Below, piece after piece: positions 1-64,000 of a stretch of 64,000 nucleotides of DNA (position 1 is the first letter of the stretch; each line of letters opens with the position of its first letter). The stretch lies in assembly GCA_964228865.1 (NCBI GenBank), contig CAXRAI010000058.1, forward strand, positions 2,011 to 66,010, in the 5' to 3' direction. The notes beneath the pieces were generated by a model. That model searched no databases. It was not told where the DNA came from and worked only from the letters and a program-made list of their open reading frames with translations. The translations under genes and the position numbers were made by a program. The DNA comes from Salinimicrobium sp. (GTDB lineage: Archaea > Thermoplasmatota > Poseidoniia > Poseidoniales > Poseidoniaceae).

Positions 1-243
1 GTCATCGTTTGGAAAATCAGAACCCGTCTGGTCCGCGTTCAAGCGCCAGTGGAGCAGGCGAACCTCACCCGCCGATGACCGCTCCTCCAACGCCTCCAAG
101 GCATCGTGTTCACCCTCGCCGTGGAACCATTCGACGAGCGGGGCGTCGAGGTCGTCCTGCAACGGTGCCTCGCTGGCCCCTGCAAGCGGGGCAAGCAAGG
201 TGAGGAGGAAGAGCACCGCCAGTGGCAACGTGTGGCGCTTCAC
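1..243 (-). CDS. Partial CDS (first 81 codons; continues off the window) for a secreted or membrane-anchored hypothetical protein
   Basis: Absent from the ORF track because it runs off the edge. Minus-strand translation from GTG (243-241) gives VKRHTLPLAVLFLLTLLAPLAGASEAPLQDD..., a basic n-region plus hydrophobic core that looks like a signal peptide. The frame is open to position 1. The GTG overlaps the stop of the upstream gene (GTGA). Confidence 0.45.
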   Translation of the reverse strand, partial: MKRHTLPLAVLFLLTLLAPLAGASEAPLQDDLDAPLVEWFHGEGEHDALEALEERSSAGEVRLLHWRLNADQTGSDFPNDD

Positions 244-1910
244 TCCTCTTCCTCCGTGAAGGGCCGTTCAAACAGCCGAAGCGCCAAGGTGCGACGCTCC
301 ACATCGTCGAGCATCAAGGTGACTTTGGCTTGGACCCACACGGGCACGATGGCGCGGCCCGAGGGGTGATCGACCAGGAACAGCGTCGAGCCTCGTTCCA
401 CGTTCTCAGGAACCTCGTCCAGCTCCAGAGCATCGCCGGCCAACAGGCGTTCGATCAAGGGCAAATCAACGTCCACCCCCGCTGGAACGCCGTGGCGTTC
501 GATGACGGCAAGACCTTCCTGTCGAACCCGCCACACGCCGCGGTTTTCAGCAAAGGTGGGCAGCCCAACGTGAATGGCTTTCAACGGGTGGAAGGAACCT
601 CCGGGAAATCGTCCTCCCTTGCCGTCGGGTGTTTCCGGCGCCCACAACCGCTCCCGCATGCTCACCGGTGACACGGCGAGGCGCTTTCCACGCCGCCACC
701 ACGCCAAGGCATCGCTCAGACCATGTTTGGTGGCCAGTGGCTCGGACACGGCTGGGTCCACAGCATGCACGTCGTGACGGCTTGGGCCAGGCAGGTCACG
801 GAGGTAGGACGTCAGCCCTGGTCGCTTTGGAACCAGGGTTCTCGCCACGCCCTCGGGGGTCGCCTCCGGTCGATGACGGAGCAAGGCCACGTAGAAGCCC
901 CCAGTGTTGTTGTCTTCGGGATGAAGCCGTCGGGTCAATCGAAGCGCGTCCTGGAGCTCTGCCTCCACGGGCGGGGCGTGCTGGGTTTGAGCTTCTTCAG
1001 CCGTCATTTCGGTCCCGTCGTCGTGCAACATGGTCCACGTCGTCAGCCCTTCGCGCAAGGTCAGGCCTTCGAGCCGCCCTTGGGGAATCGGCACCGCCTC
1101 CATCCATGGGCATTGGCGAAGCATTTCTGCGATGACCGCCTCATTTTCCACTGGGTCCAAGGAACAGGTGGAGACCACCACGTGTCCTCCTGGGCGCACC
1201 AAACCGGCCGCGCGACGGGCGATGTCCACCTGCAAGCGGTGGAGGTCACGGCCTGAGGAAGGGCGCCACGACCACCACACTTCGCGGTTTTTTCTCATCG
1301 TGGCGGAACCTGTGCACGGGAGATCCGCGATGACCGCATCCACCCCGGGGGCAGGCGTTCGAGGGAAATGGCGTCCGTCGTGTTGCACGACGAGGACGTT
1401 CGCAAGGGAGACACGCCCCCGGTTGGACACGAGGGTGTTCACACGCCCCGACACCGGTTCATTGGCGATGACGGTGGTCAGGGGAAAGCGTTCTGCGATT
1501 TGTGTCGTCTTGGAACCCGGTGCGGCACAGAGGTCGACCACCACGTCGACGTCCTCCATGGGCAGCACTTCGACAGGAAGCATGGACGCGGCTTCTTGGC
1601 GCGTGATGCGCCCAGATTGGTGCAGGTGGGAAAGCAACGCACGGGCTTCACCTTCTGCATGCCCTCGGGGAAAGGGCATGGTGAAGGCCTCATGCAGGGA
1701 AATCCACGGCATATGTTCCCCTCCAATGGCCTTGATTTGCTCCACCGTCCAGGCCGAATCCCGGCGGCCGGGGGTGACGCGAAGGGTCTCAGGGAGTGGA
1801 TGTTCGACCACGTCCAACCAAGCGTGAACGTCGGCCCCGAGGGAGGCGGCAAGGCGAGCCAGCGGTGTGGAAGCCAATTCTTCTCGCGAGGTCGCCTCCC
1901 TCCAGACCAT
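240..1910 (-). CDS. NOL1/NOP2/Sun-family RNA cytosine-C5 methyltransferase
   Basis: SAM motif DLCAAPGSKT, catalytic motifs DLPCTGSATMRKN and VVSTCSLDPVENEAV. Start placed at the internal Met (MVWREATS...), which avoids the upstream low-quality extension. Confidence 0.88.
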   Translation of the reverse strand: MVWREATSREELASTPLARLAASLGADVHAWLDVVEHPLPETLRVTPGRRDSAWTVEQIKAIGGEHMPWISLHEAFTMPFPRGHAEGEARALLSHLHQSGRITRQEAASMLPVEVLPMEDVDVVVDLCAAPGSKTTQIAERFPLTTVIANEPVSGRVNTLVSNRGRVSLANVLVVQHDGRHFPRTPAPGVDAVIADLPCTGSATMRKNREVWWSWRPSSGRDLHRLQVDIARRAAGLVRPGGHVVVSTCSLDPVENEAVIAEMLRQCPWMEAVPIPQGRLEGLTLREGLTTWTMLHDDGTEMTAEEAQTQHAPPVEAELQDALRLTRRLHPEDNNTGGFYVALLRHRPEATPEGVARTLVPKRPGLTSYLRDLPGPSRHDVHAVDPAVSEPLATKHGLSDALAWWRRGKRLAVSPVSMRERLWAPETPDGKGGRFPGGSFHPLKAIHVGLPTFAENRGVWRVRQEGLAVIERHGVPAGVDVDLPLIERLLAGDALELDEVPENVERGSTLFLVDHPSGRAIVPVWVQAKVTLMLDDVERRTLALRLFERPFTEEEE

Positions 1911-1966
1911 CGCAACCGGTTCTGCCTTCGCGCATTCGGGTTCAAGCCTTCCCTTCTGGCGTCTGA

Positions 1967-3019
1967 TTGAAGGGGCGCACCCGCACCGTGCTGGGCATGG
2001 AGGGTACGCCACAAATCGCCCTCATGTTGCTGGTGCTTGGCCTGCTGACGTGGGCTTGGCCTCGAAGCCTCCCCAACCAAAGGATGGATGATCTTCGTCG
2101 CTGGCTGCCGTTGGTCGGTTGGACGTGGGCCATGCTCTCGCGCATCAGCGCGGCCTTCAACCCCACCCAGTGGCCTCATTTCGCCGCCAGGTTGGGGGCA
2201 GAAGCCACCGTGTTCGAGCGTTTGGCTGCGGTGGTCTCAGGAGACGGGCTTGTTCTCATCGGGATGGCCGTGCCGCTGTGGTGGACCGCCCTAGATCGCC
2301 ACGAGGACAGTGCTTGGCGACGGGCGGAAGTCGTCCTGCCCTTGGCGCTTCTCGCCATGCTTGGTCTCGAAGGCGGTCTGGAACACGTCGCATCCTCCCC
2401 GAACAGCGCCACAGTCGCTGCGACGTGGTGGGACGGGTTCCTCTGCCTGTTTGTGCTGGCTTTGGGTGCAGCGTGGATGGAATGGCGTCCTGCCGTCTCA
2501 ATGAGCCTTTGCGGACTGGCATCGCTGGCCACCCTTCTGGTGTTCTTACCGATGGTGGAGGCCGACCCTGGCCTGCAAGCAGCACGTGGACCTGGGTTGC
2601 TGGCCGCCTCCACAACCCTCGCGTTGGCCCCTCGCAGGTTCCCTCGTCCATCCATGGCCGCACCGCAAGGGTTGGCCGTATGGTTGGTCCTCAGCATGGT
2701 GCTGAGTGTCGTCGCGATGCTCGCCTTGCTGCCTCCCTATGGTGGATTTGAGGCGTGGGCGGTGGTCGGTGTTGTGCTGCGCACCGCCACGGTGGTTGCC
2801 GCCACCGCCATCGTCGCCCTACTCTCGTTGAGGCTTGGTCTGGACGCTCAAGCCCAAGCCACGTGGTCCATGGGTCGAAGGGCGTGGAGCATCACGCCCA
2901 TGATGTTGCTCGTGGTGTTGCCCGCAGTGCCGCTTGTGGCTGCCTCGATGCTCGTCGGTTCGTGGTCGGCATGGGCACTGCTTCGGTGGTGGCCTGTGGG
3001 TTCGGAAAACGGTGCTTGA
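1967..3019 (+). CDS. Polytopic membrane protein, unknown function
   Basis: 350-aa ORF made almost entirely of Leu/Ala/Val/Trp-rich hydrophobic segments (8 or more predicted TM spans). Divergent from the methyltransferase gene. Start uncertain. Confidence 0.5.
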   Translation: MKGRTRTVLGMEGTPQIALMLLVLGLLTWAWPRSLPNQRMDDLRRWLPLVGWTWAMLSRISAAFNPTQWPHFAARLGAEATVFERLAAVVSGDGLVLIGMAVPLWWTALDRHEDSAWRRAEVVLPLALLAMLGLEGGLEHVASSPNSATVAATWWDGFLCLFVLALGAAWMEWRPAVSMSLCGLASLATLLVFLPMVEADPGLQAARGPGLLAASTTLALAPRRFPRPSMAAPQGLAVWLVLSMVLSVVAMLALLPPYGGFEAWAVVGVVLRTATVVAATAIVALLSLRLGLDAQAQATWSMGRRAWSITPMMLLVVLPAVPLVAASMLVGSWSAWALLRWWPVGSENGA

Positions 3020-3102
3020 AACCCAAGGTAAGACCGAGCCGCTTATGAGCGAAAGGGGCAGGAAGGCTCGGGGCGTCTCCGGACGACCCGGATGGGATTT
3101 GC

Positions 3103-3456
3103 ATGGGTCGAGCCTTTCGCTGTGGCGTTGAAAACAAACGAAAATTGAACGCCAGAGCCACGGCCAAGCGATGGCCTGTTCGGGACCTTGCGCCCCTCAT
3201 TGCCCGGACTCAAGAATCTGGAAAAGCCATGGGGCCTGCAACGCCAATCGAGGCCCTGATCCGAATTGAGGGCGACTCGTGGATGTTTGAGCGCGCCGAT
3301 CCGAGCGCGTTGGCGGCCGCACGTCACCGCATTGTTGTGCATGAAAACGGGGCGCCGCTCAGCCTCGGCGGCTGCACAGACATGTCGACGGCGTTGGACG
3401 TCGCTCGGAAGATGGCCGAAGTTGACGGTCGTGTCGTGCTGATTCAGAACCTCTGA
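3103..3456 (+). CDS. Small hypothetical protein (117 aa; alternative start 3229 gives 75 aa)
   Basis: ORF only, no recognisable motif. The ATG at 3103 sits in a 17-nt context repeated at the start of the 35425 gene. Confidence 0.35.
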   Translation: MGRAFRCGVENKRKLNARATAKRWPVRDLAPLIARTQESGKAMGPATPIEALIRIEGDSWMFERADPSALAAARHRIVVHENGAPLSLGGCTDMSTALDVARKMAEVDGRVVLIQNL

Positions 3457-3645
3457 TCAGGCAATGGCGCGCCAAATGGCTTGGACGACGCCCATGTTGA
3501 CCATGTAGAAGAAGCCGGCCAAAATGATGCAAGCGGCGTACACCTGCAACTTGGTGATGCGCCAGGCGTGCTCCGATTCTTCATCGAAGTACCGGATGAG
3601 ACCTGCGGCTTGCTGAATGCCACCGCCGTCGTTCTTCTTCGCCAT
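3457..3645 (-). CDS. secG: Preprotein translocase subunit Sec61 beta (archaeal SecG)
   Basis: 62 aa. The AGLIRYFDEE motif followed by one C-terminal TM helix (VYAACIILAGFFYMV) is typical of archaeal Sec61beta. Confidence 0.72.
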   Translation of the reverse strand: MAKKNDGGGIQQAAGLIRYFDEESEHAWRITKLQVYAACIILAGFFYMVNMGVVQAIWRAIA

Positions 3646-3692
3646 GGTGCTCAGCCCTCCGAACCGCCTTCTCCTTATGAACGCGACGCGGC

Positions 3693-4571
3693 TTACGTCA
3701 GGTCCACCACGTCGAGGTCATCTTCCGTGCTCAGCACGGCCACGGCCCCTTCATGCACGAGGGCCATGGGGGCGTCGTCCAAGGGGTCCACTTCAATCAA
3801 GGCGGCTTCAGCTCGAGCCAAGGCGCGTTCCACCCCCGGTGCATGGTCCTCGCTGAGGGCTTTTCTCGCTCGCTCAAGGTCCTCATCGGCTTCCATGAGG
3901 CGATGTTGCCGCACGGTGGAGGTGGACTCATCGTCAACCTCATCCAACCATTCATGGAGGCGTTTGGCCACGGTCTCCCGTCGCTGTTCCATGGCGCGGA
4001 TGTCTTCCCGTAGGCCGTCCCGGCCACGCTGAACGGCTTCCTTCCAGGCCTTGGCATGGCTGGACCGGTTCAAGTCGAGGCTGCGGAGGATTCGGTCTGC
4101 CGCTGCAGGCCATGAAAACTCCCACGGCATGCGCCCGAGCGCAGAGGAGAGGTCGAACACCGCCCGGTCTTGAAGGGCCTCCGAACCCGAGAATTCCAAG
4201 ACGTTCAGGTAACCCTTGGTGAGCAGGCCAAAGCCCCAGTAGGGGCGTGAATGAATGCGGACGGTCAAGTCGCCCGCCTTGACCTCGAGCTCCCATCGCT
4301 GCTCATCGAATTTTGGCGCGCGGACCATGGTCAAGGTCGCTGCTTCTTGGAGCCCGTGGATCAACGCCGTTGCCACGTCGCCCAAGTAGACCACGCCCGG
4401 TGCTTTGCCGCCACGGCGTGGGCGAAGCCCGCCTTCGGCGTCCACCGAATGATGCGGCCCTGCCCGTACCACTTGGGCGGCCAAGCGCAGCGTGTTTGGC
4501 ATACAGCACGACCACGGGTCATTCGGTTCAAGGGTCCACCGGTGCCTCGATTCATCAGACAAGTTCTTCAA
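3693..4571 (-). CDS. Hypothetical protein with an acidic, helical C-terminal half
   Basis: 292-aa ORF with plausible composition and no recognised motif. The start may be an internal Met. Confidence 0.45.
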   Translation of the reverse strand: MKNLSDESRHRWTLEPNDPWSCCMPNTLRLAAQVVRAGPHHSVDAEGGLRPRRGGKAPGVVYLGDVATALIHGLQEAATLTMVRAPKFDEQRWELEVKAGDLTVRIHSRPYWGFGLLTKGYLNVLEFSGSEALQDRAVFDLSSALGRMPWEFSWPAAADRILRSLDLNRSSHAKAWKEAVQRGRDGLREDIRAMEQRRETVAKRLHEWLDEVDDESTSTVRQHRLMEADEDLERARKALSEDHAPGVERALARAEAALIEVDPLDDAPMALVHEGAVAVLSTEDDLDVVDLT

Positions 4572-4605
4572 CGTCTGAGCTCATCCTCCGCGCGGTGAGC
4601 CTGAC

Positions 4606-5040
4606 ATGGCAGGAAAAGACAGCGGCAAGGACCTGACGGACCTCCCCGGCGTGGGCGCGGCAACGGCGAAGAAACTCAAGGACGCGGGCCTGACCACCGT
4701 GGCCAAAATTCGCAAGGCAGGGCGAGACGGACTGACGGCGGCTGGCATCAGCACGCCGACGGCGGCCCGCATCCTCAAGGGCGTGGCACAAGAGGCCGGC
4801 ACCAAGGCAAAAGAGGCCGCCAAGAAGGCCACGACGAAGGCCTCCTCCGCTGCAGCAAAGACCGCAAAGAAGGCCACCAAGGCGGCCACCAAGGCCGTCG
4901 TCAAGCAATCCGTGAAGAAGGTCGTCAAGACGGCCGGTCGAACCGATCGCAAGGTCCTCTCTGCGAAGGAAGAAGGCCGAAAGGGCAAGACGCTGAAGAC
5001 CCCGTCCCTTCAGGACATCCTGAAGTCAAGGAAGAAGTGA
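4606..5040 (+). CDS. Helix-hairpin-helix DNA-binding protein with a Lys/Ala-rich histone-H1-like tail
   Basis: Two HhH motifs (LTDLPGVGAATAKKLKDAGL; LTAAGISTPTAARILKG) followed by AKEAAKKATTKASSAAAKTAKKATKAATKAVVK. Confidence 0.65.
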   Translation: MAGKDSGKDLTDLPGVGAATAKKLKDAGLTTVAKIRKAGRDGLTAAGISTPTAARILKGVAQEAGTKAKEAAKKATTKASSAAAKTAKKATKAATKAVVKQSVKKVVKTAGRTDRKVLSAKEEGRKGKTLKTPSLQDILKSRKK

Positions 5041-5262
5041 CGGAATCACTTAGCACCCTTCCACCCAATCCACGCCATGCCTCGACGGAAGTACGGCCGT
5101 CTCCGCAAGGCGGTTGAACTTCCTCCAAAGGAGAATTGTTCACGGTGCAGAGCAGGCAAATTTTGCCCCCTGCCCAACCATGCGGGCCAGAAGGTCTCTC
5201 CTTCTCGTTCGTGGGTTGGACCTGAGCGCATCCGGAAAAGGAAGCGCGGTGCTGGGAACTGA

Positions 5263-6342
5263 TCAGGCCTGTTCCAAACCGAGGACACTCGCCGAAGGCG
5301 TGACGTCTTCGAGCGTCTTCTCATCCACTCCGGTGGGCATGCTCGCTCGAGCGGCTTGCGCCCGGTGGTACACCTCCCGAAGGGTTTGATCGCCGATTTC
5401 GAGGTAGACGCGCGTGGTGGCGATGCTGGCGTGACCCAGCAAGCGTTGGATGCTGACCAAATCAGCACCTCGTTCCAACAACCCTGTGGCGAAATTGTGG
5501 CGCAAGACGTGCGGCGTGAGCCGGCCACGCGGCAAACCTGAGGCGACCGACAGATCCTCCATCAAGCGCTGAACGCTCCTCGGGGTCAATCGAGCGCCTC
5601 GTCGGTTGACCAAGACCGGTCCAGAGGCCTCTTCGGTGCGCAACGCGCGTTGCTCGAGCCACAGGTGAAGTTCATCCAGGGTGCGCTCTGTGAACAGCAC
5701 CAGGCGATCCTTGTCACCTTTGCCAGACCGCACCATGGCCGACTGGTCGTCCACGTCGACCGCGTCCAAATCCAAGTCACAGATTTCGCTTACACGCAAT
5801 CCCGTGTCGAGCATCATCGTCACCACGACACGCGCCAGAGGGTCCTCATGCCACCGAGCGGCCTCCAACACGTCACTGAGTTCTCGACGCGTCAGCGTTC
5901 GTGGCAAACGGCGACCGGTGCGGGCCCGGACCAGGTGTTCTGGCCACCGGTGGCCAAGCCAATGGAGCAGGTGACGAGCCGCGGCCAGTTTTGTGTTGAA
6001 CGATGAGGGTTTCAAGTCAGAGAGGCTGTGCACCCAGCGGTCCAAACGGCCGTTCAACGGTTCAACGCGTTCCGCCACTTCCCCCACGCTCAGTGCGTCC
6101 ACATCCTCCAAGTGCGGTTCACCAGGGAGCATGGTTTCCAGCATCGGCCGGATGGAGGTCAGGTAGGTTTTGCGGGTGTTTTCCGACTTTCCTTCAGTGC
6201 GCAGCTGCTGGAGGTAGCACTCCAACCAAGGCAAGCGAGAAAGGTGGTGAAGGCGAGGAGGCAAATCGACGTGCTGCCCCTCATCCAAACGACGTTGACT
6301 GGGTCGAAGTGCCCGTCGTTCTCGTGAAGGTCCCGCGTCCAT
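5263..6342 (-). CDS. xerA: Tyrosine recombinase, XerA/XerCD-like
   Basis: C-terminal catalytic signature HVLRHNFATGLLERGADLVSIQRLLGHASIATTRVYLEI (HxxR ... Y). N-terminal SAM-like core-binding region. Start uncertain. Confidence 0.8.
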   Translation of the reverse strand: MDAGPSRERRALRPSQRRLDEGQHVDLPPRLHHLSRLPWLECYLQQLRTEGKSENTRKTYLTSIRPMLETMLPGEPHLEDVDALSVGEVAERVEPLNGRLDRWVHSLSDLKPSSFNTKLAAARHLLHWLGHRWPEHLVRARTGRRLPRTLTRRELSDVLEAARWHEDPLARVVVTMMLDTGLRVSEICDLDLDAVDVDDQSAMVRSGKGDKDRLVLFTERTLDELHLWLEQRALRTEEASGPVLVNRRGARLTPRSVQRLMEDLSVASGLPRGRLTPHVLRHNFATGLLERGADLVSIQRLLGHASIATTRVYLEIGDQTLREVYHRAQAARASMPTGVDEKTLEDVTPSASVLGLEQA

Positions 6343-6430
6343 TTGGCGTCACCGCCTGCCGCCGAAGCGGCGTGCATCCCATGCCCGAAGGCGTTGGGCC
6401 ATGAGGCGGGGTGAACTTGAACGTTCGGCT

Positions 6431-7630
6431 TCAGACGGCCGCTTCGTCAGGGCCAGCGTCGAACGGGCTGTCGCTCACGCTCTCCGAACAGCGTACAACG
6501 GCTGCCCGGACGGTGCTGCGCAAGCTCGTGCGTGGTCCGGTGCAGAGGACGAGATCGTCAAACCGTAGGCGTGTGTCTGGCCCTGGGTTCCACATCATGT
6601 GTGAGTTTCGTGCGATGGCGAAGGTTTCGATTTCACCGTGAAACACGTCCTCAAGGCTGCGTCCAATCAACCCCGGGTGACGGCGGACCTGCAGCGTCAC
6701 CACGCCTTCGTCGGGCAGCATGCGAAGCAATCCGTCGATCTCGACGTCCCCGAAGCCGGCTTCCTGTATGGCGTGGTCCACGATGGCGCCCGCAACGTTC
6801 ACACCGCTGGCCATCTCGATGCCCTGCAAACCGGGGCTTGAGTTCACTTCGAGGACCATGGGGCCGTTGTTGCCCTCCAAGAGGTCAACGCCCGCGATGT
6901 TCAGGCCAAGCACGCGGGCAGCGCGCCGGGCCACGTCTGCAAACTCATCCGGCAAGTCGAGTGATTCGACGGTGCCGTTGAGGTGGAAGTTTGAGCGGAA
7001 TTCCCGTCCACGGGCGCGCCGGCGCATGGCGGCCACCACCTCGTCCCCGACGACGATGACTCGGACGTCACGGCCGTGGCTTTCTGCGACGTACTCCTGA
7101 ATCAAGACATCCCGGCGTGCGTGCAACAGACCCTGAACGAGGCTTTTGGCTTCGTAAGCCGTATGACGCAGGAAGACCCCTTGGCCTTGTGTGCCTTTGG
7201 TGACCTTGACCACCACAGGCAGCCCTCCGACCGCTTCGATGGCGTGGTCAACGTCCCTCACGTCCCTCACGTTCATGGTGCGAGGAATTGGGATGCGGTT
7301 CCGGGCCAGAATCTGGCTTGCACGGAGTTTGTCCCTGCTTTGCAGGATGCCCGCAGCACTGTTTGAGGACCAGACGCCCAGTTGATCCAAGTGGCGCAGC
7401 AACGCCGTACCGTGTCCGGTGATGGAATGCCCAATGCGAGGGATGACCGCTTCGTGCTCGAACGGCTCGCCGTTCACGAGGACCTCAACACGCCCCTCGT
7501 CGACAAACATCGAGCACGTCAACGGGTCGATGATCGCCACATCAAGGCCACGCTCACGGGCTTCCTCCACCAAACGGCGGGTGCTGTAGAGGCGAGGGCC
7601 CCTGGACAGCACGGCGAGGCGGAGGTCCAT
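6431..7630 (-). CDS. rimK: RimK-family ATP-grasp alpha-L-glutamate ligase with a C-terminal TrkA_C/RCK_C-like domain
   Basis: REFRSNFHLNG, LEVNSSPGLQGIE and the ATP-grasp core are present. The extra ~100 aa C-terminus (VVTLQVRRHPGLIGRSLEDV...DDLVLCTGP) resembles TrkA_C. Start at MDLRLAVLSRG. Confidence 0.8.
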   Translation of the reverse strand: MDLRLAVLSRGPRLYSTRRLVEEARERGLDVAIIDPLTCSMFVDEGRVEVLVNGEPFEHEAVIPRIGHSITGHGTALLRHLDQLGVWSSNSAAGILQSRDKLRASQILARNRIPIPRTMNVRDVRDVDHAIEAVGGLPVVVKVTKGTQGQGVFLRHTAYEAKSLVQGLLHARRDVLIQEYVAESHGRDVRVIVVGDEVVAAMRRRARGREFRSNFHLNGTVESLDLPDEFADVARRAARVLGLNIAGVDLLEGNNGPMVLEVNSSPGLQGIEMASGVNVAGAIVDHAIQEAGFGDVEIDGLLRMLPDEGVVTLQVRRHPGLIGRSLEDVFHGEIETFAIARNSHMMWNPGPDTRLRFDDLVLCTGPRTSLRSTVRAAVVRCSESVSDSPFDAGPDEAAV

Positions 7631-7726
7631 GCGGCCGGGCGGCACACGCTCCCTTTTCACCCCATCGTTCACAAATCAACATCCTCGGCCGAGGCTTTCA
7701 AGTGGTCGGCGAATCAGCAACATGGT

Positions 7727-8752
7727 ATGGACGATGTTGAACACGCCGACGCTTCCGAGACCCTAGAATCGGTCCCTTCTGAAGTGCTGGTCGATGAAGA
7801 CAGGGACGACATCTTGGAAGAGATGAGCCTTGAGCAACGCGAAGAGGCGCTCCAGCGGTCACGCTGGAACGTCTTCATGTTCCTTGGTATCGCCGTGATT
7901 TTGTTTGGGTTCGCCCTCTTCCCAATGCCCTTCTCTGCCGATTACCAAGCATCCCTTGGCGGCGCACAGGCCACCAAGGACGTAGGGCTCATCTGGGGTA
8001 TGCCCATTCCCGGTGACGACATCACCGACGTCCCCGTTCGCGTGGACATCGCCATCGATCAACCGCCGCCCACACACTCTGAGTTGGTTGCGTTCATGAT
8101 TCAAACTCCTGATTGCACGGACACAGCATCCTTGTCGGACGGTCAAGTGCAGGCTGAAAACGGGAGTTCAGACCACGGTTTTGCCACAACAATGGGCCGT
8201 GTGACGGGCGGCTCTGAGGAACAGTTCCGATTCCGTCTCGACCCCGGACAATACTGCCTCATCGTCAAATTCCGTGACATCGATGGCCTGAACGCCGATT
8301 CGGCGGGGACAGGGACCATCGAGATCGACGGTCGGGTGTGGCCGAACCAAGCCATTGCAGGCTTGTTTGGCGTGGTGGCCATCGTCTTGGCTGCGCTCTC
8401 ATTTGTTGGTGCTCAGCGCCACGGAAACGAGGTCAAGGCGATGAAACAGCCCAAAGAGGACTCTGTTGAGTCCACGGTGCTCGCCGCCGCTGGCCCCTCC
8501 GGTCCACCGGCCGCAGGGCCCAGCGGCCCTCCTTCTGCTGGTCCGAGCGGCCCGCCAAAGGCGACTGAGGCTCCCACTGAGGCACCTTCTGAGGAGACGG
8601 GCCCGACGGTGCTGCAACACGACGAGGATGGAACGACGTGGCTGGACGCAGGCAACGGTTACGTCCATCGGCGCATGCCAGACGGTGATTTCGATCAGAC
8701 GATTTTCGTTCCAAATCCAGATGGCGAAGGCTTTGTTCCTCACGAAGCATGA
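7727..8752 (+). CDS. Two-TM membrane protein with an acidic N-terminus and a Pro-rich repeat tail
   Basis: Start at MDDVEHADA. TM helices at WNVFMFLGIAVILFGFALF and AIAGLFGVVAIVLAALSFV. Tandem AGPSGPP x3. The upstream part of the track ORF (7382-) is antisense to rimK. Confidence 0.55.
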   Translation: MDDVEHADASETLESVPSEVLVDEDRDDILEEMSLEQREEALQRSRWNVFMFLGIAVILFGFALFPMPFSADYQASLGGAQATKDVGLIWGMPIPGDDITDVPVRVDIAIDQPPPTHSELVAFMIQTPDCTDTASLSDGQVQAENGSSDHGFATTMGRVTGGSEEQFRFRLDPGQYCLIVKFRDIDGLNADSAGTGTIEIDGRVWPNQAIAGLFGVVAIVLAALSFVGAQRHGNEVKAMKQPKEDSVESTVLAAAGPSGPPAAGPSGPPSAGPSGPPKATEAPTEAPSEETGPTVLQHDEDGTTWLDAGNGYVHRRMPDGDFDQTIFVPNPDGEGFVPHEA

Positions 8753-8772
8753 CGTGTGCGTGAGGTCAAAGC

Positions 8773-9393
8773 ATGAGCGGCGTGGACGTGTACGTCGCGG
8801 TCGCTCTTGGCGTAGGATTGGCCGCTGCAAGCGGTTTTCGCGTGTTCATCCCCCCGTTCCTCTACGGTCTTGCCACACGTTTTGACCTCAATCCTGCAGC
8901 CTTTGCAGGTTCGGACATGCAAGCATGGATGGCTTCTGACGTGGGGTTGACCGTCCTCGGAGCAGCGGTGTTGTGCGAACTCTTGGCCTACTACATCCCA
9001 TGGCTGGACAACCTGCTTGACACCATCGCGTCCCCTGCAGCGGTCTTGGGTGGGGTGGTGCTGATGTCGTCCTCGCTTGGAGAATTGGATCCTGTGCTGC
9101 GGTGGGCCACGAGCATCATCGTCGGGGGCACCACCAGCGGCACCGTTCAGGTCACCACCGTGGGGGTACGTGCCCTTTCGACGGCGTCCACCGGTGGCCT
9201 TGGAAACCCAATCGTGTCCACCGTCGAAGCAGGGGCTTGCTTGGTCTGCACCGTGCTGGCCCTGTTGCTGCCCCTGCTCGCCATGGCTTTGGTCGTCGCA
9301 GGGCTGGTCGTTGGCGGCCGTTGGTTGGTGCGTCGTCGAGCGCAAAAGGGGACGGATGGTGCTGCTTTGGTGCCCATCAACCCTCAGGCTTGA
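8773..9393 (+). CDS. DUF4126-like integral membrane protein
   Basis: Gly/Ala/Val-rich polytopic ORF starting ...AAASGFRVFIPPFLYGLATRF. The resemblance to DUF4126 is from memory. Confidence 0.5.
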   Translation: MSGVDVYVAVALGVGLAAASGFRVFIPPFLYGLATRFDLNPAAFAGSDMQAWMASDVGLTVLGAAVLCELLAYYIPWLDNLLDTIASPAAVLGGVVLMSSSLGELDPVLRWATSIIVGGTTSGTVQVTTVGVRALSTASTGGLGNPIVSTVEAGACLVCTVLALLLPLLAMALVVAGLVVGGRWLVRRRAQKGTDGAALVPINPQA

Positions 9394-9434
9394 AAACGGT
9401 CAACTGCGAGAAGTCCAATGGAGGGCGGTGAGCG

Positions 9435-11558
9435 TTGACGGATGCATCCCGCCTGACGGTCGCCAAACTCAAGGCGCTGTGTGTGCTTCACGACCTGCCA
9501 ACGGGTGGACGGAAAGCAGACTTGGTTGAGCGCCTCTTGGCGGCTGGCCTTGACCGCACCACCCTCGGTCTTTCTGAGGCTAAACCCCCAGAAGCGGGCG
9601 ATGAAGAAGTCATCTCACTCGAACCGGAACCAGAACCCGTCGCCGCGGAGGTGGAAGAGGTTTCATTGGAAGCGGACGTGCCCCTGCCTTCCGCCCGAGA
9701 GGACGAGGTGTTGGAAGCTGAGGTGCTGGAAGCCGAGATGCTCGACACAGAGGAAGAAGACCGGCTTGAACCCCCTCCTGTCGTGCCGCTCCCCGGGTCC
9801 AAACCCTCGGGGCCCACCACGCTGCTTGACATGGTCAAAACGCCAAAAGCTGCGGCCGTCGTTCTTGTGCTTCTGCTGGTCGGGGCCGGTGGCTGGTATT
9901 GGGTCGGCCAACAGCTTCAGCCGGTCACCGTTGATGCGCTTCGCTACGGTGACCAAATGGGCTTCATCCTCGTGGACGGGGAACTGACCGCAACCGAGGG
10001 CTTTGTTGAACCCGTGATCGAACAATTGGACATCGAAGACGACATCTGTCGGCTGGAGGTCTCATTTTCTGGCACTGGCGACGTGGCGGTGCACCAGGGC
10101 ACCATGCTCGACATTCCTTCGCAGGGCTCGGATGACCGTCTTCTCGGGACCGTGAGCGTGCGAGGAGCCCACGGTGCGGAGTGGTTGGCCGTGCAACAGG
10201 AAGCCACCTATGACCTCGATGAATTGGTCGTGAAGCGACATTTGCGCTCCATCGTTCCGGGCTCCAGCGATTGTTCCAGCAGTTCGGCTTCTGCCAGCGG
10301 CGCGGCTGAGCTCACATTGACCTCATGGACCGAAATTGGAGACCGTGTGAACCTCCGAACGAACGCAGATTGGGAGATTGACCTTGAGGGCGTGGTTCGT
10401 GGTTCAACCACCACCTACGGCGTCGGGGGCCTGCTTGGCTCCTTCGAAGTCTTCGCACCGGGCATCGCCATGTTGTCACAGCCTGTGGAATTGCAGTCCC
10501 TTGTGGGCACGGTACCGATCGAGAAAGGTGCGACAGGCACGGGTCTTGGTTGGGATTGGTCCGTGATTGGCGCCGAAGATTTTGCCGGGAAACGCATGTG
10601 GCGCATCGTGGCGACTCAACCGGATTTGAGCACCTATTGTTTGGGAAGCGCGACCCTTTCGATGTGGGTCGAGGCCGACAACCCTTGGGCCAGCCGGCAA
10701 ACGGTTGACGTGCGGTTGTCCGCCGACAACACAGGCCAACAGGATTGCTCAACCCTCTCGAAACAGCTCGGAGATGCGGTCCTTCCCGACGGAGAATTCC
10801 GACTGACCCATACCTTCGAGCGCACCTCGCTCAGCAGGGGCGACGACCGCTTGGACCTCGGCACGACCTATGTTGGTCGTCCAAGCCCAAGCGAACTCGG
10901 GGCACCGGAGGAGTCCTTGGTGACCTGGACGCGCAACGCCAGCCACGTCCCTGACGGGGCGCCGGCCGCCACCACCACCTTGGAGGACGCCGTCGCATGC
11001 TTGCGCTCTGTGGGCTCGTCTGCATCGGGTGCAAATGCTGCACTGGACAACGAGGGTTACATTTGGCGCTCCGTGGGCGATTCGGGTGGAGAAGTGGACG
11101 CTTGGAACCTCTCTTGGGTCGGTACGGACGATGCTCACGGCTGGGTCCGCGTGGACGTCGGTGCCGGTGAGAACGGAGGTTGTACCTTCGTGAGCAAAGA
11201 ATCGCAAGACCTCGGCATTGTGTGGAACCGTGATTCGGCACCGGCCGTGTTGACGATGGAGGAGGTCGAAGGCATGCTGATTGCCGAGGGGCGCTTCCCA
11301 GAATTCGTTGGGGCCAGTGGGCTGTTTGGGGCCAGCGGCGATCACAACGAAGGGCTACGACGGGGCGTGCTGGTGGCGGTCCCTGACGACGGATTGACGG
11401 GGCTGATCAGCGAATTGGTCGACGGAGACGCTGGAGCCACCACCTACGATTTCGTTCGGACTTGGGAAGCACAAGGATGGGAATCGACGCTGAGCGTGGC
11501 CGTTGACGCCAGCAGCGGCAGGGTGTTGGCGACCTCACTCGTCGAGCGGCCGGCGTGA
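9435..11558 (+). CDS. Single-pass membrane protein: N-terminal SAP/HeH motif, acidic linker, TM helix, ~540-aa extracytoplasmic domain
   Basis: LTVAKLKALCVLHDLPTGGRKADLVERLLAAGL matches the SAP motif pattern. It is followed by an E/P-rich linker and TM AAAVVLVLLLVGAGGWYWV. TTG start as given in the ORF track. Confidence 0.6.
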   Translation: MTDASRLTVAKLKALCVLHDLPTGGRKADLVERLLAAGLDRTTLGLSEAKPPEAGDEEVISLEPEPEPVAAEVEEVSLEADVPLPSAREDEVLEAEVLEAEMLDTEEEDRLEPPPVVPLPGSKPSGPTTLLDMVKTPKAAAVVLVLLLVGAGGWYWVGQQLQPVTVDALRYGDQMGFILVDGELTATEGFVEPVIEQLDIEDDICRLEVSFSGTGDVAVHQGTMLDIPSQGSDDRLLGTVSVRGAHGAEWLAVQQEATYDLDELVVKRHLRSIVPGSSDCSSSSASASGAAELTLTSWTEIGDRVNLRTNADWEIDLEGVVRGSTTTYGVGGLLGSFEVFAPGIAMLSQPVELQSLVGTVPIEKGATGTGLGWDWSVIGAEDFAGKRMWRIVATQPDLSTYCLGSATLSMWVEADNPWASRQTVDVRLSADNTGQQDCSTLSKQLGDAVLPDGEFRLTHTFERTSLSRGDDRLDLGTTYVGRPSPSELGAPEESLVTWTRNASHVPDGAPAATTTLEDAVACLRSVGSSASGANAALDNEGYIWRSVGDSGGEVDAWNLSWVGTDDAHGWVRVDVGAGENGGCTFVSKESQDLGIVWNRDSAPAVLTMEEVEGMLIAEGRFPEFVGASGLFGASGDHNEGLRRGVLVAVPDDGLTGLISELVDGDAGATTYDFVRTWEAQGWESTLSVAVDASSGRVLATSLVERPA

Positions 11559-11770
11559 GCCGTTGAGCCTCCGAACCCTGTTTGAAGCGGCGAGTTGGCC
11601 GTCACCTCCAAAGCCTCCGCGTCGCGCATGGTCCATCGATGGGAGAGCGCGGTCGTCAGGTGACCGTTGGCGAGGCAGAGTTTGAGGAGCTTCCTCAGGC
11701 CGCCCCTGCTGCCAGCACGGCCGACGAAATTGGGCCTGCGAAAATCCGCGCGCCGCTCGAGTTGCCGCCC

Positions 11771-12574
11771 ATGCAACCCTCCACCCAAGGTCTGGCACGC
11801 GTCGTCGCGGTAACCAACCAGAAGGGAGGGGTTGGAAAAACCACGACCGTGATCAACCTCGCCGCGAGTTTGGCGGCTTCAGGTCAGCGTGTGCTCGTGG
11901 TCGATCTGGATGCGCAAGGCAACTGTGCCACGGGCTTAGGCATCGACAAGTCGAGGGTTGACCTGACGACACGTGACCTCCTCCTCACGCCTGAACGGGC
12001 GGCTGAATGCAGGTATGCCACCCGAATCCCAACCCTCCATGTCGTGGTTGGCGACCGGAGGCTTGTGTCGGTAGAGGACGCGATTTTGTCGGATCTCGGA
12101 CGCGAATCACGCTTGGCAGAGGGGCTTGCACCCTTGCTGCCGCATTATGACCTGGTGCTCATCGATACGCCTCCCAACCTTGGTGTGCTGGCCATCAACG
12201 CCCTCTGTGCAGCCGATGGCGTGGTCGTGCCTGTGCAAACCGAATACTTCGCACTTGAAGGACTGGCCATGCTGCTGTCAACGGTTGAACAAGTGCGCCG
12301 TCGCTTGAATCCCGGGCTCGGCATCGACGGTGTGCTGATGACGATGCACGCGCCGACCCTCTTGAATCAGCAGGTGGCCAGTTTGTTGCGGGAACATTTG
12401 GGAGACGTGGTCGTTGAACCCCCCATCCGCCGGAACATCCGTTTGGCCGAAGCGACGAGCCGTGGCGAACCCATTCACGTCCACGCGCCCAATTCTAACG
12501 GCGGACAGGACCACCAAGCGGTGTCGAACGCCCTCGCCTCCCGGTGGGGCTTGGTCCGGGGGCGCGGAGCATGA
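11771..12574 (+). CDS. parA: ParA/Soj-family chromosome-partitioning ATPase
   Basis: Deviant Walker A NQKGGVGKTTT, DLDAQGNCATGLG, LIDTPPNLG. Start at MQPSTQGLARVVAV (the track ORF extends upstream to 11582). Confidence 0.88.
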   Translation: MQPSTQGLARVVAVTNQKGGVGKTTTVINLAASLAASGQRVLVVDLDAQGNCATGLGIDKSRVDLTTRDLLLTPERAAECRYATRIPTLHVVVGDRRLVSVEDAILSDLGRESRLAEGLAPLLPHYDLVLIDTPPNLGVLAINALCAADGVVVPVQTEYFALEGLAMLLSTVEQVRRRLNPGLGIDGVLMTMHAPTLLNQQVASLLREHLGDVVVEPPIRRNIRLAEATSRGEPIHVHAPNSNGGQDHQAVSNALASRWGLVRGRGA

Positions 12575-12966
12575 GCGAGCGTGGCTTGGGGCGTGGTCTC
12601 GATCACTTGATCGAACAAAACGCCACCGAACTTGGCTTCCTCGACGCTTACGGGCCCACTCCAGAAGAGGCCCTTGGTGAGATCTTCGATGCGGCATGCC
12701 ATGCCCTCAACGCGCTCAATGGAACACGGACCGAGGATGCGTACGAAACAGAAACCCTCCTGCTCCAAAGGGAGGCCGATGGGACACGGCTCACATGGCG
12801 TGGCCAGCATTTGCCGCTGGTGGCCAGTGATTTGCGGCTGCCCGGTATGCGCGAAGGCATGCTTTCAGACGCTCGGGACATGGCCGAGGTGACCTTCGTG
12901 GATTGGACGCTGGACGTTCGTCGCTGCTTGGAGCGGGTCGTCGAACACCACTCAGGGCCGCCGTGA
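12571..12966 (+). CDS. 131-aa protein with a ParB/Spo0J-type N-terminal peptide (RGLGRGLDHLI) but no ParB/HTH domain
   Basis: Its ATG overlaps the parA stop (ATGA). The N-terminus MSERGLGRGLDHLIEQ mirrors bacterial ParB N-termini. The remainder has no GxRRxRA or HTH motifs. Confidence 0.55.
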   Translation: MSERGLGRGLDHLIEQNATELGFLDAYGPTPEEALGEIFDAACHALNALNGTRTEDAYETETLLLQREADGTRLTWRGQHLPLVASDLRLPGMREGMLSDARDMAEVTFVDWTLDVRRCLERVVEHHSGPP

Positions 12967-13524
12967 GCGCCCACCGACGGTGGCCGCAGCCACGGTCAAG
13001 GCAACAAGGCTGAGTGCAAACCCTGCTCCGGGGCTCTCTTCCTCCTCGACGCAGCCGTCAGCGGTGGACGAGGGACCGCCCCAGCTGCCGTCGTTGAAGT
13101 AGCAGCTCGACCACGTCTTGTACCAGTCACCGAAGGGATGGTACTCGTCATCTCCGTCGGTGTAGGAGACCTTTGCCCGCCAGTTGACGTAACTGTGGTC
13201 CTCGGGAGGCGTCACCGAGATCGTGTAGGTTGAGCCATCATCAGACACGGTCGCCTCCTGTGCAACAGGGGGATCACACACGCCGTCGTTGGTGCAAATC
13301 TGCGTCGTGAGTTCCATCGTCGTGCCGTTGTCGACCGCAGCTTGGTCAAGGGTCACGGTCAAGGTCCATGTTTTGCCATCCACGGAAGGGGAGGTCGCTT
13401 GGTAGGCTGAGAACGGCGTTTCAGCCATGTCTGGGCCTGCATCCTGCCCCCCTGTTCCACCTGCCGTGGCCATGCCGACCATCATCAGCATCAGGGCGAC
13501 CAAGAGCACGTTGCGCATGGGCAT
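12952..13524 (-). CDS. Secreted protein with a PGF-CTERM-like C-terminal anchor
   Basis: Signal peptide MRNVLLVALMLMMVGMATAGG. C-terminus EEEESPGAGFALSLVALTVAAATVGGRSRRP (Pro-Gly...Phe, TM, basic tail). Confidence 0.55.
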   Translation of the reverse strand: MPMRNVLLVALMLMMVGMATAGGTGGQDAGPDMAETPFSAYQATSPSVDGKTWTLTVTLDQAAVDNGTTMELTTQICTNDGVCDPPVAQEATVSDDGSTYTISVTPPEDHSYVNWRAKVSYTDGDDEYHPFGDWYKTWSSCYFNDGSWGGPSSTADGCVEEEESPGAGFALSLVALTVAAATVGGRSRRP

Positions 13525-13564
13525 ACAGATGTGGCGTTCCTATATGGCGCTGTGGGCCAGAGGC

Positions 13565-14071
13565 TCACTCCATGTCCCACAGTTCGTCGCCGACCCAATG
13601 GATGGTCTTCACCGCCTTGCCTCCGGCGGCGTTCACCATGCCCTTCCCGGAGTCGAGCGCCCACCCTAACGCCAGAGGTCGTTGGTGGACCTCGTCGCGG
13701 ATCCACACCAAATCTCCCGCTTCAATGGCTTCGTCAGCACCTGAAATGCCAGCGGCCATGCAATCCGCCCCGTTCATCAGGAAACGGATGGCCCCGTGGT
13801 CCACTTCCACCCAGTGCCCCGCTTCGGCATGCTCCATCAACCCACGCAGGGTCAAGGCCGCGACGCGGTGACCGTCGGGGTGTTCAACTTCCACGGCTTT
13901 CGGTGTTTTTTCCACGAAGACGAGGTTCCAAGGGCCAAATTCTGCGGCTTCGAGGAAGGCGCCGTCCACCTGCAAATCGATGCCCAACGCCTCCTCGAGG
14001 TCGTTCAGCAAAGGAGCGATGGCTTTGCGTCGAATCGGGCGTCGTTTCCGGATGCTCCAATCCTTGACCAT
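13565..14071 (-). CDS. PUA-domain RNA-binding protein (MCT-1/Tma20-like)
   Basis: VEVDHGAIRFLMNGADCMAAGI...GDLVWIRDEVHQRPLALGWAL...GKAVKTIHWVGDELW is the classic pre-PUA/PUA pattern. Start at MVKDWSIRKR. Confidence 0.78.
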   Translation of the reverse strand: MVKDWSIRKRRPIRRKAIAPLLNDLEEALGIDLQVDGAFLEAAEFGPWNLVFVEKTPKAVEVEHPDGHRVAALTLRGLMEHAEAGHWVEVDHGAIRFLMNGADCMAAGISGADEAIEAGDLVWIRDEVHQRPLALGWALDSGKGMVNAAGGKAVKTIHWVGDELWDME

Positions 14072-14145
14072 GATGTCGGCTTTTTGTGGAGCGCTATGAC
14101 CGTTGCCGTGCGAGGGTCCAAGAATCGCTGCCATGTGGGTCCTTC

Positions 14146-14748
14146 ATGGCCATGTGGTGCGCGATTCGGACCTACGCAGCACACGCGGACGAACTTGGCA
14201 ACCCTCGACAGACGACGCCGATTTTCTTCACCAAACCCGACGCATGCCTGTCCACCGAGGACACCATTGACGTCAGCGGGCATGATGGGGAAATCCATCA
14301 CGAAGTGGAACTTGTGCTTCGTCTCGATCACGCAGGAGCCGTGTCTCACGTTGCTGTGGGCTTGGACCTGACCGACCGTGCTGCACAGCGGGAGTCCCGA
14401 CCTGAAGGCTTGCCGTGGGCGCGAGGGAAAGCTTTCCGTGGCGCGGCACGGGTTGGCGCGTTCGCTCCATGGAATCAGGATTCGGCCGTGCTGACCTCCT
14501 CAGGCCTTCACCTTGAGTTGCGCATCGATGGCGATGTCCGCCAGTCCTCGCCGGTTGAAGCGATGTCCATTCCTCCGTCCCAGTTGTTGGCCGATCTGCA
14601 GGCGTGGGCGCCGCTGACCGACGGAGATATGGTGTTCACAGGAACGCCCCCCGGCGTCGGTCCTTTGCGTCCGGGTCAGGCCCTTGAGGCCGTGTTGCGA
14701 GATGCAAACCATGCCGTCCTGTCGCGTTTGGACCTCCGGTGTGTTTGA
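14146..14748 (+). CDS. Fumarylacetoacetate hydrolase (FAH) family protein
   Basis: PIFFTKPDACL...HHEVELVLRL...GLDLTDRAAQ...LPWARGKAF are FAH-fold motifs. Start at MAMWCAIR. Confidence 0.78.
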   Translation: MAMWCAIRTYAAHADELGNPRQTTPIFFTKPDACLSTEDTIDVSGHDGEIHHEVELVLRLDHAGAVSHVAVGLDLTDRAAQRESRPEGLPWARGKAFRGAARVGAFAPWNQDSAVLTSSGLHLELRIDGDVRQSSPVEAMSIPPSQLLADLQAWAPLTDGDMVFTGTPPGVGPLRPGQALEAVLRDANHAVLSRLDLRCV

Positions 14749-14756
14749 GGGAGGCC

Positions 14757-14764
14757 TTCATATA
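14757..14764 (+). promoter_or_regulatory. Candidate TATA box (TTCATATA) upstream of rps8e
   Basis: AT-rich octamer ~40 nt upstream of the ATG at 14802 in otherwise GC-rich sequence. Confidence 0.3.
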
Positions 14765-14801
14765 CGCCGTGTCGGTCGGCAGCCTGCGAGGTGAACCTTT
14801 C

Positions 14802-15182
14802 ATGGCGCAGTGGCACGGCATTTCTCGACGCAAGACCAGCGGCGGTCGCCGTGTTCAAGCCCGCGGCAAGCGCAAGACGGAAATCTCCAGCGAGAAGCAA
14901 TTCGCCCTCGTCGGAGAACCCAAGCGCAAGATCTACCGCAAGGCCGGTGGCAACACCATGGTTCGCGTGATGGCCGAAAACCGCGTCGCGATCGCTGACC
15001 CTGCGAAGGGCACCACCCAGATGGGCACCATCATGAGCGTCGTCGAAAACGAATCCGACCCCAACTACGTGCGTCGGAACATCCTCGTCAAGGGCGCCAT
15101 CATCGAGACCGACAAGGGTCGCGTGCGCATCACCTCCCGACCCGGCAAGGACGGGGTCATCAACGGCGTGCTCGTCGAGTGA
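14802..15182 (+). CDS. rps8e: 30S ribosomal protein S8e
   Basis: MAQWHGISRRKTSGGRRVQARGKRKTEI is the typical S8e N-terminus. 126 aa. Confidence 0.9.
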   Translation: MAQWHGISRRKTSGGRRVQARGKRKTEISSEKQFALVGEPKRKIYRKAGGNTMVRVMAENRVAIADPAKGTTQMGTIMSVVENESDPNYVRRNILVKGAIIETDKGRVRITSRPGKDGVINGVLVE

Positions 15183-15236
15183 GGTCCCTGAACCGGGTCC
15201 AAACGGACCTGAACCACAGGAGCATGAGGCGGACAC

Positions 15237-15665
15237 ATGGACCATGATCCTGACCGCTTGACCTTGTGGCCGTCGTACTTCGACGTCCGCCGTTCGCGCC
15301 GTTCCGGCCGCCGCGTGGCGAAGGACGCCGCCGTCAAGAAACCCGATTTGGAAGGCCTTTACACGGCTGCGCGTGCGGTCGGGCTTCGAAAAATCAAGCG
15401 GGAGGCCAATGCCGCTCGGCCAAGCGACCCCCATGCGCGTGAAGGGCGCCTCATCGTGAGCCGTTCTGGCGCGGAGGCCGATGCCGGAGCGTCCTCGAAG
15501 GAGGAAATCATGCAGTTGATCGGCACCACCTGGCGGGAGCAGCGCAAGAAAGAGCACGAGCGCGCAGCAGCACCTGTGGCCACCCGGACCCAAGGCGGCA
15601 ATCGGCCTGCTGGGCAAGGAAAATCACGAGGAAACAACTCCCGCCGCCGCTCGTTCAAGCGTTGA
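15237..15665 (+). CDS. srp19: Signal recognition particle protein SRP19
   Basis: LWPSYFDVRRSRRSGRRVAKDAAVKKPDLEGL matches the SRP19 core. Confidence 0.85.
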   Translation: MDHDPDRLTLWPSYFDVRRSRRSGRRVAKDAAVKKPDLEGLYTAARAVGLRKIKREANAARPSDPHAREGRLIVSRSGAEADAGASSKEEIMQLIGTTWREQRKKEHERAAAPVATRTQGGNRPAGQGKSRGNNSRRRSFKR

Positions 15666-15692
15666 CGGACAGACTCCTGAGGCCCTGATGGA

Positions 15693-16886
15693 ATGGGAAC
15701 GGCTTTGAATCACGGTGTGCGCCACCACACCATGGCAGGTAACGGAAACGACTCCATCAACGTCGTCAACACCCTCTTCCTCGTGTTGACGCCCATCGCT
15801 TCCCTTGTCGGATTGTGGTGGCACGCCACGCAATTTGGTGTGACGTGGGTTGAGCCCCTTCTGTTCGTCATCTGGTACTTTGCCTGTGGACTGAGCATCA
15901 CCGTGGGCTACCACCGCTTGTTCAGCCACCGCAGCCACGAGGCATCGTGGCCCCTGCGTCTCTTCTACGCGCTCTTTGGCGCGGGTGCCTTCGAAAACAG
16001 CGCCTTGAACTGGTGCGCAGACCACCGCATCCACCACCGTCACACCGACAAGCCAGAGGACCCTTACTCCGCCACCCGCGGCTTTTGGTGGTCGCACATC
16101 TTGTGGGTGATGATCGACGAAGGGGGGGAGCGCGTCCATGATCTCTCACAGGTCAAGGACTTGCAGGAAGATCCCATCTTGCGTTTCCAGCACCGCTTCT
16201 ACCTCATCCTCGCCGTCGGCGTGGGGATGTTCCTCCCTGCCCTCATCGGCGGCCTGATCAGCGGCGTGCCTGGCGCGGTCGGCGGTTTCGTGTGGGCCGG
16301 TCTGGCCCGCACGGTGTTCACGCACCACGGGACCTTCCTCATCAACTCGGCCGCCCACATCTGGGGCACGCAACCCTACGGCGACGCCAACAGCAGCAAG
16401 GATTCGCCCATCCTCGCTTTCCTGACCTTTGGAGAGGGTTACCACAACTTCCACCACACCTTCCAGGCCGACTACCGCAACGGTCACCGATGGTACCACT
16501 TCGACCCTTCGAAGTGGTGGATCAAGGCCTTCTCCTTGGTCGGCCTGAAGCAGGGCCTGAAATCCACGCCAGACTGGCACATCGAGGACAAGCGCCGCCA
16601 AGCGAGCTTTGAATCCGCAGCCATCGCAGCAGCGTCCGATGACGGCCGTGACTTGACCGGGCTCCAAGAGCGCATGACCACCGCACGCTCCAACTTCAAG
16701 ACGCAGAGCCGTGCGCTGGACAAGTTGCTCGCCGAGCGCCGTGCCGCTCGCAAGGAACGACAGGCTGCGCGTCGACAGGAGATTGAGGATGCGATCGTGA
16801 AGCTCCGAGAGGACATCACGGCCATTCGCGCAGAATTCGCTCAAATCATGAACGATTTGACCTCGGCCAAACCGATGCTTGCCTGA
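15693..16886 (+). CDS. Membrane fatty-acid (acyl-CoA/acyl-lipid delta-9-type) desaturase
   Basis: Three histidine boxes: HRLFSH, HRIHHRH, HNFHHTF. TM pairs present, plus a C-terminal charged helical extension. Alternative start at 15732. Confidence 0.85.
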   Translation: MGTALNHGVRHHTMAGNGNDSINVVNTLFLVLTPIASLVGLWWHATQFGVTWVEPLLFVIWYFACGLSITVGYHRLFSHRSHEASWPLRLFYALFGAGAFENSALNWCADHRIHHRHTDKPEDPYSATRGFWWSHILWVMIDEGGERVHDLSQVKDLQEDPILRFQHRFYLILAVGVGMFLPALIGGLISGVPGAVGGFVWAGLARTVFTHHGTFLINSAAHIWGTQPYGDANSSKDSPILAFLTFGEGYHNFHHTFQADYRNGHRWYHFDPSKWWIKAFSLVGLKQGLKSTPDWHIEDKRRQASFESAAIAAASDDGRDLTGLQERMTTARSNFKTQSRALDKLLAERRAARKERQAARRQEIEDAIVKLREDITAIRAEFAQIMNDLTSAKPMLA

Positions 16887-16888
16887 TC

Positions 16889-17911
16889 TCAGCCGAGGTC
16901 AGGCACTTCGTGGAGCCATCCGAATTGATCCTCTTCCCGCTCGGCCTGAAGCCCCGTCAGGTGGGCATAGAGGTCCAGGGTCACAGGACCAGGCTTCCCG
17001 TCTCCGTAGGTCACGGTCCGTTCGCCGTGCGTGATGGACCCAATCGGTGAGATGACGGCGGCGGTTCCACAACAGAAGGCTTCGTCGGCTTCCATGGCCG
17101 CCTCGGCCGTCACCCGCTCTTCACGGACCTCAAGTCCACGGTGACGTGCGAGTTCGATGATCGATGCGCGGGTGATGCCCGGTAGGATGGTGCCCGTCAA
17201 GGAGGGCGTGCTCAAGACGCCGTCCTTCACGCAGAAAAAGTTCGCAGCACCCACCTCTTCGATGCAGGTGTGTGTTTCGGCGTCGAGGTAGATGACTTCG
17301 GCATACCCCGCCGCCTTGGCCGCATAGGAGGGCATCATGCCAGGCGCGTAATTTCCGATGGCCTTCACGCCACCTGAGCCGCCCGGTGCGGCACGATGGT
17401 GGTCGTCGGAGATGACCAGAGAAATCGCGTTCATGCCTCCTTTGAAGTACGGTCCAACCGGGGTGCAGTAGATCATGAACGTGAACGACGGAGCAGGCGC
17501 GACCCCCAACACTGGGCCGGAGCCAAAGAGAATGGGCCGCACGTAGAGCGCGCCTCGTCCACACGGCGGGACCCAACCTCGGTTGGCGTGCACGACCTGT
17601 TCGATGGCGTCCACGAAAATGGACTCTGGAACAGGCGGCATGCGGAGCCGGTCGGCACCGGCTTGCATGCGACGCGCGTTTTCTTCGGGGCGGAAGAACA
17701 CGATGCGATCTGCTTCGGTGCGGTACGCCTTCATGCCCTCGAAGAGGCCTTGGCCGTAGTTGAGCACGCCCGCCGCGGGGGAGATCGAGAATTCGGCGTA
17801 CGGCGTAAGGGCGCCCGGCATCCAAGGCTCGCCTGCGTTGACTTCGGCCACGTACATCCAATCGGTTGGGGTCAGCGAGAAGGTCAATGCGTCCCAGTCA
17901 ATGTCCTTCAT
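16889..17911 (-). CDS. ilvE: Branched-chain amino acid aminotransferase
   Basis: Class IV aminotransferase pattern (GQGLFEGMKAY, ALYVRPILFG, GVKAIGNYA, GITRASIIEL). Start at MKDIDWDAL. Confidence 0.88.
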   Translation of the reverse strand: MKDIDWDALTFSLTPTDWMYVAEVNAGEPWMPGALTPYAEFSISPAAGVLNYGQGLFEGMKAYRTEADRIVFFRPEENARRMQAGADRLRMPPVPESIFVDAIEQVVHANRGWVPPCGRGALYVRPILFGSGPVLGVAPAPSFTFMIYCTPVGPYFKGGMNAISLVISDDHHRAAPGGSGGVKAIGNYAPGMMPSYAAKAAGYAEVIYLDAETHTCIEEVGAANFFCVKDGVLSTPSLTGTILPGITRASIIELARHRGLEVREERVTAEAAMEADEAFCCGTAAVISPIGSITHGERTVTYGDGKPGPVTLDLYAHLTGLQAEREEDQFGWLHEVPDLG

Positions 17912-18036
17912 TCCACGCCCTCCATGGTCCCGGTTGTTCCTCACCTGAGCGCGGTATCAAGACTTTGCGCGTCGTCCCGTCGGCCTTGGATGGTCGGTGC
18001 GAAGGGCTGAAGGAGGCCAAAGCGGAGGCCCACACG

Positions 18037-20697
18037 ATGGCCTCCAACCGATGGGAAGGCCGCATCGGCGTGGTCAGTTCCCGCTACAGGTCCATTGGAG
18101 AAGGGGCCGAAGGCGTCACCGTGGTGGAGCTCTTCGGCCGCGCCGCCAGTGGAGAAAGCGTGTGCGTGCTGGTGCACGGTCTTCGTCCGCACATCGAGGT
18201 CGCGCCCATCGGACGATGGTCGAGCGGGCTGGATCTTCCCGAAGCACTGGTCGACGCTGCGGCCCGGCTCAAGGCCCGCGATCAGGTTCGGGCGGTGACT
18301 GGCCCAGAACTTCGCTGGACCGACCTCGGTTGGAAACCGGTGTGGCGTGTTGAGGTGCACCAGCCCTTCATGGTGCCAGAACTTCGCCGGTCCTTGGAAG
18401 GCGCATGGTCCCTCTTCGCAGCCGACATTCCGTTCACGAACCGCCTTCTTCTGGAAGCCGACTTGGGCATGCACGTTGCGGTGACCGGGGACGTCGTGGC
18501 TTTGCGCTCAGACGGTGAAGACGCCGAAACCGCGGTCCGCACCGCCGGCGGTGGCGGTGTGTATGCCGTGGACCTGACCCTTCGCTGCAACCTTGAGGAC
18601 CTTCAGCCCACAGAGGCCTTCCCGGTCCCCTTCCGGATGTTGTCTTTTGACCTGGAGACCAGCATCGCTGACAACAGCATCCTTTGTGCAGCCGCCGTGA
18701 TGGAAGACCTGGGCACTGGAGAGCGTACCGTGCACACGTGGCGTGACGATGAGTCTGCTTTGTTGGAAGGGATGACACAACTCATCATCGAGCGCGACCC
18801 TGACATCATCACAGGGTACAACATCGACAACTTCGATTTGCCCCGCATCGCCGAACGTGTGGAAGCCCTCGGCGGTCGCAAGAACACAGAGCGACGCTTG
18901 GCGATGTTCGGATGGGGCCGAACCCCTCAGGATGCTTCGGACCTCAGAAGGCAACGTGATTCCGTCGTCCCTAAGCGCGCCAGCACCCGTGCGTGGACCC
19001 TCGGCGGCCGCTGTGTGATGGACGCTTGGTGGCAAGCGCGGATGGCCTTGCGTCCGCAGCGAGAGACCTTGGCCTTCGTCAGCGCCTTGCTGTTTCCAGA
19101 GGACGCGGAACGGCAGAAGATGGACGTGGACGCCTCACGCATGGACGAGGAATGGGCGGCTCGACCCGACGTGGTGCTCGAGTATTGCCGCCGCGATGCA
19201 GAACTGCCGCTCGACATTTTGCAAGCCCTGCAGATCGTGCGCAGAAAGGAAGCCGTGGCCGCCGTGGCCAAGGTGCCCTTCGAAACCGCCAGCAACGGAA
19301 GCACCAGCCAACTCATCGATTCCCTTGTGATTCGCCGCGCGGACCGGACCGCCATCGCCGTGCCCATGACTGGAAGTGCGGAGCCCAAGGAAGGTCAGAT
19401 CACGGGAGGATACGTCCACGACGTGGAAGCGGGTTTGCACCCGTGGATTGCCGTGTTGGACTTCAAGAGCATGTATCCAAGCATCATGATCGGGCACAAC
19501 ATTTGCTACACCACGCGTGTGGACCCCGCTCATCCCGAGCAACCGTCGGACGGTGACGAAGTCCATACCGCCCCGACCGGTGTGCGCTTTTGGAGCGACG
19601 GTCACAGGACAGGCCTTGTCCCCTACCTGCTTCGAGACTTGATGGCTCAGCGCGACCGGCACAAACAGGGCATGCGGGATGCGGGCGATGAGGCGGAGCG
19701 GGCTTTTCACGACGCCATGCAGTACGCGGTGAAGATCCTGATGAACTCCTTCTACGGGGTCTTTGCCTCAGGGTTCTATCGCTTCACGCACCGTGATTTG
19801 GGTTCGTCCATTACCGCATGGGCCAGGCACAACATCAAGGCCGTCATCGCCGATTTGGAGGCGCAAGGGCACCCGGTGGTCTACTCGGACACGGACTCCA
19901 TCTTCGTCAAGTCCCCCATCGAGGGTGACGTGCCCGGTGCGATCCCAGCGCAGGCGAGAACTGCAGCAGAGGATGGCGATGCCGAGGCCCAAGCCACCGT
20001 CGGGCGGTGGGAAGCCGCCAAGGACGCGATGGTGGCCTTTGGCCTCGATTTGGCCGAACGCTACAGCCGCGATGCGGCCGTTCTGGAATTCGAGAAAGGC
20101 CTCTCCGTGTTCTTCTCTCACGGGGCCAAAAAGAGGTATGTCGGACAAGTGGTTTGGCCGAATGAGGACATGCTCATTCGCGGTTATGAGACGCAACGAA
20201 CCGATTCGTTCGCCTTCCTGGTGGAAAGCATGCACACGGTCATGGAACACGCCTTGGCCGACGAGGGCGAAGCCTTGGTCGCCTACGCGTTGGAACAGGT
20301 GATGGCGCTCAAAACCCAGCAGGTCGAAGCCGATCGCCTCATTCTTGCCAAATCATGCAAAGGGAAGGTGCGCCGCGATGGAACCGTGGACTTTGCTTCA
20401 GCCTATGCCAATCCGGACAGCATGGCGCAGGTCCGTGCGGCTAAGCAGCGCATCGAATTGGGCCTTCCTTTCACCTCGGGGATGAAGGTCTCCTTCGTGG
20501 TCACCGACGCCAGCCAGCGCCCGATGCAAGTGGGAGCATGGCTCGAAGAACAGGACGACGGTGGCGTTGAGGGCTACGATGGACGCTTCTACGCCGAACG
20601 CCTTGCAGCAGCCCTTGGTCGCATCACGGAGGCTTTTGGATGGACGGCTCAAGACCTGATGCGCGGCAGCCGACAAACGTCCCTCTTCTCCTTTTGA
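18037..20697 (+). CDS. polB: Family B DNA polymerase
   Basis: Exo I FDLETS, DFKSMYPSIMIGHNI, catalytic YSDTDSIFV. 886 aa from MASNRWEG, a length consistent with no intein. Confidence 0.92.
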   Translation: MASNRWEGRIGVVSSRYRSIGEGAEGVTVVELFGRAASGESVCVLVHGLRPHIEVAPIGRWSSGLDLPEALVDAAARLKARDQVRAVTGPELRWTDLGWKPVWRVEVHQPFMVPELRRSLEGAWSLFAADIPFTNRLLLEADLGMHVAVTGDVVALRSDGEDAETAVRTAGGGGVYAVDLTLRCNLEDLQPTEAFPVPFRMLSFDLETSIADNSILCAAAVMEDLGTGERTVHTWRDDESALLEGMTQLIIERDPDIITGYNIDNFDLPRIAERVEALGGRKNTERRLAMFGWGRTPQDASDLRRQRDSVVPKRASTRAWTLGGRCVMDAWWQARMALRPQRETLAFVSALLFPEDAERQKMDVDASRMDEEWAARPDVVLEYCRRDAELPLDILQALQIVRRKEAVAAVAKVPFETASNGSTSQLIDSLVIRRADRTAIAVPMTGSAEPKEGQITGGYVHDVEAGLHPWIAVLDFKSMYPSIMIGHNICYTTRVDPAHPEQPSDGDEVHTAPTGVRFWSDGHRTGLVPYLLRDLMAQRDRHKQGMRDAGDEAERAFHDAMQYAVKILMNSFYGVFASGFYRFTHRDLGSSITAWARHNIKAVIADLEAQGHPVVYSDTDSIFVKSPIEGDVPGAIPAQARTAAEDGDAEAQATVGRWEAAKDAMVAFGLDLAERYSRDAAVLEFEKGLSVFFSHGAKKRYVGQVVWPNEDMLIRGYETQRTDSFAFLVESMHTVMEHALADEGEALVAYALEQVMALKTQQVEADRLILAKSCKGKVRRDGTVDFASAYANPDSMAQVRAAKQRIELGLPFTSGMKVSFVVTDASQRPMQVGAWLEEQDDGGVEGYDGRFYAERLAAALGRITEAFGWTAQDLMRGSRQTSLFSF

Positions 20698-20747
20698 TGC
20701 CGCAACGGAGCATAGGGTTCTTGGGGACGCGATGGACACCTTTCCTC

Positions 20748-21926
20748 ATGGGACGATGGCCGGTGGCTGCGAGCCTCATGCTGTTGATGGTGGCCTCGAG
20801 TTTGGCCGGATGCGTGACCGAAGGCGGAGATGACACCGGCTTAGACGCCGTGTTCACCCTGTCTCCGGCCAACAACATCCGGGTGGGCGATACCGTGGCC
20901 TTCGACGCTTCTGGCTCCTTGCCGAACGATGGTTCCCTAAGTTACCGTTGGGATTTCGATGGAAACGGCACCGTGGACGCGACCGGCCGAACGGCCGAGT
21001 GGACCTTTGGGGTCGCGGGCAGTTTCACGGTGGTGCTGACCATCTCTGATGGCGTTCGTTCCGCGGAAGCGAGCCGTACGGTGGACGTGGTTGAAGCTTC
21101 AGCCGAGGCACCCACCGCGACCATCGGCCTGGATGCATCCTCTGAATTCGACTGCTTGGGCGAGGACGTTTCGGCCAGCTCCTACATCCTGATTTGGATC
21201 TGCGAAGACGACAAGGAAACCTCAGACCGTCGCATTTCTGCCACCACCACGGTGGCCCTCGACGCGAGCGATTCCGAGGCGGCCACCTCCGACGATTACA
21301 TCACGGAATGGACGTGGGACCTTGCGCCGTCGGAAGACGACGACGGTGACGGCGACGCCGAGAACGATGCCGACCTTACGGGTGAGACGGTGGATTGGAC
21401 CTCTGTGGCGCCAGGCGAGTATGAAGTGGTCCTCACGGTCAAGAGCAGCAAGGGCTTGACGAGCACGGACGAGGTCAAGGTGCACGTGAACTACGCCGGA
21501 ACGTGGACCGACTTTGAGATGGGGGGCAACAGCTCCTCCGGACCGGCACAACTGGACTTCGACGTGACGGTGGTCTACGACCGCGACAGCGGCAACACCA
21601 TCCGCAAAGCCATCGCTGAATTGACCTACCCCAAGCAAGACGACGACTGGGTCGTCGGCGGCGGGCAGCAGCAGAACAACAACCGCCTGGAGATTTACGT
21701 GCTTGACGAGGACAACGACGAAGTGGTGAACTCCTCGGAAATCGGCGACGATCAGCGTGAAGACGGGGAATGCGACAGCGACGATTACTGCCTGAGCCTG
21801 CCCCTGTCCTCCTACCTCATGACCGATACCACGCATGGAGACGGCGAGTGGACCATGCGCATTCACAACGACCGCTGGAACGACATCAAGGTCAACCAAT
21901 TCCGCATCGTCTTGGAGTACAAGTGA
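20748..21926 (+). CDS. Secreted lipoprotein-like PKD-domain protein
   Basis: Signal plus lipobox-like LMLLMVASSLAGC. PKD signature FDASGS...YRWDFDGNGTVD...GSFTVVLTISDG. Asp-rich C-terminal domain. Confidence 0.7.
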   Translation: MGRWPVAASLMLLMVASSLAGCVTEGGDDTGLDAVFTLSPANNIRVGDTVAFDASGSLPNDGSLSYRWDFDGNGTVDATGRTAEWTFGVAGSFTVVLTISDGVRSAEASRTVDVVEASAEAPTATIGLDASSEFDCLGEDVSASSYILIWICEDDKETSDRRISATTTVALDASDSEAATSDDYITEWTWDLAPSEDDDGDGDAENDADLTGETVDWTSVAPGEYEVVLTVKSSKGLTSTDEVKVHVNYAGTWTDFEMGGNSSSGPAQLDFDVTVVYDRDSGNTIRKAIAELTYPKQDDDWVVGGGQQQNNNRLEIYVLDEDNDEVVNSSEIGDDQREDGECDSDDYCLSLPLSSYLMTDTTHGDGEWTMRIHNDRWNDIKVNQFRIVLEYK

Positions 21927-22016
21927 AGCCAAATTCCCGCGCAAGGCTTCGACCGAGGGCAGCGTGGAGTTCAAATAGGGGAGTTCAGTCGGCGAGTCGC
22001 ACAGGAGTGTATTACC

Positions 22017-23312
22017 ATGGCATCGCAGTGGGAAGACAAGAGCAAGCCACACCGTAACATCGTTTTCGTCGGTCACGTTGACCACGGAAAGTCGACGACC
22101 GTCGGTCGTCTCCTTCTTGACTCCGGTCACATCGAAGGACACGTCATCGAGAAGAACGAGAAGCTCGCCGCCGAGCAAGGAAAGGCCGGTTTCGGTCTCG
22201 CCTACGTGATGGACGGGCTCAAGGAAGAGCGCGAGCGTGGAATCACCATCGACGTCGCCCACAAGGAGTTCTTCACCCCCAAGTACTACTGGACCGTCAT
22301 CGACGCTCCAGGTCACCGTGACTTCGTGAAGAACATGATCACCGGTGCCTCTCAGGCCGACACCGCGGTGCTTCTCTGCGCCGCGAACGACGGTGTGAAC
22401 GCCCAGACCAAGGAACACGCCTTCCTGGCCCGTGTGCTCGGTGTGAAGGAACTCATCGTCCACGTCAACAAGATGGACATCTCCGGTGTCGACTGGGCCG
22501 AAGAGAAGTACAACGCCACCAAGACCGAGGTGTCCAACCTCCTCAAGATGGCTGGCTTCGGCGGTCAACTCGACCGGATCCCCTTCATCCCCGCGTCCAG
22601 CCTCAACGGCGACAACGTGTTTGAGAAGTCGGCCAACTGCCCCTGGTACAGCGGCCCCACCCTCTTCGAGGCCATCGACGCTGCCGCCATGCCCGACAAG
22701 CCTGTGGACAAGGCCCTCCGCCTGCCCATTCAGGACGTCTACAAGATCGGCGGCATCGGTACCGTGCCCGTCGGCAAGGTCGAGACCGGTGTGCTGAACG
22801 TCGGCAAGACCGTCGTGTTCAACCCCAGCCAGAAGTCGGCTGAGGTCAAGTCCATCGAGATGCACCACACCATGGTGCAGAAGGCTGAGCCCGGCGACAA
22901 CGTCGGTTTCAACGTCCGTGGCCTCGCCGCCACCGACATCCGCCGTGGTGACGTGGCCGGCTACGCCGAGAGCGAGCCCACCTACGTCCGCCACGACGAG
23001 ACCTTCGTCGGACAGATCCAGCTCATGGACATCCCCAAGGCGGTCTCCGTTGGTTACACCCCCGTGTTCCACGCCCACACCGCTCAGGTCGCTGTGCGCT
23101 TCCAGGAACTCCTCGAGAAGACGAACAAGGCCGGAAAGGAGGCCAACCCCTCCTTCCTGAAGACCGGTGACGCCTGCCTCATCCGCTTCCAGCCGACCAA
23201 GCCGATGGCGATTGAAGCCATGGAGACCTTCCCTGAGCTCTCCCGCTTCGCCATCCGTGACATGGGCAAGACCGTCGCTGCCGGCGTCTGCCTCAAGATC
23301 GAGAAGAAGTGA
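22017..23312 (+). CDS. tuf: Translation elongation factor aEF-1 alpha
   Basis: GHVDHGKSTTVGRLL, DAPGHRDF, NKMD. Full-length 431 aa. Confidence 0.97.
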   Translation: MASQWEDKSKPHRNIVFVGHVDHGKSTTVGRLLLDSGHIEGHVIEKNEKLAAEQGKAGFGLAYVMDGLKEERERGITIDVAHKEFFTPKYYWTVIDAPGHRDFVKNMITGASQADTAVLLCAANDGVNAQTKEHAFLARVLGVKELIVHVNKMDISGVDWAEEKYNATKTEVSNLLKMAGFGGQLDRIPFIPASSLNGDNVFEKSANCPWYSGPTLFEAIDAAAMPDKPVDKALRLPIQDVYKIGGIGTVPVGKVETGVLNVGKTVVFNPSQKSAEVKSIEMHHTMVQKAEPGDNVGFNVRGLAATDIRRGDVAGYAESEPTYVRHDETFVGQIQLMDIPKAVSVGYTPVFHAHTAQVAVRFQELLEKTNKAGKEANPSFLKTGDACLIRFQPTKPMAIEAMETFPELSRFAIRDMGKTVAAGVCLKIEKK

Positions 23313-23346
23313 GCCTCAACGAGGCATGAACTGAGGAGGGTCGTCG

Positions 23347-23676
23347 ATGGCTGCGGTCACCGTGATCAAGTTGACCGGTGAGAACCACCGAGACATCGAT
23401 CAGGTGGCCCAGCAAATCAAGCTGATTTGCGACTCCGGTGGTGTCAAGCTCCGCGGTCCCATTCCGTTGCCCACACGCCGCTTGGTGGTGCCCGTTCGTC
23501 GAGCACCCGACGGTGAAGGCAGCGAGACCTACGACCACTTCGAGATGCGTGTGCACAAGCGCCTGCTTGAGATGGACATCACCTCGGGCAAGGACGAATC
23601 CGCGCTGCGCAACGTGGCTCGAATCGACATCCCCGACACGGTCAGCATCGAAATTTCGATGCGCAGCGTCAACTGA
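23347..23676 (+). CDS. rps10: 30S ribosomal protein S10
   Basis: 109 aa directly downstream of tuf (conserved archaeal order). LRGPIPLPT...HKRLLEMD motif. Confidence 0.92.
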   Translation: MAAVTVIKLTGENHRDIDQVAQQIKLICDSGGVKLRGPIPLPTRRLVVPVRRAPDGEGSETYDHFEMRVHKRLLEMDITSGKDESALRNVARIDIPDTVSIEISMRSVN

Positions 23677-23767
23677 GCCCGGCTTTACCGCGCGCTTGCG
23701 ACTCCACGTGTGGTGCAACCGCGCAGAGCGGTTCTCATCGCCTCTTGCGGTGAGCGTCAGGATGGCG

Positions 23768-24748
23768 TCACAGATTTGCAGCCTCGGCCACGCCTGAAGC
23801 GATCAAGATGTCCGCAACGTCGGGCGTCAGCATGTGCACATCGCCTGATGAAAGCACGATTTCCTCGCCACTGGGCCCAAGGATCGGGTCCTCCATCGAT
23901 GCGAGGATGCGCACGCGAGAAAGCGGGGCTTCTTTGGGTTCAACGACCGGTACGGCTTCCTCTTCGAGGGGGGTCGATTCCGAGACGGGGGCTGGGGCCA
24001 GTTCCAACGCAGCCGAGTGTCGACCTTCCTTGGAGGGCTTCGGGGCAGGCTCCGGGTGGTCGAACAGGTAATCCTCCTCCGGCCAATCGTCCAACCGCTC
24101 TGAAAGGAGCTGTTCCTCTTCGTCCATGTGTCCGTCTCGGATGGACGGTGGCACAGGGTCTTCAAAGGCCAAAGCAGGGGGCGGGCTGCCCGTCAGACCC
24201 TTCGAGCCATCGGTGAACGCGTCGAGCTGGGTCGTGCCCCTGGGGGCGAGATCTGCAGCAGCAGGACGGGACGATGCGGCTTCTGCGGGGAGGCCGTTTT
24301 GCATCGAGGCCCAGTCCACGGCGCGTTTGAAGCGGTCCATTTGCTCCTTCATTGCGGTGTAAAATTCACGCTCAGCAGGGTCATGCCGGCTCCAATCCAA
24401 GGATGGAAGTTCGTTGGGTTGACTGGCCGGTGAGGGCGAGCGCAGCGATTGACTCGAAGCATGTTGCATCATCGCCACCAAGCGTCGTCGAGCCAATTCG
24501 CTGGCGACGCGACGGATGGTGGCTTGCCTCCGCTGAAGGTTCTGAACCCGGAGGTCAAACCCATGTTTCCTCACCGCCTCATGCAGTTCCAAATCAATGG
24601 ACTGGAGGAGCCGGCTCACCGCATTCCAAAAGTCCGGACGCGGCAGTGGAATTGGAATTCGCCGGTTGATTTGTTGGCGATGTGTGGTCGTCAGTTGCTC
24701 TTCGACCTCTCGGGCAGCGGCCTCGTCGAGGGGACCTGCTGCACTCAT
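23768..24748 (-). CDS. GINS (Gins51-like) replication protein with a long disordered linker
   Basis: N-terminal helical A-domain pattern (IPLPRPDFWNAV...IRRVASELARRRLVAMM). C-terminal B-domain pattern (RVRILASMEDPILGPSGEEIVLSSGDVHMLTPDVADILIASGVAE). Start at MSAAGPLDE. Assignment is by eye only. Confidence 0.5.
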   Translation of the reverse strand: MSAAGPLDEAAAREVEEQLTTTHRQQINRRIPIPLPRPDFWNAVSRLLQSIDLELHEAVRKHGFDLRVQNLQRRQATIRRVASELARRRLVAMMQHASSQSLRSPSPASQPNELPSLDWSRHDPAEREFYTAMKEQMDRFKRAVDWASMQNGLPAEAASSRPAAADLAPRGTTQLDAFTDGSKGLTGSPPPALAFEDPVPPSIRDGHMDEEEQLLSERLDDWPEEDYLFDHPEPAPKPSKEGRHSAALELAPAPVSESTPLEEEAVPVVEPKEAPLSRVRILASMEDPILGPSGEEIVLSSGDVHMLTPDVADILIASGVAEAANL

Positions 24749-24845
24749 CACCTGCTCGTCGTGACGAGACCACTTGAAACCTTCAATCCAAGCGGTGCAC
24801 GCCAAGAACGAGCGTTCAAGTTCATCCGTGGTTGTCGTCCAACGG

Positions 24846-27800
24846 ATGGAGGCCCTGCAGCAACGGCAACGTGCGTCCTTTGGGATGCTGCTGGTGCTGT
24901 TGCTTCCGCTTTTTCTTCCTGTGGCCTCAGCAGCGCTCGGACCCGTCCGAGAGGTGAGCAGCCCCACCGTGACCGTTGCTCCGCTGGGCGGTGGTGGCGG
25001 CATCACGTCGGCCAACGTGACCTCGCTCACCGTACCTGCCAACCACACCGTGATCGACGCCGGTCTCACGGTGGGTACGCTGTGGAGCGACGACGGGACG
25101 AATGGCACGCAATTTGCTCACGACGTGAGAACCGGTTTCTCCGGTGGACTGCACGATCGCACGGAAGGGTTGCTGAGGGGCGGACGCCTGACCCTTGCTT
25201 CACCGGCCTCGAACAACGACGTGGAAGATTTCGAAGACCCGGTGCTGACACCGGACGGTTGGTTGGCCATCGGAAGCGCCGACCGTGCTTGGTCCACGGT
25301 GAACCTCTCCACCGTCTCGTTGAACACGTCCTTGGCCTCAAGCGCTTATCTCGGGCACCGTGCCCTTCTCCTCGGTGGGCCGAACGCGACGTTGGATTCG
25401 CAGATGGCGGGATGTTTCGTCAGTCCGCAGGTGGACGGCCCGCGCGTGGTTCGAAACATGACGGTGAGGTTCCGCTCTTCGGCCGACCTCGGGCCAAACG
25501 ACGTGCGTTGGGTCGAATGGCGCAGCGAGGCCACCACCACGTGGTCTGCATTGACGCCATCGGGCGGATATCCACACCAGGTCAGCGGCAGCTTCCCGGC
25601 CGGTTTGGTCCCCAACCCCCAGGCGCTCAGCACCGCGTGGGTCGGTGACGAGGGTCAAGGATGGACCTTGCATGAGTTGCCGTTGGACGGCCACCTCGGC
25701 TCTGCAGAGGCGTGGTACCAACTTCGGTTTTGTTTCGCAACGACCAACGACACGGCCCCTCGAACCGGTTGGCTGCTCGACGGCCTCAGCGTTCACAACG
25801 AAGGGGATCCTGGTGGCGCGTGGTTCCATGGGAACCTCTCAGGGGCCTACGCACCTGATGCCGACGGGTGGGTGGTGCTGGACACCGACCTCTCCGGCCT
25901 GTCGTCCCCGACCGAACTGGCCTTCCGAGCGCATTGGGACATGGAAGGCGGGTGGCAGGACAGCATGACCACCCTGCTGAGCCTCGATCACGGGGCCTCC
26001 TGGACCTTGTTGTCCCAAGCCCCAGGCCTTCCCGGGAACGGTGTGCTCTGGCAGGGCGGCTGGCTCACGCAAGAATCAGGCGAGTGGGTGGACATCGAGT
26101 ACAGCCTTCCTCCGGGGGTGTTCACGTCCCCGAATGCGTCTTCTGCCCAACTGGCGTTTCGGGTCATCACCGACGCCAACGTGGGCTATGGAAATGCGGG
26201 GGTGGACGGCTGGGAAGGCATCGCCATCGACGACTTGCGGGCCGTGACCTACGGCGGGCCCGGCAACACCACGGTACGCATGCTGGACAACTTCACGACC
26301 TCGCCGGTGCTCGGCCAAGGGGTCAACCTCAGCCAAAGCAACAGCACCAACGAGTGGGTGTGGACACAAGCCATCGGAGCCAACGGTCCAACGTGGTGGA
26401 ACGCCTCCTTTGAATCGGGCAGGATGGTGCCACGAGGATGGTCGATCGCCCTCGAGCGTGGCCAAGGATGGGACGTGGGCATTCTCCCCAACGGGACGAC
26501 GGCCGGGCCACGCGCATGGCCTTCCGGCCAACAGGGTGCTGGCATTGTGTTGACCGGAGACTATGCCGCAGAAAGCTTGGCCTATCTGACCTCTCCGAGT
26601 TACAGCCTTCCTGACAACAGCAGTGCACGCTTGTCCTTCCGCTCATGGGTGTGCACGGAAACGGATTGGGACGGAGGAGCGGTGCAGATTTCGGTGGACG
26701 ACGGAGCCTCCTGGTGGTTCCCTCCCTACCACAGCCACACGCACCATACCCTGTCGAGGATGAATCCATACTCGCCCTTCTACGGCGAGGGCATCTACGA
26801 CGGTTCAATTCACACCGGTGGTTGCCCAACACGTTCGCAGGCCTTCGATGCGGAAACCATCGACGTCAGCAACCTCTCCGGGCAAGAGGTACGGTTCAGG
26901 TACGTCTTCTTCTCGGACACCTGGGTGGAAAAAGACGGTTGGTACATCGACGACGCTGGGGTAGAAATCGACCTTTTCTTGGATGAAGGCACATGGACAT
27001 CGCCGTCATTCAGCGCACCAAACCAAGCGATGTGGGGTCTGTTGGACGGTCATGCACGTCTTCCTCCGGGCACCAACCTCACGGTGGATTTGCTCCATCC
27101 GAACGGTTCGATCGTGCCCGGATGGGCTGGGTTGACCTTGCCCACGCACGTGACCCTCTCGACCAGCGACGTCCCTGTCCTCAAAATGCGCGTCAACATG
27201 TCGACCACGTCGTCGTTGGCCACGCCCATCCTCGAGCGGCTCACGCTGGGCAGCGTGACCCACTTGGACGCAGCACATGTGGCCTCCAACGCACCAAGCG
27301 GCCTCGTGATTGGGCAAGACGGAACGATGCAAAACGTGGCCGCCCAAGCCCGGGTTCTCACCTTCCCTGCTTGGCCCGCCTGCCCTCACCAGCAAGCCAC
27401 GGTCCATGTCGTCGGTCAAGGCGCTCGGCCGGTCGCGCCCAGTGCAGCAATCACCTCGCTTGGCAACGCTTCTGGTGTGGAGACGTTCAGCGTGGAATGG
27501 ACCGCGTTGAGGCTTCAATCCAACCTTGGCGTGGAATTGCCACCGGCGACCAGCCTCGAAGAAGCGCGCGCAGAGGTCACCTGCTTGCATTCAGCTTCTG
27601 GAGTCCGGGTCGGTCTGGATGCACAAGCCTACGAGGTCTTTGACGTGGTCTCGTTGGGGTACGGCGATGTTCTCGGCTCATCGGATGCTTTGGCTTCGTT
27701 CGTCAACCTCAGCGACGGTGCCTTGCTCTGGGAGGAGAACAGCACCGTTTCAGGAGCAACGGTCGGTGCGAATCAGAGCGTGGAAGTCCAATGGTACGTC

Positions 27801-30800
27801 GAGGGAGGACCGTCGAGCACGACCTCTTCCGTACCGTTTGGTTTGGTGCTTGGCGTGGACGCCTCGGGCATGGCCCTGTCCCACCCTGCCGGGGCCAACA
27901 CGCTCACCCACCTCAGCAACGGTGCCAATCAGGTTCACGTCTTGGGCACGGCCTCGTGCCAACGGCACGTGGACGCTCCGTCGCCCTACGGTCACCGGTG
28001 CAGCACGACGCTGCGCGCGTGGTCCTCGACGGCGTTGATCCCCCTTGAATTCACGGCGTTGAGCCCTGTGAACGACCGCCGCATCGCCTTGAACCTGGAC
28101 GTTCTTGATGCTGCGTTGAACGAACGAAGGCAGAGCAGCACCGCTTCTGAACATCCCTTGGAAGTGTGGGTCGTCACCGATCACGGAGCCGTTGACGTCA
28201 CGTTCGACCTCGCCTCAAGGGCGAGGTTGCACGACGCTTTCCTGAGCCTCCCGAGCACAACGTGGACTCCAGGGACCAGCATCACGGTCGTCACCGAGCA
28301 CGAACGCACCGACGTTCGCGATGCGTCGGCCACCGTCCCCCCTATCGAATCGATCACGCTCGCCTTCGGTCCTTCTCCCTCCATGCCCCTTGGTGAGGTG
28401 ATTGTTGATCGGTTGGACGAAGGTCTTGCCCGGTTCAGGCAACCTTCTGGAGCAGGTTTGGCCGCGCTTCAAGGCACCAGCACCGCCTCGTGCGACGCCC
28501 GTTCCTGTGAGGTGTCATGGACCTTCATCTCATCATGGTCCTTTGACGACGTGCCGCAATTGCACTGGTGGACGGCGGCCACGGATGCGGATGGACTGCA
28601 GACTGGGCCGGCGGTCCAATCCATGAACGTCCAAGGCAACGACGTGGAGAACGACCTCGAAGTGATTTCGTTGGAGGTTTTCGATGACCGAGGCCGAGCC
28701 CTGCACGATTGGACCAAACCGTTGTGGCCGTTCGAAGTCAGTGCAGATCGGAACTTGGAGGTCCGCGGTCAGCTCAGGGTGGAAGGCGTCCAAGGCATCC
28801 ATCCAAGGGCTGGAGAAGCGTCCATCAGCCTTGAATTGCGGAACGGATCCTGGATGGACAGCGTTTTGGTCAACGTTCAGGACAATGGACGGTTCAACGG
28901 GACCCTCACCACGCCTTCTCCCGGCACCTTACCCAGCGGAGCACCACTGACCGTTGAGGCACGCATCATCCGGTTTGGTCCGGCGAACGCGCCATCGACC
29001 ACAAGCCAGCAGCGAGGCAACTCTCCCGTGGTGGATCTGGTCTACGACGACGTCCTCCCACAGTTCGTTGGTCTCGACGTCCTTGACCCCGGTGGACGAC
29101 AACCTGCCGATGGGCACGTGCTTCCGTCGGACTCGAACGTGGCCCTTGTGTTGAGCCTGAGCGACGATCAAGGCTTGGATGGGCCCGCCTATGTGTGGTC
29201 CTGGCTGGAATCGCGTGATGACGTGGACGACGACGGGGTCAGCGACCTCGAAGAATGGGTTCGGATGGTCGTTCCGCTGGCCGAAGGACGGAAGGAACAA
29301 TCCCTCGATCTGCCCTTGATTCAATCCTCCGACATCGTCCCAAACGGGGCGGACCTCGGGCTTGCTCGCTTCGTGGTTGAGGCATACGATGTCGCGGGCC
29401 ACGCCCTCCCAGGAGGAGGCGCGCTTGAGGGGCCATTTGCCGCAGAACTGCGGCTTGAGGCACGACGCCCCACCACCGTACCGACGTCTAGCCTGATGCT
29501 CGATACAGACCAAGGCCGTCTGTATCCCGGACATGTGCACACCTTCTCCACTGTGATTCAGGACGCCAACGGGCTGACCACGCTCGACGCCATCGAGGTG
29601 GCCTTGCTTGGCCAAAACGAGGATGCATGCCGGATTGTTTACGTTCCCAGAACTGGAGAAACCAAGCCCGATGTCGGCTGTTTCCTTGGTGCGCCTGAGG
29701 TCATGGTGCTTCCTCTGACGGGGGCCTCATGGCGGCTGGACATCGCCTTCAGGTTGCGTTGGGACATCGCCACGACCCACGCCGACGTGGACCACGTCCC
29801 CGCGCTGTTTGTGCGTGATGAGGGCCAAGACCTGGGTTTGGGATTCGGTCGCATCAGTGCGTTGACCTGGTGGACCAACGCCTCGGTTGATCTCCGCGTG
29901 GAGACCGTAAGCGACACAACCCCACCCTTCGGATCCTACGCGAATGGAGCCATCTATGCTCAGCGCGGTGATGTCATCAACGTCGGATTCCGCGTGGTCC
30001 ATTCCAACTCAAACCATACCGCAGAGCGTCTGCCCGGCACCGTCGGTCTCGATTGGTTCGTCACCGATGGAGCCCGGACCGACAGCGGTTCAATGGACGT
30101 GCCGAACGATGGGGAACCTACGCTACGAATTTCATTGGACCCGTCCCTCTTTGTCCGGACCTCAGGCCATCTCGAGGCTTCGCTCTCGGGATGGTCGGAA
30201 GGTGAACGCACGCAGCGCGTCTCGGTTCACATCGACGAGCATGAACCGCGTTTGTTGGTCACCGCCATCCAATTCATGCAGGTGAACAGCACTTCGCTCG
30301 ACGATGTTGCGCTGGAAGTGACCGTTCAAGACGTGGAACGTCCCGTGGAGGATGGGGTCGTGGCCCACTGGAGGATGCTCCGACAAGGCCGTGTGATGGA
30401 GGGTTCTTCGGGGTCGAGTCCTCTGACGCTTGATGCCTTGGCCGGAAGTTCCGCGGTCCATTCGGGCAGGGTCGATCTTCGGCCAGCGACCCTTGAGGTC
30501 ATGGAAGGTGACGTGTGGCAGGTTTGGTTCACCGCAACGGATGCTGCGGGACGAACAGCGGTTGGCGAGGGAAGCCCCAGCGAGCCGGTCACCGTCACCA
30601 TGCGCTGGATCGCCTACCAACCCGCACTTGTTTCCTTGGTGGCTGACCCCTTCCGCCCAACCCTTGGGGAGGTCGTGAACGTGGAATTCGAAGTGGCCAA
30701 CGGCGGCGTTCTTCCTGGGGCCACTTCGGTCCGGTTGATCGACGACAAGGGCATGACGTTGGCTGAACAGGACGTTTCACTGGCGCCAGGAGAACGTCAA

Positions 30801-31079
30801 CGCATCACGTGGAGCATAGAGGCATGGGCCATTGGCGACCTCGGACTTCGTCTTCAACTCGACAACGGAAGCGTGAGCGATGTTCCCGTGCCGTTGGCGG
30901 ACGTCAGCGCCGCCAGCGAAGGCGTAAGCGGCAGCAACGTTGGATGGACGAGCCTTGGAGCACTCGCTCTGATCCTTGCCGTGGCCAGCCTTGTGTTGGT
31001 GCGCGTTCAGGGCAGATCCAGAACCCTCGGAAAGCCCGTGGTGGAGCTTGAAGATTCGGCCTTTGATGAGGAAGAATGA
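24846..31079 (+). CDS. Giant (2077 aa) type-I membrane surface protein
   Basis: Signal peptide MEALQQRQRASFGMLLVLLLPLFLPVASA. Repeated beta-sandwich end motifs (GWLLDGLSV, GIAIDDLRA, GWYIDDAGVEI). CARDB-like module near the C-terminus. TM LGALALILAVASLVLV and an acidic tail. Confidence 0.8.
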   Translation: MEALQQRQRASFGMLLVLLLPLFLPVASAALGPVREVSSPTVTVAPLGGGGGITSANVTSLTVPANHTVIDAGLTVGTLWSDDGTNGTQFAHDVRTGFSGGLHDRTEGLLRGGRLTLASPASNNDVEDFEDPVLTPDGWLAIGSADRAWSTVNLSTVSLNTSLASSAYLGHRALLLGGPNATLDSQMAGCFVSPQVDGPRVVRNMTVRFRSSADLGPNDVRWVEWRSEATTTWSALTPSGGYPHQVSGSFPAGLVPNPQALSTAWVGDEGQGWTLHELPLDGHLGSAEAWYQLRFCFATTNDTAPRTGWLLDGLSVHNEGDPGGAWFHGNLSGAYAPDADGWVVLDTDLSGLSSPTELAFRAHWDMEGGWQDSMTTLLSLDHGASWTLLSQAPGLPGNGVLWQGGWLTQESGEWVDIEYSLPPGVFTSPNASSAQLAFRVITDANVGYGNAGVDGWEGIAIDDLRAVTYGGPGNTTVRMLDNFTTSPVLGQGVNLSQSNSTNEWVWTQAIGANGPTWWNASFESGRMVPRGWSIALERGQGWDVGILPNGTTAGPRAWPSGQQGAGIVLTGDYAAESLAYLTSPSYSLPDNSSARLSFRSWVCTETDWDGGAVQISVDDGASWWFPPYHSHTHHTLSRMNPYSPFYGEGIYDGSIHTGGCPTRSQAFDAETIDVSNLSGQEVRFRYVFFSDTWVEKDGWYIDDAGVEIDLFLDEGTWTSPSFSAPNQAMWGLLDGHARLPPGTNLTVDLLHPNGSIVPGWAGLTLPTHVTLSTSDVPVLKMRVNMSTTSSLATPILERLTLGSVTHLDAAHVASNAPSGLVIGQDGTMQNVAAQARVLTFPAWPACPHQQATVHVVGQGARPVAPSAAITSLGNASGVETFSVEWTALRLQSNLGVELPPATSLEEARAEVTCLHSASGVRVGLDAQAYEVFDVVSLGYGDVLGSSDALASFVNLSDGALLWEENSTVSGATVGANQSVEVQWYVEGGPSSTTSSVPFGLVLGVDASGMALSHPAGANTLTHLSNGANQVHVLGTASCQRHVDAPSPYGHRCSTTLRAWSSTALIPLEFTALSPVNDRRIALNLDVLDAALNERRQSSTASEHPLEVWVVTDHGAVDVTFDLASRARLHDAFLSLPSTTWTPGTSITVVTEHERTDVRDASATVPPIESITLAFGPSPSMPLGEVIVDRLDEGLARFRQPSGAGLAALQGTSTASCDARSCEVSWTFISSWSFDDVPQLHWWTAATDADGLQTGPAVQSMNVQGNDVENDLEVISLEVFDDRGRALHDWTKPLWPFEVSADRNLEVRGQLRVEGVQGIHPRAGEASISLELRNGSWMDSVLVNVQDNGRFNGTLTTPSPGTLPSGAPLTVEARIIRFGPANAPSTTSQQRGNSPVVDLVYDDVLPQFVGLDVLDPGGRQPADGHVLPSDSNVALVLSLSDDQGLDGPAYVWSWLESRDDVDDDGVSDLEEWVRMVVPLAEGRKEQSLDLPLIQSSDIVPNGADLGLARFVVEAYDVAGHALPGGGALEGPFAAELRLEARRPTTVPTSSLMLDTDQGRLYPGHVHTFSTVIQDANGLTTLDAIEVALLGQNEDACRIVYVPRTGETKPDVGCFLGAPEVMVLPLTGASWRLDIAFRLRWDIATTHADVDHVPALFVRDEGQDLGLGFGRISALTWWTNASVDLRVETVSDTTPPFGSYANGAIYAQRGDVINVGFRVVHSNSNHTAERLPGTVGLDWFVTDGARTDSGSMDVPNDGEPTLRISLDPSLFVRTSGHLEASLSGWSEGERTQRVSVHIDEHEPRLLVTAIQFMQVNSTSLDDVALEVTVQDVERPVEDGVVAHWRMLRQGRVMEGSSGSSPLTLDALAGSSAVHSGRVDLRPATLEVMEGDVWQVWFTATDAAGRTAVGEGSPSEPVTVTMRWIAYQPALVSLVADPFRPTLGEVVNVEFEVANGGVLPGATSVRLIDDKGMTLAEQDVSLAPGERQRITWSIEAWAIGDLGLRLQLDNGSVSDVPVPLADVSAASEGVSGSNVGWTSLGALALILAVASLVLVRVQGRSRTLGKPVVELEDSAFDEEE

Positions 31080-31109
31080 AATTCAGGCTCATGAGGCGGT
31101 GAATCATAC

Positions 31110-31193
31110 GACGGAGTTCCCGAGCGGTCAAAGGGGGTGGACTCAAGATCCTCTGCTAAGGCTTCGCAGGTTCGAATCCTGCCTCCGTCACCA
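31110..31193 (+). tRNA. tRNA-Leu (anticodon CAA), class II with a long variable arm, CCA encoded
   Basis: Acceptor GACGGAG/CTCCGTC, anticodon loop CTCAAGA, T-arm GCAGG-TTCGAAT-CCTGC, then A-CCA. One U-U mismatch in the anticodon stem. Confidence 0.8.
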
Positions 31194-31272
31194 CTCTCAC
31201 TGCCCAATCATGCTCCAACCGTGCCGAATCTGACGCCAAAACGTGGCCATAGAGGCGATGTAACAACGAAAG

Positions 31273-31356
31273 TGCGGGGAGCAGGATTCGAACCTGCGAA
31301 CCGTTGAGGACTGCGACCTGAACGCAGCGCCGTTGACCAAGCTGGGCGATCCCCGC
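31273..31356 (-). tRNA. tRNA-Leu (anticodon CAG), class II
   Basis: The minus strand reads GCGGGGA..CTGCG-TTCAGGT-CGCAG..GCAGG-TTCGAAT-CCTGC-TCCCCGC-A. All stems are perfect. Confidence 0.88.
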
Positions 31357-31389
31357 GTGGTTCAAACGCCGTGCTGTTCGGTTATCAAG

Positions 31390-32118
31390 TCACCCCTCGA
31401 TGCTTTTCTGAGCCAAAATCGCGTCCACCAACGGCGGGAAGGTGGCGCCATGAGGTTCGGCAGAGCAGACCGAAGCCACAGCTTGCAGTTCGGGGAAGGC
31501 GCCACCCACCGCGACCGACCAACCGACCAACTCGAACATGCTGAGATCGTTGGGGGCATCACCCACGGCCAAGACGTCCTCTGCGGCCACCCCAAGGCGT
31601 TCAAGCACGGCGGAAAGGCCCTGTCCCTTCGACAGGCAGGGGTCCATCACGTGGATTGCAAACCCGGTTCGTAGCACGGTAAGGTGTGACCACCTCGAAT
31701 CGGCCAAAGCAGCCTGGATGGCCTCCATGTCCTCGTCGGTCTTCAGGCACCATTCGGATTCCCTCCAGCGGTTGGTGGCGATACCGTCTGCGTCAATGCC
31801 GGGGATGTGCTCGGCGACCCAACGGCATGCTTCTTCGGCTTCTCGCCCTTCTGCACGCAGCACGACCTCACCGTCAGGGTACCACAACACACCGCCGTTT
31901 TCACACACCAAGGGGCCGCTCAGGCCAATGAAGCGCCACAGACCATAGGCGATTGGGCGGGTGTTTCCCGTGCAAATGATCACGGGAATCCCGGCAGCTT
32001 CCAAGGCTCGTAATGCTTCGACGGCTCCAACGTGCAGCAGCTTGTTCGCATCGGTAAGGGTTCCATCAATGTCCACCGCCACCAGCGACGGTGTCCATCC
32101 TTCGGGAAGCCAAGCCAT
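31390..32118 (-). CDS. HAD-IIB hydrolase (archaeal phosphoglycolate phosphatase-like)
   Basis: VAVDIDGTLTD (motif I) and GDAPNDLSMF (motif IV). Start at MAWLPEGW. The upstream 340 codons of the track ORF are antisense to the ATPase gene. Confidence 0.8.
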   Translation of the reverse strand: MAWLPEGWTPSLVAVDIDGTLTDANKLLHVGAVEALRALEAAGIPVIICTGNTRPIAYGLWRFIGLSGPLVCENGGVLWYPDGEVVLRAEGREAEEACRWVAEHIPGIDADGIATNRWRESEWCLKTDEDMEAIQAALADSRWSHLTVLRTGFAIHVMDPCLSKGQGLSAVLERLGVAAEDVLAVGDAPNDLSMFELVGWSVAVGGAFPELQAVASVCSAEPHGATFPPLVDAILAQKSIEG

Positions 32119-32241
32119 GTGGGCGAGGGGGCTGGCCTCCTCCTTAGGGGTTCGCGCAGGAACGCGACCGGACAAGCCGATGGTGGGAGCATTGATGTGA
32201 ATCGGACACCACCGCGGTGCATGGTGGATGAAGATGAGGTG

Positions 32242-34875
32242 TTTATCGACATCGTCGATGGTGCCGTAAAGGCCACGACCATCCCCACAACACCGGCACC
32301 AGAGCCGACCGTTGAGCCGACATCGGCCACGGTCGAGGTTGATGCAGGTGCGTCGGTGCTCGAGGCCGAAATCGTCACACAAGCAACAGGGCAGTACGAG
32401 GTCACTTGGCCGCTGTTGGGCATGGATTGCCCAGATTGTGCATCCAAAGCCACTCGCGCTCTGAAACACTTGGATCAGGTCTGGGCCCCACAGGTTTCTC
32501 CCACCGCCGGAGAAGTTCGTGTACAGATTGACCTGTCCGTGGGAACCGTTGCGGAAGCGGCCCGCGTTCTCCGGTCCCTCGGGCATGCTCCAAACGTACC
32601 TCACCAGCAGCTGAAGGGCGTGTCGGCGTCCTCGCTGGCGACCAAGAGGGGGGTGCCTGTGGCACGTTTGGACCGTCTGCTCAGGCAACAGCCAGGCGTG
32701 CTGGACGCCGAGGTCACCCGGGACGACCGCGTGCTCCTCCAATTGCTTCCTGACACGCCTGAAGGCTTGGAGGCCGACCGGGACGCGGCGTTGACCGATT
32801 TGCTTGGAGCGGCCCCCAGCCTCGGGTTGGCCGATTCGGACCGGCTTCGCCCGGACCAACGCCGTTTGGTGGGCGGAGCCTTTGCCTTCGCCCTCTTTCC
32901 CATCGTGATCCTCATGGAGGTGCTTCATGCGCCTGAAGTTCTCCTTGGTGGACTCGCCGTCCTCGCGGTCATCATCGGTGGAGCAGAGATGTTCCGTGAA
33001 GCCATGGCAGGTCTTCGAAACCGACAAATCGGCTTCCAAGTCCTCACCTCGATGGCGGTCATCGGTGCTGTGCTGTTGACCATGTGGGAAGAAGCGCTGA
33101 TCGTGGTCATCCTCGTCGCCTTCACCCAACATCTGGAAGGCGACGCCTTGGTGCGGGCCCGGGAGGCCATGCAGGGTGGCTTGGACCGTTTGCCACGAAC
33201 CGCTCGACGTTCAAACAAGCCTCACAAACACACCATTGCGCAGCCTAAGGGCTTCAGTTTAGCCCCCTCCACCATGTCGCCGATGCAGGCTCCTCCGCCC
33301 GCGGTGGAAGAGTGGGAAGAAGTGCCCATCGATCTTGTTCGGGCCGGGGACAAACTGCAGATCCGTTCTGGAGAACTCATTCCCGCAGACGGCCGTATTG
33401 TGGCCGGGTCGGGCAGCCTCGACATGGCACCGCTCACCGGTGAGTCGGTGCCCGTGGACGTCGAATCTGGCGATGAACTCAACGCTGGTCTTGTGCTGCA
33501 GCGAGGACCTGTGGAAATCGAGGTCACCGCAACAGGTGACGAAACGCGCTTGTCGGGCCTCATCGAAGCCGTGCACACCTTCCGCGAAGAACCCCCTCGC
33601 CTCCAAGGCCTCGTTGAGCGCTTCACCACGATTTGGGTCCCCATCGTGCTCTTCGGTTCAGTGGTCATTTGGCGTGTCTTCTACCCCAACGACATCACGA
33701 CGATGTTGCTCCTTTGGGTCGTCGCTTGCCCCTGCGCGCTCCTGCTGGCGGCTCCAATGCCGCACGCCGCAATCCTCGCCCGTGCCGCACACCTCGGCGC
33801 CATTGTGCGTGGTGGGCATGCCATGGAGCGCCTGGCGAAAGTCGACCACGTTTTGCTTGACAAAACAGGGACCTTGACCAGCGGGCGCCCCACCATCGGG
33901 GCCGTTACGGTGGCCAAAGGACGACGCCGAGACACCGCCATCCGCCTGGCGGGCGGGTTGGAGGTGGCGTCTTCGCATCCGTACGCCCTTGCCGTGGGAG
34001 ACCTGCTTGAAGAGGAGAACCTGAAACCTACCGCGGTTCAGGAACTGAAGGACGTGCACGCTGGCGTCGAAGGTCAGGTGAGGGGAGAATTGGTTGGTTT
34101 GTACCGCCCTGACCGCTTGCCCTCAGGCGTCAGCCTCGAGGGCGAGTTGGCAGCCGCATTGGTTGTCTCGAGCAAGGAAGGCCATGGTGCGAGCGTGTTG
34201 GTCCGAGGCACCGAATGCATCGCTCTGTTCACCTTCGTGCACGACGACGGACGCTCCGGGTCCGATGAGGTGGTGAAGGAACTCTACGCCCGAGGCGTGA
34301 ACGTCGAAATTTTGTCCGGAGACCTGCAGTCTGCGGTCGATCAGTTCGCCACGCGTGTGGGGATGTCCACCAATGCAGCGCATGGTGAGTTGACCCCCGA
34401 GGACAAAGTCCGCTTCGTGGAGCAACGCAGCAGCACGCACGTGACGATGATGGTCGGTGACGGCTTCAACGATGCGGGCGCCTTGGCCAAAGCCGATGTT
34501 GGCGTGGCCGTGGGCACCGGGGAGCAGGTGAACCTCGAGGCCGCGGACGTGTTGATTCCCGGCGATGATCCTCGCCTCATCACCACACTGATCTCACTCG
34601 CACGTTCTGCCAACCGCACCCTGTGGGCCAACCTCTTGTTCTCCATTGGGGTCACGGTGACCTTGGTCTTCGCGGTCATCAACAACTGGTACGACAACCT
34701 CTGGGTTGGCGTGTTGGTGCACGAAATGTCCGTCATCATCGTCATCCTCAACGGTGCCCGTTTGGCGGGAAGTGACGGCTGGTGGGCCTTGATCAAGGGC
34801 ACCTTCTCGGGCATCATCGGTGACACCCGTGAGTCCTTGTCGCTCTTCGCCTCTCGGTTCCGCTCCTCGTCGTGA
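32242..34875 (+). CDS. Heavy-metal-translocating P1B-type ATPase
   Basis: HMA-like GMDCPDCA, transmembrane CPC (VVACPCALLLAAP), DKTGTLT, GDGFNDAGAL. Start at MVDEDEV. Confidence 0.9.
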   Translation, partial: FIDIVDGAVKATTIPTTPAPEPTVEPTSATVEVDAGASVLEAEIVTQATGQYEVTWPLLGMDCPDCASKATRALKHLDQVWAPQVSPTAGEVRVQIDLSVGTVAEAARVLRSLGHAPNVPHQQLKGVSASSLATKRGVPVARLDRLLRQQPGVLDAEVTRDDRVLLQLLPDTPEGLEADRDAALTDLLGAAPSLGLADSDRLRPDQRRLVGGAFAFALFPIVILMEVLHAPEVLLGGLAVLAVIIGGAEMFREAMAGLRNRQIGFQVLTSMAVIGAVLLTMWEEALIVVILVAFTQHLEGDALVRAREAMQGGLDRLPRTARRSNKPHKHTIAQPKGFSLAPSTMSPMQAPPPAVEEWEEVPIDLVRAGDKLQIRSGELIPADGRIVAGSGSLDMAPLTGESVPVDVESGDELNAGLVLQRGPVEIEVTATGDETRLSGLIEAVHTFREEPPRLQGLVERFTTIWVPIVLFGSVVIWRVFYPNDITTMLLLWVVACPCALLLAAPMPHAAILARAAHLGAIVRGGHAMERLAKVDHVLLDKTGTLTSGRPTIGAVTVAKGRRRDTAIRLAGGLEVASSHPYALAVGDLLEEENLKPTAVQELKDVHAGVEGQVRGELVGLYRPDRLPSGVSLEGELAAALVVSSKEGHGASVLVRGTECIALFTFVHDDGRSGSDEVVKELYARGVNVEILSGDLQSAVDQFATRVGMSTNAAHGELTPEDKVRFVEQRSSTHVTMMVGDGFNDAGALAKADVGVAVGTGEQVNLEAADVLIPGDDPRLITTLISLARSANRTLWANLLFSIGVTVTLVFAVINNWYDNLWVGVLVHEMSVIIVILNGARLAGSDGWWALIKGTFSGIIGDTRESLSLFASRFRSSS

Positions 34876-34906
34876 AGACCTTAGGGGAGAAGGCCCTGCT
34901 CGTGGC

Positions 34907-35299
34907 ATGAGCGAGCGGTTGGAAGTCGAGTCTTCCATTGCCCCCCCAGGATTGACATGCCCTCGCTGCAACGGCTTGCTTCCAATCGGCCTTGGCGAGA
35001 TGGCCTGCACCCTGTGCGAAGCCAAGGTCAAGGTCGATCATCCCGCCACCCGCCGAGCATGGCGCGAGGAGAAGGTCGCTTGCCCCTCCTGCCACAAGGT
35101 CTTGATCAGCGGTGTTGACGAGCGGCCCGCACTCCTTCGTTGCGGTTCATGCGACGAAGAGTTCGTCGTGACGCCGGCCGTTCCGAAAGTGGAGGTGTCC
35201 TGTCCGTCATGCGAACGTCGTCTCCGGATGCGACGCCGCCCTGGGCGACGTGAGATCGACTGTCCAGCGTGCGACACGCGGTTTGCGGTCAACTTTTGA
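34907..35299 (+). CDS. Triple zinc-ribbon protein (MJ0042-type CxxC fingers)
   Basis: 130 aa with six CxxC pairs: CPRC/CTLC, CPSC/CGSC, CPSC/CPAC. Ends IDCPACDTRFAVNF. Confidence 0.6.
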   Translation: MSERLEVESSIAPPGLTCPRCNGLLPIGLGEMACTLCEAKVKVDHPATRRAWREEKVACPSCHKVLISGVDERPALLRCGSCDEEFVVTPAVPKVEVSCPSCERRLRMRRRPGRREIDCPACDTRFAVNF

Positions 35300-35424
35300 C
35301 GTGTTCCGCGGTCGGTCACTGCTCCCAAACCGCTGCGCAGTGTGGCCTTCGTGGGCAGTCACCTTATGTATGAAGAGACGAGGATGGGCACCAACGGCGG
35401 CCCTGCTGCCGGGATGGGATTTGC

Positions 35425-37941
35425 ATGGTGCATTCGAGGCCAACCGGTGACGGACCCGACCGTCGCAGCCTCTCGGCTTTGCGTGGGCAATTCACTCGGG
35501 CCCACAGCACCAGCGCCGAACAAGAAGGCCACGTCAGCGCTCGATATCACGAAGAGGAGCGTCTTCGTGGCGAAGTGCGTCGTGAGCGTCGTCTCCGTCA
35601 CCAGGAACTCCGCGAGCGTGTTCTCGCACAGCAGAGCAACCTCGTGATGCGCTATGAACTCGAACGCGAGCGCACGTTGCAACAAGTTGAGCGTGAAATG
35701 CGTGAGGCGATGGAAACGGAATTGGCCGAGGAAGGCCGAGAAGCCATCGCGCGCGAGGAGAGCCGCTTGCGGGACGAGCATCTGATGCGCCTCGAGCGTG
35801 AAATGGCCGTGCTGCGGCAGCGCTACGAGGTGGAAACCGATCGACGGATGGAAGAGGAGAAGCAGCGCATTGAGCATGACCTTCGCCTGCAGCTCGAGGA
35901 AGAGCATGAACATCGACTTGAGGTGGCCAAGCAGCGCCTTCAATTGGAGCAAAACCAACGCCTCCACCGACGCATTCGGGCCCTTGAGGAAGACATCGCA
36001 GAGGAGATGGAATCCCGTTACAAAGCCCTTGAATCCCTTGAAGTTGACCGGTTGAAGGACGAACAAGAATCTGTGCTCGCAGAACGTGAAGAGCAACTCC
36101 GGCACGGCATCCGTACGCGCCTCGAGCAGCAGGTCCGTCAACGCCTCAGCCACCGTGAAGCGGCGCTCCGTGCGGAGTACGCCCGACGCAGTCAGCGGCT
36201 TGAAGCCGACCTTGGATCTGAAATTCAACAGGAACTCGAGGTCCGCCTTCGACAGGACACCGAAGACCTCGAACAACGCATGCGTGAGGACGTGGAACTG
36301 GCCATCGCACGACGTCGTGACGAGTTGCGGCATGAAGTTGAGCAGCAACTCGAGGAACGTTTCGCAGAGCGCCTTTCCGACCGTAAGGCACGGCTTCGTG
36401 AGCGCTTCGACCTCAGTTACGGCAAAGCGATTGACGAGGTTGAACACGCCCTTCGCTCCCAGGTTGAAGAGGAGCTCGAAGCCAGCACCAACGAGGATTT
36501 CGAACGGTACCGTGAAGCACGCGAATCCGAGATTCAGAACCGTCTTGCTCGGTTCCGATACGAGCGTGAAGCACAACTTCGCGAAGAATTGGAGGCCAAG
36601 CATGCAACCAAGCGCGAAGAATGGACTGAGCGCCTCGAACTCGAATTCCAGAGCCGTGAAGCTGCTGCACGAAAGGCCATCATGTCTGAGGTGGACGCCA
36701 GCCTGCGCAACGAACGCTTGGCCTGGGACACAGACCTTGACTTGCTGAAGGAAGAGACGGTTCTCGAACTTGAGTTGGACATGGAAGAGCGCCTGTCCGC
36801 CTTCCGCGAGCGGAAGATGGACGAGGTCGCCACCCAGCTCGAGCGTCAACTCGACAAGCGCGAGGAGATCATGCGCAACAAGGCCCTCATCGACGTGCGC
36901 CGAAAGGAAGCACGCATCCGGGCAGAAATCGAGGCCCAACTCGGCCTCAAGCGTGCTGAAATCCGTGACCGCATCTCCGGTTTGTCCAAGAAGATGGACG
37001 AATTCAAGACCATGGCCGAGGAACGGATGCGCGAGAGCATCACCTCGCAAATCGAGGGTGAGATTGCCACCGATGAGGCCACCCTCGCCGAGCGCGAGGC
37101 GGAGATGCGTCAACTTCAGAGTCAGGATCAGCGCATCGACAAGCGTCAGCAGTGGCTCGCGTCCATTTCAGGGCAAGGCGGTGCAGCCGCCGCGCCTGCG
37201 GACGCAGCAGCTCTTGGGGCGCGCCCAGATTCCTTGGGAGCATCGGCCGGCCGAGCCCTCCGAGGCCCAATGGCACAGGCTGCACAAGCCCAACAACCAC
37301 GCATGGGGCTCGCAGGCATGCGGGCTCCCACTTCATCCGCGCGAGCCTTGGCTCCCTCAGCCCCCGCTCCTGTCGTCAAGGCCGTCAAGCAGGTCAAAAC
37401 ACCCGTCGTGGCTCCAGCCGCGCCCGTGCAATCTCCCGTGTCTTCGGTCGAGCCTGAAGCAGGGCTGCCCTCCAACGTTGTTCCAGTCTCGCCGGCGAGC
37501 GATGCTTCGGCGGCCGAGCCTCCCGAGGCTTCTCCCGCCATCGAGCCGGCCGTCAGCGAGGAAGACAACACGCTCCCGACGCCGGTGCAGACCACGGAAC
37601 TCGCCATGGACGCCGTCCTTGAGGAGGCCCACGGTGACGTGGCCGAAGCCGAGATGGAGGCCATGCTCGATGAGTCCAACGGTCAACCGGCTGAAGCGGT
37701 CCTTCCAACCCCCGTATCCACGCCCGTCAAGGCCGGTGGAGAGGTCTTCGGCGATCGGCCCATCCTCAAGCCAATCCGCACAATGCATGCCCTTGGCACG
37801 CCCCGTTCCACCGCGACGCTGAAACCTGCCATGCCGGTTCTTTCCGTGGCCGGTGAAACGCCCGTGCTCCAACCGGTCACGACCATGACGCCCCAACAGC
37901 TGACTCCTGTTGAGCGCCTCGAACCGTCCGATGAGGACTGA
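35425..37941 (+). CDS. 838-aa protein: ~570-residue Glu/Arg-rich charged helical region plus an Ala/Pro/Val-rich low-complexity tail
   Basis: Continuous E/R/Q/L-rich sequence (e.g. RLEREMAVLRQRYEVETDRRMEEEKQRIEHDLRLQLEEEHEHRLEVAKQRL). The antisense 584-aa ORF is an artefact. Confidence 0.65.
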   Translation: MVHSRPTGDGPDRRSLSALRGQFTRAHSTSAEQEGHVSARYHEEERLRGEVRRERRLRHQELRERVLAQQSNLVMRYELERERTLQQVEREMREAMETELAEEGREAIAREESRLRDEHLMRLEREMAVLRQRYEVETDRRMEEEKQRIEHDLRLQLEEEHEHRLEVAKQRLQLEQNQRLHRRIRALEEDIAEEMESRYKALESLEVDRLKDEQESVLAEREEQLRHGIRTRLEQQVRQRLSHREAALRAEYARRSQRLEADLGSEIQQELEVRLRQDTEDLEQRMREDVELAIARRRDELRHEVEQQLEERFAERLSDRKARLRERFDLSYGKAIDEVEHALRSQVEEELEASTNEDFERYREARESEIQNRLARFRYEREAQLREELEAKHATKREEWTERLELEFQSREAAARKAIMSEVDASLRNERLAWDTDLDLLKEETVLELELDMEERLSAFRERKMDEVATQLERQLDKREEIMRNKALIDVRRKEARIRAEIEAQLGLKRAEIRDRISGLSKKMDEFKTMAEERMRESITSQIEGEIATDEATLAEREAEMRQLQSQDQRIDKRQQWLASISGQGGAAAAPADAAALGARPDSLGASAGRALRGPMAQAAQAQQPRMGLAGMRAPTSSARALAPSAPAPVVKAVKQVKTPVVAPAAPVQSPVSSVEPEAGLPSNVVPVSPASDASAAEPPEASPAIEPAVSEEDNTLPTPVQTTELAMDAVLEEAHGDVAEAEMEAMLDESNGQPAEAVLPTPVSTPVKAGGEVFGDRPILKPIRTMHALGTPRSTATLKPAMPVLSVAGETPVLQPVTTMTPQQLTPVERLEPSDED

Positions 37942-37985
37942 GCGAAGAAACGAGCCATTCAAGGCCTTGAGGTCCATCGACGGCC

Positions 37986-40388
37986 ATGCGAGCGCTTCGT
38001 GCGGTCCTGCTCACCGTCTTGTTTCTTCTCGGGACCTTCGCCCTGTCGGCGTCGGCTTCCCTGATTGATGGGGGTGTGATTCACCAAGGTCCAGACCCCG
38101 TGGAGTTGTGGTACTCCTCCGGTGGGGATGAAGTGTTGAGCCTCGACGATGAAGGGGTGTTCATGGCGCTTCGCTGGAACGGAGGGGCCTATCAGGTGAC
38201 CCGAGCCGTTGACCTGAACGTCACCGTCAACGCGGTACGTTTGGACATCGATGCCTCCTTGTTGGCGGTCGGTCACGCAGGCGGCGCTTTGGTGCTCGAC
38301 CTTGACACCGATCAAGTGACCTTCGAAGTCTCCCTTCCCGATCCTGTGGACGACATCGATTGGGACAACGACGGTGACTTGTGGGTCGTGCACAACGGTG
38401 GCTTGCGCCAAGCCATTGAGCATGAGACTGGAGGCCCCTCTGGTGTGCGGACCAGCGTCATGAGCGCAGGCATCTGTTCGCTGCTCATTCTTGACGATGG
38501 CCGTGTGTTGACGGGTGGATTTGACGCTCGTCTGCGCGTCCACACGAACGATGGCATCCTGGATCAGGATTTGACCGGCCTTGGTGGCGCACCAACCCAA
38601 CTCATCGGCGCCGGTGACCAGGTCTGGGCCGGTCTTTCCAACGGAGATGTGGTGCGTTGGAACACCACCACGTGGTCGTCCGAGGAGGTGAACAGCGGGT
38701 CAGCGCCGGTCTCATCGCTCACGCTCGACGGAGAAGGCGGTGTGTGGGTGGGCCACCAAAACGGCGTGACGGTTCACTTGGACAGCACCTTGACGTCCAC
38801 CCAGGAACACCAAACGACGGGGAAAGTCATCAGTGTGGTCAACAAGGACGACGGGACGGTCCACTTGGTTAGCATCACCTCCACCAGCACACGTGTGCGT
38901 TTGCTCGACCTCGATGCAGACGGTGATGGCGTGGCGGATGCGGTGGACGCCTTCCCTGATGATGCAGGACAAACGGTGGACAGCGACGGGGACGGCTACG
39001 GAGACAACACCGCCCTCTCGGGCGGTGACGCCTTCCCAAACGACCCCACTCAATGGGCGGACCGTGACGGGGACGGGTATGGCGATGAAGCAGATGGCAC
39101 CAACGGTGACGTGTTCCCTGACAATCCCGATCAATGGGAAGACGCTGACGGCGACGGTGTCGGCGACAACCAAGCGGACCCGGACGGCGATGCCTTCCCT
39201 GAAGATCCAACCCAATGGGCGGACCGTGACCGTGACGGATTTGGCGACGCTGCAAACGGCGTCCGGCCGGACGATTGTCCAGACGCCAACGGCTTTTCCT
39301 CCAACGACCGTCGGGGTTGTCCAGATCAGGATTTGGACGGTTGGTCCGACCCTGACGCCAACTGGCTGCTGGCCCAGGGCGCGGATGCCTTCCCCTCCGA
39401 CAAGACCCAATGGGAGGATTTCGATGGTGACGGGTATGGGGACAACCCCGACGGCACGACGCCTGATGCTTGCATGACCGCGGGCGGCACCTCCGTACGG
39501 GCGCTTGTGCCCGAACTTGGGGCCACCACGAAGTACGTCAGCGAAGCCCACTACGGTTGCCCTGACCTGGACGGCGATGGATGGGCTGACGCTTCTGAAG
39601 TGGGCGAGGGCATGGCCTCAAACCCTGACGAGCACATGGACCTCGACGGAGATGGCGTCGGCTCCAACACCGACTACAACGACACGAACCCCCTGGTCAT
39701 CGACATCGAAGACCATTGCCTGCTCAGTTTCGACGACCTTCGGGAAGTGTGCCTCGGCTGGAGGAGCACGGAGTACCAAGAGTACCTGTCCACGTTGAAC
39801 GAATCTGAACGCAACCGCATGTCGTACAATTACTGGAACCAGAGCCTTGCCGGTACGTCCTCCAGTGGAGGCTTGGACATGGCCTTGGTCACAGAAGTTG
39901 GAATTGTTGCGGCGGGTGTCTTCGTGGTGTGTTCTGTGGTGGTGGTCCTGCTCGGAGCCATGACCAAGCGCGTCAAGCGCCCCTCAGAGGAGAAAGCCTT
40001 CTCGTCGTTTGAATTCGATGGGAATGCAAACGAAGAAGCGTTGACCGGCAAGGCTGGCCTTTCGGCCATCGGCGGGCTCGATGATGATCTCTGGGGCGAT
40101 GACCAACCCGCTCCACCCCTTGAAGCCCCGGCTGAAGGCGAGGAGAAGGATGTGCCTGAGGTCACCTCCATGGTCGAGGACGTGGTGCTCCAGACCGAGG
40201 ACGCCATCTCGCCGGCGCCTGAACCAGCGGCAGAGGCCACGAATTCAAGCCCCGCAGAGCCCTCAAACGAGGGTGAGCCAGAGCAGGAGGCTCCCCCGGT
40301 GCCCGAGGGCGGATTGCCAGATGGCTGGACGATGGACCAGTGGAAATGGTACGGCCATCAATGGCTTGAGCAAAATCAGGAATCCTGA
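37986..40388 (+). CDS. Surface protein: signal peptide, beta-propeller-like region, thrombospondin type-3 (Ca-binding) repeats, TM, acidic cytoplasmic tail
   Basis: MRALRAVLLTVLFLLGTFALSASA. About 10 DxDGDGxxD repeats (DSDGDGYGDN, DRDGDGYGDE, DADGDGVGDN...). TM VGIVAAGVFVVCSVVVVLLGA. C-terminal LPDGWTMDQWKWYGHQWL. Confidence 0.75.
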   Translation: MRALRAVLLTVLFLLGTFALSASASLIDGGVIHQGPDPVELWYSSGGDEVLSLDDEGVFMALRWNGGAYQVTRAVDLNVTVNAVRLDIDASLLAVGHAGGALVLDLDTDQVTFEVSLPDPVDDIDWDNDGDLWVVHNGGLRQAIEHETGGPSGVRTSVMSAGICSLLILDDGRVLTGGFDARLRVHTNDGILDQDLTGLGGAPTQLIGAGDQVWAGLSNGDVVRWNTTTWSSEEVNSGSAPVSSLTLDGEGGVWVGHQNGVTVHLDSTLTSTQEHQTTGKVISVVNKDDGTVHLVSITSTSTRVRLLDLDADGDGVADAVDAFPDDAGQTVDSDGDGYGDNTALSGGDAFPNDPTQWADRDGDGYGDEADGTNGDVFPDNPDQWEDADGDGVGDNQADPDGDAFPEDPTQWADRDRDGFGDAANGVRPDDCPDANGFSSNDRRGCPDQDLDGWSDPDANWLLAQGADAFPSDKTQWEDFDGDGYGDNPDGTTPDACMTAGGTSVRALVPELGATTKYVSEAHYGCPDLDGDGWADASEVGEGMASNPDEHMDLDGDGVGSNTDYNDTNPLVIDIEDHCLLSFDDLREVCLGWRSTEYQEYLSTLNESERNRMSYNYWNQSLAGTSSSGGLDMALVTEVGIVAAGVFVVCSVVVVLLGAMTKRVKRPSEEKAFSSFEFDGNANEEALTGKAGLSAIGGLDDDLWGDDQPAPPLEAPAEGEEKDVPEVTSMVEDVVLQTEDAISPAPEPAAEATNSSPAEPSNEGEPEQEAPPVPEGGLPDGWTMDQWKWYGHQWLEQNQES

Positions 40389-40652
40389 TCAGGACCACTT
40401 GACGGGCAGGTCTGCACGTAACTTGGCCAATTCCTCACCGGAATAGAGGGGTCGCCCTCCTTCCTTGACGGTGCTTTGAATGAGCCAAAGGACGCCGTTC
40501 CAAGCGCTACGCGATGCGGTGATTTCGACGTCACCCCGGGCGGCGACGTTCATGAGCTCGGCTTCAGCCGTGGTCGAATCAAAGAGGGCCTTGACGAGAT
40601 GACGGGTCTCGAAGGCCACCTGAGGTGGCTTCCAACTCATCATGGCGTTCAC
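40389..40652 (-). CDS. Small hypothetical protein (87 aa), translationally coupled to the upstream RHH gene
   Basis: Its GTG start overlaps the RHH gene stop (GTGA); alternative ATGs lie 6-9 nt downstream. No recognised motif and no PIN signature. Confidence 0.45.
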   Translation of the reverse strand: MNAMMSWKPPQVAFETRHLVKALFDSTTAEAELMNVAARGDVEITASRSAWNGVLWLIQSTVKEGGRPLYSGEELAKLRADLPVKWS

Positions 40653-40891
40653 ACCCTGAACGGAGCGAGGTTCAACCGCTCGACGAGGTGGTCGACATCG
40701 ACGTCAGCCGTGGCTTTGGCGCGTTCACGCAGCAGCTCGAGGCTACCGTCCATACGCGCCATGCGCTGGTGACGAATGAGGTCGAGCAGGACCTCATTCA
40801 CGCTCTTGTAACCGCCCAGCGAGCGCAAGGTGTTCAACTGTCTTCGTACTTCGTAGCTCACGCTCACCGAGGTCATTCCCTTCGCTGTCAT
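40649..40891 (-). CDS. Ribbon-helix-helix (CopG/VapB-antitoxin-like) small DNA-binding protein
   Basis: TSVSVSYEVRRQLNTLRSLGGYKSVNEVLLDLIRH fits a beta-strand-helix-helix pattern. 80 aa, immediately downstream of a parA homologue. Confidence 0.55.
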   Translation of the reverse strand: MTAKGMTSVSVSYEVRRQLNTLRSLGGYKSVNEVLLDLIRHQRMARMDGSLELLRERAKATADVDVDHLVERLNLAPFRV

Positions 40892-40920
40892 CGTGCATCC
40901 CGCTTGGTCGTGCCCTCTTT

Positions 40921-40938
40921 GCGCTACTTAAGGCGCGC
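40921..40938. promoter_or_regulatory. Imperfect 18-bp palindrome GCGCTACTTAAGGCGCGC in the parA-RHH intergenic spacer
   Basis: 14 of 18 positions are self-complementary around a CTTAAG centre. It lies 30-50 nt upstream of the RHH start, so it is a candidate operator or centromere-like site. Confidence 0.3.
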
Positions 40939-40981
40939 GTGAGCCGATTCCGCCGGAGTGCGATTTGTGGACCCTTTCCGT

Positions 40982-41944
40982 TTAGCGGCGCCCTTGTGCC
41001 TCAAGGGAGACCCTGGACGGGTCGCGGACACCAAATTCTCGTCGCATGTCCTGCACACGCCGATGGAATTCACGGGCCAAGGTCCAGTATTCGAGGGACC
41101 CCGCACCTGCTCCAGAGGAGGTCGGCTTGTTGAGCAACACCGTGGGTGCGCCCGACCAAGGAGCTTCTGCCACGTTCACCAGGCGCCGAATGGAAGTACT
41201 GAACAGCTTGTTCGGGATGCTCAGCGCCACCTGATCGCACACGTGGCGGGAAAGTTTCGAGCGCGCGTCCACCATGGTCATGACCACGCCGAAAATCTTC
41301 AGGTTCCGGTTGATTCGACGCTGAATCATCTTGACCGAGTTCATCAGCATGCTGAACCCTTCCAACGAGTAGTACTCCGCTTGGACGGGAACCATGACCC
41401 AGTTCGCAGCGCTGAGGGCGTTGATGGAGAGCAAGCCAAGGGAAGGTGGTGTGTCGATGATGATGTAATCAAAATGATCGATGATGGGAGCCAAGGCCTC
41501 TTTGAGGCGCGTTTCGCGACCGATCTTGTGCGACAATTCAATTTCAGCCCCAGAGAGGTGAATGTCGCTGGGCAACAACCAGAGGTTCTCGGTGGTCAAA
41601 GTCGCTGGAGGGCGGCCTTTCTCGTTGCGCAGCATCCACGCGTTGCGCATCGAAGCCGTAAGGTCCTCAGGGCCGATGAGGTACTCGTCCATCAGTGGGA
41701 GTTCTTCTCCGAGATCGTTGGTCAGAAGGTCGTAGGCCGTCTTCTTCACGCGCTTCTTTTCGATGCCGAATGAGGTGGCGCAGTTGCCTTGCGGATCCAA
41801 GTCGATGAGCAACACCTTCGCAGGAGGCAAGCCCATTTTTTGATGGCCACGTGCCAAGGCAGCGGCAAGGTTGACCGCCGTGGTCGTCTTTGCGCAGCCG
41901 CCCTTCTGGTTGGCGACAGCGATGACCATCTTGTACGGGTCCAT
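40982..41944 (-). CDS. ParA/MinD-superfamily ATPase (second copy, 320 aa, with insertions and a basic C-terminal tail)
   Basis: Deviant Walker A NQKGGCAKTTT, DLDPQGNCATSFG, IIDTPPSLG. Confidence 0.82.
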   Translation of the reverse strand: MDPYKMVIAVANQKGGCAKTTTAVNLAAALARGHQKMGLPPAKVLLIDLDPQGNCATSFGIEKKRVKKTAYDLLTNDLGEELPLMDEYLIGPEDLTASMRNAWMLRNEKGRPPATLTTENLWLLPSDIHLSGAEIELSHKIGRETRLKEALAPIIDHFDYIIIDTPPSLGLLSINALSAANWVMVPVQAEYYSLEGFSMLMNSVKMIQRRINRNLKIFGVVMTMVDARSKLSRHVCDQVALSIPNKLFSTSIRRLVNVAEAPWSGAPTVLLNKPTSSGAGAGSLEYWTLAREFHRRVQDMRREFGVRDPSRVSLEAQGRR

Positions 41945-42005
41945 GCCTTCACTCCCGGGACGTGGAACTCCGGCTCTCCCCTATCAACCCCGGCCTCAAT
42001 CCGCA

Positions 42006-42989
42006 TCAAACGGGCTGAACAACGGGGACGGGAACTTCGGACAGGATCTTGCGAACGATGTGACCGCCGGTGATACCTCGAATCTTGGCCTCGGGCTTCA
42101 TGACGATCCTGTGGCTGATCACCTGCATCGCGACGCTCTTGATGTCGTCAGGAACAACGTAGGTTCGCCCGGCGATTGCGGCCGAGGCTCGACCGGTCTT
42201 GAAGAGGGCTTGCGAGGCACGGGGCGACGCGCCGTTGACCACACGGTGGTCCTCACGCGTGCGCTGCACGATTTCGACGATGTAGGCGAGGATGGACGGG
42301 TCAACGTGGACGCCTTCCAAGGCCCGTTGCATGGCGACGACTTTCTTGGGTTCTGTGACCTGAGCAACCTCGTGGTCGTCCTTTCCACGCATCTTTCGGC
42401 GGGCGAGGATCGCCTTCTCTTCGGCGCGGTCCGGGTAGCCCATGCTCATCTTCATCAGGAAGCGGTCCATTTGAGCCTCGGGCAGAGGGTAGGTTCCTTC
42501 CTGCTCGATGGGGTTCTGAGTGGCCAACACCACGAATGGGGCTGGGAGTTTGTGGGTGATGCCTTCGATCGTCACCTGCTTTTCTTCCATGGCCTCAAGC
42601 AACGCCGCTTGGGTCTTTGGAGGGGCACGGTTGATTTCGTCAGCCAGCAGGATGTTGGAAAAGAGCGGCCCCGCTCGGAGTTTGAAATCACCCGACTTCT
42701 GGTCGTACATGTAGGTCCCCATGATGTCCGAGGGCAACAGGTCAGGCGTGAACTGAACACGCTTGAACTTGCATCCCAAGGCACGGGCGAAGGTGTTTGC
42801 AAGCAGGGTCTTGGCAAGACCCGGAAAGTCCTCGAGCAACATGTTGCCGTTGGAGAGGATGCCGACGCTGACACGTCGGAGGTTCTCTTCCTTTCCAATG
42901 ATGACCTTCCCAACCTCGCTCATGAGGTCGTTTGCAATTTGGGAAACGGTGCTGATGATTTTCGCGGTGTTCGCATCGGCGGCCTGCAT
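42006..42989 (-). CDS. MoxR-family AAA+ ATPase
   Basis: GLAKTLLANTFA (Walker A variant), LLADEINRAPPKTQAALLEAMEE, ATQNPIEQEGTYPLPEAQMDRF. Confidence 0.88.
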   Translation of the reverse strand: MQAADANTAKIISTVSQIANDLMSEVGKVIIGKEENLRRVSVGILSNGNMLLEDFPGLAKTLLANTFARALGCKFKRVQFTPDLLPSDIMGTYMYDQKSGDFKLRAGPLFSNILLADEINRAPPKTQAALLEAMEEKQVTIEGITHKLPAPFVVLATQNPIEQEGTYPLPEAQMDRFLMKMSMGYPDRAEEKAILARRKMRGKDDHEVAQVTEPKKVVAMQRALEGVHVDPSILAYIVEIVQRTREDHRVVNGASPRASQALFKTGRASAAIAGRTYVVPDDIKSVAMQVISHRIVMKPEAKIRGITGGHIVRKILSEVPVPVVQPV

Positions 42990-43066
42990 CCTATCACCTA
43001 TTCATCACAGTACGGCTGTCCATCCATATTTGAACGTGCTTGCGGGCCACGTCACCCCTGCATCAC

Positions 43067-44899
43067 TCAACGGGCCCAGAAGTGGTTCTCTTTTCTGTGC
43101 AGCCGCACGATTTCGTCGAGGATTTCCTCCTCCACGGCCGTCAATTCCACTTTGCGGAGCCGACGTGCATGTGATTCAGGGACGTCCACCAGGAACTCAT
43201 CGCCTTCGTTGATGTGTCGGCCGACCGTCGGGCCTTGGATGGCGCAGGCGACCTCATCACCTTGGTTCGCTTCACGTACGTCTTCGCTGTCGCGGGTCCG
43301 AAGGGACTTCACTTGGCCGACCTGTGATCCGTCGGGGCGCATGAGGCGTTGGCCGATGTGCACCCGTCCTCCGATGACCCTTACACCGATGATGGCGGGA
43401 TCACGGCCGCGGAAGGTGTGGTTTTCGAGGTAAAGCAAGCGACCGGGGTGGACCAGATCTTCCCGTGCCGCTGCCTCGGCGGCTGCTTTGGTGTCCGCTC
43501 GCCAGGTTTCGATTTCATCGATGATGTGGTAGATGATCTCCCCCGCCACGAATTTGACTGGAGCATCCTCTGCGGTCAGTCGGTCGGCAACCTCACGGTT
43601 TGGAGCGATGGAAAAACCTGCAATGATTCGATTGAGGGGATCTTTGGCGGATTCCGCGGTCAGGATGTCCCGCTTGTTCACGGGTCCAACGGTCGCCATG
43701 CGAATGGGGATGTCCAGTTGTCCCAGCTCGAAGGCCAGGGCTTCCAACCCACCGATGGTGTCTGCCTTGATGACGACGCCTTCCTCTTGCAGATCGATGT
43801 CGACACGGCATTCCTCGTGGCAAGCAGCGATGGCCGCCTCGAGGGCCGCTTCGTCCTTGGCCAATCGGACGGTCGTTCCCGCCAAGGCACGCTCCAAGCC
43901 TTGAGCGACGATTTTGACGCCACAGGCCGCTTCGACGTGATCGACGGATTCCCATCGGTCGCCCGCATCCCGCATCTCAGCCATGCCTCGTGGTCGCTTC
44001 AGGCCCTTGATGCGCGTCGTGGCAGGGCCGTCGGAAGTGGCGAACACAATCCGATCGCCGGTACGCAGGATACCACGGGACAGGATGACGTCAATGGTTT
44101 TGCTCATCCCCACTTCGTCCTTCATTTCGAGGATGGTCCCCTCCGCATCGCCGAGGGTGTCCGTCAACCGGTCCTCAAGGAAACGTTCAGCCAAACCCAC
44201 GGTCACCGTCAGCAGGTCCTGAAGGCCCTCGCCTTCCTTGGCCGACATCGGGACCAGGGCCACATCGCTGCGGAAATCCTTGATGCGGTCGTAGCGTTCG
44301 AGGTTGAATCCATGTTCGCCAAACATGCCGACGAGTTTCCAGAATCGATCCTCGAAGAGCGCCTGCACGTCTTTGCGTTGGTCGTGGAAGGACGCGATGA
44401 AGGCACGCCCTCGCTCCGAAGACCATCCGTGCAAACGATCCACTTTGTTGCCCGCGACCACGAAGGGTGTTCGGGTTCGACGGAGGATTTCCAGGCTCTC
44501 AATGGTTTGAGGCTGGAGACCTTCCATGATGTCCACCACGAGGATGGCGATGTCGGCCAACTGCCCGCCACGGGAGCGGAGTGACGTGAACGAGTGATGG
44601 CCGGGGGTGTCGATAAACAACAGGCCGGGTGACTTGAAACTCCGTCCTCCCATCATGGCGGCACACGTGTCGTTCAACACGTCAGCAGGAACTTCAGTCG
44701 CGCCGATGTGCTGCGTGATACCACCCGCTTCCCGGTCCATGACCGAGGCTTGGCGGTCCACGCCGATGGAACGGACCAAGTCGAGAAGGCTGGTCTTGCC
44801 GTGATCGACGTGCCCGAGCACGCTGACGATCGGTTGTCGGTTTTCACCGCGTTCTGGGGTTTCCTCTTCAGGGGCGGGTGATTCCGCCTCGTCAGACAT
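43067..44899 (-). CDS. infB: Translation initiation factor aIF5B (IF-2 homologue)
   Basis: VLGHVDHGKTSLLD, DTPGHHSF, GNKVDR. 610 aa. Confidence 0.93.
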   Translation of the reverse strand: MSDEAESPAPEEETPERGENRQPIVSVLGHVDHGKTSLLDLVRSIGVDRQASVMDREAGGITQHIGATEVPADVLNDTCAAMMGGRSFKSPGLLFIDTPGHHSFTSLRSRGGQLADIAILVVDIMEGLQPQTIESLEILRRTRTPFVVAGNKVDRLHGWSSERGRAFIASFHDQRKDVQALFEDRFWKLVGMFGEHGFNLERYDRIKDFRSDVALVPMSAKEGEGLQDLLTVTVGLAERFLEDRLTDTLGDAEGTILEMKDEVGMSKTIDVILSRGILRTGDRIVFATSDGPATTRIKGLKRPRGMAEMRDAGDRWESVDHVEAACGVKIVAQGLERALAGTTVRLAKDEAALEAAIAACHEECRVDIDLQEEGVVIKADTIGGLEALAFELGQLDIPIRMATVGPVNKRDILTAESAKDPLNRIIAGFSIAPNREVADRLTAEDAPVKFVAGEIIYHIIDEIETWRADTKAAAEAAAREDLVHPGRLLYLENHTFRGRDPAIIGVRVIGGRVHIGQRLMRPDGSQVGQVKSLRTRDSEDVREANQGDEVACAIQGPTVGRHINEGDEFLVDVPESHARRLRKVELTAVEEEILDEIVRLHRKENHFWAR

Positions 44900-44914
44900 C
44901 CCCCTTCACCCCGG

Positions 44915-45370
44915 TCATTCGTAGACCCAGCGCTGGCCGTCTTGGGTCCATTCCATGACGCCTTCAGGGAACCAGAGGGCCAGTTCTGCCGCAGCGGTGT
45001 CTTCGCCGTCCGAGCCATGAATCATGTTGTACCCCATGTCCATGCCGTAATCGCCACGGATGGTGCCGGGATCGGCCTCGCGACCGTTGGTGGAACCAAT
45101 GAGGCGTCGGGCCACGGCAATGGCGTCAACCCCTTGCCAAGCCATGCACACCACGGGCCCGGAGGTCACGAAGCTGATGAGGCCCTCAAAGAAGGGGCGC
45201 TCAGCGTGCACAGCATAGTGGGTGCGGGCGATGGTTTGGTCTGGAATCATGGACTTCATGCCCACGAGTTGGAGGCCTTTGCGTTCGAATCGGTTGATGA
45301 TTTCACCGACCAAGCCGCGTTGGACACCGTCGGGCTTGATCATGACGTACGTGGTCTGCATGGTTTTCAC
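44915..45370 (-). CDS. ndk: Nucleoside diphosphate kinase
   Basis: [19 protein letters not shown] and the NMIHGSD active-site motif. Confidence 0.95.
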
Positions 45371-45420
45371 CTAAACCGGCGACCAAGCCGCCCTTCAAGA
45401 AGCATCCTATGGCCGGTGGC

Positions 45421-45612
45421 TCACTGGATGCCGCCCTTCACGTAGTGACGGGTCCACTTGACACGGCGCGCGTTGCGCTTGAGGTGCACCATGTTCTTGC
45501 GGGCCTTGGAGTTCTTGAACCACAAGATGCTCCCGTCACGACGGACGTACATCGTGCCCGTACCGGGCTCGATCTCGTCTCCAGAGAAACTGCAAACACG
45601 TCGTTCTGGCAT
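45421..45612 (-). CDS. rpl24e: 50S ribosomal protein L24e
   Basis: [32 protein letters not shown] is the L24e zinc-ribbon-type N-terminus. Confidence 0.9.
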
Positions 45613-45617
45613 GAAAT

Positions 45618-45842
45618 TCACCTCGCGTTCAGCTTGCGGGCCTCGCGACCCGTGTCCTTGAGCATCAGGATGTCACCGACACGAACGGGGCCAAGCACGT
45701 TGCGCGTGATGATCCGACCGACGTCACGGGGGTTCGGGGCGTCGTTGACACGGACCTTGACCTGGGTGGCTTCACCGGTCATGCCGGTCCGACCGACGAC
45801 TTCGACGACCTCTGCGGGCCATCCTCCGAGTTCTTCGCTCAT
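45618..45842 (-). CDS. rps28e: 30S ribosomal protein S28e
   Basis: [24 protein letters not shown]...[27 protein letters not shown]. Confidence 0.9.
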
Positions 45843-45856
45843 GTGGATCCCTCCAA

Positions 45857-46228
45857 TCAAGCCCGCAGGCCCTTGATGAGTTCGAGGACTTCATCGAGCA
45901 TTTCCTGAGCGGCTTTGGGCACATCCATGATGGCCAAGCTTGCGGCCTTCACACCGGCCTCCATGCCGGCTTCTTTGGCCAAGAATTCCTGAGAAGGGAC
46001 GTAGCCGAAGGGGATGCTGTTGTCGTCGCAGATGAGGGGGATGTGGTTCACGAGCTCGGGAGGGTTCACGTCCTCTGCAAGGACGACAAAGGCCGCCGTC
46101 TTGCGAAGGGCGACTTTCGTCACTTCGTTCGAACCACGCTTGATGCGGCCGCCGTTGCAGGCTTGCACCAATTCGTAGATTTTGTTGCTGACGTCTTCGG
46201 GGGTCTCGTATCGCACGTGCACACTCAT
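45857..46228 (-). CDS. rpl7ae: 50S ribosomal protein L7Ae (K-turn binding)
   Basis: [49 protein letters not shown]. Start at MSVHVRYE, preceded by GGAGG. The longer track ORF is an upstream extension. Confidence 0.9.
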
Positions 46229-46272
46229 CGGATATCCTCCTCGTGTAGGTAAGCCGTGCGCCACGTGGTCCG

Positions 46273-46280
46273 GATATAAA
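46273..46280 (-). promoter_or_regulatory. Candidate TATA box TTTATATC for the rpl7ae-rps28e-rpl24e-ndk-infB gene string
   Basis: Near-consensus archaeal TATA element ~45-50 nt upstream of the rpl7ae ATG, in the short gap after prs. Confidence 0.4.
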
Positions 46281-46304
46281 CGCACCGGCACACGTCGGCG
46301 GCGT

Positions 46305-47243
46305 TCAGGACCACGTTTTGAGGATGGATTTGACCCCCCGCGCGAGCGCAGGGCCTCCCTGAATGACGCCTCGCGGGTTGGGCAGGCTGCCAGTGGCGTG
46401 TACGCCATCCACGAAACTGGACAGGCGGTGGATGGCTCCACCGGTGAACAATCCGTGGCAGCATGCTGCGTGGACGGCAAGGGCACCTTGGGCGCGGAGG
46501 GCTTCTGCTGCGCGGCAGATGGTACCGCCTGTGGCGATCATGTCGTCCACAATCGCCACAATTTTGCCGTCAACGTCCAGATCCTTGGCCTGGTGAACGA
46601 TGGTGTGTGCATCGATGCGCGTTTTCTCAAGGTAGGAGAATCCACACCCGATGGCTTCAGCCACCGACGAGGCTCGATCGATGGCCCCCTTGTCTGGGGA
46701 GAGCACAAAGTCAGGTCGAACCGTGGATTGCAAGTGGGCCGCAAGTTCAGGCATCGCGCTGGTGAAGGCCACCGGCACGGGCAAATCTTCCAGCACCGCC
46801 GGTGCATGGAGGTCGAGGACGACCATGGCATCACAGTGCGAAGCGAGGAGACGGCCGATGGCTTTGGCTGAAATCGGCTCACCGGGCTTGAATCGCTTGT
46901 CTTGACGTGCGTATCCATAGTACGGAATGGCCAAAATAACGCCAGATCCGACGTCATCCATGGCCTGAGGGCCGATATTTCGCAAATTTTCCATGTGCCC
47001 TGCGCGGAGGTCCCGGATCAAGTCGAGCAAAAGGAGGGTTTCGACAATCCCAGCGTCGGGGAAGGTGTTGGACACCACGACGACGGGCTCACTCCGAATG
47101 GCTTCGATGTGTTCCTCTGGCATCCGGACGTATCCTTCGGTGTCTGGGAATCTCCTGGACTCTGCGGGGATGTAGGCCCACCCCAGGGCGGTGGCCAGTT
47201 CCTCTGCGATGGCCCGCGCGTTGCTGCTGGAGACGACCGCCAC
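46305..47243 (-). CDS. prs: Ribose-phosphate pyrophosphokinase
   Basis: PRPP-binding loop IVDDMIATGGTI. N-terminal ...ELATALG...RFPDTEGYVR pattern. Confidence 0.88.
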   Translation of the reverse strand: MAVVSSSNARAIAEELATALGWAYIPAESRRFPDTEGYVRMPEEHIEAIRSEPVVVVSNTFPDAGIVETLLLLDLIRDLRAGHMENLRNIGPQAMDDVGSGVILAIPYYGYARQDKRFKPGEPISAKAIGRLLASHCDAMVVLDLHAPAVLEDLPVPVAFTSAMPELAAHLQSTVRPDFVLSPDKGAIDRASSVAEAIGCGFSYLEKTRIDAHTIVHQAKDLDVDGKIVAIVDDMIATGGTICRAAEALRAQGALAVHAACCHGLFTGGAIHRLSSFVDGVHATGSLPNPRGVIQGGPALARGVKSILKTWS

Positions 47244-47294
47244 GTTCAGGGCTTCAGCCGACGCTTGAAGGGCTTTCCCGTGGAAGAGGAGGAG

Positions 47295-47368
47295 TGCGCG
47301 AGGCAGGACTCGAACCTGCGACCTCCCGGTTATCAGCCGGGTGCTCCAACCGACTAAGCTACCCGCGC
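47295..47368 (-). tRNA. tRNA-Ile (anticodon GAT)
   Basis: The minus strand reads GCGCGGG-TA-GCTT..GAGC-A-CCCGG-CTGATAA-CCGGG-AGGTC-GCAGG-TTCGAGT-CCTGC-CTCGCGC-A. Confidence 0.9.
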
Positions 47369-47419
47369 TTGGGCAGGCCGCCGACCTGACGTGTCATCAA
47401 AAGGATGACGGTGAGGCAT

Positions 47420-48013
47420 TCACTCAAATTCAGAGGCGTCCATCTCGTTGAGCGCGATGTAAGAAGGCAACTGCATGGCACGTTCGAAGGTACGACCCAG
47501 CACCACCTCATCGAGTCGATCGCGTGTGCGGGCGATGGCCGTGAGCGGCAAGCGGATGGTTGGTCCAAGTTCGAAGCGTTGTTGGACGCCAATGCGCAAG
47601 GTGACGATGAAGCCCTTGTACGTCCGCTTGACCTTGAGCAATCCAGTGATGATGCCGACCTCATTGCCCTGGTTGTCGAGCACGGCGCGGTCAAGCATTT
47701 CATCGGGCGCGTAGAGTTGTTCGTCAATCCGGACCGTGTTCCGCCACCGGCGTTGCAGTTCACGCATGGACTTCGAAAGACGCACGGAGCCGTCGTCGTT
47801 GATGCTGTGCACCAATTCCTTGGGCAGCGGTGCATATTCGGCGGGTTTGCGCATGAATTCGCCCGCGACGTCCGTTTCGACCAGCATGCGCATGGATCGA
47901 ACACGGGACTCGTTTGGATGGTGGCGTTCACCGATGATGGTGCCCACCTTCGTGTCCTTCACGTATACGTCCCGTTGCATCAGCTCCTGAATGTGGTAGT
48001 CTGTTGGTGCCAT
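47420..48013 (-). CDS. Hypothetical protein, possibly with two PRC-barrel-like modules
   Basis: LMQRDVYVKDTKVGTIIG and MLDRAVLDNQGNEVGIITGLL resemble PRC-barrel N-terminal strands. Weak assignment. Confidence 0.45.
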   Translation of the reverse strand: MAPTDYHIQELMQRDVYVKDTKVGTIIGERHHPNESRVRSMRMLVETDVAGEFMRKPAEYAPLPKELVHSINDDGSVRLSKSMRELQRRWRNTVRIDEQLYAPDEMLDRAVLDNQGNEVGIITGLLKVKRTYKGFIVTLRIGVQQRFELGPTIRLPLTAIARTRDRLDEVVLGRTFERAMQLPSYIALNEMDASEFE

Positions 48014-48081
48014 GTTTTCCCTTCCCGTTGCACGGCCTGTGATGAGGGGGACACTTAATGTCTTCGACGGATAATGTAACT

Positions 48082-48330
48082 GTTCAATTGAGAATAGTCG
48101 TATTCTTGAGTAATTTCAATTGGAGATTCACGAAAATCGGCATGTCGCATAATCCATTCTGGTAACTGAATGCTGGCAGGATTCAATCTTGATTGGTGTC
48201 AAATTCCAATTGAAATCCCTCAAATATTCTGCGTCAGCACTGCCACGCCGACACGATCTGCCGCTCTGCCTGGCCGATGCCCTGGTGGAACGGGTGAATG
48301 CGCCAGAAAAAGAGCAATTTCCAATTGAAA
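48082..48330. repeat. Cluster of four TTYCAATTGRRA palindromic 12-mers in an AT-rich divergent intergenic region
   Basis: GTTCAATTGAGA 48082-48093, TTTCAATTGGAG 48114-48125, TTCCAATTGAAA 48204-48215, TTCCAATTGAAA 48319-48330. Confidence 0.7.
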
Positions 48331-48394
48331 CACGCCGGTATTCGCTCATGGTTGTGGCGGCGACCTCATTAGGGAAAAGCCACGACCTGCAAGC

Positions 48395-49081
48395 ATGGTG
48401 GCCATCGGTCTTGGTGGCTTGCACCCGAGGTTGGCCGCAACGGTCCTGCTTCACGCTGCGCGAAAAGGTCAGGCCGTATGTGGCGCCGTGCCGGCCGCAC
48501 GGCAACTGGCTCACGCCCGGGACCCCCTCGGTGCATCGTCTGTGGTCGAATCAAGCGAGGCCACGGTCCATCTTTTCGGTCCGGGCGACCACCACCGCTT
48601 GGCCCTGAGCCGCGGCGATCACGTGCTGACGGTGCTACCACTGGACGTTATTCCCACCCTTACTGCTGGGGTGTGGCCGGTCGTCCACCTGGACGACAAC
48701 GTTCGAGACGGATGGTGGGTCGCTGAACACGACGTCATTGACGCCATCTTACATCTGGCCCAGGTGCCGTTCTCAACCGGAACGGTGGTCATGAGCGGGC
48801 GCCGGCTTTGGCAAGCCTCTGAGCTGGTTCAAGAGGCCTCCATGCTTCATCGCCGTTGGTCGGCGGGCCTCGACGGGGCCTTTTCTGTCGACGTTCTTGC
48901 CGAACCACAACGGCCGCCCGTGCGCGTCCAAACGATCCTTTCAGGGGAATCGGAACCTGACCTTCGGCCGCTGCACGAGCTTCTTCTTGCTCAACGGGCC
49001 GAAGGCTGGCGTCCCCAAATGACCGTGAGGGAGGCCCTGATGCACCATTTGGCCTTGAACGAAGGGCTCAACCGTGCGTGA
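48395..49081 (+). CDS. Hypothetical protein (start and frame at the 5' end uncertain)
   Basis: 228-aa ORF with plausible composition from about residue 45 onward. An overlapping ORF (48189-48608) in another frame looks coding in its first ~60 codons. Confidence 0.4.
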   Translation: MVAIGLGGLHPRLAATVLLHAARKGQAVCGAVPAARQLAHARDPLGASSVVESSEATVHLFGPGDHHRLALSRGDHVLTVLPLDVIPTLTAGVWPVVHLDDNVRDGWWVAEHDVIDAILHLAQVPFSTGTVVMSGRRLWQASELVQEASMLHRRWSAGLDGAFSVDVLAEPQRPPVRVQTILSGESEPDLRPLHELLLAQRAEGWRPQMTVREALMHHLALNEGLNRA

Positions 49082-50075
49082 ACAGATCCGCGCCCAACAG
49101 CGGAAGAAGGACGCTCGCATCACCTTCGACGCAAACGTTCGGAGCCTCTGCTCGCATCTTCCCCCAGGAGATGGCTTCCCGAAGGCGCGCGCCGGACAAA
49201 GATCCGTCATGCTCTGGCGCGGTGGTGATGTACACGGCCGCGTCAAGACCACCCCGGTATTGGTTCCACCAGATGACGTGGTGTTTGGAAATACCACCGC
49301 CCACCATCAGCGCGTTTGAGGTCTCGACGTCCCACGTCAGGTCGCTCATCACCTGCTCGTCGGCCAAAGTGTCGAGATGGAAATCACGGTATTTCTGCCG
49401 GAACATGAACAACTGTGCACCGATGGACCCGTCCGTGATGCCAGGGATGCACACCGGGATGCGGTGCTTTGCTGCCCAATGGATGAGCGAATCCTCCGTT
49501 CCGATTTTTTCCCCCAAGGCCCAGACCAGATGAATGGACCCGAATCCAAGCCACGCGTCTGCGCCGGTCAACCCGGTTTCGGCCAAACGCTCGGCCCTGA
49601 TTTCTTCGAGCGCGGGCATGACCACCGCTTCGATGATCTCCCCGTAGGATGAGGTCGGGACGATGACGTTGCCTAAACGCATCAAATCGTGCTCGCCCAA
49701 CTCGATGTCGTCCAACTCGAATGCACCGTGATAGTACGCTGCATGGGCTCGGGCAATGTCGTGGTCCAGGGTGCCGCAGGTCGTTGAAACCACGTTGAAC
49801 ATCTTCCGCCGTAGGGCTTCGACAAAGAATCCACGCGTTCCTGTGGCGCACAAACAGGCAGGAAAGGACAGCCAGTTCAGCATCCTCGCTGGGTCATGGT
49901 CAACCCCTGTCAGGTCCTGGTGCATGTCCTTGAGGATGTTCCGGGCCATGGCCAGCTTGGTCGCAGTAAAGCCTCCTGCGGAGGCCATCTGATCGATGAG
50001 TCCACGCGGGGTGTTCGCCGACGCAAAGTCGTAATCGGCAACAGGCACGTCGAACTGAGTGGGGTCAATGGCCAT
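49068..50075 (-). CDS. dys: Deoxyhypusine synthase
   Basis: MVGGGISKHHVIWWN and TTAPEHDGSLSGARLREAISWGK are DHS signatures. Start at MAIDPTQF. Confidence 0.9.
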   Translation of the reverse strand: MAIDPTQFDVPVADYDFASANTPRGLIDQMASAGGFTATKLAMARNILKDMHQDLTGVDHDPARMLNWLSFPACLCATGTRGFFVEALRRKMFNVVSTTCGTLDHDIARAHAAYYHGAFELDDIELGEHDLMRLGNVIVPTSSYGEIIEAVVMPALEEIRAERLAETGLTGADAWLGFGSIHLVWALGEKIGTEDSLIHWAAKHRIPVCIPGITDGSIGAQLFMFRQKYRDFHLDTLADEQVMSDLTWDVETSNALMVGGGISKHHVIWWNQYRGGLDAAVYITTAPEHDGSLSGARLREAISWGKMRAEAPNVCVEGDASVLLPLLGADLFTHG

Positions 50076-50100
50076 GGCACGGCCTCGTCGATGCTCCCCT

Positions 50101-52404
50101 TCAATCAATCCCTGCTGCATCGAGCCGGTCGTTGATCAGCATCAAGCGATCGCGCAGCCGCGCAGCCTCTTCGAAATCGAGGGCCTTCGCGGCATCTTCC
50201 ATGGCGGACTTCACTTCTGAGGCCAGTTCTGCTAAGGCCTCTTGGTTGGAAGGAAGTTCATTGTCGGTTTCCAATTGAGAATCGTAATGTTCAATTGAAA
50301 TCCGCTGGTCATTGTCTGTCCCACCGTTCGCTGCCATAAACGTGGGTCCTGCACCTTCTGCGCGACCACCTCGGCGGGCCACCAAGCGCTTACCACCGCG
50401 ACCTGCAGCGGTGGTTCCTTCGACAAGACCCTCAGATTCTTGGCCCATCTGCGGAAGGGCCTTGACGATGGTTCTCGGCACGATGCCACGCCGCTGATTG
50501 TCCTGTTCTTGACGTTCGCGACGTTCCAGCGTTTGACGGATGGCCGCGGTCATCGAAGGCGACACGCTGTCTGCATACAGCAAGACTGAGCCGTTGGCGT
50601 TGCGGGCCGCACGGCCGATGGTTTGCAACAGGGAGCGTTCGTTGCGAAGGAAGCCTTGCCGGTCGGCGTCAAAGATGGCCACCAAACTGACCTCCGGGAT
50701 GTCGAGGCCCTCGCGGAGGAGGTTGATGCCGACGATGACGTCAATGAGTCCCAAACGAAGGGCATTGATGATCTCGGTTCGCTCGATGGTGTCGATTTCT
50801 GAGTGCAGGTGATGGGCCTTGACGCCCATGCGGCTGAGGTAGGCCGCGACTTCCTCTGCGAACTTGATGGTCAGCACGGTGACCAAGGTCCGTTCACCTC
50901 GCTCGATGCGGGCGTTGATTTCGGACAGCAAGTCGGCCACCTGGCCTTCCGTGGGACGGACTTCGATGCCTGGATCCAACAGCCCAGTCGGCCGAATTTC
51001 CATCCGAGGCAGGTGGTCGATGCTTTGCAGCATCTCGTACATCGAGGGCGAGCCCTGGATTTTCTTTGCCACATCGGCAGGGCCTGCTCCACCTTGCGAC
51101 GCGACGTGCAACAGGCCCTCGGGCACCGCCTGCCCCGTGACTTCACACAGATGACGCAGTTCCCGCTCCCCGGGGGTGGCCGAGACGTACACCATTTGCG
51201 GCACGAGGCTCTGGAATTCAGGGAGCTTCAGCGGCCGGTTGTCTGCAGCAGAAGGCAGACGGAAGCCATGTTCGATGAGGTTCTCCTTGCGTGCCCGGTC
51301 GCCGTGGTACATGCCACCGACCTGGGGCAAGGTCACGTGAGATTCGTCCATGATGACGAGGAAGCGGCTGGGGTCGCCGTGGAACTGCCGAGCACACGCC
51401 GCGAAGAAGTCCAGCAAGCAGTACGGTCGCTCTCCCGCATCACGGCCGTCGAAATGCCGTGAGTAGTTCTCAATCGCCAAGCAATGCCCCACTTCACGCA
51501 GCATTTCGAGGTCGTACTCGGTGCGTTGCTCCAGCCGGTGCCGCTTCACCACTTCATTTGTGCCGTCGAAGTGCTTCAGACGGCCGTTCAACTCGTTCTC
51601 GATGCGCTCGAGGGCGATTTCGAAGCGTTCCGGGCTGGTCATGAAGAATTCCTTCGGGTGAATCCAAGCTTCCTCCAACTCGTCAAGCACCTCCCAACTG
51701 ACCGGATCGCACACGGCCACGGCGACAACGCCGTCGAAATCGAAGCGGATGCGCAACGGGTCGTCGCGGCTCGGCATCCACACGTCCAACACTTCGCCGC
51801 GCAAGCGGGCTTGTCCTCGCTCAAGGTCCGTGTTGGTCCGCGCGTACTGCAGCCCGACCAGGGCCTTCATCAGATCCTGCGGCTCGATGGCCTGACCCAC
51901 GTGCACCCTGAGGTGGTGCTCAAGGAAGGTCTCGGGCGGGTTCAGCCCGTAAATGCACGAGACAGAGGACACGATGACGCAATCCGGCCGGGACACCAAA
52001 CTGGCCACGGCCGAGAAGCGCTCCTGCTCGATGCGCTCGTTGATGGAGAGTTCCTTGTCGATGTACAGGTCCCGCTTGGGCAGGTAGGCTTCAGGTTGGT
52101 AGTAGTCGTAATGCGACACGAAGTACTCCACGGCATTCTCCGGGAAGTAGCCCGCCAATTCGTGGTGCAACTGTCGCGCGAGCGTTTTGTTGTGCGACAT
52201 GATCAGCGTGGGAAGGTTCAGCCGCTCGATGACGTTCGCCATGGCGAAGGTCTTGCCTGACCCCGTCACACCAAGCAGCACGCACCGTTCTTGACCACCC
52301 TCAATTTGCTGGACCAGGTGCTCGATGGCTTCCGGCTGATCACCGGCGGGAGCATGTTCCGAATGCAGCACAAAGCGGCTGACCTCCGGGCGGAGGTGCT
52401 CCAT
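50101..52404 (-). CDS. uvrB: Excinuclease ABC subunit B
   Basis: FVLHSEHAPAGDQPEAI, GVTGSGKTF, QTIGRAARN, C-terminal UVR motif AKALDFEEAARLRDRL. An alternative start at 52524 would add a 40-aa acidic extension. Confidence 0.93.
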   Translation of the reverse strand: MEHLRPEVSRFVLHSEHAPAGDQPEAIEHLVQQIEGGQERCVLLGVTGSGKTFAMANVIERLNLPTLIMSHNKTLARQLHHELAGYFPENAVEYFVSHYDYYQPEAYLPKRDLYIDKELSINERIEQERFSAVASLVSRPDCVIVSSVSCIYGLNPPETFLEHHLRVHVGQAIEPQDLMKALVGLQYARTNTDLERGQARLRGEVLDVWMPSRDDPLRIRFDFDGVVAVAVCDPVSWEVLDELEEAWIHPKEFFMTSPERFEIALERIENELNGRLKHFDGTNEVVKRHRLEQRTEYDLEMLREVGHCLAIENYSRHFDGRDAGERPYCLLDFFAACARQFHGDPSRFLVIMDESHVTLPQVGGMYHGDRARKENLIEHGFRLPSAADNRPLKLPEFQSLVPQMVYVSATPGERELRHLCEVTGQAVPEGLLHVASQGGAGPADVAKKIQGSPSMYEMLQSIDHLPRMEIRPTGLLDPGIEVRPTEGQVADLLSEINARIERGERTLVTVLTIKFAEEVAAYLSRMGVKAHHLHSEIDTIERTEIINALRLGLIDVIVGINLLREGLDIPEVSLVAIFDADRQGFLRNERSLLQTIGRAARNANGSVLLYADSVSPSMTAAIRQTLERRERQEQDNQRRGIVPRTIVKALPQMGQESEGLVEGTTAAGRGGKRLVARRGGRAEGAGPTFMAANGGTDNDQRISIEHYDSQLETDNELPSNQEALAELASEVKSAMEDAAKALDFEEAARLRDRLMLINDRLDAAGID
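50269..50300. repeat. Pair of TTYCAATTGRRA 12-mers 20 bp apart inside the uvrB linker
   Basis: TTCCAATTGAGA 50269-50280 and GTTCAATTGAAA 50289-50300, bracketed by the 8-bp direct repeat TCATTGTC (50258-50265, 50309-50316). Confidence 0.7.
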
Positions 52405-52565
52405 GGAGGCCCCCTCGAGGGCACGGGACAAGTCGAAGGGGTCCCGCTCCTGCAGGTCCACCTCGCCCACGTCGAGGTTGGCACGGGCCTCGAAGGACCC
52501 GTCATCGTCCCAGTCATCGACCACGAATCAGGGCGGTCGGGCGCCGGTTTGAACCCTTGTGGGAC

Positions 52566-53297
52566 TCAGGGGAGGTAGAGTCCACCGTTCACGTGCAGCA
52601 CGGCACCGGTCATGTAGGCGCTGTCTTCGCCGACGAGGAACGAGACCGCTCCGGCCATGTCGTCCGGCGAGCCCAGCCGCCGCAAGGGGACCTCAGCCTC
52701 CCTCACGCGTCGCTTCTCCGGCGTGTCGGCCGACAACAGGTCCGTGTCCACGTATCCGGGCGCGAGGACGTTGACGCGCTGGCCACGCGGACCTGCGTCT
52801 TGGGCCAACGAGCGTGCCCATGCTTGCAAGGCCGCTTTGGACGCGCTGTAATCGGCACCATGCGGCGAGCCTCGGGTGCCGAGTTGCGAACCGACGACCA
52901 CGATGCGTGCGCCCTCAGCCAGATGCGGCTGAACCGCGGCCCAAACGAGGAAGGCGCCTCGAAAGTTCACGGCCATGGTGCGGTCGAGATGCGCAACGTC
53001 CAGCTCGCCCGCTGGAACCCGGTCGTAACGCCCGTGGTTCAGCACCAGGGCATCCACGGTACGGGCCATCCAAGGATGGCTGGCCAGCAAGGCGACCTCG
53101 TCTTCGGCGGCGCAATCGATCTTCACGGCAAGCGCGTCGCCGCCGGCCTCTCGGATGGCGTCCACCACGAATTCTGCCGGGCGAGAGGAGGTCGTGTAGG
53201 TCAGCAGGACGTCGTAGCCGTCCTTGGCCAAGCGCGTGCAGACGGCGGCACCGATGCCCCGGCCTCCGCCGGTGACGAGCGCCACGGGACGGCTCAC
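52566..53297 (-). CDS. Short-chain dehydrogenase/reductase (FabG-like)
   Basis: TGGGRGIGAA cofactor motif and YSASKAAL catalytic YxxxK. The GTG start overlaps the upstream stop (GTGA). Confidence 0.85.
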   Translation of the reverse strand: MSRPVALVTGGGRGIGAAVCTRLAKDGYDVLLTYTTSSRPAEFVVDAIREAGGDALAVKIDCAAEDEVALLASHPWMARTVDALVLNHGRYDRVPAGELDVAHLDRTMAVNFRGAFLVWAAVQPHLAEGARIVVVGSQLGTRGSPHGADYSASKAALQAWARSLAQDAGPRGQRVNVLAPGYVDTDLLSADTPEKRRVREAEVPLRRLGSPDDMAGAVSFLVGEDSAYMTGAVLHVNGGLYLP

Positions 53298-53692
53298 GCC
53301 TGCTCCTCCATGTGCTTCGCGAGGATGGCGCCAAGTTCGGGTGGCGTCCAGCCCTCAGGCTTCATGACCTTCCCGTCTTCACGTCGCAGGACCTTTCCGT
53401 CCACCAGCTTGGCCATGTTTGAGCGGTGGACTTCAGCAAAGGCCTCGTCGTAGAGGCCATGCAGGCCGTGGTTGATGACCGAGCCTGCGAGGATGTAGCC
53501 GATGTCCGCGAGCGCGTCGAGGACCTCGACCAGGTCTCCGTCGGCGAGGGCCTGCGCGTATTCCTCCACTTCTTCGCGCAGGAGTTTGACACGCAGTTCG
53601 GCCAAGTCCTGCGGGCCGAGTCCGGGCGCGTCCAACTTCGGGATCTCGAAGGCCTGGTTGAACTCGAGCAGGGCCGTCAGCATCGGATTCAT
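53294..53692 (-). CDS. MazG-like nucleotide pyrophosphohydrolase-fold protein
   Basis: LREEVEEYAQAL...EVLDALADIGYIL... has the EExE/D helical pattern of the all-alpha NTP-PPase family. Confidence 0.65.
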   Translation of the reverse strand: MNPMLTALLEFNQAFEIPKLDAPGLGPQDLAELRVKLLREEVEEYAQALADGDLVEVLDALADIGYILAGSVINHGLHGLYDEAFAEVHRSNMAKLVDGKVLRREDGKVMKPEGWTPPELGAILAKHMEEQA

Positions 53693-53744
53693 GCGTCGAA
53701 GCGGGGCTTTGCGGCACTTGAGCAATCCGCTTCAGGGGTTCAGC

Positions 53745-54623
53745 TCAATCGAGGCTCACCAAGGGTTCGGTTGCATATCCTAAGGCAAGCGCGGCGAGCA
53801 ACACCCAGCCGGTCAGCATCGAGACGCGGAACAACGTGGTCTGGAAGTCCTTCAGACGGTCCATCCGCAACACGACGGCGATGTTGGCCAACGCCATGAC
53901 ACCCGCTGCGGCGAGGAACCAGATGCTCTCGACCGGGTCCGACACGGCAAAGCACGCGAACCAGAGGAGGGAGAGTTGGACGGTGGTTCGGGTCGTGGCC
54001 CGCTCGTCAAAACGTGACGGGAAGGAATGGATGCCCTGTTCCCGATCGCTTTCAACGTCCATGCGGGCATAGTTGATGTCGAAGGCCGCGATCCAGAAGG
54101 CCACGCCCAGGGAGATGGGCAGGACGGTGGGCGCCCACAGGGCGTCCGTGATGGCGGCCCAGCCGTGCACGTCGGCGGCCATGGCCACCCAAGCGCCCGC
54201 AGGAGCCAGACCGAGACAGAGGCCGAGCCAGAAGTGGCACAGCCACGTGAAGCGCTTCATGTATGGATAGACGACGAAGGTCAGGACCGGCAGCCAGGCC
54301 ATCATCAGCGCCACCCGGTTCAACAGGCCGGCACTGATGAGGAGCATCGCGAGGAAGACGGCCGACAAGATCCACGCCGTTTGCATGCTCATGCTGCCTG
54401 AGACCAAGTGACGGCCCTGCGTTCGTGGGTTGGCGGCGTCGATGTCACGGTCGATGATGCGGTTCAGGGCCATCGCAAGGCCACGTGCACCGACCGCGGC
54501 GAGGAGGATCCACATGAGGTCAAGGCCGGGTTCAAGGTCGAATTGGTCGAGGGCGAGCAGGTACCCCATGAGCACGAAAGGCAGCGAGAAGAGGGTGTGC
54601 TCCACCTTCACGAATTCGAGCAC
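53745..54623 (-). CDS. ubiA: UbiA-family aromatic prenyltransferase (4-hydroxybenzoate polyprenyltransferase-like)
   Basis: NRIIDRDIDAANPRT (NxxxDxxxD) plus 8-9 TM segments. Confidence 0.85.
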   Translation of the reverse strand: MLEFVKVEHTLFSLPFVLMGYLLALDQFDLEPGLDLMWILLAAVGARGLAMALNRIIDRDIDAANPRTQGRHLVSGSMSMQTAWILSAVFLAMLLISAGLLNRVALMMAWLPVLTFVVYPYMKRFTWLCHFWLGLCLGLAPAGAWVAMAADVHGWAAITDALWAPTVLPISLGVAFWIAAFDINYARMDVESDREQGIHSFPSRFDERATTRTTVQLSLLWFACFAVSDPVESIWFLAAAGVMALANIAVVLRMDRLKDFQTTLFRVSMLTGWVLLAALALGYATEPLVSLD

Positions 54624-54639
54624 GCTGCGTACGTCGATG

Positions 54640-56601
54640 TCAGGCCCCTCCGTTCGGGAAACGAAGGTGTGGAGGCCATGAATAGTCCGCCAATTCTGGG
54701 TGGGATGCGACCTTTTCCAAGGTCTCCGGGCTGTGCAGCGTCACGGCAGGCCAACGGCGCACGCCATGCGACTCAGAGGGGATGGGTGTCGTGGCGTCCC
54801 AACACAACCGTGCCTTTCCTTCGTCGAAGGTCAGGCCTCGGCCCACGTCGAAACGGCAAAACAGCTGCCAAAGCATGCGACGGCGAGCCTTTGGCCCGTG
54901 CAGGTCGAGATCATCATCGGTGATGATGAGCCAGCGCAAATCCTTGGCTTCTTTCAATTGCCAAATTTGATTTTTCAATTGAAGAATCTTTTCTTGACGG
55001 GCCGCCTCAAGCGCATCGCCTTCTGGCGTCACTTCCGATCCCGTGCGGGGTGAGGGCCTGCCTTCGATGGCCACGCTGACCACCAGCATGCTGTTGCGCA
55101 GCAGCCGCGCATCCTCAGCACCATCGAGGGCCAACACGGACGACAGATCGTCCCCAGCCCATCCAGGGGCTTCGGCCCCGCCACGTCGCCACTCAGGAGT
55201 CGCTTGCTTGAATGAGCCCAGCAGAGGTGCTTCTCCAGAGCGTGGATCCGTCGACGGAATGGACGTCGCATCGATGATGACCTTGTCGTGGACGTTTTCG
55301 TACGGGCTTGCTGCTTCAAGCGCGTCTGCGACCATGCCTTCGAGGACAATGACGTCCTCGGCGGGATCGACCTTGTCGTTGAGGTCATCGAGGAATCCCT
55401 CGAGGTCCTTCGGGTCGCGGTCAGGGTCGACGACGACCATCGACTTCAGGAACATCATTTGTCCAGCGCCCATCAGGCCGATGGCCGTCTTCCGACCCTG
55501 GCGAGGGTACCGTTGCTTTGAGGCGACGATGGCGAGGTTGTGGAAGCCGGTCTCCAACGGGAGATGCACGCTGACCACGTCACGGTGCTGGAAGCGAAGG
55601 ACGGGGCTGAACTGACGCCCAATGGCCTCGCCGAGGAAGCCGTCCTCCATGGGCGGGAGCCCCACGATGGTCGCCGGCAACATCGCGTCGGCACGGCGGG
55701 TCACGGCGGTGACGTTTAGCACGGGGTAGTGGCCGGTCAGGGAGTAGAAGCCGTAGTGGTCACCGAAGGGTCCTTCGACGCGCAGATCGGTCGGGTCGGT
55801 CCACCCCTCGATGACGATGTCCGCTTCTGCAGGGATCCACAGGTCCTGCGTGGCGGCTTTGGTCAGAGGGAGGCGTCGGCGACCGAGGATACCTGCGAAT
55901 TGGTACTCCGACAGGTTATCGGGAAGCGGGGAAATCGCTGAGAAAATCAGCTCAGGCGGACCTCCAAGGCAGATCGCTACCGGCATCTTCAGCCCGGCTG
56001 CGGCGTGGTCTGCGCCGTGCTTGTGCACTTGCCAATGCAAGCCTGCTTCTTTCGGTCCAAAGATTTGCGAGCGGTACATGCCAAGGTTGTGTTCGCCTGA
56101 GGCCAGGTCACGGGTGACCACCAGCGGGAGCGTGATGTAGGCTCCTCCGTCCATCGGCCATGTCGTTGGAATGGGGAGTTTGGTCAGGTCAGGGTCGGTG
56201 TCGACGATGCGCTGAACGCGGCCACGGCGCTTTCGCTTCGGGGCGAACGCCAGCGCGTCCATGGCCAGCGGTAGGGCTTCCCAAGGTCGCTTGAGGTACC
56301 GCGGCACGTCCGGCTTCATCATGGCAACCATGCGGTCGCCGATGGCCGTCTCGGTCTCAACGCCCAGAGCGCGCAAGGTCCTGTCCTCGCTTCCAAAGAG
56401 GTTCATCACCAGCGGAACCTCGCTGATGCTGCCGTCCGCAAGGCGGGGTTGCTCAAAGATCACGGCAGGGCCGTCGTTCTTCACAAGCAGGTCGGCGATG
56501 GCGCCGGCTTCGTGAACGACGTCAACGGGACGGGGGATGCGCAACACCTCACCGCGCTGCTCAAGGTGGTCCACCCACCGCTTGAGCGTCCTCCATGCCA
56601 T
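54640..56601 (-). CDS. ubiD: UbiD-family (prenyl-FMN-dependent) decarboxylase with an extended C-terminus
   Basis: N-terminus WRTLKRWVDHLEQRGEVLRI, YRSQIFGPKE...HW and a VVVDPDRD-type segment. 653 aa from MAWRTLK. Confidence 0.82.
   Translation of the reverse strand: MAWRTLKRWVDHLEQRGEVLRIPRPVDVVHEAGAIADLLVKNDGPAVIFEQPRLADGSISEVPLVMNLFGSEDRTLRALGVETETAIGDRMVAMMKPDVPRYLKRPWEALPLAMDALAFAPKRKRRGRVQRIVDTDPDLTKLPIPTTWPMDGGAYITLPLVVTRDLASGEHNLGMYRSQIFGPKEAGLHWQVHKHGADHAAAGLKMPVAICLGGPPELIFSAISPLPDNLSEYQFAGILGRRRLPLTKAATQDLWIPAEADIVIEGWTDPTDLRVEGPFGDHYGFYSLTGHYPVLNVTAVTRRADAMLPATIVGLPPMEDGFLGEAIGRQFSPVLRFQHRDVVSVHLPLETGFHNLAIVASKQRYPRQGRKTAIGLMGAGQMMFLKSMVVVDPDRDPKDLEGFLDDLNDKVDPAEDVIVLEGMVADALEAASPYENVHDKVIIDATSIPSTDPRSGEAPLLGSFKQATPEWRRGGAEAPGWAGDDLSSVLALDGAEDARLLRNSMLVVSVAIEGRPSPRTGSEVTPEGDALEAARQEKILQLKNQIWQLKEAKDLRWLIITDDDLDLHGPKARRRMLWQLFCRFDVGRGLTFDEGKARLCWDATTPIPSESHGVRRWPAVTLHSPETLEKVASHPELADYSWPPHLRFPNGGA
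54952..54984. repeat. Pair of TTTCAATTG-type 12-mers 21 bp apart inside ubiD
   Basis: TTTCAATTGCCA 54952-54963 and TTTCAATTGAAG 54973-54984, within a local AT-rich patch. Confidence 0.6.
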
Positions 56602-56670
56602 GTGTTGCTGTCTACGGTTTTGCCTTTGGACCTTCGCCGAGGCCCACGCCATGGAGCAGACGCACCATTG

Positions 56671-57939
56671 ATGGACTCCGTGGGCTCACCATGCAGCATG
56701 GCAGCGGAGCCGGAGGTCGACGTTGACCTCGTGGTCATTGGTGCTGGCCCGGGAGGAGGTTCAGCTGCCTTGCATGCCTCGAGGCTCGGCCTCTCTGTGA
56801 TGGTCCTTGAGGCCGACCCAGAAATTGGAACCCCCGTACATTGCGGCGAGTGCTTGTCGCACCTCGCCACCGAACAACTCGAACTCGATCTTCCCGACCA
56901 CGTCATCGCCTTGGCCGTGGATGGAGTGCGCGTGATTTTCCCTGACGGCACGGCGAAATTGTTGACCGAACCGGGGTACGTGCTGGAGAAGCACCTGTTT
57001 GAGCGGTGGATCATGGAGCAGGCCGAGGAACGCGGTGCAGGCATTTACCTCGGCCATCGCGTGACCAAAATGGAACGTGAATTCAATAGCGAAAATCAAT
57101 TTTCCAATTGGAGTCTCGATGGAAGAGGCGACGCTTTCCCCATCCGATGCCGTGGCGTCATCGATGCTTCAGGCGTGCATGGAGCGGCTTCGAAGATCCT
57201 TGGAATGCCCGGTGAGGTGGAGGTCATCGCGGGCTTTCAGTACGAGCTGAACGACGTGCCGAACGACGGCTACCTGGACTTTTACATCCAGCCTGAATAC
57301 GCTCCTCACGGCTATGTGTGGATGATTCCAAAGGCGGGTGAACGCGCCAACGTTGGGTTGGTCACCACCGACAAAAAGGGGGCGGTCAAGTACCTCGACC
57401 AATTCATTGACGACACCTACCTCAAAGGGAAACCACACGTGAATCCTCCTTGGCGCAAGGAGGGCATCAAGGTCAGACCTTTCGGCGGGACCATTCCCAT
57501 CTCGGGACCCAGGGCAAGCACGGTGGAAGACGGATTGCTGCTGGTCGGTGACGCAGCAGGATTCACGTCTCCGCTCTTCGAAGGAGGCACACACCTTGCG
57601 TTGTGGTCGGGTCGCGCAGCGGCTGAAACCTTTGCAGAAGCCATCGCAGCAGGTTTGCCGACCAAAGACCGTCTGTCGGGCTATCAGCGCAGATGGAAAG
57701 GTGCCTTCCCTCCTTACCACAAGATCTTGCGAGGGAAAACGGCCCTGTACGATTTGAGCGACGATGAAATGTCGGCGATGGCCAGGTGCTTGCCTGAGGA
57801 ACTCGGGTCGATGTCACCGCTGCAAAAGCTTGGCATTGGCATGAAGATCCTCGTGCGTCGCCCCGCGCTGTTGACCAAGCGCGTGATTTCTGTGCTTCTT
57901 TCGTTTGGCTATTCACGGGCCAAACACTTCGGTTGGTGA
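56671..57939 (+). CDS. Geranylgeranyl reductase-family FAD-dependent oxidoreductase
   Basis: DLVVIGAGPGGGSAA (GxGxxG) and LLVGDAAGFTSPLFEGG. Alternative start at 56698. Confidence 0.85.
   Translation: MDSVGSPCSMAAEPEVDVDLVVIGAGPGGGSAALHASRLGLSVMVLEADPEIGTPVHCGECLSHLATEQLELDLPDHVIALAVDGVRVIFPDGTAKLLTEPGYVLEKHLFERWIMEQAEERGAGIYLGHRVTKMEREFNSENQFSNWSLDGRGDAFPIRCRGVIDASGVHGAASKILGMPGEVEVIAGFQYELNDVPNDGYLDFYIQPEYAPHGYVWMIPKAGERANVGLVTTDKKGAVKYLDQFIDDTYLKGKPHVNPPWRKEGIKVRPFGGTIPISGPRASTVEDGLLLVGDAAGFTSPLFEGGTHLALWSGRAAAETFAEAIAAGLPTKDRLSGYQRRWKGAFPPYHKILRGKTALYDLSDDEMSAMARCLPEELGSMSPLQKLGIGMKILVRRPALLTKRVISVLLSFGYSRAKHFGW
57102..57113. repeat. Single TTCCAATTGGAG 12-mer inside the reductase gene
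   Basis: The bottom strand reads CTCCAATTGGAA. It is embedded in an AT-rich patch (GAAAATCAATTTTCCAATTGGAG). Confidence 0.5.
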
Positions 57940-60482
57940 CCCTTGCGCCGGAGGCAAGGTTCACGACGTGGGCCTCATCCATCCGACCAATGGGGTGGTT
58001 TGCGCTCGGGCTTGGCCTGACGGGTTGCCTCATGGTGATGTTGCCGTGGGGGCGTTGGCAAAAGGCCGAGGCCCCGTCCCCCCTTCCGACCCTCGGCGTT
58101 TTGCTTGCTTGGGTGCCTTTTCTGGTGTTGGTGCAGCGTTTTGTCACCAATGACCTCAGCGTGGCCGTGGTCAATGCCTCGGGCGGAGGTGACATGCCCT
58201 TGTTGTACCGGGTGGCCGCCACGTGGTCGGCCCGAACCGGCCCCCTCCTGCTCTGGGCAGGGTTTACGGCGACGTTGGCGTGGTGGTGGCGCCGTCCCAT
58301 GGAACGGGAAACCGTGGCCATGTCTGAACGTCGCGTGGGCTTGCTGGGAGGTTTTGCCGCACTTCTGATGCTGCTCGCCATCCACCTCAAGCCCTTTGCG
58401 GCCACCCTCCCCGGCGCTCTGCCCGGAGAACTCAGCCCTTTGCTCCAAACCGACTTGATGGTGGTTCACCCTCCGCTCGTGTTCCTTGCTTACGCGTATT
58501 GCCTGTCCATCGCCGCAACCGCGGCATCGTCGGTCGGGCAGGACGATTCTGGCTTGCTTGAGCGCATGGTCCTTCAGGCCCGACCGGCCTTTTTCGTGAC
58601 GACCTTGGCCATTGGACTGGGTGGACTTTGGGCGTACCTGATCCTGGACTGGGGCGGATATTGGGCATGGGACCCCGTCGAAACAGCCTCTTTCCTTCCG
58701 TGGCTCGCCTTGGCCACTCTTTCGCATCTGCGAACCGTGCCAAGGAAAGTGCCAGCCGTGGTCCTCCGTGGCGTTGGGCTGTTGACCGGTGCCCTCGCGC
58801 TCTTTGCCACCTTGGTCACCCGAGCGGGTGGAGCTTGGGCTTCGTCGGTGCACACCTTCGTGGTGGACGCAGAAGGAAGCGCACCTCCTGATGCCTTTGG
58901 GCGCATTGTGGCGTTGGCCATCGATGCCGGCCCGGGCATCGAAGTCATGACCTATCTTCTTGTCTTGCTCACCCTTGTTGGATGGTGGCTGGTCGACGTG
59001 GCCTGCAACGCCGGCCTACGTCGCAAAACCCGCCCGCTCGCGACCGATTGCGCCGTGCCTTTGCTGGTGCTCTTTGCCGTTCTCCTCGAAGCCATCAGCG
59101 ATGCTCCGGTCGCGGTGTTGAGTTTGCAGGGCCTGCCGTGGTTGTGGGTCTTTGTTGTCATGCTCCCCATGGCTCTCTCAAGCCAGCGCGTACCCGATGA
59201 GGAACGTGACGTGCGTCCTTTTGGTCGTCCGTACGGCGTTCCGTTTGACCTGATCCTGGCCGTCTTGATCGGTGTGCTTGGAGGCGACGTGTTCCTTGCG
59301 GTGCTGTGGCTTGCCCTCATCACACCGATCGCCCTGTCCTCCACGCCGACCGAGGCATGGCCTGCCGCGGTGCTTGGGGTGGGCTTGGCGTTGGCAGCGG
59401 CATGGACGGATTTGGCCGAGGTCGGCGTGGCGGTCCTGATGCTCCTCCCCTTCCTCCTTCCATGGTTGCTCGAAGGCGACAGCGAGTCGGACGGGTCGAA
59501 CGCGCCGACCTTGACGCGCTCGATGCTCCGTGCTTCGCTGTGGGCTGGGGCAGGCCTCTCAGGCTTGGTGCTGGTGCTCACCCTCGTCATCTTGCTGGGC
59601 TCCATCGATCAAATTCACTTCGCGGCCCATGAGGTCTACACCTCCGTGCTGATCGCGGCCGCTGGCGGGGCCTTCGTCATCTACGGCACCCGTGAAGAGG
59701 CCCCGAAGCATCGCTTGCAATGGCTCGCCGCCGTCTTCATCGTCAGCGCCCTTGGGCTTTGGCTCGCTCCCGGCTGGTGGGGAGGTGACGCGTTGGAGCC
59801 CCTCAGCAGCTTGGTGCTTCGTGGACACGTGGCGTGGATCGTGCTGCCCGTCGTGCTCATGGCCGTCCCCATCATCGCCAGAGAACTCGCACGAAAGGCG
59901 AGGGCCACGTCTTCAACCCAACTTTGGCGCCGCATCCCGGTTCAAGCCCACCTCATCCACCTCGGGCTGCTCCTCCTTTTGATCGGCCACGTTTTCACCA
60001 CGACCTTGGTCGACCGGGGTGACCCCATCCATCGCATCACCATGTTGCAGGACGAAGCAGTGGTCGTGGACGGCCTAAGTTACACCTTCACCGACCTGAC
60101 CTTGGTGCCCGAGGAAGACCTGCGTGTTGGCGATGGGGGCATCTTCGCCACCATCGACGTGCACGACGGCGAGCGCAAGATCGGGACGGTCGAACCGGGC
60201 ATGGTCCGGTTTGACGCCACAGGATTCCCACGTTCAGAGGTGGACGTGCTCCGCCGATGGTCCGGAGACATTGTGTTCATTTTCGATTACTCCCAAGCGG
60301 ACACCTTGATGCCTCAAACGATTGAAGGTGGCACAGAGGGGGTGGACGCGGTGCGCATCACGGTCTATCGCCTCCCACAAAGTCATCTGGTGTGGCTTGG
60401 TTGGGGCATGATGTTGCTCGGCATGGCCGCATTGGGATTGCGTCGTGTTGGGGCGAATCCTTCCTCCACACCGGCCGTTTGA
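57933..60482 (+). CDS. ccmF: Cytochrome c-type biogenesis protein CcmF-like (heme lyase/heme-handling)
   Basis: Trp-rich WWD motif DWGGYWAWDPVETASFLPWL. More than 12 TM segments. The start overlaps the reductase stop; alternative start at 57990. Confidence 0.78.
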   Translation: MVTLAPEARFTTWASSIRPMGWFALGLGLTGCLMVMLPWGRWQKAEAPSPLPTLGVLLAWVPFLVLVQRFVTNDLSVAVVNASGGGDMPLLYRVAATWSARTGPLLLWAGFTATLAWWWRRPMERETVAMSERRVGLLGGFAALLMLLAIHLKPFAATLPGALPGELSPLLQTDLMVVHPPLVFLAYAYCLSIAATAASSVGQDDSGLLERMVLQARPAFFVTTLAIGLGGLWAYLILDWGGYWAWDPVETASFLPWLALATLSHLRTVPRKVPAVVLRGVGLLTGALALFATLVTRAGGAWASSVHTFVVDAEGSAPPDAFGRIVALAIDAGPGIEVMTYLLVLLTLVGWWLVDVACNAGLRRKTRPLATDCAVPLLVLFAVLLEAISDAPVAVLSLQGLPWLWVFVVMLPMALSSQRVPDEERDVRPFGRPYGVPFDLILAVLIGVLGGDVFLAVLWLALITPIALSSTPTEAWPAAVLGVGLALAAAWTDLAEVGVAVLMLLPFLLPWLLEGDSESDGSNAPTLTRSMLRASLWAGAGLSGLVLVLTLVILLGSIDQIHFAAHEVYTSVLIAAAGGAFVIYGTREEAPKHRLQWLAAVFIVSALGLWLAPGWWGGDALEPLSSLVLRGHVAWIVLPVVLMAVPIIARELARKARATSSTQLWRRIPVQAHLIHLGLLLLLIGHVFTTTLVDRGDPIHRITMLQDEAVVVDGLSYTFTDLTLVPEEDLRVGDGGIFATIDVHDGERKIGTVEPGMVRFDATGFPRSEVDVLRRWSGDIVFIFDYSQADTLMPQTIEGGTEGVDAVRITVYRLPQSHLVWLGWGMMLLGMAALGLRRVGANPSSTPAV

Positions 60483-60531
60483 CTTATGAGGAGGGCTCCG
60501 GTGGCTCGGCGCACCGTAAGGTGGCAACATC

Positions 60532-61380
60532 ATGGAAGAAGGCACCATTGTCCACGTTGACTACGAACTCTACGACGGCGTCACAGGCGACCTGATTGAG
60601 ACGACCCGCGAGTCGGTCGCCCAAGAGCATGAAACCCACCAAGAGGGCCGCGACTACACGCCTTTGGTGTGCGTCGTCGGCTCGGGGAACCTCATCCCAG
60701 GCTTCGAAGCAGCGCTGCTGGAAGCCGACGCAGACGTCGAAATCGACGTCACCATCCCTGCCGTGGACGCATACGGCGAAAAGGATCCAACCTTGGTCGA
60801 AACGATCAGCATCGACAAGCTCCTTCGTTCGGTTCGTGACCGCAACCAACTCTACCTTGGTGCGCCAGTGAACGTCGGTGGGCGTCAGGGCTACTTGTCC
60901 TACCTCGCGGCCGGGCGTGCTCGCATCGATTACAACCCCCCGATGGCGGGCAAGGACCTTCGCTACAGCTTCAAGATCGTCAAGGTCGTTGAAGGCCGTG
61001 AAGCGACCGTTGAGGCCCTGTTGCAGTCCAACACCGGGCACAGCGACTTTGGCGTGACCTTTGACGGTGATGACGTCAGCATCGTGCTTCCACAGACCAT
61101 GCTGTTTGACACCAACGCGGCCATGATGAAGTTCCGTCTTGTGACCGCCATCCGTGACGCGATGGACGACGTGGCCAAGGTCACCTTCCTCGAGGTCCAT
61201 GAGCCCCGAGGCTTCGGTGCCGAAACGGATGCTGAGGACGACGATGGCGACGTTGAGGACCTGTCCGGTCTTTCCGTGGCTGAACTCAAGGAGCGCTGCA
61301 AGGCGGCCGGCCTGAAGGTCGGCGGCACGAAGGCGGACCTCATCGCGCGCCTCGAAGAGGCGTCTGGCGAGGAAGAGTGA
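60532..61380 (+). CDS. Long-type FKBP peptidyl-prolyl isomerase (SlyD/FKBP26-like) with a C-terminal SAP motif
   Basis: VHVDYELYDG...GSGNLIPGFEAALL...DYNPPMAGKDL is the FKBP core with an IF insert. The C-terminus is LSVAELKERCKAAGLKVGGTKADLIARLEEA. Confidence 0.82.
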   Translation: MEEGTIVHVDYELYDGVTGDLIETTRESVAQEHETHQEGRDYTPLVCVVGSGNLIPGFEAALLEADADVEIDVTIPAVDAYGEKDPTLVETISIDKLLRSVRDRNQLYLGAPVNVGGRQGYLSYLAAGRARIDYNPPMAGKDLRYSFKIVKVVEGREATVEALLQSNTGHSDFGVTFDGDDVSIVLPQTMLFDTNAAMMKFRLVTAIRDAMDDVAKVTFLEVHEPRGFGAETDAEDDDGDVEDLSGLSVAELKERCKAAGLKVGGTKADLIARLEEASGEEE

Positions 61381-61432
61381 TTCCCTCTGGCCAAGCCTCT
61401 TGAGGCGGGCCGTTGAGCGAACGTTGAGGCTG

Positions 61433-62818
61433 ATGGACGCGTCGAGTGATTCAGCACCCGCCGAAGAAGGCGGAGCCCTTCCCGACGAGGTTTACTCGAA
61501 GCTTGAGTCGACGATCCTTTGGGCGCTTTTGCTCATCGGGATTGGCACAGCGGTTGGTTTGGTCGTCTCTCCTGAAACCGTCTGGGACGAAGGTCTTGCA
61601 CCGGTGGTCTGGGACCCGATCGTCGAAGACGCAAGCGAAACCGGTGACGCGGGCTACAATCCTTGGAACACGACCCTCTACACCCTCGGTTTGTTTGCTG
61701 CTGTCCTGGCCCTGCAAGCCGTGTTCCGCCGGTGGCGCCTCCCGAGCGACGACCTCATGGTCCTCGCGTTGACCTCGTGGGTGATCCTTGCGCCGGTACT
61801 CCGGGTCTTGGAAGACGCTCACTTGTTTCCAGAGGGCAAGGACTTGCTCTACATCTCTCCGTTGATTCATCTCCATCTTGCGGCGTGGTTGGTGGGTGTC
61901 GGACTCATCGTCCACCGACTTGACGTTGCCGTGGCTCGAGCCTTGCGGCCAAGCGTGGTGGAGCGTCGCGTTCATCATGCCCTTCTGTTCGGTTTGCCGC
62001 TCGGCTTGGCAGGTTTTTGGGCGTGGGTGTTGCGACCGATTCACGAGACTGACGTTGCCCTTGATGCCGTTCCCTTGGTGGTCAGCGCCTTCGTGGCCTT
62101 GGTGGGCGTCACCCTCATCCTGATGCGCACCACGCACGCAGCGGCGCTCACCCGTGGCCTCCTCGCTTTCGGTACAGGAGCCGTCATCCTCTCACTGGGG
62201 TACTACGTCGCGCTGGCCATGCATTTGTCCGAAGCCTACGTGGACGACCCGTACAACAGCATCGTGCTTTGGCCTGTCTTGGTGGGCGTGGTGTTGCCGT
62301 GTTTGGTCGGTGTTGTGCTCCACCGCATGGGTGCCTCGGATCTGCGCCACCTCCGCGCAAGCGGCCATGAGCCTGGGGTGCTCCCGGCCGGAATCAGCCT
62401 CGACCAGTGGGAATCTGATCCTGATGCTGTGGCGCACCACCCCATTGAGCGCTTGTCCAACCGTGCCATGTTGGCCTCACCCCTTGTCATCCTCATGGTC
62501 ATCGGACAACTGTCAGACGGTTTGGCCACCTTCCTTGGTTTGGACGTTTTCGGGTATGGAGAAAAGCACGTGGCCAGCCAAGGCGTCATTGACATCGGTG
62601 CCCGAATCAATGCCCGACTCGGCATCGAATTCGGCGTTGGAGCATGGTTCTTCGCGGTCATAAAAATCACCTTGGTCAGCGCCATCGTGCTCTTGTTCAG
62701 CCGTATGCGGGTCGAACAACGCCAGCAGCACCTCCGCGTCTTGGTCGTGCTGGCGGTGATGGTCGTCGGGCTCGCTCCAGGGCTTCGCGACATTGGGCGG
62801 CTCATTCTCGACGTGTGA
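61433..62818 (+). CDS. DUF63-like archaeal integral membrane protein
   Basis: About 10 TM segments. The C-terminal part GQLSDGLATFLGLDVFGYGEKHV...WFFAVIKITLV resembles DUF63, recalled from memory. Confidence 0.5.
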   Translation: MDASSDSAPAEEGGALPDEVYSKLESTILWALLLIGIGTAVGLVVSPETVWDEGLAPVVWDPIVEDASETGDAGYNPWNTTLYTLGLFAAVLALQAVFRRWRLPSDDLMVLALTSWVILAPVLRVLEDAHLFPEGKDLLYISPLIHLHLAAWLVGVGLIVHRLDVAVARALRPSVVERRVHHALLFGLPLGLAGFWAWVLRPIHETDVALDAVPLVVSAFVALVGVTLILMRTTHAAALTRGLLAFGTGAVILSLGYYVALAMHLSEAYVDDPYNSIVLWPVLVGVVLPCLVGVVLHRMGASDLRHLRASGHEPGVLPAGISLDQWESDPDAVAHHPIERLSNRAMLASPLVILMVIGQLSDGLATFLGLDVFGYGEKHVASQGVIDIGARINARLGIEFGVGAWFFAVIKITLVSAIVLLFSRMRVEQRQQHLRVLVVLAVMVVGLAPGLRDIGRLILDV

Positions 62819-62877
62819 GCCGATGGCGTCGGATGCTTGAAGCGCACTTCTGTGCTCCCCGTGAATGAGGCAGCGAC

Positions 62878-64000
62878 ATGGACCGTCTTCCAAGCCGATT
62901 TTCGCCCAACACGGAGGAGGCCACCGCACGCCGTGCCGCCAACCTCGCACTGGTGGAGGATCTCCGGGAACGGTTGGCGCAGGCACGGGCTGGCGGCAGC
63001 CCTCGTGCCGTCGAGCGGCATCGTGCGCGTGACAAGATGCTTCCACGGGAGCGAATTGAGGCCATCATCGATCCAGGCACGGCCTTCCTCGAGACCTCCC
63101 CATTGGCGGCCAACGGCTTGTACGGCGACGGCGCTCCAAGCGCGGGCATCGTCACCGGGATTGGTGTGGTGCACGGCCGCGAATGCCTCTTCGTGGCCAA
63201 CGATGCCACCGTGAAGGGTGGTTCTTACTTCCCCATGACCGTCAAGAAACACATCCGCGCGCAGGTCATCGCGCATGAAAATCACCTGCCGTGCGTGTAC
63301 TTGGTCGACTCCGGTGGGGCCTTCCTGCCGATGCAGGACGAGGTTTTCCCCGACATCGACCACTTTGGACGGATCTTCCGGAACCAAGCGAAGATGTCTG
63401 CAGACGGCATTCCGCAGGTTGCGGCCGTCCTCGGCTCCTGCACGGCCGGTGGCGCCTACGTGCCGGCGATGTCCGACGAGTCGATCATCGTCAAAGGCAA
63501 CGGCACGATTTTCCTCGCAGGCCCTCCCTTGGTGAAGGCCGCGACCGGTGAAGAAGTCACAGCGGAAGACCTCGGTGGTGCCGACGTGCACACCGCGACC
63601 TCCGGCGTTGCCGACCATTTCGCGGAAAACGAGCAGGAGGCTTTGCGCAAGGTGCGCAACGTCATCGAAAACCTCGGGCCGCGCACCCTTGCACCGGCCG
63701 CCGGGGCAGAGCCAGAAGACCCGCATTACGATCCGGACGAGTTGTTGTCCATCGTTCCCGAGGACAACCGTACACCCATCGACGTGCGTGAAATCATCGC
63801 CCGCATGGTGGACGGTTCCCGCTTCCACGAGTTCAAACCAAGGTATGGTACCACCCTGGTGTGCGGCTTTGCTCGCATTCACGGCCATCTGGTTGGCATC
63901 GTGGCGAACAACGGCATCCTCTTCTCCGAATCCAGCCTCAAAGGCGCCCATTTCGTGCAATTGTGCGGTCAGCGCCAAGTGCCGCTGGTGTTCCTTCAGA
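62878..64000 (+). CDS. Acyl-CoA carboxylase carboxyltransferase (beta) subunit, methylcrotonoyl-CoA carboxylase-like; partial, continues off the window
   Basis: Absent from the ORF track because there is no stop in the window. Translation from ATG 62878 gives MDRLPSRF...[27 protein letters not shown]...[45 protein letters not shown]...[16 protein letters not shown]. The listed 580-aa minus-strand ORF is its antisense artefact. Confidence 0.88.

What the first reader, a model, noticed from the sequence alone, without database searches (positions are those of the whole stretch)
11771..12966. ParA/Soj ATPase translationally coupled to a mini-ParB that keeps only the ATPase-stimulating N-terminal peptide
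The parA stop overlaps the ATG (ATGA) of a 131-aa ORF. Its N-terminus MSERGLGRGLDHLIEQ is nearly identical in pattern to bacterial ParB/Spo0J N-termini (..RGLGRGLxALL..). In ParB this basic peptide contacts ParA and stimulates its ATPase. The rest of the protein shows no ParB/Srx box (GxRRxRA), no HTH and no obvious DNA-binding motif. The protein therefore looks like an adaptor that couples a ParA gradient to something other than a canonical parS-ParB complex. This is comparable in logic to McdB, PomY or other ParA-like partner proteins. I do not recognise it as a described family in archaea.
Basis: partly seen in the sequence, partly recalled or inferred. Interest (0 to 1): 0.66.

Follow-up and report, generated by a model that had tools for sequence, protein, structure and literature searches.

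The report
ParA partner with borrowed ParB tail
A small, unannotated protein conserved across the abundant marine archaea Poseidoniales carries the short bacterial ParB peptide that switches on the DNA-segregation ATPase ParA, attached to an unrelated body and genetically linked to a DNA-binding membrane protein, which points to an undescribed archaeal chromosome-positioning system.

Summary
A Soj-type parA ends in TGA at 12572-12574, overlapping the ATG (12571) of a 131-aa ORF (12571-12966). Correction: parA most likely starts at ATG 11639 (311 aa), not 11771.

Residues 6-14 of the small protein, LGRGLDHLI, match in identity and spacing the five ParA-binding residues mapped in M. xanthus ParB (L11, R13, L15, L18, I19). 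The rest is not ParB. It has no Pfam or PDB sequence hit, and AF2 gives a disordered tail plus a confident acidic alpha/beta domain with only marginal Foldseek matches.

The family is unannotated and spans both Poseidoniales families. The ancestral cassette is a SAP-domain membrane protein, then ParA, then the small protein. ParA was lost from the locus at least three times while the small protein stayed. After loss, the first hydrophobic residue and the glycines of the motif decay. The Arg, the other hydrophobics and a second invariant motif (EQNxTELxFLxAYG) persist.

Best reading: a non-ParB ParA partner, probably an adaptor to the SAP membrane protein. It also has a ParA-independent role. 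The ParA-partner reading rests on sequence pattern and gene order only; the adaptor role is inferred. I rate it a new variant of a known kind, interest about 0.6.

The parts
9435..11558 (+). SAP-domain single-pass membrane protein (707 aa), the candidate third component. Features: N-terminal SAP helix-extended-helix (aa 4-38); disordered acidic tail with conserved short motifs ISLE (59-63), VPLP (82-85) and EVLEAEVLEAEMLD (91-104); TM helix about aa 139-158; beta-rich outer domain of about 545 aa.
   Evidence: Pfam SAP 1.4e-09. The motifs are conserved across both Poseidoniales families. AF2 gives the SAP helices at pLDDT 72-84, aa 50-144 below 50, a TM helix at 137-158, and low overall confidence (mean 56). 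The gene lies directly upstream of ParA or of the small gene in 45 loci. There are 705 homologue clusters of about 700-745 aa; the few listed entries that carry an organism name are Poseidoniales/Poseidoniaceae.
11639..12574 (+). Soj-type ParA ATPase (311 aa). It includes a conserved 44-aa N-terminal extension (11639-11770) carrying an acidic EAEFEE motif.
   Evidence: Pfam AAA_31 8e-55. Nearest solved structures: M. xanthus ParA 8RAY 2.7e-55, Thermus Soj 1.7e-51, H. pylori Soj 2.8e-43. Archaeal SegA 7DUT scores only 1.3e-15 and pNOB8 ParA 7.6e-08. The extension is conserved in relatives.
11822..11842 (+). Deviant Walker A motif KGGVGKT with the signature lysine.
   Evidence: It is the only [KR]GGxGK[ST] match in the six-frame translation of the window.
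12571..12574 (+). ATGA overlap: start codon of the small gene and stop codon of parA.
   Evidence: Direct reading of the sequence. Tight coupling is conserved in relatives.
12571..12966 (+). 131-aa ParA partner ('mini' protein), a member of an unannotated family restricted to Poseidoniales.
   Evidence: 24 close homologues. The profile search finds 67 representatives with E<1e-3 and 33 with E<1e-10. There are 214 further clusters for the Thalassarchaeaceae-type subfamily and at least 105 GTDB species. No Pfam or NCBIfam hit. Purifying selection is evident.
12586..12612 (+). Motif 1, LGRGLDHLI (aa 6-14): a ParB-type ParA-interaction motif.
   Evidence: L6, R8, L10, L13 and I14 have the same spacing as L11, R13, L15, L18 and I19 of M. 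xanthus ParB, each shown there to matter for ParA binding or activation (PMC12462528). The full motif is present in 19 of 26 ParA-adjacent loci and 0 of 49 loci with neither ParA nor the SAP gene adjacent.
12613..12654 (+). Motif 2, EQNATELGFLDAYG (aa 15-28). It is invariant in the close family and conserved family-wide as (E/A)Q(N/H)xT(E/D)LxFLxAYG. It has no ParB counterpart and is kept when ParA is absent.
   Evidence: Alignments A1 and A2 and the N-termini of 89 loci.
12661..12954 (+). Acidic globular alpha/beta domain (aa 31-128) with topology alpha-beta-beta-beta-alpha-beta-beta-alpha. Family-invariant LP(L)VxSD(L), W112 and R122; conserved R102 and R117-R118.
   Evidence: AF2 pLDDT is 91-95 over aa 41-120. 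The domain pI is 4.73, against a window ORF median of 5.9. Foldseek finds only marginal hits: T4 MotA C-terminal domain E 0.035, the T3SS chaperones SycT and SpcU, YjbR, phage G gp54 E 3e-3, and DUF5655.
12952..13524 (-). Convergent 190-aa secreted protein whose 3' end overlaps the small gene by 15 nt. It is a conserved neighbour and is not proposed to be part of the mechanism.
   Evidence: Signal-peptide-like N-terminus and a C-terminal PGAGF + TM + RSRRP tail. It is syntenic in nearly all loci.

Best explanation
The 131-aa protein is the cognate partner of the Soj-type ParA encoded just upstream. It is not a ParB.

Its disordered N-terminus carries a ParB-type ParA-interaction motif (L6-G-R8-G-L10-x-x-L13-I14). 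[quoted passage not shown]

The body is a novel, acidic alpha/beta domain. It most likely dimerises and binds protein rather than DNA. The best candidate cargo is the cytoplasmic tail of the SAP-domain membrane protein encoded at the head of the cassette. That protein's SAP motif would supply the DNA contact and its TM helix a membrane anchor.

Together the three genes would form a ParB-free, three-component chromosome-positioning module. A second invariant N-terminal motif (EQNxTELxFLxAYG) and the domain serve a function that survives loss of ParA.

Shown here: gene structure, the motif match, fold novelty, synteny, phyletic spread, and motif decay after ParA loss. Inferred: ParA binding and stimulation, dimerisation, binding to the SAP protein, and DNA binding by the SAP domain.
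For: 1. Motif: residues and spacing are identical to the mapped ParA-binding residues of M. xanthus ParB. The strict pattern occurs only here in the window.

2. ParA type: it belongs to the bacterial chromosomal Soj class that uses such peptides (8RAY 2.7e-55, Thermus Soj 1.7e-51, against SegA 1.3e-15). Four of the six mapped ParB-pocket residues are identical or conservative: L181, V183, I186, L223. D147 and Q218 differ (read against PMC12462528).

3. Coupling: the 4-nt overlap here, and spacing from an 8-nt overlap to a 10-nt gap in relatives down to 29% identity.

4. Co-variation with synteny (after moving two loci, L091 and L095, that the script misplaced because of long N-terminal extensions):
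- ParA-adjacent loci (n=26): hydrophobic at -2 in 19, Gly at +1 in 26.
- SAP-adjacent loci without ParA (n=19): 4 and 19.
- Loci with neither adjacent (n=49): 0 and 0.
- The central R/K and the other three hydrophobics are kept in all loci.
On an NJ tree the ParA-containing lineages are basal. Loss is followed stepwise by L to D and then by loss of the glycines.

5. Not ParB, SegB or RHH: no Pfam hit for 28 family members. No PDB sequence hit. AF2 gives an alpha/beta fold with no ParB or RHH Foldseek match. The SegB signature motif is absent.

6. Adaptor rather than DNA binder: pI is 4.7, in the acidic quartile of window ORFs. No parS-like repeat cluster lies nearby. The topology and acidity resemble dimeric T3SS chaperones, though only weakly.

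7. SAP link: the order SAP, ParA, mini is found in both Poseidoniaceae and Thalassarchaeaceae-type lineages. SAP-mini with a 4-nt overlap occurs in L092. SAP stays syntenic even when two genes are inserted between the pair. The SAP tail carries conserved short linear motifs.
Against: - No interaction was modelled or measured.
- In 69 of 95 loci ParA is not within 6 kb, yet the protein and most of its N-terminus are conserved. The N-terminal region therefore has another role or another ATPase partner.
- Whether those genomes encode ParA elsewhere could not be checked.
- The co-variation rests on only about three independent loss events.
- Two of the six ParB-pocket residues in ParA differ (D147, Q218).
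- The top Foldseek hits include a DNA-binding fold (T4 MotA C-terminal domain, YjbR), so direct DNA binding is not excluded.
- In 39 loci no SAP gene lies within 6 kb upstream.
- The SAP protein model is of low confidence, and DNA binding by its SAP motif is assumed from the Pfam family.
Confidence: 0.5

Rival explanations
1. The small protein is itself the centromere-binding protein of a two-component ParA system, as ParG, SegB and HpaB are. It would use a novel DNA-binding fold, and the SAP membrane protein would be an unrelated neighbour.
For: Small partners with an N-terminal ParA-activating tail are usually DNA binders (SegB, HpaB). The best PDB Foldseek hits are the dsDNA-binding T4 MotA C-terminal domain (E 0.035, TM 0.38-0.49) and YjbR. 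MotA appears again in BFVD. Conserved arginines R102, R117, R118 and R122 sit in the domain.
Against: All Foldseek hits are non-significant. The domain is acidic (pI 4.73, net charge about -9). No RHH or HTH is predicted. No repeat cluster resembling a centromere lies near the locus. Conserved SAP-mini synteny, including a 4-nt overlap in L092, suggests a functional link to the SAP protein.
Confidence: 0.2
2. The core function is ParA-independent. The small protein works with the SAP-family membrane protein, or another partner, in all Poseidoniales. ParA is an accessory insertion in some lineages, and the LGRGL resemblance adds little or is convergent.
For: The protein, motif 2 and the domain are conserved in 69 loci without ParA. 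SAP and the small gene stay syntenic without ParA. Motif 2 is more strictly conserved than motif 1.
Against: ParA sits at the same position between the SAP gene and the small gene in both families, and in the basal Poseidoniaceae branches. This fits ancestry plus loss better than repeated insertion. The motif matches ParB at all five functional positions and decays only where ParA is absent.
Confidence: 0.15
3. The protein activates or is positioned by a different ParA/MinD-family ATPase encoded elsewhere. For example, it could place the membrane protein or mark a division site, in the manner of MinE, PomX or McdB, rather than segregate DNA.
For: The central Arg and three hydrophobics of the motif persist in lineages lacking the adjacent ParA. 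ATPase-activating N-terminal peptides are a general feature of ParA/MinD partners. The syntenic cargo candidate is a membrane protein.
Against: No second ParA/MinD gene is in the window, and none was found in about 0.95 Mb of related loci by tblastn with ParA queries. The adjacent ATPase is of the chromosomal Soj type and is far closer to bacterial ParA/Soj than to MinD. The SAP motif points to DNA.
Confidence: 0.1
4. The ORF is a decayed remnant of a bacterial parB acquired together with parA: a truncated pseudogene or a chance ORF.
For: The ParA is of bacterial Soj type, and the N-terminal peptide is ParB-like.
Against: Length is conserved, third-position substitutions dominate, and the family spans an order with hundreds of clusters. 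AF2 predicts a confident globular domain. No trace of ParB/Srx or HTH sequence or fold was found.
Confidence: 0.02

Closest known systems
[quoted passage not shown]
   Same: The ParA is closest to M. xanthus ParA and Thermus Soj. The partner gene lies immediately downstream and is translationally coupled. The LGRGLxxLI motif has the same five key residues. Four of the six pocket residues in ParA are conserved or conservative.
   Different: The partner lacks the ParB/Srx CTPase domain, the HTH and the C-terminal dimerisation domain. It is 131 aa and acidic, has a second invariant motif unknown in ParB, and occurs in archaea. No parS-like repeats were seen.
pNOB8 AspA-ParB-ParA three-component archaeal partition system (cited from the review PMC5120986, found but not read here, and from my own knowledge)
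   Same: The logic is the same: a ParA, an adaptor that contacts ParA, and a separate DNA-binding protein encoded in the same cassette.
   Different: No homology. pNOB8 ParA scores only 7.6e-08 against this ParA. The DNA binder here would be a SAP-domain membrane protein rather than a soluble winged-helix protein. The system here is chromosomal and order-wide rather than plasmid-borne.
SegAB of Sulfolobales and HpaAB of Haloferax (PMC12139799; bioRxiv 10.1101/2025.11.19.689047)
   Same: An archaeal ParA-family ATPase followed, with overlapping or adjacent genes, by a small lineage-specific partner whose N-terminus contacts the ATPase. HpaA is likewise described as a ParA of bacterial origin.
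   Different: SegB and HpaB are ribbon-helix-helix DNA binders. SegB has a C-terminal signature motif that is absent here. This protein has a different alpha/beta fold, shows no sequence match to SegB structures, and carries a canonical ParB-type motif.
Non-DNA ParA/MinD cargo adaptors with N-terminal activating peptides (McdB, PomX, MinE; own knowledge, and mentioned)
   Same: A small partner with a disordered, charged N-terminal activating peptide and a cargo-binding body that does not bind DNA.
   Different: These families are unrelated in sequence. Their ATPases (McdA, PomZ, MinD) are not Soj-type. None is linked to a SAP-domain membrane protein.

Membership tests
ParB/Spo0J | N-terminal ParA-interaction motif (hydrophobic-G-R/K-G-hydrophobic-x-x-hydrophobic-hydrophobic) | tested here: met
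   LGRGLDHLI at aa 6-14 aligns with L11, R13, L15, L18 and I19 of M. xanthus ParB.
ParB/Spo0J | ParB/Srx (CTPase) domain with the GxRRxRA box | tested here: not met
   No Pfam ParBc hit at E<=1 and none for 28 family members. No G.RR.RA in the ORF. No ParB among Foldseek PDB hits.
ParB/Spo0J | Helix-turn-helix parS-binding domain and C-terminal dimerisation domain | tested here: not met
   AF2 gives an alpha-beta-beta-beta-alpha-beta-beta-alpha domain of about 100 aa with no HTH. The PDB profile search returns no ParB.
SegB (archaeal) | Ribbon-helix-helix fold and the C-terminal signature K/R-D/N-P-K/R-I-G/T-V/L-WS-Y/P-P/E | tested here: not met
   The signature as given in PMC12139799 is absent from the sequence. 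No PDB sequence hit to SegB entries. The predicted fold is not RHH.
SegB / HpaB / ParG-type partners | Encoded immediately downstream of a ParA-family ATPase | tested here: met
   A 4-nt overlap here. Adjacent to ParA in 26 of 95 related loci, spanning both Poseidoniales families.
Chromosomal ParA/Soj (for the upstream gene) | Deviant Walker A KGGxGKT with signature lysine; AAA_31/CbiA fold; closest relatives are chromosomal Soj proteins | tested here: met
   KGGVGKT at 11822-11842. AAA_31 8e-55. 8RAY 2.7e-55, 1WCV 1.7e-51, 6IUB 2.8e-43. No NCBIfam equivalog cut-off is reached.
Chromosomal ParA/Soj (for the upstream gene) | Hydrophobic ParB-binding pocket (M. xanthus V116, L150, L152, L155, L187, L192) | tested here: inconclusive
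   The aligned residues are D147, L181, V183, I186, Q218 and L223. Four of six are identical or conservative (read against PMC12462528).
ParA-activating adaptor (functional class) | Stimulates the ATPase of its ParA and links it to a cargo | not testable with these tools
   This needs biochemistry or complex modelling.

The most novel reading that the evidence does not exclude
Poseidoniales ancestrally segregate or anchor their chromosome with a ParB-free, membrane-tethered three-part machine. A single-pass membrane protein grips DNA with a cytoplasmic SAP domain. A small acidic adaptor binds that protein's tail. The adaptor uses a captured bacterial ParB peptide to engage a horizontally acquired Soj ATPase on the nucleoid. 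Most Poseidoniaceae later dispensed with the ATPase but kept the SAP-adaptor pair.
Probability: 0.25. Interest if true: 0.8.

Novelty: new variant of a known kind. Interest (0 to 1): 0.6.

Why it matters
Chromosome segregation in archaea is poorly understood. What is known comes from Sulfolobales (SegAB), a plasmid (pNOB8) and, recently, Haloferax (HpaAB).

This locus gives a concrete, testable candidate system for Poseidoniales (Marine Group II), among the most abundant planktonic archaea and still uncultured.

It also shows that the ParB ParA-activating peptide can exist as a portable module on an unrelated protein body. It links a Soj-type ATPase to a SAP-domain membrane protein, an arrangement not described for any ParA system in the literature I could search.

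The natural series of ParA loss followed by stepwise motif decay identifies which residues are ParA-specific. It also shows that a second conserved motif has another partner. The key claims can be tested in vitro with recombinant proteins, without culturing the organism.

Tried and rejected
1. Diverged ParB, SegB or RHH. Pfam and NCBIfam on the protein and on 28 family members, PDB sequence and profile searches, and Foldseek against PDB all gave no support.

2. Fold identification. Foldseek against PDB and BFVD gave only marginal hits: MotA C-terminal domain, T3SS chaperones, YjbR, phage G gp54 and DUF5655, with E from 3e-3 to 0.5. I treat these as leads, not assignments.

3. Modelling the complex.

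4. Centromere-like repeats. A repeat and terminator scan of 7-15 kb found nothing beyond chance-level short matches.

5. Structure of the SAP protein. The AF2 model had mean pLDDT 56, too low for a fold search. Only the SAP helices, the disordered tail and the TM helix are used.

6. Broad-alignment scans of genome contigs failed for lack of a conserved stretch. The successful scan used HL[IM]EQN[ASD]TE, so it is biased towards the Poseidoniaceae subfamily.

7. ParA elsewhere in ParA-less genomes.

8. Literature. Searches for Poseidoniales with ParA, and for Marine Group II with SAP domain, found nothing relevant.

9. A full-length ParB in the window. I ran only a crude G.RR.RA motif scan, which found none in plausible ORFs. 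The rest of the genome was not available.
Full report
**Observation**

The frame 11582..12574 (+) encodes a ParA-family ATPase. Pfam gives AAA_31 8e-55 and CbiA 6.5e-24, and the deviant Walker A KGGVGKT lies at 11822-11842. Its TGA at 12572-12574 overlaps the ATG at 12571 of a 131-aa ORF that ends at 12966 and begins MSERGLGRGLDHLIEQ.

The ORF is a real gene:
- It has 24 close homologues of nearly the same length, at 47-98% identity.
- Differences from relatives concentrate at third codon positions, for example 24/14/60 by position against L010.
- Synonymous-only codon changes exceed non-synonymous ones.

One correction is needed. The ParA most likely starts at ATG 11639 (311 aa), not 11771. 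The 44-aa extension (MGERxRQVTVGEAEFEE...AKxRAPLxLPP) is conserved in relatives, and gene callers give 309-339 aa there.

**Is the N-terminal resemblance to ParB real?**

Work on M. xanthus ParB (PMC12462528) showed that ParA binding depends on L11, L15, L18 and I19. The central R13 engages a second surface of ParA, and a 20-residue peptide plus DNA is enough to stimulate ParA. The window protein has L6, R8, L10, L13 and I14, the same residues at the same spacing.

The strict pattern occurs once in the six-frame translation of the whole window. About 0.2 occurrences are expected by chance. The significance therefore lies in its position, in the first 15 residues of the gene coupled to parA, and in its conservation.

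The ParA is of the matching type. Its best solved relatives are M. xanthus ParA (8RAY, 2.7e-55), Thermus Soj (1.7e-51) and H. pylori Soj (2.8e-43). Archaeal SegA scores 1.3e-15 and pNOB8 ParA 7.6e-08. Of the six ParB-pocket residues mapped in M. xanthus ParA, four are identical or conservative here (L181, V183, I186, L223) and two differ (D147, Q218).

**What is the rest of the protein?**

It is not ParB:
- No Pfam or NCBIfam hit for this protein or for 28 family members.
- No PDB sequence or profile hit.
- No GxRRxRA box.

AF2 (mean pLDDT 81) predicts residues 1-30 as disordered. A confident domain follows (pLDDT 91-95 over aa 41-120) with topology alpha-beta-beta-beta-alpha-beta-beta-alpha. 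Foldseek finds nothing significant. The best hits are the T4 MotA C-terminal DNA-binding domain (E 0.035), the T3SS chaperones SycT and SpcU, YjbR, phage G gp54 (E 3e-3) and DUF5655.

The protein is acidic, with pI 4.67 overall and 4.73 for the domain. The median for window ORFs is 5.9.

Family-wide alignment shows three conserved elements:
- Motif 1, described above.
- Motif 2, (E/A)Q(N/H)xT(E/D)LxFLxAYG, which is invariant in the close family.
- Domain residues LP(L)VxSD(L), W112, R117-R118, R122 and E125.

The SegB signature and its RHH fold are absent. HpaB of Haloferax is also an RHH protein.

**Distribution**

The profile search finds 67 representatives at 50% clustering with E<1e-3. A scan of GTDB species genomes with one motif variant alone returned 105 relatives. 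The listed records are titled Poseidoniales or Poseidoniaceae, or carry generic archaeal MAG names. They include the reference MG-II genome CM001443.1.

A second subfamily, with N-terminus KKRGLGRGLDDLLAQHDTDLPFL, has 214 clusters. Some of these are named Candidatus Thalassarchaeaceae. Every named entry is 'hypothetical protein'. Literature searches found no description.

**Synteny**

I classified 97 loci:

| Class | Arrangement | Loci |
|---|---|---|
| A | SAP-domain membrane protein, then ParA, then small protein | 26 |
| B | SAP protein directly followed by the small protein, no ParA within 6 kb | 19 |
| C' | SAP gene a few kb upstream, with two inserted opposite-strand genes | 11 |
| C | neither within 6 kb | 39 |
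| unclassifiable | too little upstream sequence | 2 |

- Class A includes the window, several Poseidoniaceae branches and Thalassarchaeaceae-type loci (L090, L091, L093, L095; L095 has two opposite-strand genes between the SAP gene and ParA).
- Class B includes L092, where the SAP gene and the small gene overlap by 4 nt.
- Class C' is illustrated by L054 and L096.
- Class C includes CM001443.1.

The downstream genes are conserved throughout: a secreted protein, PUA, FAA hydrolase, S8e, SRP19 and PolB. These place the locus on the main chromosome.

On an NJ tree of the small protein plus PUA, class A lineages are basal and paraphyletic in Poseidoniaceae. Classes B, C' and C are nested inside them. 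Parsimony needs three changes in ParA presence. The simplest reading is an ancestral three-gene cassette followed by repeated ParA loss.

**Motif decay after ParA loss**

The counts below come, after moving two loci (L091 and L095) that the script had misclassified because of long N-terminal extensions.

| Class | n | Hydrophobic at -2 | Gly at -1 | Gly at +1 |
|---|---|---|---|---|
| A (ParA adjacent) | 26 | 19 | 23 | 26 |
| B (SAP adjacent, no ParA) | 19 | 4 | 18 | 19 |
| C (neither adjacent) | 49 | 0 | 1 | 0 |

The central R/K, the three downstream hydrophobics, motif 2 and the domain are kept in all loci. The typical N-termini run LGRGLDHLI (A), DGRGLDHLM (B) and K[SQT]RD[LF]DHL[MI] (C).

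This pattern ties the ParB-specific part of the motif to ParA. It also shows that the remainder of the N-terminus and the domain have a ParA-independent function or another partner. The caveat is that only about three independent loss events underlie it.

**The SAP protein**

This protein is 707 aa. It has an N-terminal SAP motif (Pfam 1.4e-09) and a disordered acidic tail. A single TM helix follows at about aa 139-158, then a beta-rich outer domain.

The tail carries short motifs conserved across both families: ISLE, VPLP and an amphipathic acidic repeat (V/I)LEAE(V/I)LEA(E/D). The ParA N-terminal extension contains a similar EAEFEE element.

There are 705 homologue clusters of about 700-745 aa. 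The few listed entries that carry an organism name are Poseidoniales or Poseidoniaceae.

**Interpretation**

Most likely the small protein is a non-ParB partner of a Soj-type ParA. It would use a ParB-type activating peptide, while its body acts as a (probably dimeric) protein-binding adaptor. The SAP membrane protein is the best cargo candidate and would supply the DNA and membrane contacts.

- The ParA-partner part rests on sequence pattern, synteny and co-variation. I give it about 0.75.
- The adaptor-to-SAP part is inference from synteny, acidity and fold topology. I give it about 0.4.

The rivals are:
- a novel-fold centromere-binding protein;
- a primarily ParA-independent SAP-associated function;
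- partnership with another ParA/MinD ATPase;
- a ParB remnant, which the conservation data reject.

**Comparison and novelty**

The logic matches known ParA systems with non-ParB partners: SegAB, HpaAB, pNOB8 AspA-ParB-ParA, and McdAB. The protein fails the membership tests for ParB, SegB and RHH partners.

Three things are new:
- a canonical ParB peptide on an unrelated acidic alpha/beta body;
- the conserved link to a SAP-domain membrane protein;
- order-wide chromosomal conservation in uncultured marine archaea, with a natural ParA-loss series.

I rate it a new variant of a known kind, with interest 0.6.

Noticed in passing
window 9435-11558 (+); also L001-L004, L010-L022, L090-L096: A 700-750-aa SAP-domain single-pass membrane protein whose disordered cytoplasmic tail carries short motifs (ISLE, VPLP, (V/I)LEAE(V/I)LEAE) conserved across both Poseidoniales families. 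It is syntenic with the small protein even where ParA is absent. There are 705 homologue clusters; the few named ones are Poseidoniales/Poseidoniaceae.
   Followed up: partly
window 11639-11770 (+): The ParA has a conserved 44-aa N-terminal extension with an acidic V-x-EAEFEE element that resembles the LEAE repeat of the SAP protein tail, followed by AKxRxPLxLP. Its function is unknown.
   Followed up: partly
window 12952-13524 (-): A convergent 190-aa secreted protein overlaps the 3' end of the small gene by 15 nt. It ends in a PGF-CTERM-like tail (PGAGF + hydrophobic stretch + RSRRP; PGF in L085). It is a neighbour of the small gene in nearly all related loci.
   Followed up: no
window 5263-6342 (-); L003, L093, L094, L096: A Xer-like tyrosine recombinase (Phage_integrase 2.9e-35 plus an N-terminal SAM-like domain) lies next to RimK, 3-5 kb upstream of the cassette. 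It holds the same position in distant relatives, so it may be the chromosomal XerA rather than a prophage integrase.
   Followed up: no
L054 443-5886; L096 12167-17610: In one Poseidoniaceae clade the position of parA is occupied by two opposite-strand genes: an S8 peptidase/proprotein-convertase surface protein of about 1150 aa and an unannotated protein of about 630 aa.
   Followed up: no
P0032 (264 aa, metagenome gene call): A public gene call fuses the ParA C-terminus, an out-of-frame stretch and part of the small protein. This is most likely a frameshift in the assembly or gene call rather than a natural fusion.
   Followed up: no
window 10008-10037 and 12601-12630: A 30-nt direct repeat at 73% identity links the SAP gene (encoding ..EPVIEQLDIE..) and the small gene (..DHLIEQNATE..). 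It is probably chance.
   Followed up: no
window 24774-31079 (+); 35425-40388 (+): A 2101-aa acidic ORF (pI 4.55) was not examined. Two adjacent ORFs of 838 and 800 aa have no Pfam hit.
   Followed up: no
window 31110-31193 (+) and 31272-31356 (-): Two tRNA-Leu genes (CAA and CAG) lie convergently about 80 nt apart. Rfam reports only the first at its gathering threshold.
   Followed up: no

What the first reader, a model, noticed from the sequence alone, without database searches (positions are those of the whole stretch)
40389..42989. moxR - parA-like - RHH - 87-aa ORF gene string: possible type Ib / SegAB-like partition cassette on an archaeal chromosome
All four genes are on the minus strand with short gaps (61 nt and 90 nt, then a 4-nt overlap). 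The ParA homologue has the deviant Walker A KGGCAKTT, insertions and a basic tail. It is followed by an 80-aa ribbon-helix-helix protein. Small RHH centromere binders partner ParA-type ATPases in type Ib systems (ParF-ParG of TP228, delta-omega of pSM19035). The archaeal SegB partner of SegA is reported to use an RHH fold. The third gene, an 87-aa protein coupled by GTGA, has no recognisable family. A MoxR AAA+ gene directly upstream of a ParA is not the usual MoxR-DUF58-VWA context.
Basis: partly seen in the sequence, partly recalled or inferred. Interest (0 to 1): 0.6.

Follow-up and report, generated by a model that had tools for sequence, protein, structure and literature searches.

The report
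ParA gene with disarmed toxin-antitoxin-like pair
In marine Poseidoniales archaea a second, divergent ParA ATPase gene is always followed by two small genes built like a toxin-antitoxin pair whose "toxin" has lost its catalytic residues; the three may form an undescribed positioning system, but that link is inferred, not shown.

Summary
The four minus-strand genes are real: MoxR, a Soj-type ParA ("ParA2", KGGCAKTT, two inserts, basic tail), an 80-aa protein and an 83-84-aa protein.

The string is ancestral to the order Poseidoniales, not unique to this genome. The 80-aa gene occurs in 147/149 Poseidoniaceae genomes sampled. In 80/80 further species it lies between ParA2 and the small gene.

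All three genes are under strong purifying selection (dN/dS 0.016, 0.05, 0.08).

The 80-aa protein has a ribbon-helix-helix (RHH) pattern at its extreme N-terminus, followed by a C-terminal helical extension. That is the layout of an antitoxin, not of ParG, omega, SegB or HpaB.

The small protein folds with high confidence (pLDDT 95) into a truncated PIN-like domain with no conserved acidic residues. So the pair looks like a domesticated VapBC/FitAB-type module.

ParA2 is close to bacterial Soj and far from SegA. No ParB domain was found in the genome, which is 85% complete.

One streamlined Thalassarchaeaceae clade lost the RHH gene, the mini-PIN gene and the ParA2 C-terminal tail together, yet kept MoxR-ParA2. 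This is the only specific hint of a functional link.

No centromere repeats were found. ParA2 and the RHH gene each have their own conserved promoter-like block.

The scan reached the same reading earlier on another genome (e1-2789500).

Verdict: a new variant of ParA-plus-RHH systems, of moderate interest.

The parts
42006..42989 (-). MoxR-type AAA+ ATPase (327 aa). No DUF58/VWA partner in cis. Exceptionally conserved: 75-87% identity across the order.
   Evidence: Pfam AAA_3 2.3e-65, AAA_lid_2 2e-20. Identities. The paralogue with a DUF58 neighbour is on contig 16.
41976..41991 (-). Conserved promoter-like block (GGGGTTGATAGGGGAG in the window; consensus GcaTTGAa-AGgGGAG) in the MoxR-ParA2 spacer, about 40 nt upstream of the ParA2 ATG.
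   Evidence: Alignment of 31 unique Poseidoniaceae upstream regions. Promoter function is inferred.
40982..41944 (-). ParA2: a divergent Soj-type ParA ATPase (320 aa). Walker A is KGGCAKTT. It carries two inserts. The Soj nsDNA-binding Arg (PRNVRL) is replaced (IRRLVNV).
   Evidence: AAA_31 4.4e-53. PDB: ParA 8ray 2.5e-50, Thermus Soj 3e-42, SegA 4e-15. Alignment. dN/dS 0.016.
40985..41047 (-). ParA2 C-terminal tail (about residues 300-320, ..RREFGVRDPSRVSLEAQGRR). Present where the RHH and mini-PIN genes are present, absent in the clade that lost them.
   Evidence: Alignment. Matches end at residues 299-304 in RHH-less genomes and at 311-320 in the others.
40921..40941 (-). Conserved promoter-like block upstream of the RHH gene (consensus TTCGCnnGGGTTAAGTA; TTAAGTA at 40925-40931). 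It overlaps the window's 18-bp imperfect palindrome.
   Evidence: 79 unique Poseidoniaceae upstream regions, with at least 90% conservation of TTCGC and G-TTAAGTA. TTAAGTA occurs once in the window. The palindromic symmetry is not conserved in other genera.
40649..40891 (-). 80-aa protein (75 aa if it starts at the second ATG, 40876). Probable N-terminal ribbon-helix-helix (invariant MTSVSVS strand, R16 R17 N20, G-x-x-S30 turn) plus a C-terminal helical extension of about 35 aa.
   Evidence: Alignments A2/A4. AF2: H13-26, H31-62, H66-72, pLDDT 66. Weak Pfam hits: DUF7557 in 5/30 members, RHH_1 and VAPB_antitox in 1 each. Non-significant Foldseek hits are to RHH antitoxins and NikR. dN/dS 0.05.
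40389..40643 (-). 83-84-aa truncated PIN-like protein (mini-PIN) without conserved acidic residues. An order-restricted orphan family.
   Evidence: AF2 pLDDT 95.1, pTM 0.82. Foldseek top hits are nearly all PIN/VapC: 1y82, 4xgr, 3zvk, with prob up to 0.92 and TMq 0.53-0.58. Invariant residues are only W47, N48, L78, P79. Only 43 representatives among 1.84 billion proteins. Weak PIN_3 hits in 2/19 members. dN/dS 0.08.

Best explanation
The locus is an ancestral, vertically inherited module of the order Poseidoniales (Marine Group II archaea). It is made of three separately promoted units.

1. A MoxR AAA+ gene.
2. ParA2, a divergent paralogue of a bacterial-type Soj ATPase. It keeps the signature and catalytic lysines, but has two inserts, a replaced nsDNA-binding arginine and a C-terminal tail.
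3. A tightly coupled two-gene unit. Its first product has an N-terminal ribbon-helix-helix DNA-binding domain and a C-terminal helical extension. Its second product is a catalytically dead, truncated PIN-like domain.

Unit 3 has the architecture of a VapBC/FitAB toxin-antitoxin module that has been disarmed and domesticated.

Inferred mechanism:
- RHH dimers bind DNA through the N-terminal beta-ribbon.
- Their C-terminal extensions grip the mini-PIN, as VapB and FitA grip their PIN partners.
- Mini-PIN dimers bridge RHH dimers into a higher-order DNA-bound complex.
- That complex acts as the ParB-less partner or adaptor of the ParA2 ATPase, docking on the ParA2 C-terminal tail. The complex probably also represses its own promoter.

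What is shown: gene content, folds, conservation, purifying selection and the co-loss pattern.
What is inferred: DNA binding, RHH/mini-PIN complex formation, any contact with ParA2, and the cargo.
For: - Linkage: ParA2 lies upstream and the mini-PIN gene downstream of the RHH gene in 80/80 species loci and in all three families of the order. The RHH gene is present in 147/149, 2/2 and 42/149 genomes of families f1, f2 and f3.
- All three genes are under strong purifying selection. The RHH gene is single-copy in this genome and has no viral homologues.
- Fold: the mini-PIN model has pLDDT 95 and its top structural hits are PIN/VapC. The low-confidence C-terminal extension (pLDDT 52-63) fits a region that folds on binding a partner.
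- Coupling to ParA2: the RHH-less genomes form one well-supported clade (100/99). That clade lost the RHH gene, the mini-PIN gene and the ParA2 C-terminal tail together. Its ParA2 identity to the window falls to 44-51%, against 58-61% in RHH-bearing Thalassarchaeaceae, while aIF5B stays at 57-58% against 58-62%.
- Context: no ParB_N domain in the genome. ParA-plus-RHH partner systems are established in archaea: SegAB (PMC8682754) and HpaAB (PMC13722703).
Against: - The co-loss is a single evolutionary event in a genome-streamlined clade, so it is effectively n=1.
- ParA2 persists intact without the RHH and mini-PIN genes in that clade. It therefore has a function that does not need them.
- The RHH gene has its own conserved promoter-like block. 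The wider neighbourhood, from PRPP synthase to the coiled-coil gene, is also syntenic across the order. Adjacency alone is therefore weak evidence.
- The RHH protein lacks the N-terminal ParA-activating tail of every characterised RHH partition protein.
- No iterated centromere-like repeats occur in or beside the locus.
- The locus is about 150 kb from the nearest cdc6 gene in near-complete Poseidoniaceae genomes, and about 550 kb away in G027.
- RHH assignment rests on sequence pattern and weak hits only.
- A second, more canonical Soj (ParA1) lies 30 kb away, with a partner that carries a ParB-like N-terminal peptide. It is a better candidate for the chromosome-segregation ATPase.
Confidence: 0.4

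Rival explanations
1. The RHH/mini-PIN pair is a domesticated toxin-antitoxin remnant that now works on its own, for example as a transcription-factor complex that controls its own promoter or other genes. It sits next to parA2 only through inherited synteny. ParA2, possibly with MoxR or an unlinked partner, does something unrelated.
For: - The pair has its own conserved promoter-like block.
- ParA2 stays intact where the pair is lost.
- The whole region is syntenic across the order.
- The RHH protein has the antitoxin layout and no ParA-activating N-terminal tail.
- FitAB/VapBC complexes are established autorepressors (established knowledge of those families).
Against: - The ParA2 tail was lost, and ParA2 divergence accelerated, in the same clade that lost the pair.
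- The pair has not moved away from parA2 in more than 200 species.
Confidence: 0.33
2. It is a classical type Ib or SegAB-like two-component partition system. The RHH protein alone is the centromere-binding partner of ParA2, and the 84-aa gene is incidental.
For: - The gene order is ParA then RHH.
- There is archaeal precedent in SegAB and HpaAB (PMC8682754, PMC13722703).
- No ParB domain was found.
Against: - ParA2 is Soj-like, not SegA-like.
- The RHH protein has no N-terminal activating tail and no similarity to SegB, ParG or omega.
- No repeats were found.
- The 84-aa gene is co-inherited and co-lost with the RHH gene, with a spacer of about 6 nt, and is under purifying selection.
Confidence: 0.07
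3. The last two genes form an active VapBC-type toxin-antitoxin (addiction or defence) module.
For: - The gene order is antitoxin then toxin, with a very short spacer.
- The fold pairing is RHH plus PIN-like.
- JGI product names are 'CopG family antitoxin' and 'nucleic acid-binding protein'.
Against: - There is no conserved acidic quartet. Only W47, N48, L78 and P79 are invariant.
- The protein is 83 aa, against about 130-145 aa for PIN toxins.
- It is single-copy, sits at a fixed locus and is inherited vertically across an order.
- The family has only 43 representatives among 1.84 billion proteins and is absent from viral contigs.
Confidence: 0.04
4. MoxR and ParA2 are the functional pair: an AAA+ remodeller with a ParA-type positioning ATPase for a non-DNA cargo. 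The RHH/mini-PIN pair is a lineage-specific accessory or regulator.
For: - MoxR-ParA2 adjacency holds in every Poseidoniales genome examined, including the RHH-less clade.
- This MoxR lacks a cis DUF58/VWA partner.
- ParA2 has lost the Soj DNA-binding arginine.
Against: - A 222-aa membrane-protein gene is inserted between MoxR and ParA2 in one genus.
- ParA2 has its own promoter-like block.
- The adjacency is part of a longer syntenic block.
- I know of no precedent for a MoxR-ParA partnership (my own knowledge; no literature search was made for this pairing).
Confidence: 0.1

Closest known systems
VapBC / FitAB type II toxin-antitoxin modules (RHH antitoxin plus PIN toxin)
   Same: The gene order is small RHH protein then PIN-fold protein, with a spacer of a few nucleotides. 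The RHH domain sits at the extreme N-terminus and is followed by a C-terminal extension. The second protein has a PIN-like fold.
   Different: The PIN-like protein is truncated to 83 aa and has no conserved acidic catalytic residues. The pair is single-copy, vertically inherited and fixed beside parA2 across an order, and it is not on viruses. There is no significant sequence match to any VapB/VapC family.
Type Ib plasmid partition systems (TP228 ParF-ParG; pSM19035 delta-omega)
   Same: A deviant-Walker-A ParA without an N-terminal HTH is followed by a small, probably RHH, DNA-binding protein. The RHH gene is preceded by a conserved block that could serve as an operator.
   Different: ParG and omega carry a flexible N-terminal tail that activates the ATPase, and their RHH domain is C-terminal. 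Here the RHH domain is N-terminal, with at most 5 residues before it. There is a third gene, no iterated repeats, a chromosomal setting, and a long Soj-like ParA.
Archaeal SegAB (Sulfolobales) and HpaAB (Haloferax pHV3)
   Same: Each is an archaeal ParA-family ATPase gene followed by a gene for an RHH DNA-binding partner (PMC8682754, PMC13722703). HpaA, like ParA2, is described as of bacterial origin.
   Different: ParA2 matches SegA only at 4e-15. SegB and HpaB interact with their ATPase through an N-terminal region (residues 1-33 in SegB, a 12-residue helix in HpaB), and that region is absent here. Neither known system has a PIN-like third component. No centromere has been identified here.
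Bacterial chromosomal Soj/ParA-ParB-parS
   Same: ParA2 is most similar to Soj structures (8ray 2.5e-50; Thermus Soj 3e-42) and keeps the Walker A, A' and B motifs.
   Different: No ParB_N domain was found in the genome. The Soj R189-equivalent is replaced (N here; K, Q, S, D, A or I in orthologues). There are two inserts and a C-terminal tail.

Membership tests
Type Ib partition (ParF-ParG / delta-omega) | Deviant Walker A ParA ATPase without an N-terminal HTH domain | tested here: met
   KGGCAKTT begins at residue 14. AAA_31 4e-53. No N-terminal domain. However, it is 320 aa and Soj-like, not a 200-230-aa type Ib ParA.
Type Ib partition (ParF-ParG / delta-omega) | The partner is an RHH-fold dimer | tested here: inconclusive
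   Strand-helix-turn(G-x-x-S)-helix pattern with invariant residues. Weak Pfam RHH_1 and DUF7557 hits. The AF2 monomer has pLDDT 66, and Foldseek matches to RHH proteins have E above 3.
Type Ib partition (ParF-ParG / delta-omega) | The partner has a flexible N-terminal tail that stimulates the ParA ATPase | tested here: not met
   Only 0-5 residues precede the beta-strand, with no conserved basic residue. The extension is C-terminal instead.
Type Ib partition (ParF-ParG / delta-omega) | Iterated centromere or operator repeats beside the operon | tested here: not met
   No repeat family stands out in 40300-43100. There is only a single conserved promoter-like block.
SegAB | The ATPase is orthologous to SegA | tested here: not met
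   SegA (7dut) 4e-15, against Soj/ParA structures at 1e-37 to 1e-50.
SegAB | The partner is homologous to SegB (N-terminal SegA-activating region plus RHH) | tested here: not met
   No SegB match by sequence or profile against PDB. SegB is not among the 17 Foldseek matches. No N-terminal region is present.
VapBC/FitAB toxin-antitoxin | The antitoxin gene comes first, the toxin gene second, tightly coupled | tested here: met
   The spacer is 5-8 nt, or a 4-nt overlap with the GTG start. The median gap is 6 nt in 80 species.
VapBC/FitAB toxin-antitoxin | The second protein has a PIN fold | tested here: inconclusive
   High-confidence model (pLDDT 95). Top Foldseek hits are nearly all PIN/VapC, but the best E is 0.1, prob 0.92 and TMq 0.53-0.58. 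PIN_3 hits in 2/19 members at E 0.067. It covers only about the first 60% of a PIN domain.
VapBC/FitAB toxin-antitoxin | Four conserved acidic active-site residues | tested here: not met
   Across 19 orthologues the invariant residues are W47, N48, L78 and P79. The position after strand 1 varies (E/D/T/R/G/N).
VapBC/FitAB toxin-antitoxin | Patchy, multi-copy, mobile distribution | tested here: not met
   One copy per genome, at a fixed locus, order-wide. The RHH gene has no match in viral contigs; the mini-PIN could not be searched there. The mini-PIN family has 43 representatives.
Bacterial ParABS | A ParB with a ParB_N (CTPase) domain is encoded in the genome | tested here: not met
   PF02195 has no match in the 85%-complete genome.
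MoxR-DUF58-VWA operon | A DUF58 or VWA gene adjacent to MoxR | tested here: not met
   The DUF58 matches are on contigs 14 and 16 only. The contig 16 copy lies beside the MoxR paralogue.

The most novel reading that the evidence does not exclude
A toxin-antitoxin module (RHH antitoxin plus PIN toxin) was disarmed and recruited as the DNA-bound partner of a horizontally acquired Soj-type ParA. This would create a three-component, ParB-less segregation or positioning machine in the ancestor of the most abundant planktonic archaea. The dead PIN domain would serve as the oligomerising or ATPase-docking adaptor.
Probability: 0.3. Interest if true: 0.7.

Novelty: new variant of a known kind. Interest (0 to 1): 0.5.

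Why it matters
Chromosome segregation in archaea is understood only for SegAB in Sulfolobales and, recently, HpaAB in Haloferax. Nothing is known for Marine Group II, one of the most abundant archaeal groups in the surface ocean, which has no cultured member (my own knowledge).

If the trio works together, it would be a third architecture for archaeal ParA systems. It would also be a clear case of a toxin-antitoxin module being converted into a cell-biological adaptor.

Even if it does not, the pair is a clean example of a vertically fixed, catalytically dead VapBC-like module under strong purifying selection. That invites the question of what a dead PIN domain does.

Tried and rejected
1. Palindrome as the RHH binding site. 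Earlier notes (e1-3528356/7) describe a genome-wide palindrome, TTYCAATTGRAA. Perfect copies average 6.6 per genome in RHH-bearing Thalassarchaeaceae genera and 1.6 in RHH-less genera. They persist in 77% of RHH-less genomes, against a control of about 0.1. The palindrome does not depend on the RHH protein.

2. The window's 18-bp CTTAAG palindrome as an operator (e1-3528363). The core TTAAGTA and the upstream TTCGC are conserved in 79 loci, but the dyad symmetry is not. I read it as a promoter-like element, possibly with an operator.

3. Iterated repeats in 40300-43100. None stand out.

4. Linkage to the replication origin. The cdc6 genes are about 150 kb away in three Poseidoniaceae genomes and about 550 kb away in G027.

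5. Co-loss of the Trp-rich cytoplasmic tail of the convergent 800-aa envelope protein. Rejected: the same C-terminal motif occurs on several other large proteins in RHH-less genomes.

6. Sequence and profile searches of both small proteins against Pfam, NCBIfam, PHROGs and PDB. Nothing significant.

Uninformative.

8. Viral contigs. There is no RHH relative. The mini-PIN alignment was too variable for that tool.

9. Sister order(s) in the class. No ParA2 or ParA1 at E of 1e-30 or better in 40 genomes.

11. Complex prediction was not possible.
Full report
**Observation.** The window comes from a Poseidoniaceae (Marine Group II) archaeon. Every named relative of the small genes is a Poseidoniales MAG, among them the first closed MG-II chromosome, CM001443.1.

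Four minus-strand ORFs sit at the stated coordinates:
- MoxR, 42006-42989 (AAA_3 2e-65).
- A ParA-family ATPase, 40982-41944 (AAA_31 4e-53).
- An 80-aa ORF, 40649-40891.
- An 87-aa ORF, 40389-40652. Neither small ORF has a Pfam or NCBIfam match.

The gaps of 61 and 90 nt are correct. The 87-aa ORF most likely starts at ATG 40643 or 40640, giving 84 or 83 aa, because its relatives begin MMSW/MSW. That leaves a 5-8 nt spacer rather than a GTGA overlap.

**Conservation.** The neighbourhood is L7Ae-S28e-L24e-NDK-aIF5B-MoxR-ParA2-80aa-84aa, followed on the opposite strand by an 800-aa propeller/TSP3 envelope protein and an 838-aa charged-helix protein. This order recurs in distant Poseidoniaceae contigs and in all three families of the order.
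- An HMM of the 80-aa protein finds it in 147/149, 2/2 and 42/149 genomes of families f1, f2 and f3.
- In 80 further species-representative loci, ParA2 is directly upstream and the small gene directly downstream in 80/80.
- Pairwise dN/dS is 0.016 (ParA2), 0.05 (80 aa) and 0.08 (84 aa). All three are working proteins.
- Neither ParA paralogue is found at E of 1e-30 or better in 40 genomes of the sister order(s) of the class. The module is therefore an innovation of the order.

**ParA2.**
- Its best structural relatives by sequence are bacterial ParA/Soj (8ray 2.5e-50; Thermus Soj 3e-42). SegA scores only 4e-15.
- It keeps KGGxxK[T] but with Cys-Ala (KGGCAKTT).
- Relative to Soj and to the window's other ParA it has an insert of about 7 aa and one of about 40 aa.
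- It has a tail..RREFGVRDPSRVSLEAQGRR.
- The Soj motif PRNVRL is IRRLVNV here. That motif's second Arg is the nsDNA-binding R189 of B. subtilis Soj (established knowledge). The position is K, Q, S, D, A or I in orthologues.
- A second paralogue, ParA1 (11582-12574, KGGVGKTT, RRNIRL retained), lies 30 kb away. It is followed by a 131-aa protein that begins MSERGLGRGLDHLI, which matches the ParA-binding N-terminal peptide of ParB.
- No ParB_N domain is found in the genome, which is 85% complete.

**The 80-aa protein.** Thirty orthologues share an invariant MTSVSVS(Y/F)E-RR-LN segment, then a G-x-x-S turn and a second helix. This is the classical RHH strand-helix-turn-helix pattern, and it sits at the very N-terminus.
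- The AF2 monomer gives helices 13-26 and 31-62, and a weakly predicted C-terminal part (pLDDT 52-63).
- Independent support is weak: DUF7557 in 5/30 members, and RHH_1 and VAPB_antitox in one each. The non-significant Foldseek matches are to RHH antitoxins (ParD, PrpA, MazE-mt1) and NikR, not to ParG, omega or SegB.
- I rate the RHH assignment at about 0.8.
- The protein has no N-terminal tail. That tail is what SegB (residues 1-33), ParG (R19) and HpaB (a 12-residue helix) use to contact and activate their ATPase (PMC8682754, PMC13722703). It has a conserved C-terminal extension of about 35 aa instead, which is the layout of an antitoxin.

**The 83-84-aa protein.** AF2 gives a very confident model (pLDDT 95.1, pTM 0.82) with topology b-a-a-b-a-bb-a-b.
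- Its top Foldseek hits are almost all PIN domains and VapC toxins: 1y82, 4xgr, 3zvk, 4chg, and the SMG5 and Utp24 PIN domains. Prob reaches 0.92, TMq is 0.53-0.58 and the best E is 0.1.
- Two orthologues give weak PIN_3 hits. JGI names some copies 'predicted nucleic acid-binding protein'.
- It is only about 60% of the length of a PIN domain. Its invariant residues are W47, N48, L78 and P79, with no acidic quartet, so it is not a nuclease.
- The family has 43 representatives among 1.84 billion proteins.

**Transcription units.** About 45 nt upstream of the RHH start lies a block, TTCGCnnGGGTTAAGTA, conserved at 90% or more in 79 unique Poseidoniaceae sequences. TTAAGTA occurs once in the window. 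The dyad symmetry noted in the window is not conserved.

A second conserved block (GcaTTGAa-AGgGGAG) precedes ParA2. I infer at least three transcription units: MoxR, ParA2, and the RHH/mini-PIN pair.

**Evidence for or against a functional trio.** Small-genome Thalassarchaeaceae genera lack the RHH gene.
- In four such genomes MoxR and ParA2 are still adjacent after aIF5B, but nothing follows ParA2.
- These genomes form one clade (100/99) in an aIF5B+MoxR tree, so this was a single loss.
- In the same clade ParA2 ends at about residue 300, without the tail.
- In that clade ParA2 has diverged more from the window (44-51% identity) than in RHH-bearing Thalassarchaeaceae (58-61%). aIF5B barely changes (57-58% against 58-62%).

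This is consistent with the pair working through the ParA2 tail. But it is one event in a streamlining lineage, and it also shows that ParA2 works without the pair.

No repeats mark a centromere. The locus is 150 kb or more from cdc6. The genome-wide palindrome TTYCAATTGRAA is four times rarer in the RHH-less genera but still present there.

**Conclusion.** The locus is not SegAB, not a classical type Ib cassette and not an active toxin-antitoxin module. My best reading, at about 0.4, is this: a domesticated VapBC/FitAB-like RHH/mini-PIN complex binds DNA and serves as an accessory or adaptor of the Soj-derived ParA2.

The main rival, at about 0.33, is that the pair is an independent regulator kept beside parA2 by synteny.

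An earlier follow-up in this scan reached the same 'ParA, RHH and mini-PIN trio' reading on another genome (e1-2789500). I arrived at it independently. I add the single-clade co-loss of the ParA2 tail, the separate promoter-like blocks, the selection estimates, the replaced DNA-binding arginine and the ParA1/ParB-peptide context. My paper searches turned up nothing on a ParA system in Poseidoniales or on a ParA partner with a PIN-like component.

Noticed in passing
window 11582-12966 (+): A second, canonical Soj-type ParA (KGGVGKTT, RRNIRL retained) is followed by a 131-aa protein with no Pfam domain. Its N-terminus, MSERGLGRGLDHLI, matches the ParA-binding N-terminal peptide of bacterial ParB. 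This may be a minimal ParB remnant and the real chromosome-segregation pair.
   Followed up: partly
L137 (G027:C1) 1125-2111 (-); L138 (G023:C5) 2399-3352 (+): In one streamlined Thalassarchaeaceae genus the same ParB-like peptide (KRGLGRSL / GRGLGRGLEDV) stands at the N-terminus of the open frame of a multi-pass membrane protein of about 320 aa, directly after ParA1. This suggests a ParA-interaction peptide fused to a membrane protein.
   Followed up: no
window 9435-11558 (+): A 707-aa protein with an N-terminal SAP DNA-binding domain (1.4e-9) lies directly upstream of ParA1.
   Followed up: no
window 42006-42989 (-): This MoxR is 75-87% identical across the whole order, whereas the neighbouring translation factor aIF5B is only 44-63% identical. 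That is unusually strong constraint for a MoxR with no cis partner. It also scores over the Pfam cut-off for bpMoxR (MoxR-vWA-beta-propeller systems), and a beta-propeller envelope gene lies convergent to the locus.
   Followed up: partly
window 40285-40388 (+), end of the 800-aa envelope gene: The Trp-rich cytoplasmic C-terminal motif (GGLPxGWTxxQWxWYGHxWL) is nearly invariant across families. It also ends several other proteins of 1000-1600 aa in other Poseidoniales genomes, so it looks like a shared C-terminal sorting or docking signal.
   Followed up: partly
L053 (G027:C1) 5473-6141 (+); L055 (G023:C5) 5336-6007 (+): A membrane-protein gene of about 222 aa is inserted between MoxR and ParA2 in one genus.
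   Followed up: no
L056 (G019:C4) 6572-7474 (-): This RHH-less genome's ParA2 has KGGCARTT, with Arg in place of the catalytic Walker A lysine.
   Followed up: no
L125 (NZEQ01000094.1): A contig carrying this Poseidoniales locus is deposited in a MAG labelled Verrucomicrobiales. This is probably a binning error.
   Followed up: no

Follow-up and report, generated by a model that had tools for sequence, protein, structure and literature searches.

The question raised by this locus is what a short intergenic spacer, unusually rich in A+T and filled with repeats, does in the genome of a Poseidoniaceae (Marine Group II) archaeon. To our knowledge, nothing is known of gene regulation, cell-cycle control, replication start or chromosome segregation in the Poseidoniales. 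A preliminary description of the window, which is the whole stretch of 64,000 nt analysed here, had pointed to four related 12-mers in the spacer and proposed a replication origin or a centromere. Its observations of fact were accurate: the 12-mers have exactly the coordinates and sequences claimed, the third and fourth share 15 of 16 nucleotides (CAAATTCCAATTGAAA and CAATTTCCAATTGAAA), and the flanking genes diverge, one running leftward (47420-48013, minus strand) and the other rightward (48395-49081, plus strand). The region 48060-48240 is 61.3% A+T compared with 38.4% for the whole window, which places it in the top 0.03% of 180-bp windows, and the A+T maximum is the 180-bp stretch starting at 48051 (63.9%). 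What survives of the proposal as a whole is a functional, selected array of putative protein-binding palindromes, distinct from an ordinary AT-rich spacer; its assignment as origin or centromere gained no support, and none of the tests applied here shows or refutes either.

The true repeat unit is a 16-bp palindrome with an even centre, WWTTYCAATTGRAAWW, present in four copies that span 48080-48332 within the most AT-rich part of the window. Palindrome 1 (CTGTTCAATTGAGAAT, 48080..48095, weight-matrix score 17.1 bits) precedes the TATA-like box of the leftward gene by 20 nt and is 32 bp from palindrome 2 (AATTTCAATTGGAGAT, 48112..48127, 22.9 bits); palindrome 3 (AATTCCAATTGAAATC, 48202..48217) scores 23.6 bits, and palindrome 4 (ATTTCCAATTGAAACA, 48317..48332, 21.8 bits) precedes the TATA-like box of the rightward gene by about 40 nt. 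The earlier view of two couples facing in opposite directions had to be abandoned, because the core, CAATTG, reads the same on both strands, so that the orientation of the boxes is undefined and the proposed polarity rests on weakly asymmetric flanks. Searching the window for TTYCAATTGRRA with up to one mismatch returned 15 strand-matches (nine distinct sites) against 1.24 expected, and none of 100 shuffles reached the count of 15. The 16-mer weight matrix, at a cut-off of 12 bits or more, likewise gave nine sites against about 1-2 expected, all of them between 48080 and 57115 and none in the first 48 kb. Some simple explanations were discarded. A restriction target was rejected since there is no depletion of the bare hexamer (14 occurrences against 16.8 expected), as was a general promoter element of the genome, since other genes have WATAKGGG-type boxes (25-30 nt ahead of other starts in the window). 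A known or structured RNA was also set aside: at gathering thresholds Rfam returned only tRNAs, plus a chance mir-304 hit (E 0.51), and conservation in the spacer is confined to short motifs.

The preliminary description had asked for the conservation of the spacer in related genomes, and the palindromes proved to be deeply conserved. A total of 141 related stretches in GTDB genomes passed tblastn and 80 were kept, labelled as Poseidoniaceae or Poseidoniales or, more broadly, as Methanobacteriota, Euryarchaeota or Thermoplasmatota, with one mislabelled bin. All 72 distinct orthologous spacers retain the array, with two to six CAATTG cores in 470 nt where 0.15 would be expected, and in all of them it lies upstream of the same PRC-barrel gene, in genomes ranging from 41 to 62% GC. 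An alignment with 10 relatives of the high-GC clade showed that conservation is limited to the palindromes, a block around a second element (ATTATGCGACA) and the two putative core promoters, with scrambled sequence in between; in sequence terms, this pattern is a classic phylogenetic footprint. Within it the cores of palindromes 2 and 4 are invariant, with variable flanks in the case of palindrome 2, bases 1-5 of the core of palindrome 3 are invariant with base 6 kept in nine of the ten relatives, and the core of palindrome 1 is present in seven, the remaining three having a single-base variant of it (TAATTG, CAATTA). The distance from the proximal palindrome to the TATA-like box is kept at about 20-24 nt, and a spacing of 32-33 bp between palindromes occurs 43 times over the 72 spacers, in which no single helical phase of the site spacings was detected. 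Across 22 genomes, 69 of 125 sites fall in intergenic DNA, which makes up 9.5% of the sequence. The palindromes are thus real, far above chance and under selection at the DNA level, and they hold family-wide fixed positions relative to the promoter.

The second conserved element, ATTATGCGACA (48143..48153, minus strand), likewise kept in the orthologous spacers, sits within the invariant block GGATTATGCGACATGCCGATT, and its position is the sole exact match to ATTATRCGWCA in the window. Among the 80 relatives it was found in this spacer only and was absent elsewhere within 10 kb on either side; its orientation is always that of the PRC-barrel gene, at fixed distances of about -110 and -165 to -195. 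A degenerate copy, ATTATCCGTCGA (48064..48075, minus strand), lies directly upstream of the TATA-like box in a proximal block that is fully conserved in alignment A1. The putative core promoter and 5' leader of the PRC-barrel gene (48014..48060, minus strand) are nearly invariant in the 10 relatives and include the putative TATA-like box CATTAAGTG (48052-48060, minus strand), which resembles the WATAKGGG boxes, and a Shine-Dalgarno-like stretch, GGGAAGGG, ahead of the ATG. On the other side, the putative TATA-like box of the rightward gene, CATTAGGG (48367..48374, plus strand; aligned as CCTATGAG or CCATATGAG in relatives), is placed about 24 nt before the ATG, which suggests a leaderless or short-leader transcript. 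An upstream open reading frame or N-terminal extension starting from ATTATGCGACA was considered and rejected as coding, given that it is interrupted in the high-GC clade. In some low-GC clades the element is in frame, and some gene callers extend the PRC-barrel gene there.

The gene to which the array is always attached (47420..48013, minus strand) encodes a tandem PRC-barrel protein of 197 aa. Its AlphaFold2 model (mean pLDDT 82.9) gave as best Foldseek match the CdpB1/CdpB2 heterodimer of A. fulgidus (8qzo, E about 1e-7), with further matches to PRC-barrel proteins, RimM and CdvA, and its homologues bear the JGI label 'YlmC with PRC-barrel domain'. On this model, the array-linked gene is predicted to be of cell-division type, resembling CdpB1/CdpB2. 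The divergent gene (48395..49081, plus strand), by comparison, is found only in the high-GC clade, where its N-terminus is conserved in close relatives, and its position is taken by a different gene in other clades. Its 228-aa product had no match in Pfam, NCBIfam or the PDB.

The positions of the palindromes relative to the two promoters suggest our preferred reading, to which we assign a probability of roughly 0.4, that the array represents putative sites of one dimeric DNA-binding protein that would control the divergent promoters. Protein binding, transcriptional control as its outcome and the identity of the protein are what we infer from the pattern. The four palindromes would be bound by a single sequence-specific, probably dimeric protein encoded by the Poseidoniaceae, and together with ATTATGCGACA they would form an upstream control region for the CdpB-like gene and its neighbour. 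Dimers on the 16-bp palindromes, 20-55 nt upstream of the TATA-like boxes, may interact across spacings of 20, 32 and 90-115 bp, and also with site pairs in a uvrB gene and a ubiD-like gene further along the window, and these interactions could set the transcription of the cell-division-type gene. The behaviour expected of operators was observed in that the sites are fixed relative to the putative core promoter elements, as judged from the footprint, the distances to ATTATGCGACA and the geometry of pairs at gene junctions elsewhere. Short symmetric motifs ahead of division-gene promoters are bound by CdrS of Haloferax, at 41-110 nt upstream of the transcription starts of division genes (PMC8406309), and by aCcr1, described as a regulator of cell division in Sulfolobales that has viral homologues and whose peak follows the expression of CdvA, a PRC-barrel protein (PMC9976878). 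The motif sequences of those regulators are nevertheless unrelated to the palindrome, and the present array differs in having four to six copies per promoter together with conserved intragenic pairs. Whereas aCcr1 has viral homologues, here viruses carry the sites, and no regulator homologue was found in the viral fragments examined.

The array is accompanied by satellite sites inside coding genes. In uvrB, a pair of palindromes 20 bp apart (50267..50302; 20.1 and 20.8 bits) lies in the variable C-terminal linker and keeps the same place across clades despite differing peptides (SIEHYDSQLE, PIENSKIQLT, SIGNSNIQLA and QPIEEINFSIEELK); given the amino acids, the core codons would arise with a probability of 8e-4. 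In the clade of L061-L063, L065-L067, L070, L072-L074 and L076-L080, uvrB does not neighbour the PRC-barrel gene. A second pair, 21 bp apart, occurs in the ubiD-like gene (54950..54986; 14.0 and 23.2 bits), where the closest relatives keep the arrangement CAATTG-N15-CAATTG, seen again in the related loci L013, L068 and L075, while the region has single sites at most in other clades. A single palindrome in a geranylgeranyl-reductase-like gene (57100..57115; 18.7 bits) has an orthologous position (about -9100) in relatives. The sites beyond the spacer are mostly intragenic and at synonymous positions, and a site may shift between spacer and coding sequence in related genomes, as seen in L441 compared with L386 and L458. 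The preliminary description had called for the positional clustering of the motif to be checked genome-wide, and a regional concentration did emerge from the window, its extensions and 22 genomes: in the latter, the spacer accounts for 66 sites and the interval from -10 to -2 kb for 55, compared with four in 0 to +11 kb, and the source genome has 11 sites in 16.4 kb, flanked by 52.7 kb on the left and 6.9 kb on the right that are free of them (window plus extensions). At another Poseidoniales locus, three 20-kb stretches have zero or one site each. An ordinary regulon would leave the packing of 11 sites into a single 16.4-kb region unexplained, as well as the maintenance of pairs within the coding regions of unrelated genes, where they occupy tolerant stretches like the linker of uvrB. 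Regional concentrations that include coding sequences have been described for the ORB clusters of Thermococcales (PMC1904270) and for Sulfolobus SegB (PMC12284271).

That concentration invites the idea of a chromosome-organising or segregation patch of the SegB/parS kind, which we judge to be unlikely while granting it an appreciable chance. A small site-specific protein, possibly the partner of one of the two Soj-type ParA ATPases in the window, would nucleate on the array and the satellite sites and bridge them to form a complex for partition or organisation, the promoters being affected only secondarily, if at all, as for the omega protein of pSM19035 or for Sulfolobus SegB. The latter recognises a palindromic motif at 46-49 sites, with a major cluster around segAB and 83% of the sites intragenic, and the locus agrees with it in the palindromic motif, the sector cluster near a ParA-family operon, the intragenic satellites and the few scattered sites (PMC12284271). 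Along with the asymmetry in site density and the contrast between the 16.4-kb and 52.7-kb stretches of the source genome, the preservation of the intragenic sites at synonymous positions and their movement between spacer and coding sequence argue in the same direction. In the comparison with SegAB systems, across the 22 genomes, the window and its extensions, the sites cluster in the surrounding sector and those outside the spacer are mostly intragenic; a set of strongest sites directly upstream of the seg operon has no counterpart here. In Sulfolobus, the motif TCTAGA-S-TCTAGA has its strongest sites directly upstream of segA (PMC12284271), whereas here the densest array lies at a distance of 6 kb from the ParA-like gene, which has no copy of the motif in its own promoter and whose product is of the Soj type.

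The operon in question (40389..41944, minus strand) consists of a Soj-type ParA-like ATPase gene with an NCBIfam ParA match (40982-41944), an 80-aa gene that follows it (40649-40891) and an 87-aa gene (40389-40652). This three-gene arrangement is conserved at about 6-7.5 kb from the array and is present in three long-read contigs, which favours a partition role. The best PDB sequence matches of the ATPase were the 'ParA family protein' 8ray (E 2.5e-50) and T. thermophilus Soj (E 3e-42), compared with only 4e-15 for SegA, so that the ATPase is closer to Soj than to SegA, a point against a SegB-type patch. The 80-aa and 87-aa proteins had no Pfam or NCBIfam hit; the former belongs to a family confined to Poseidoniales with a CopG-like JGI label, and its AlphaFold2 monomer is helical (pLDDT 70.8), with non-significant Foldseek matches to ribbon-helix-helix proteins. 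It is only a candidate for the protein that binds the palindromes. Upstream of the ParA-like and 80-aa genes there is no CAATTG in the window, a single core being found upstream of the 80-aa gene in L336, the one relative examined there. This counts against a partition system, in that centromere-binding proteins usually regulate themselves. A second ParA in the window has a 131-aa partner that starts with the ParB-like peptide GLGRGLDHLI, a point in favour, and beyond this peptide no ParB domain was detected in the genes beside the two ParA genes.

The likeness of the motif to known sites, as first described, was borne out, since it resembles both ORB cores (TTCC...GAA) and parS (TTTCA-NN-TGAAA). 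Its central 12 bp equal the bacterial parS sequence except for the middle dinucleotide, the centre being AATT in place of ACGT. In common with parS and the Noc-binding sequence, the locus has a 16-bp palindrome with TTTC...GAAA arms, several copies in about 16 kb, some of them intragenic, and ParA-type ATPases nearby. The centromere reading is not supported: the window and its neighbours yielded no ParB/Noc-type protein, nor a proven ribbon-helix-helix binding protein, and the promoter of the ParA-like operon lacks the motif. In addition, 20-bp pairs and promoter-phased copies are not features of parS, pairs occur at other genomic loci too, and tailed viruses with the module ahead of their genes would be unexpected for a host centromere. 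The fixed promoter-proximal positions, the gene junctions elsewhere and the viral copies mean that gene control fits at least as well. The omega repressor of pSM19035 is instructive here, as its repeat arrays in promoter regions serve both as operators and as the centromere of a ParA-type system. The targets of omega are plasmid-borne 7-bp heptads in direct or inverted order, while here a 16-bp palindrome is found on a chromosome; by analogy, a similar dual role would reconcile the two leading readings, operator and centromere.

The palindromes could also be boxes of a non-canonical replication origin, bound by Orc1/Cdc6 or another initiator, with ATTATGCGACA as an auxiliary element similar to ucm, the uvrB and ubiD pairs as satellite clusters like the dp1 cluster of Thermococcales, and magroviruses borrowing the host initiator through the same boxes beside their primase gene. 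We consider this improbable. The array has the look of an archaeal oriC in that it occupies the most AT-rich segment of the window and places several copies of a TTCC...GAA dyad in an AT-rich spacer (PMC1904270, PMC4153887), thereby retaining the 'TTCC' and 'GAA' cores of ORB/mini-ORB (PMC1904270), and the palindrome matches TTCCAGTGGAAA at 10 of 12 positions. Its satellites in neighbouring coding regions recall Pyrococcus, in which a second ORB cluster lies in the dp1 coding region and about 30 further repeats are scattered (PMC1904270), and the spacer-specific ATTATRCGACA between the dyads agrees with ucm, an origin element of Sulfolobus (ATTATACAAAC), in 8 of 11 positions, the first seven among them (ucm/UBP; PMC12141716). 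As the preliminary description had itself conceded, no orc1/cdc6 gene is adjacent: no ORF with an Orc1-type Walker A was found within -16/+48 kb in the window, none of orc1/cdc6 type within 10 kb on either side in the 80 related genomes by the same Walker A search, and the Pfam annotation of genes in the extended loci lists no Cdc6/ORC domain. Matches to the canonical ORB (TTCCAGTGGAAA core plus G-string) with up to two mismatches are at chance level in the window, and 1.39 Mb of related loci gave 10 scattered matches with up to one mismatch and no cluster. Orc1/Cdc6.1 of MG-II groups with sister lineages that use the canonical box (PMC4153887).

Further features separate the array from an origin. 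The centre of the palindrome is even and 1 bp longer than the odd centre of the ORB dyad, and there is no G-string. The segment of about 80 bp that had been put forward as an AT-rich unwinding element measures 78 bp (48126-48203), is only 59% A+T and contains ATTATGCGACA, so it is not a clear unwinding tract of the long, strongly AT-rich kind. The predicted inflection of GC skew was not seen, cumulative skew rising on both sides; this test is uninformative in the present genome, in which GC3 skew is equal for plus- and minus-strand genes on both sides of the site, so that skew cannot decide the origin question. The fixed phase of the elements to the promoter and the pairs at gene junctions also speak against an origin, and a random 64-kb window contains one with a chance of a few per cent. 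On a broader formulation, the spacer and its satellites would mark an origin and/or partition region recognised by a non-canonical factor, such as a diverged Orc1 paralogue or a SegB/ParB-like partner of ParA, and the abundant magroviruses would carry the same boxes beside their primase gene to use that factor. We regard this formulation as doubtful; if true, no origin or centromere would have been defined earlier in Marine Group II archaea, and no virus would have been seen before to borrow one.

Beyond the region of the array, palindrome pairs ending 10-12 nt before the ATG were found at six independent stop-to-start junctions, namely ndk to infB in four genomes, carboxyltransferase to enoyl-CoA hydratase, and one at an SDR gene of a different Poseidoniales genome, and one further pair stands immediately ahead of a TATA-like box. 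At these junctions an AT-rich 14-mer lies between the cores, its centre about 25 nt before the ATG. The SDR locus has a weak pair (L458) or none in three other genomes, which indicates that dispersed copies are less stable than those near the PRC-barrel gene. The junction geometry may simply reflect how little room there is between a stop codon and a Shine-Dalgarno sequence. The pairs raise the thought of a cis-element that needs no dedicated factor, either a promoter or terminator/insulator cassette (palindrome, AT-rich 14 nt, palindrome) or an RNA or DNA hairpin marking junctions. In the cassette form, the element would be compact, nearly symmetric and read by the general transcription machinery. 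The 14-mer does sit where the TATA box of a leaderless transcript would be, T-runs flank the cores on both strands, and a pair can fold, as read from the sequences, into a hairpin of about 10-12 bp. We nonetheless hold such an element to be very improbable, considering that the invariant part of the motif is the CAATTG core rather than the AT-rich centre or the T-runs, that no transcript would be expected at the main array, given its place ahead of divergent promoters, that unpaired single sites are conserved too, and that neither the WATAKGGG promoter boxes of the genome nor any Rfam family corresponds to it.

The preferred reading, that of a dimeric regulator acting on promoters, would extend to viruses of the same hosts, which carry the same 'pair plus one' module ahead of their own genes and may use the same host factor. 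The module is located just upstream of a gene in two different virus types. In at least 10 magrovirus-like contigs it follows a primase-like gene, and in the second type it stands upstream of a terminase-small-subunit-like gene and is followed by an AAATAGG box. The replication genes listed for magroviruses are MCM, primase and PolB, with no Orc1/Cdc6 (PMC5434244), which, together with the module abutting the primase-like gene, is the part of the viral evidence that would suit a borrowed initiator. A search for a DNA-binding protein shared by virus and host, by tblastn of viral ORFs against the host loci, matched PolB only.

Whichever reading holds, the 16-bp palindrome and its 11-bp companion offer a precise, family-wide DNA handle that fronts a CdpB-like division gene, also occurs under selection within uvrB and is common to host and viruses. 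The sites could be used as bait in DNA-affinity or DAP-seq experiments with metagenome-derived proteins, and the motif can serve as a host-linkage marker for Poseidoniales viruses. A pattern scan of metagenomes returned mostly chance hits, along with at least about a dozen genuine Poseidoniales or viral instances, new contexts included. High-GC 'viral' contigs with arrays of CAATTGaCAATTGtCAATTG were treated as unrelated; the annotated one, L279, carries tape-measure and Phage_BR0599 tail genes, of a type found in alphaproteobacterial phages and gene-transfer agents.

The preliminary description had placed four copies of one 12-mer family in an AT-rich region between divergent genes, and all three points were confirmed. 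The four 12-mers were found as quoted; positions 48060-48240 have 61.3% A+T, compared with 38.4% for the whole window, and include its AT maximum; and the 197-aa gene (47420-48013, minus strand) and the 228-aa gene (48395-49081, plus strand) diverge from a 381-bp spacer (48014-48394) in DNA of about 61% GC. The DNA belongs to a Poseidoniaceae (Marine Group II, MG-II) archaeon, its genes being most similar to those of Poseidoniaceae metagenome-assembled genomes. With at most one mismatch, TTYCAATTGRRA matches nine distinct sites in the window, compared with 1.24 expected matches. A weight matrix derived from 233 orthologous sites defines the unit as the 16-bp palindrome WWTTYCAATTGRAAWW and detects exactly nine sites: four in the spacer (48080, 48112, 48202, and 48317), a pair spaced by 20 bp in the 3' portion of uvrB (50267 and 50287), another spaced by 21 bp within a ubiD-like gene (54950 and 54971), and a single site in a geranylgeranyl-reductase-like gene (57100), with none in the first 48 kb. 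About 490 bp beyond the end of the window, the contig has one extra 20-bp pair, which fills the 40-bp intergenic spacer between carboxyltransferase and enoyl-CoA hydratase genes, and no more sites were found over 6.9 kb rightward or 4.7 kb leftward. The most economical reading, to which we assign a probability of about 40%, is a putative array for one dimeric DNA-binding protein, whose occupancy would control the divergent promoters of the CdpB-like 197-aa gene, the array belonging to a Poseidoniales-wide site family that viruses would use too.

Conservation was assessed at 80 loci carrying an orthologue of the 197-aa gene in GTDB species genomes of 41-62% GC (80 of 141 related stretches). All 72 distinct upstream regions contain 2-6 CAATTG cores within 470 nt, with 0.15 expected from composition. 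Most of the spacer cannot be aligned across ten high-GC relatives, the exceptions being the four palindrome cores, the block GGATTATGCGACATGCCGATT, the promoter and leader on the proximal side, and, distally, a CCTATGAG box adjoining the start codon of the divergent gene. A second element, ATTATRCGWCR, is present in one to three copies per locus, each oriented like the 197-aa gene and lying at about -110 and -165 to -195 (for the high-GC clade, -140), and is absent outside the spacer within 10 kb on either side in all 80 loci. Since the upstream neighbour gene varies between clades, the array follows the 197-aa gene. Across 22 diverse genomes, 66 sites lie within 1 kb ahead of the gene, 55 at -10 to -2 kb, and only 4 in the 11 kb downstream.

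These spacer elements also bear on the earlier proposal of a replication origin, which, as a non-canonical origin, we consider quite improbable. Its resemblance to ORB and mini-ORB boxes stood, as the motif retains their TTCC and GAA cores; ATTATRCGACA shares 8 of 11 positions with ucm, a Sulfolobus origin element (PMC12141716), a second ORB cluster lies within dp1 in Thermococcales (PMC1904270), and the viral palindrome module adjoins a primase gene. However, no orc1/cdc6-type gene was found in the window or within 10 kb on either side in 80 genomes, no canonical ORB boxes in the window and no cluster of them across 1.39 Mb of related loci, and no clear unwinding tract in the spacer. Canonical ORB is used by sister lineages, with which MG-II Orc1/Cdc6.1 clusters (PMC4153887). 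In addition, the dyad centre of the palindrome is even and that of ORB odd, and the spacer elements are phased to the promoter. Skew carried no signal in either direction, GC3 skew being equal for plus- and minus-strand genes.

The gene that a regulator bound to the array would control encodes a protein with no match in Pfam, NCBIfam, or PDB sequences. Its AlphaFold2 model (pLDDT 82.9) contains two beta-barrels; the A. fulgidus CdpB1/CdpB2 heterodimer ranks first among its structural matches (E about 1e-7), with PRC-barrel proteins, RimM, and CdvA next. Archaeal FtsZ-based division involves PRC-barrel CdpB proteins, and one CdpB paralogue of Haloferax is encoded divergently from infB. In the present window, infB is 2.5 kb distant. 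A probable general promoter box of this high-GC genome, WATAKGGG (AAATAGGGG, CATTAGGG, GATAGGGG, AAATATGG), occurs upstream of many genes (e.g., 21975-21985, 42990-43060, and 48367-48374), often about 25-30 nt ahead of the start codon, a distance that suggests many leaderless transcripts. Many assemblies among the retrieved stretches L001-L080 break inside the spacer or about 100-150 bp past the PRC-barrel gene, the latter coinciding with a tRNA-Ile gene (window 47294-47368); these breaks suggest that the locus is hypervariable between strains or that an integration hotspot adjoins the tRNA gene.

Pairs also occupy short stop-to-start spacers in these genomes, such as the ndk-infB spacer in the low-GC clade and two metagenome contigs, and that before an SDR gene in a contig that a 99%-identical NCBI protein places in Poseidoniales. 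At six such junctions the second core stops 10-12 nt short of the ATG, abutting the Shine-Dalgarno sequence, and in one further contig the pair lies immediately upstream of a TATA-like box. The SDR-locus pair is unstable across genera. CAATTG-N15-CAATTG (FSIEKFVSSIEK / EAIDNFISTIEE) lies inside the SDR gene in two Poseidoniales genomes (L386, 1555-1591; L458, about 10225-10255) and, in a third (L441), in the spacer directly preceding the orthologue; the pair seems to stay near this gene, its exact position shifting.

Judged from the sequences, the palindromes inside genes are evidently under selection as DNA. The C-terminal uvrB pair has a constant location within a variable linker in every clade having uvrB nearby, and both cores are retained across different linker peptides (SIEHYDSQLE, PIENSKIQLT, SIGNSNIQLA, and QPIEEINFSIEELK, the last with 21-bp spacing); for the amino acids encoded in this genome, the core codons have a probability of 8e-4. 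In low-GC clades the conserved N-terminal part of uvrB carries an additional pair (AIEKLISQLENGQ), where synonymous positions are nearly frozen and flanking codons variable. At 807 aa, the uvrB product (50101-52524, minus strand) is longer than usual, owing to an acidic, low-complexity linker that joins helicase core and UVR domain and hosts the conserved pair; uvrB extends by 20 nt over the start codon of deoxyhypusine synthase.

A SegB/parS-like organising role for the array is conceivable but doubtful. The regional, mostly intragenic site distribution resembles that of SegB sites (PMC12284271). As for the centromere proposed earlier, the palindrome differs from parS solely in the central dinucleotide, and the window contains two ParA genes. 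However, a scan of the genes next to both ParA genes found no ParB, the promoter of the ParA-like operon lacks the motif, the ATPase is Soj-type rather than SegA-type, and the module is present in viruses and at gene junctions too. The unusual concentration of sites in one region and the selection on pairs within genes leave some probability for the organising and origin readings. Omega of pSM19035 has a dual operator-plus-centromere role, and by analogy such a role would reconcile a regulator with an organiser.

The Soj-type ParA-like gene, 6-7.5 kb from the array, is followed by 80-aa and 87-aa genes, an arrangement kept in three long-read contigs. The 80-aa family is confined to Poseidoniales and bears the JGI label CopG-like; for its AlphaFold2 model, Foldseek gave non-significant ribbon-helix-helix matches. 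In a 48%-GC relative (L336, 17140-17172), a CAATTG core lies 10 nt upstream of the ATG of this gene, the matching window position reading CCAAGCG; it may represent a lineage-specific tie of the motif to a ParA-associated small gene. The second ParA-family ATPase (330 aa) and an acidic 131-aa protein after it are encoded at 11582-12966 (plus strand). The N-terminus of the 131-aa protein, MSERGLGRGLDHLI, is a ParA-stimulating peptide typical of ParB; this partner has no recognisable DNA-binding domain and may be a ParA adaptor for non-DNA cargo. A XerA-type tyrosine recombinase (NCBIfam recomb_XerA_Arch, 9e-55) is encoded at 5263-6342 (minus strand).

In at least ten IMG/VR contigs, three of them from 78-101 kb records, a pair is joined by a third copy at a distance of 26-36 bp, straight after a primase-like gene and ahead of the next gene. 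On the one contig examined throughout (L123) are genes for PolB, nucleases, and a weak archaeal-primase-like protein; several of the other contigs also have PolB. In a different virus type, the same module lies upstream of a terminase-small-subunit-like gene. Magroviruses are reported with a near-complete replisome, and Orc1/Cdc6 is not in their gene list (PMC5434244). PolB was the only host-virus protein match (tblastn, viral ORFs against host loci), the host family-B DNA polymerase (window 17866-20697, plus strand) having about 23% identity to motif-bearing viral PolB. Just downstream of the module, magrovirus-like L123 (1763-1907) and L304 (4941-5100) encode a small, roughly 41-aa protein that contains two CxxC pairs (MRFTTRLCVNRKCKNVARTGFRKCPSCISGKV...) and looks like a zinc ribbon. 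High-GC (52-63%) contigs (L258, L274, L279, L296, L338, L348, L370, L387, L438, and L452) carry CAATTGaCAATTGtCAATTGaaaattttCAATTG-type arrays of 6-bp palindromes with 1-bp spacers, located 25-45 nt upstream of GGAGG+ATG in the IMG/VR cases examined; L279 was taken as bacterial because of its siphophage-like tail module. These arrays were set apart from the palindrome family as a separate putative operator family, and their architecture is like that of the SegB site TCTAGA-S-TCTAGA.
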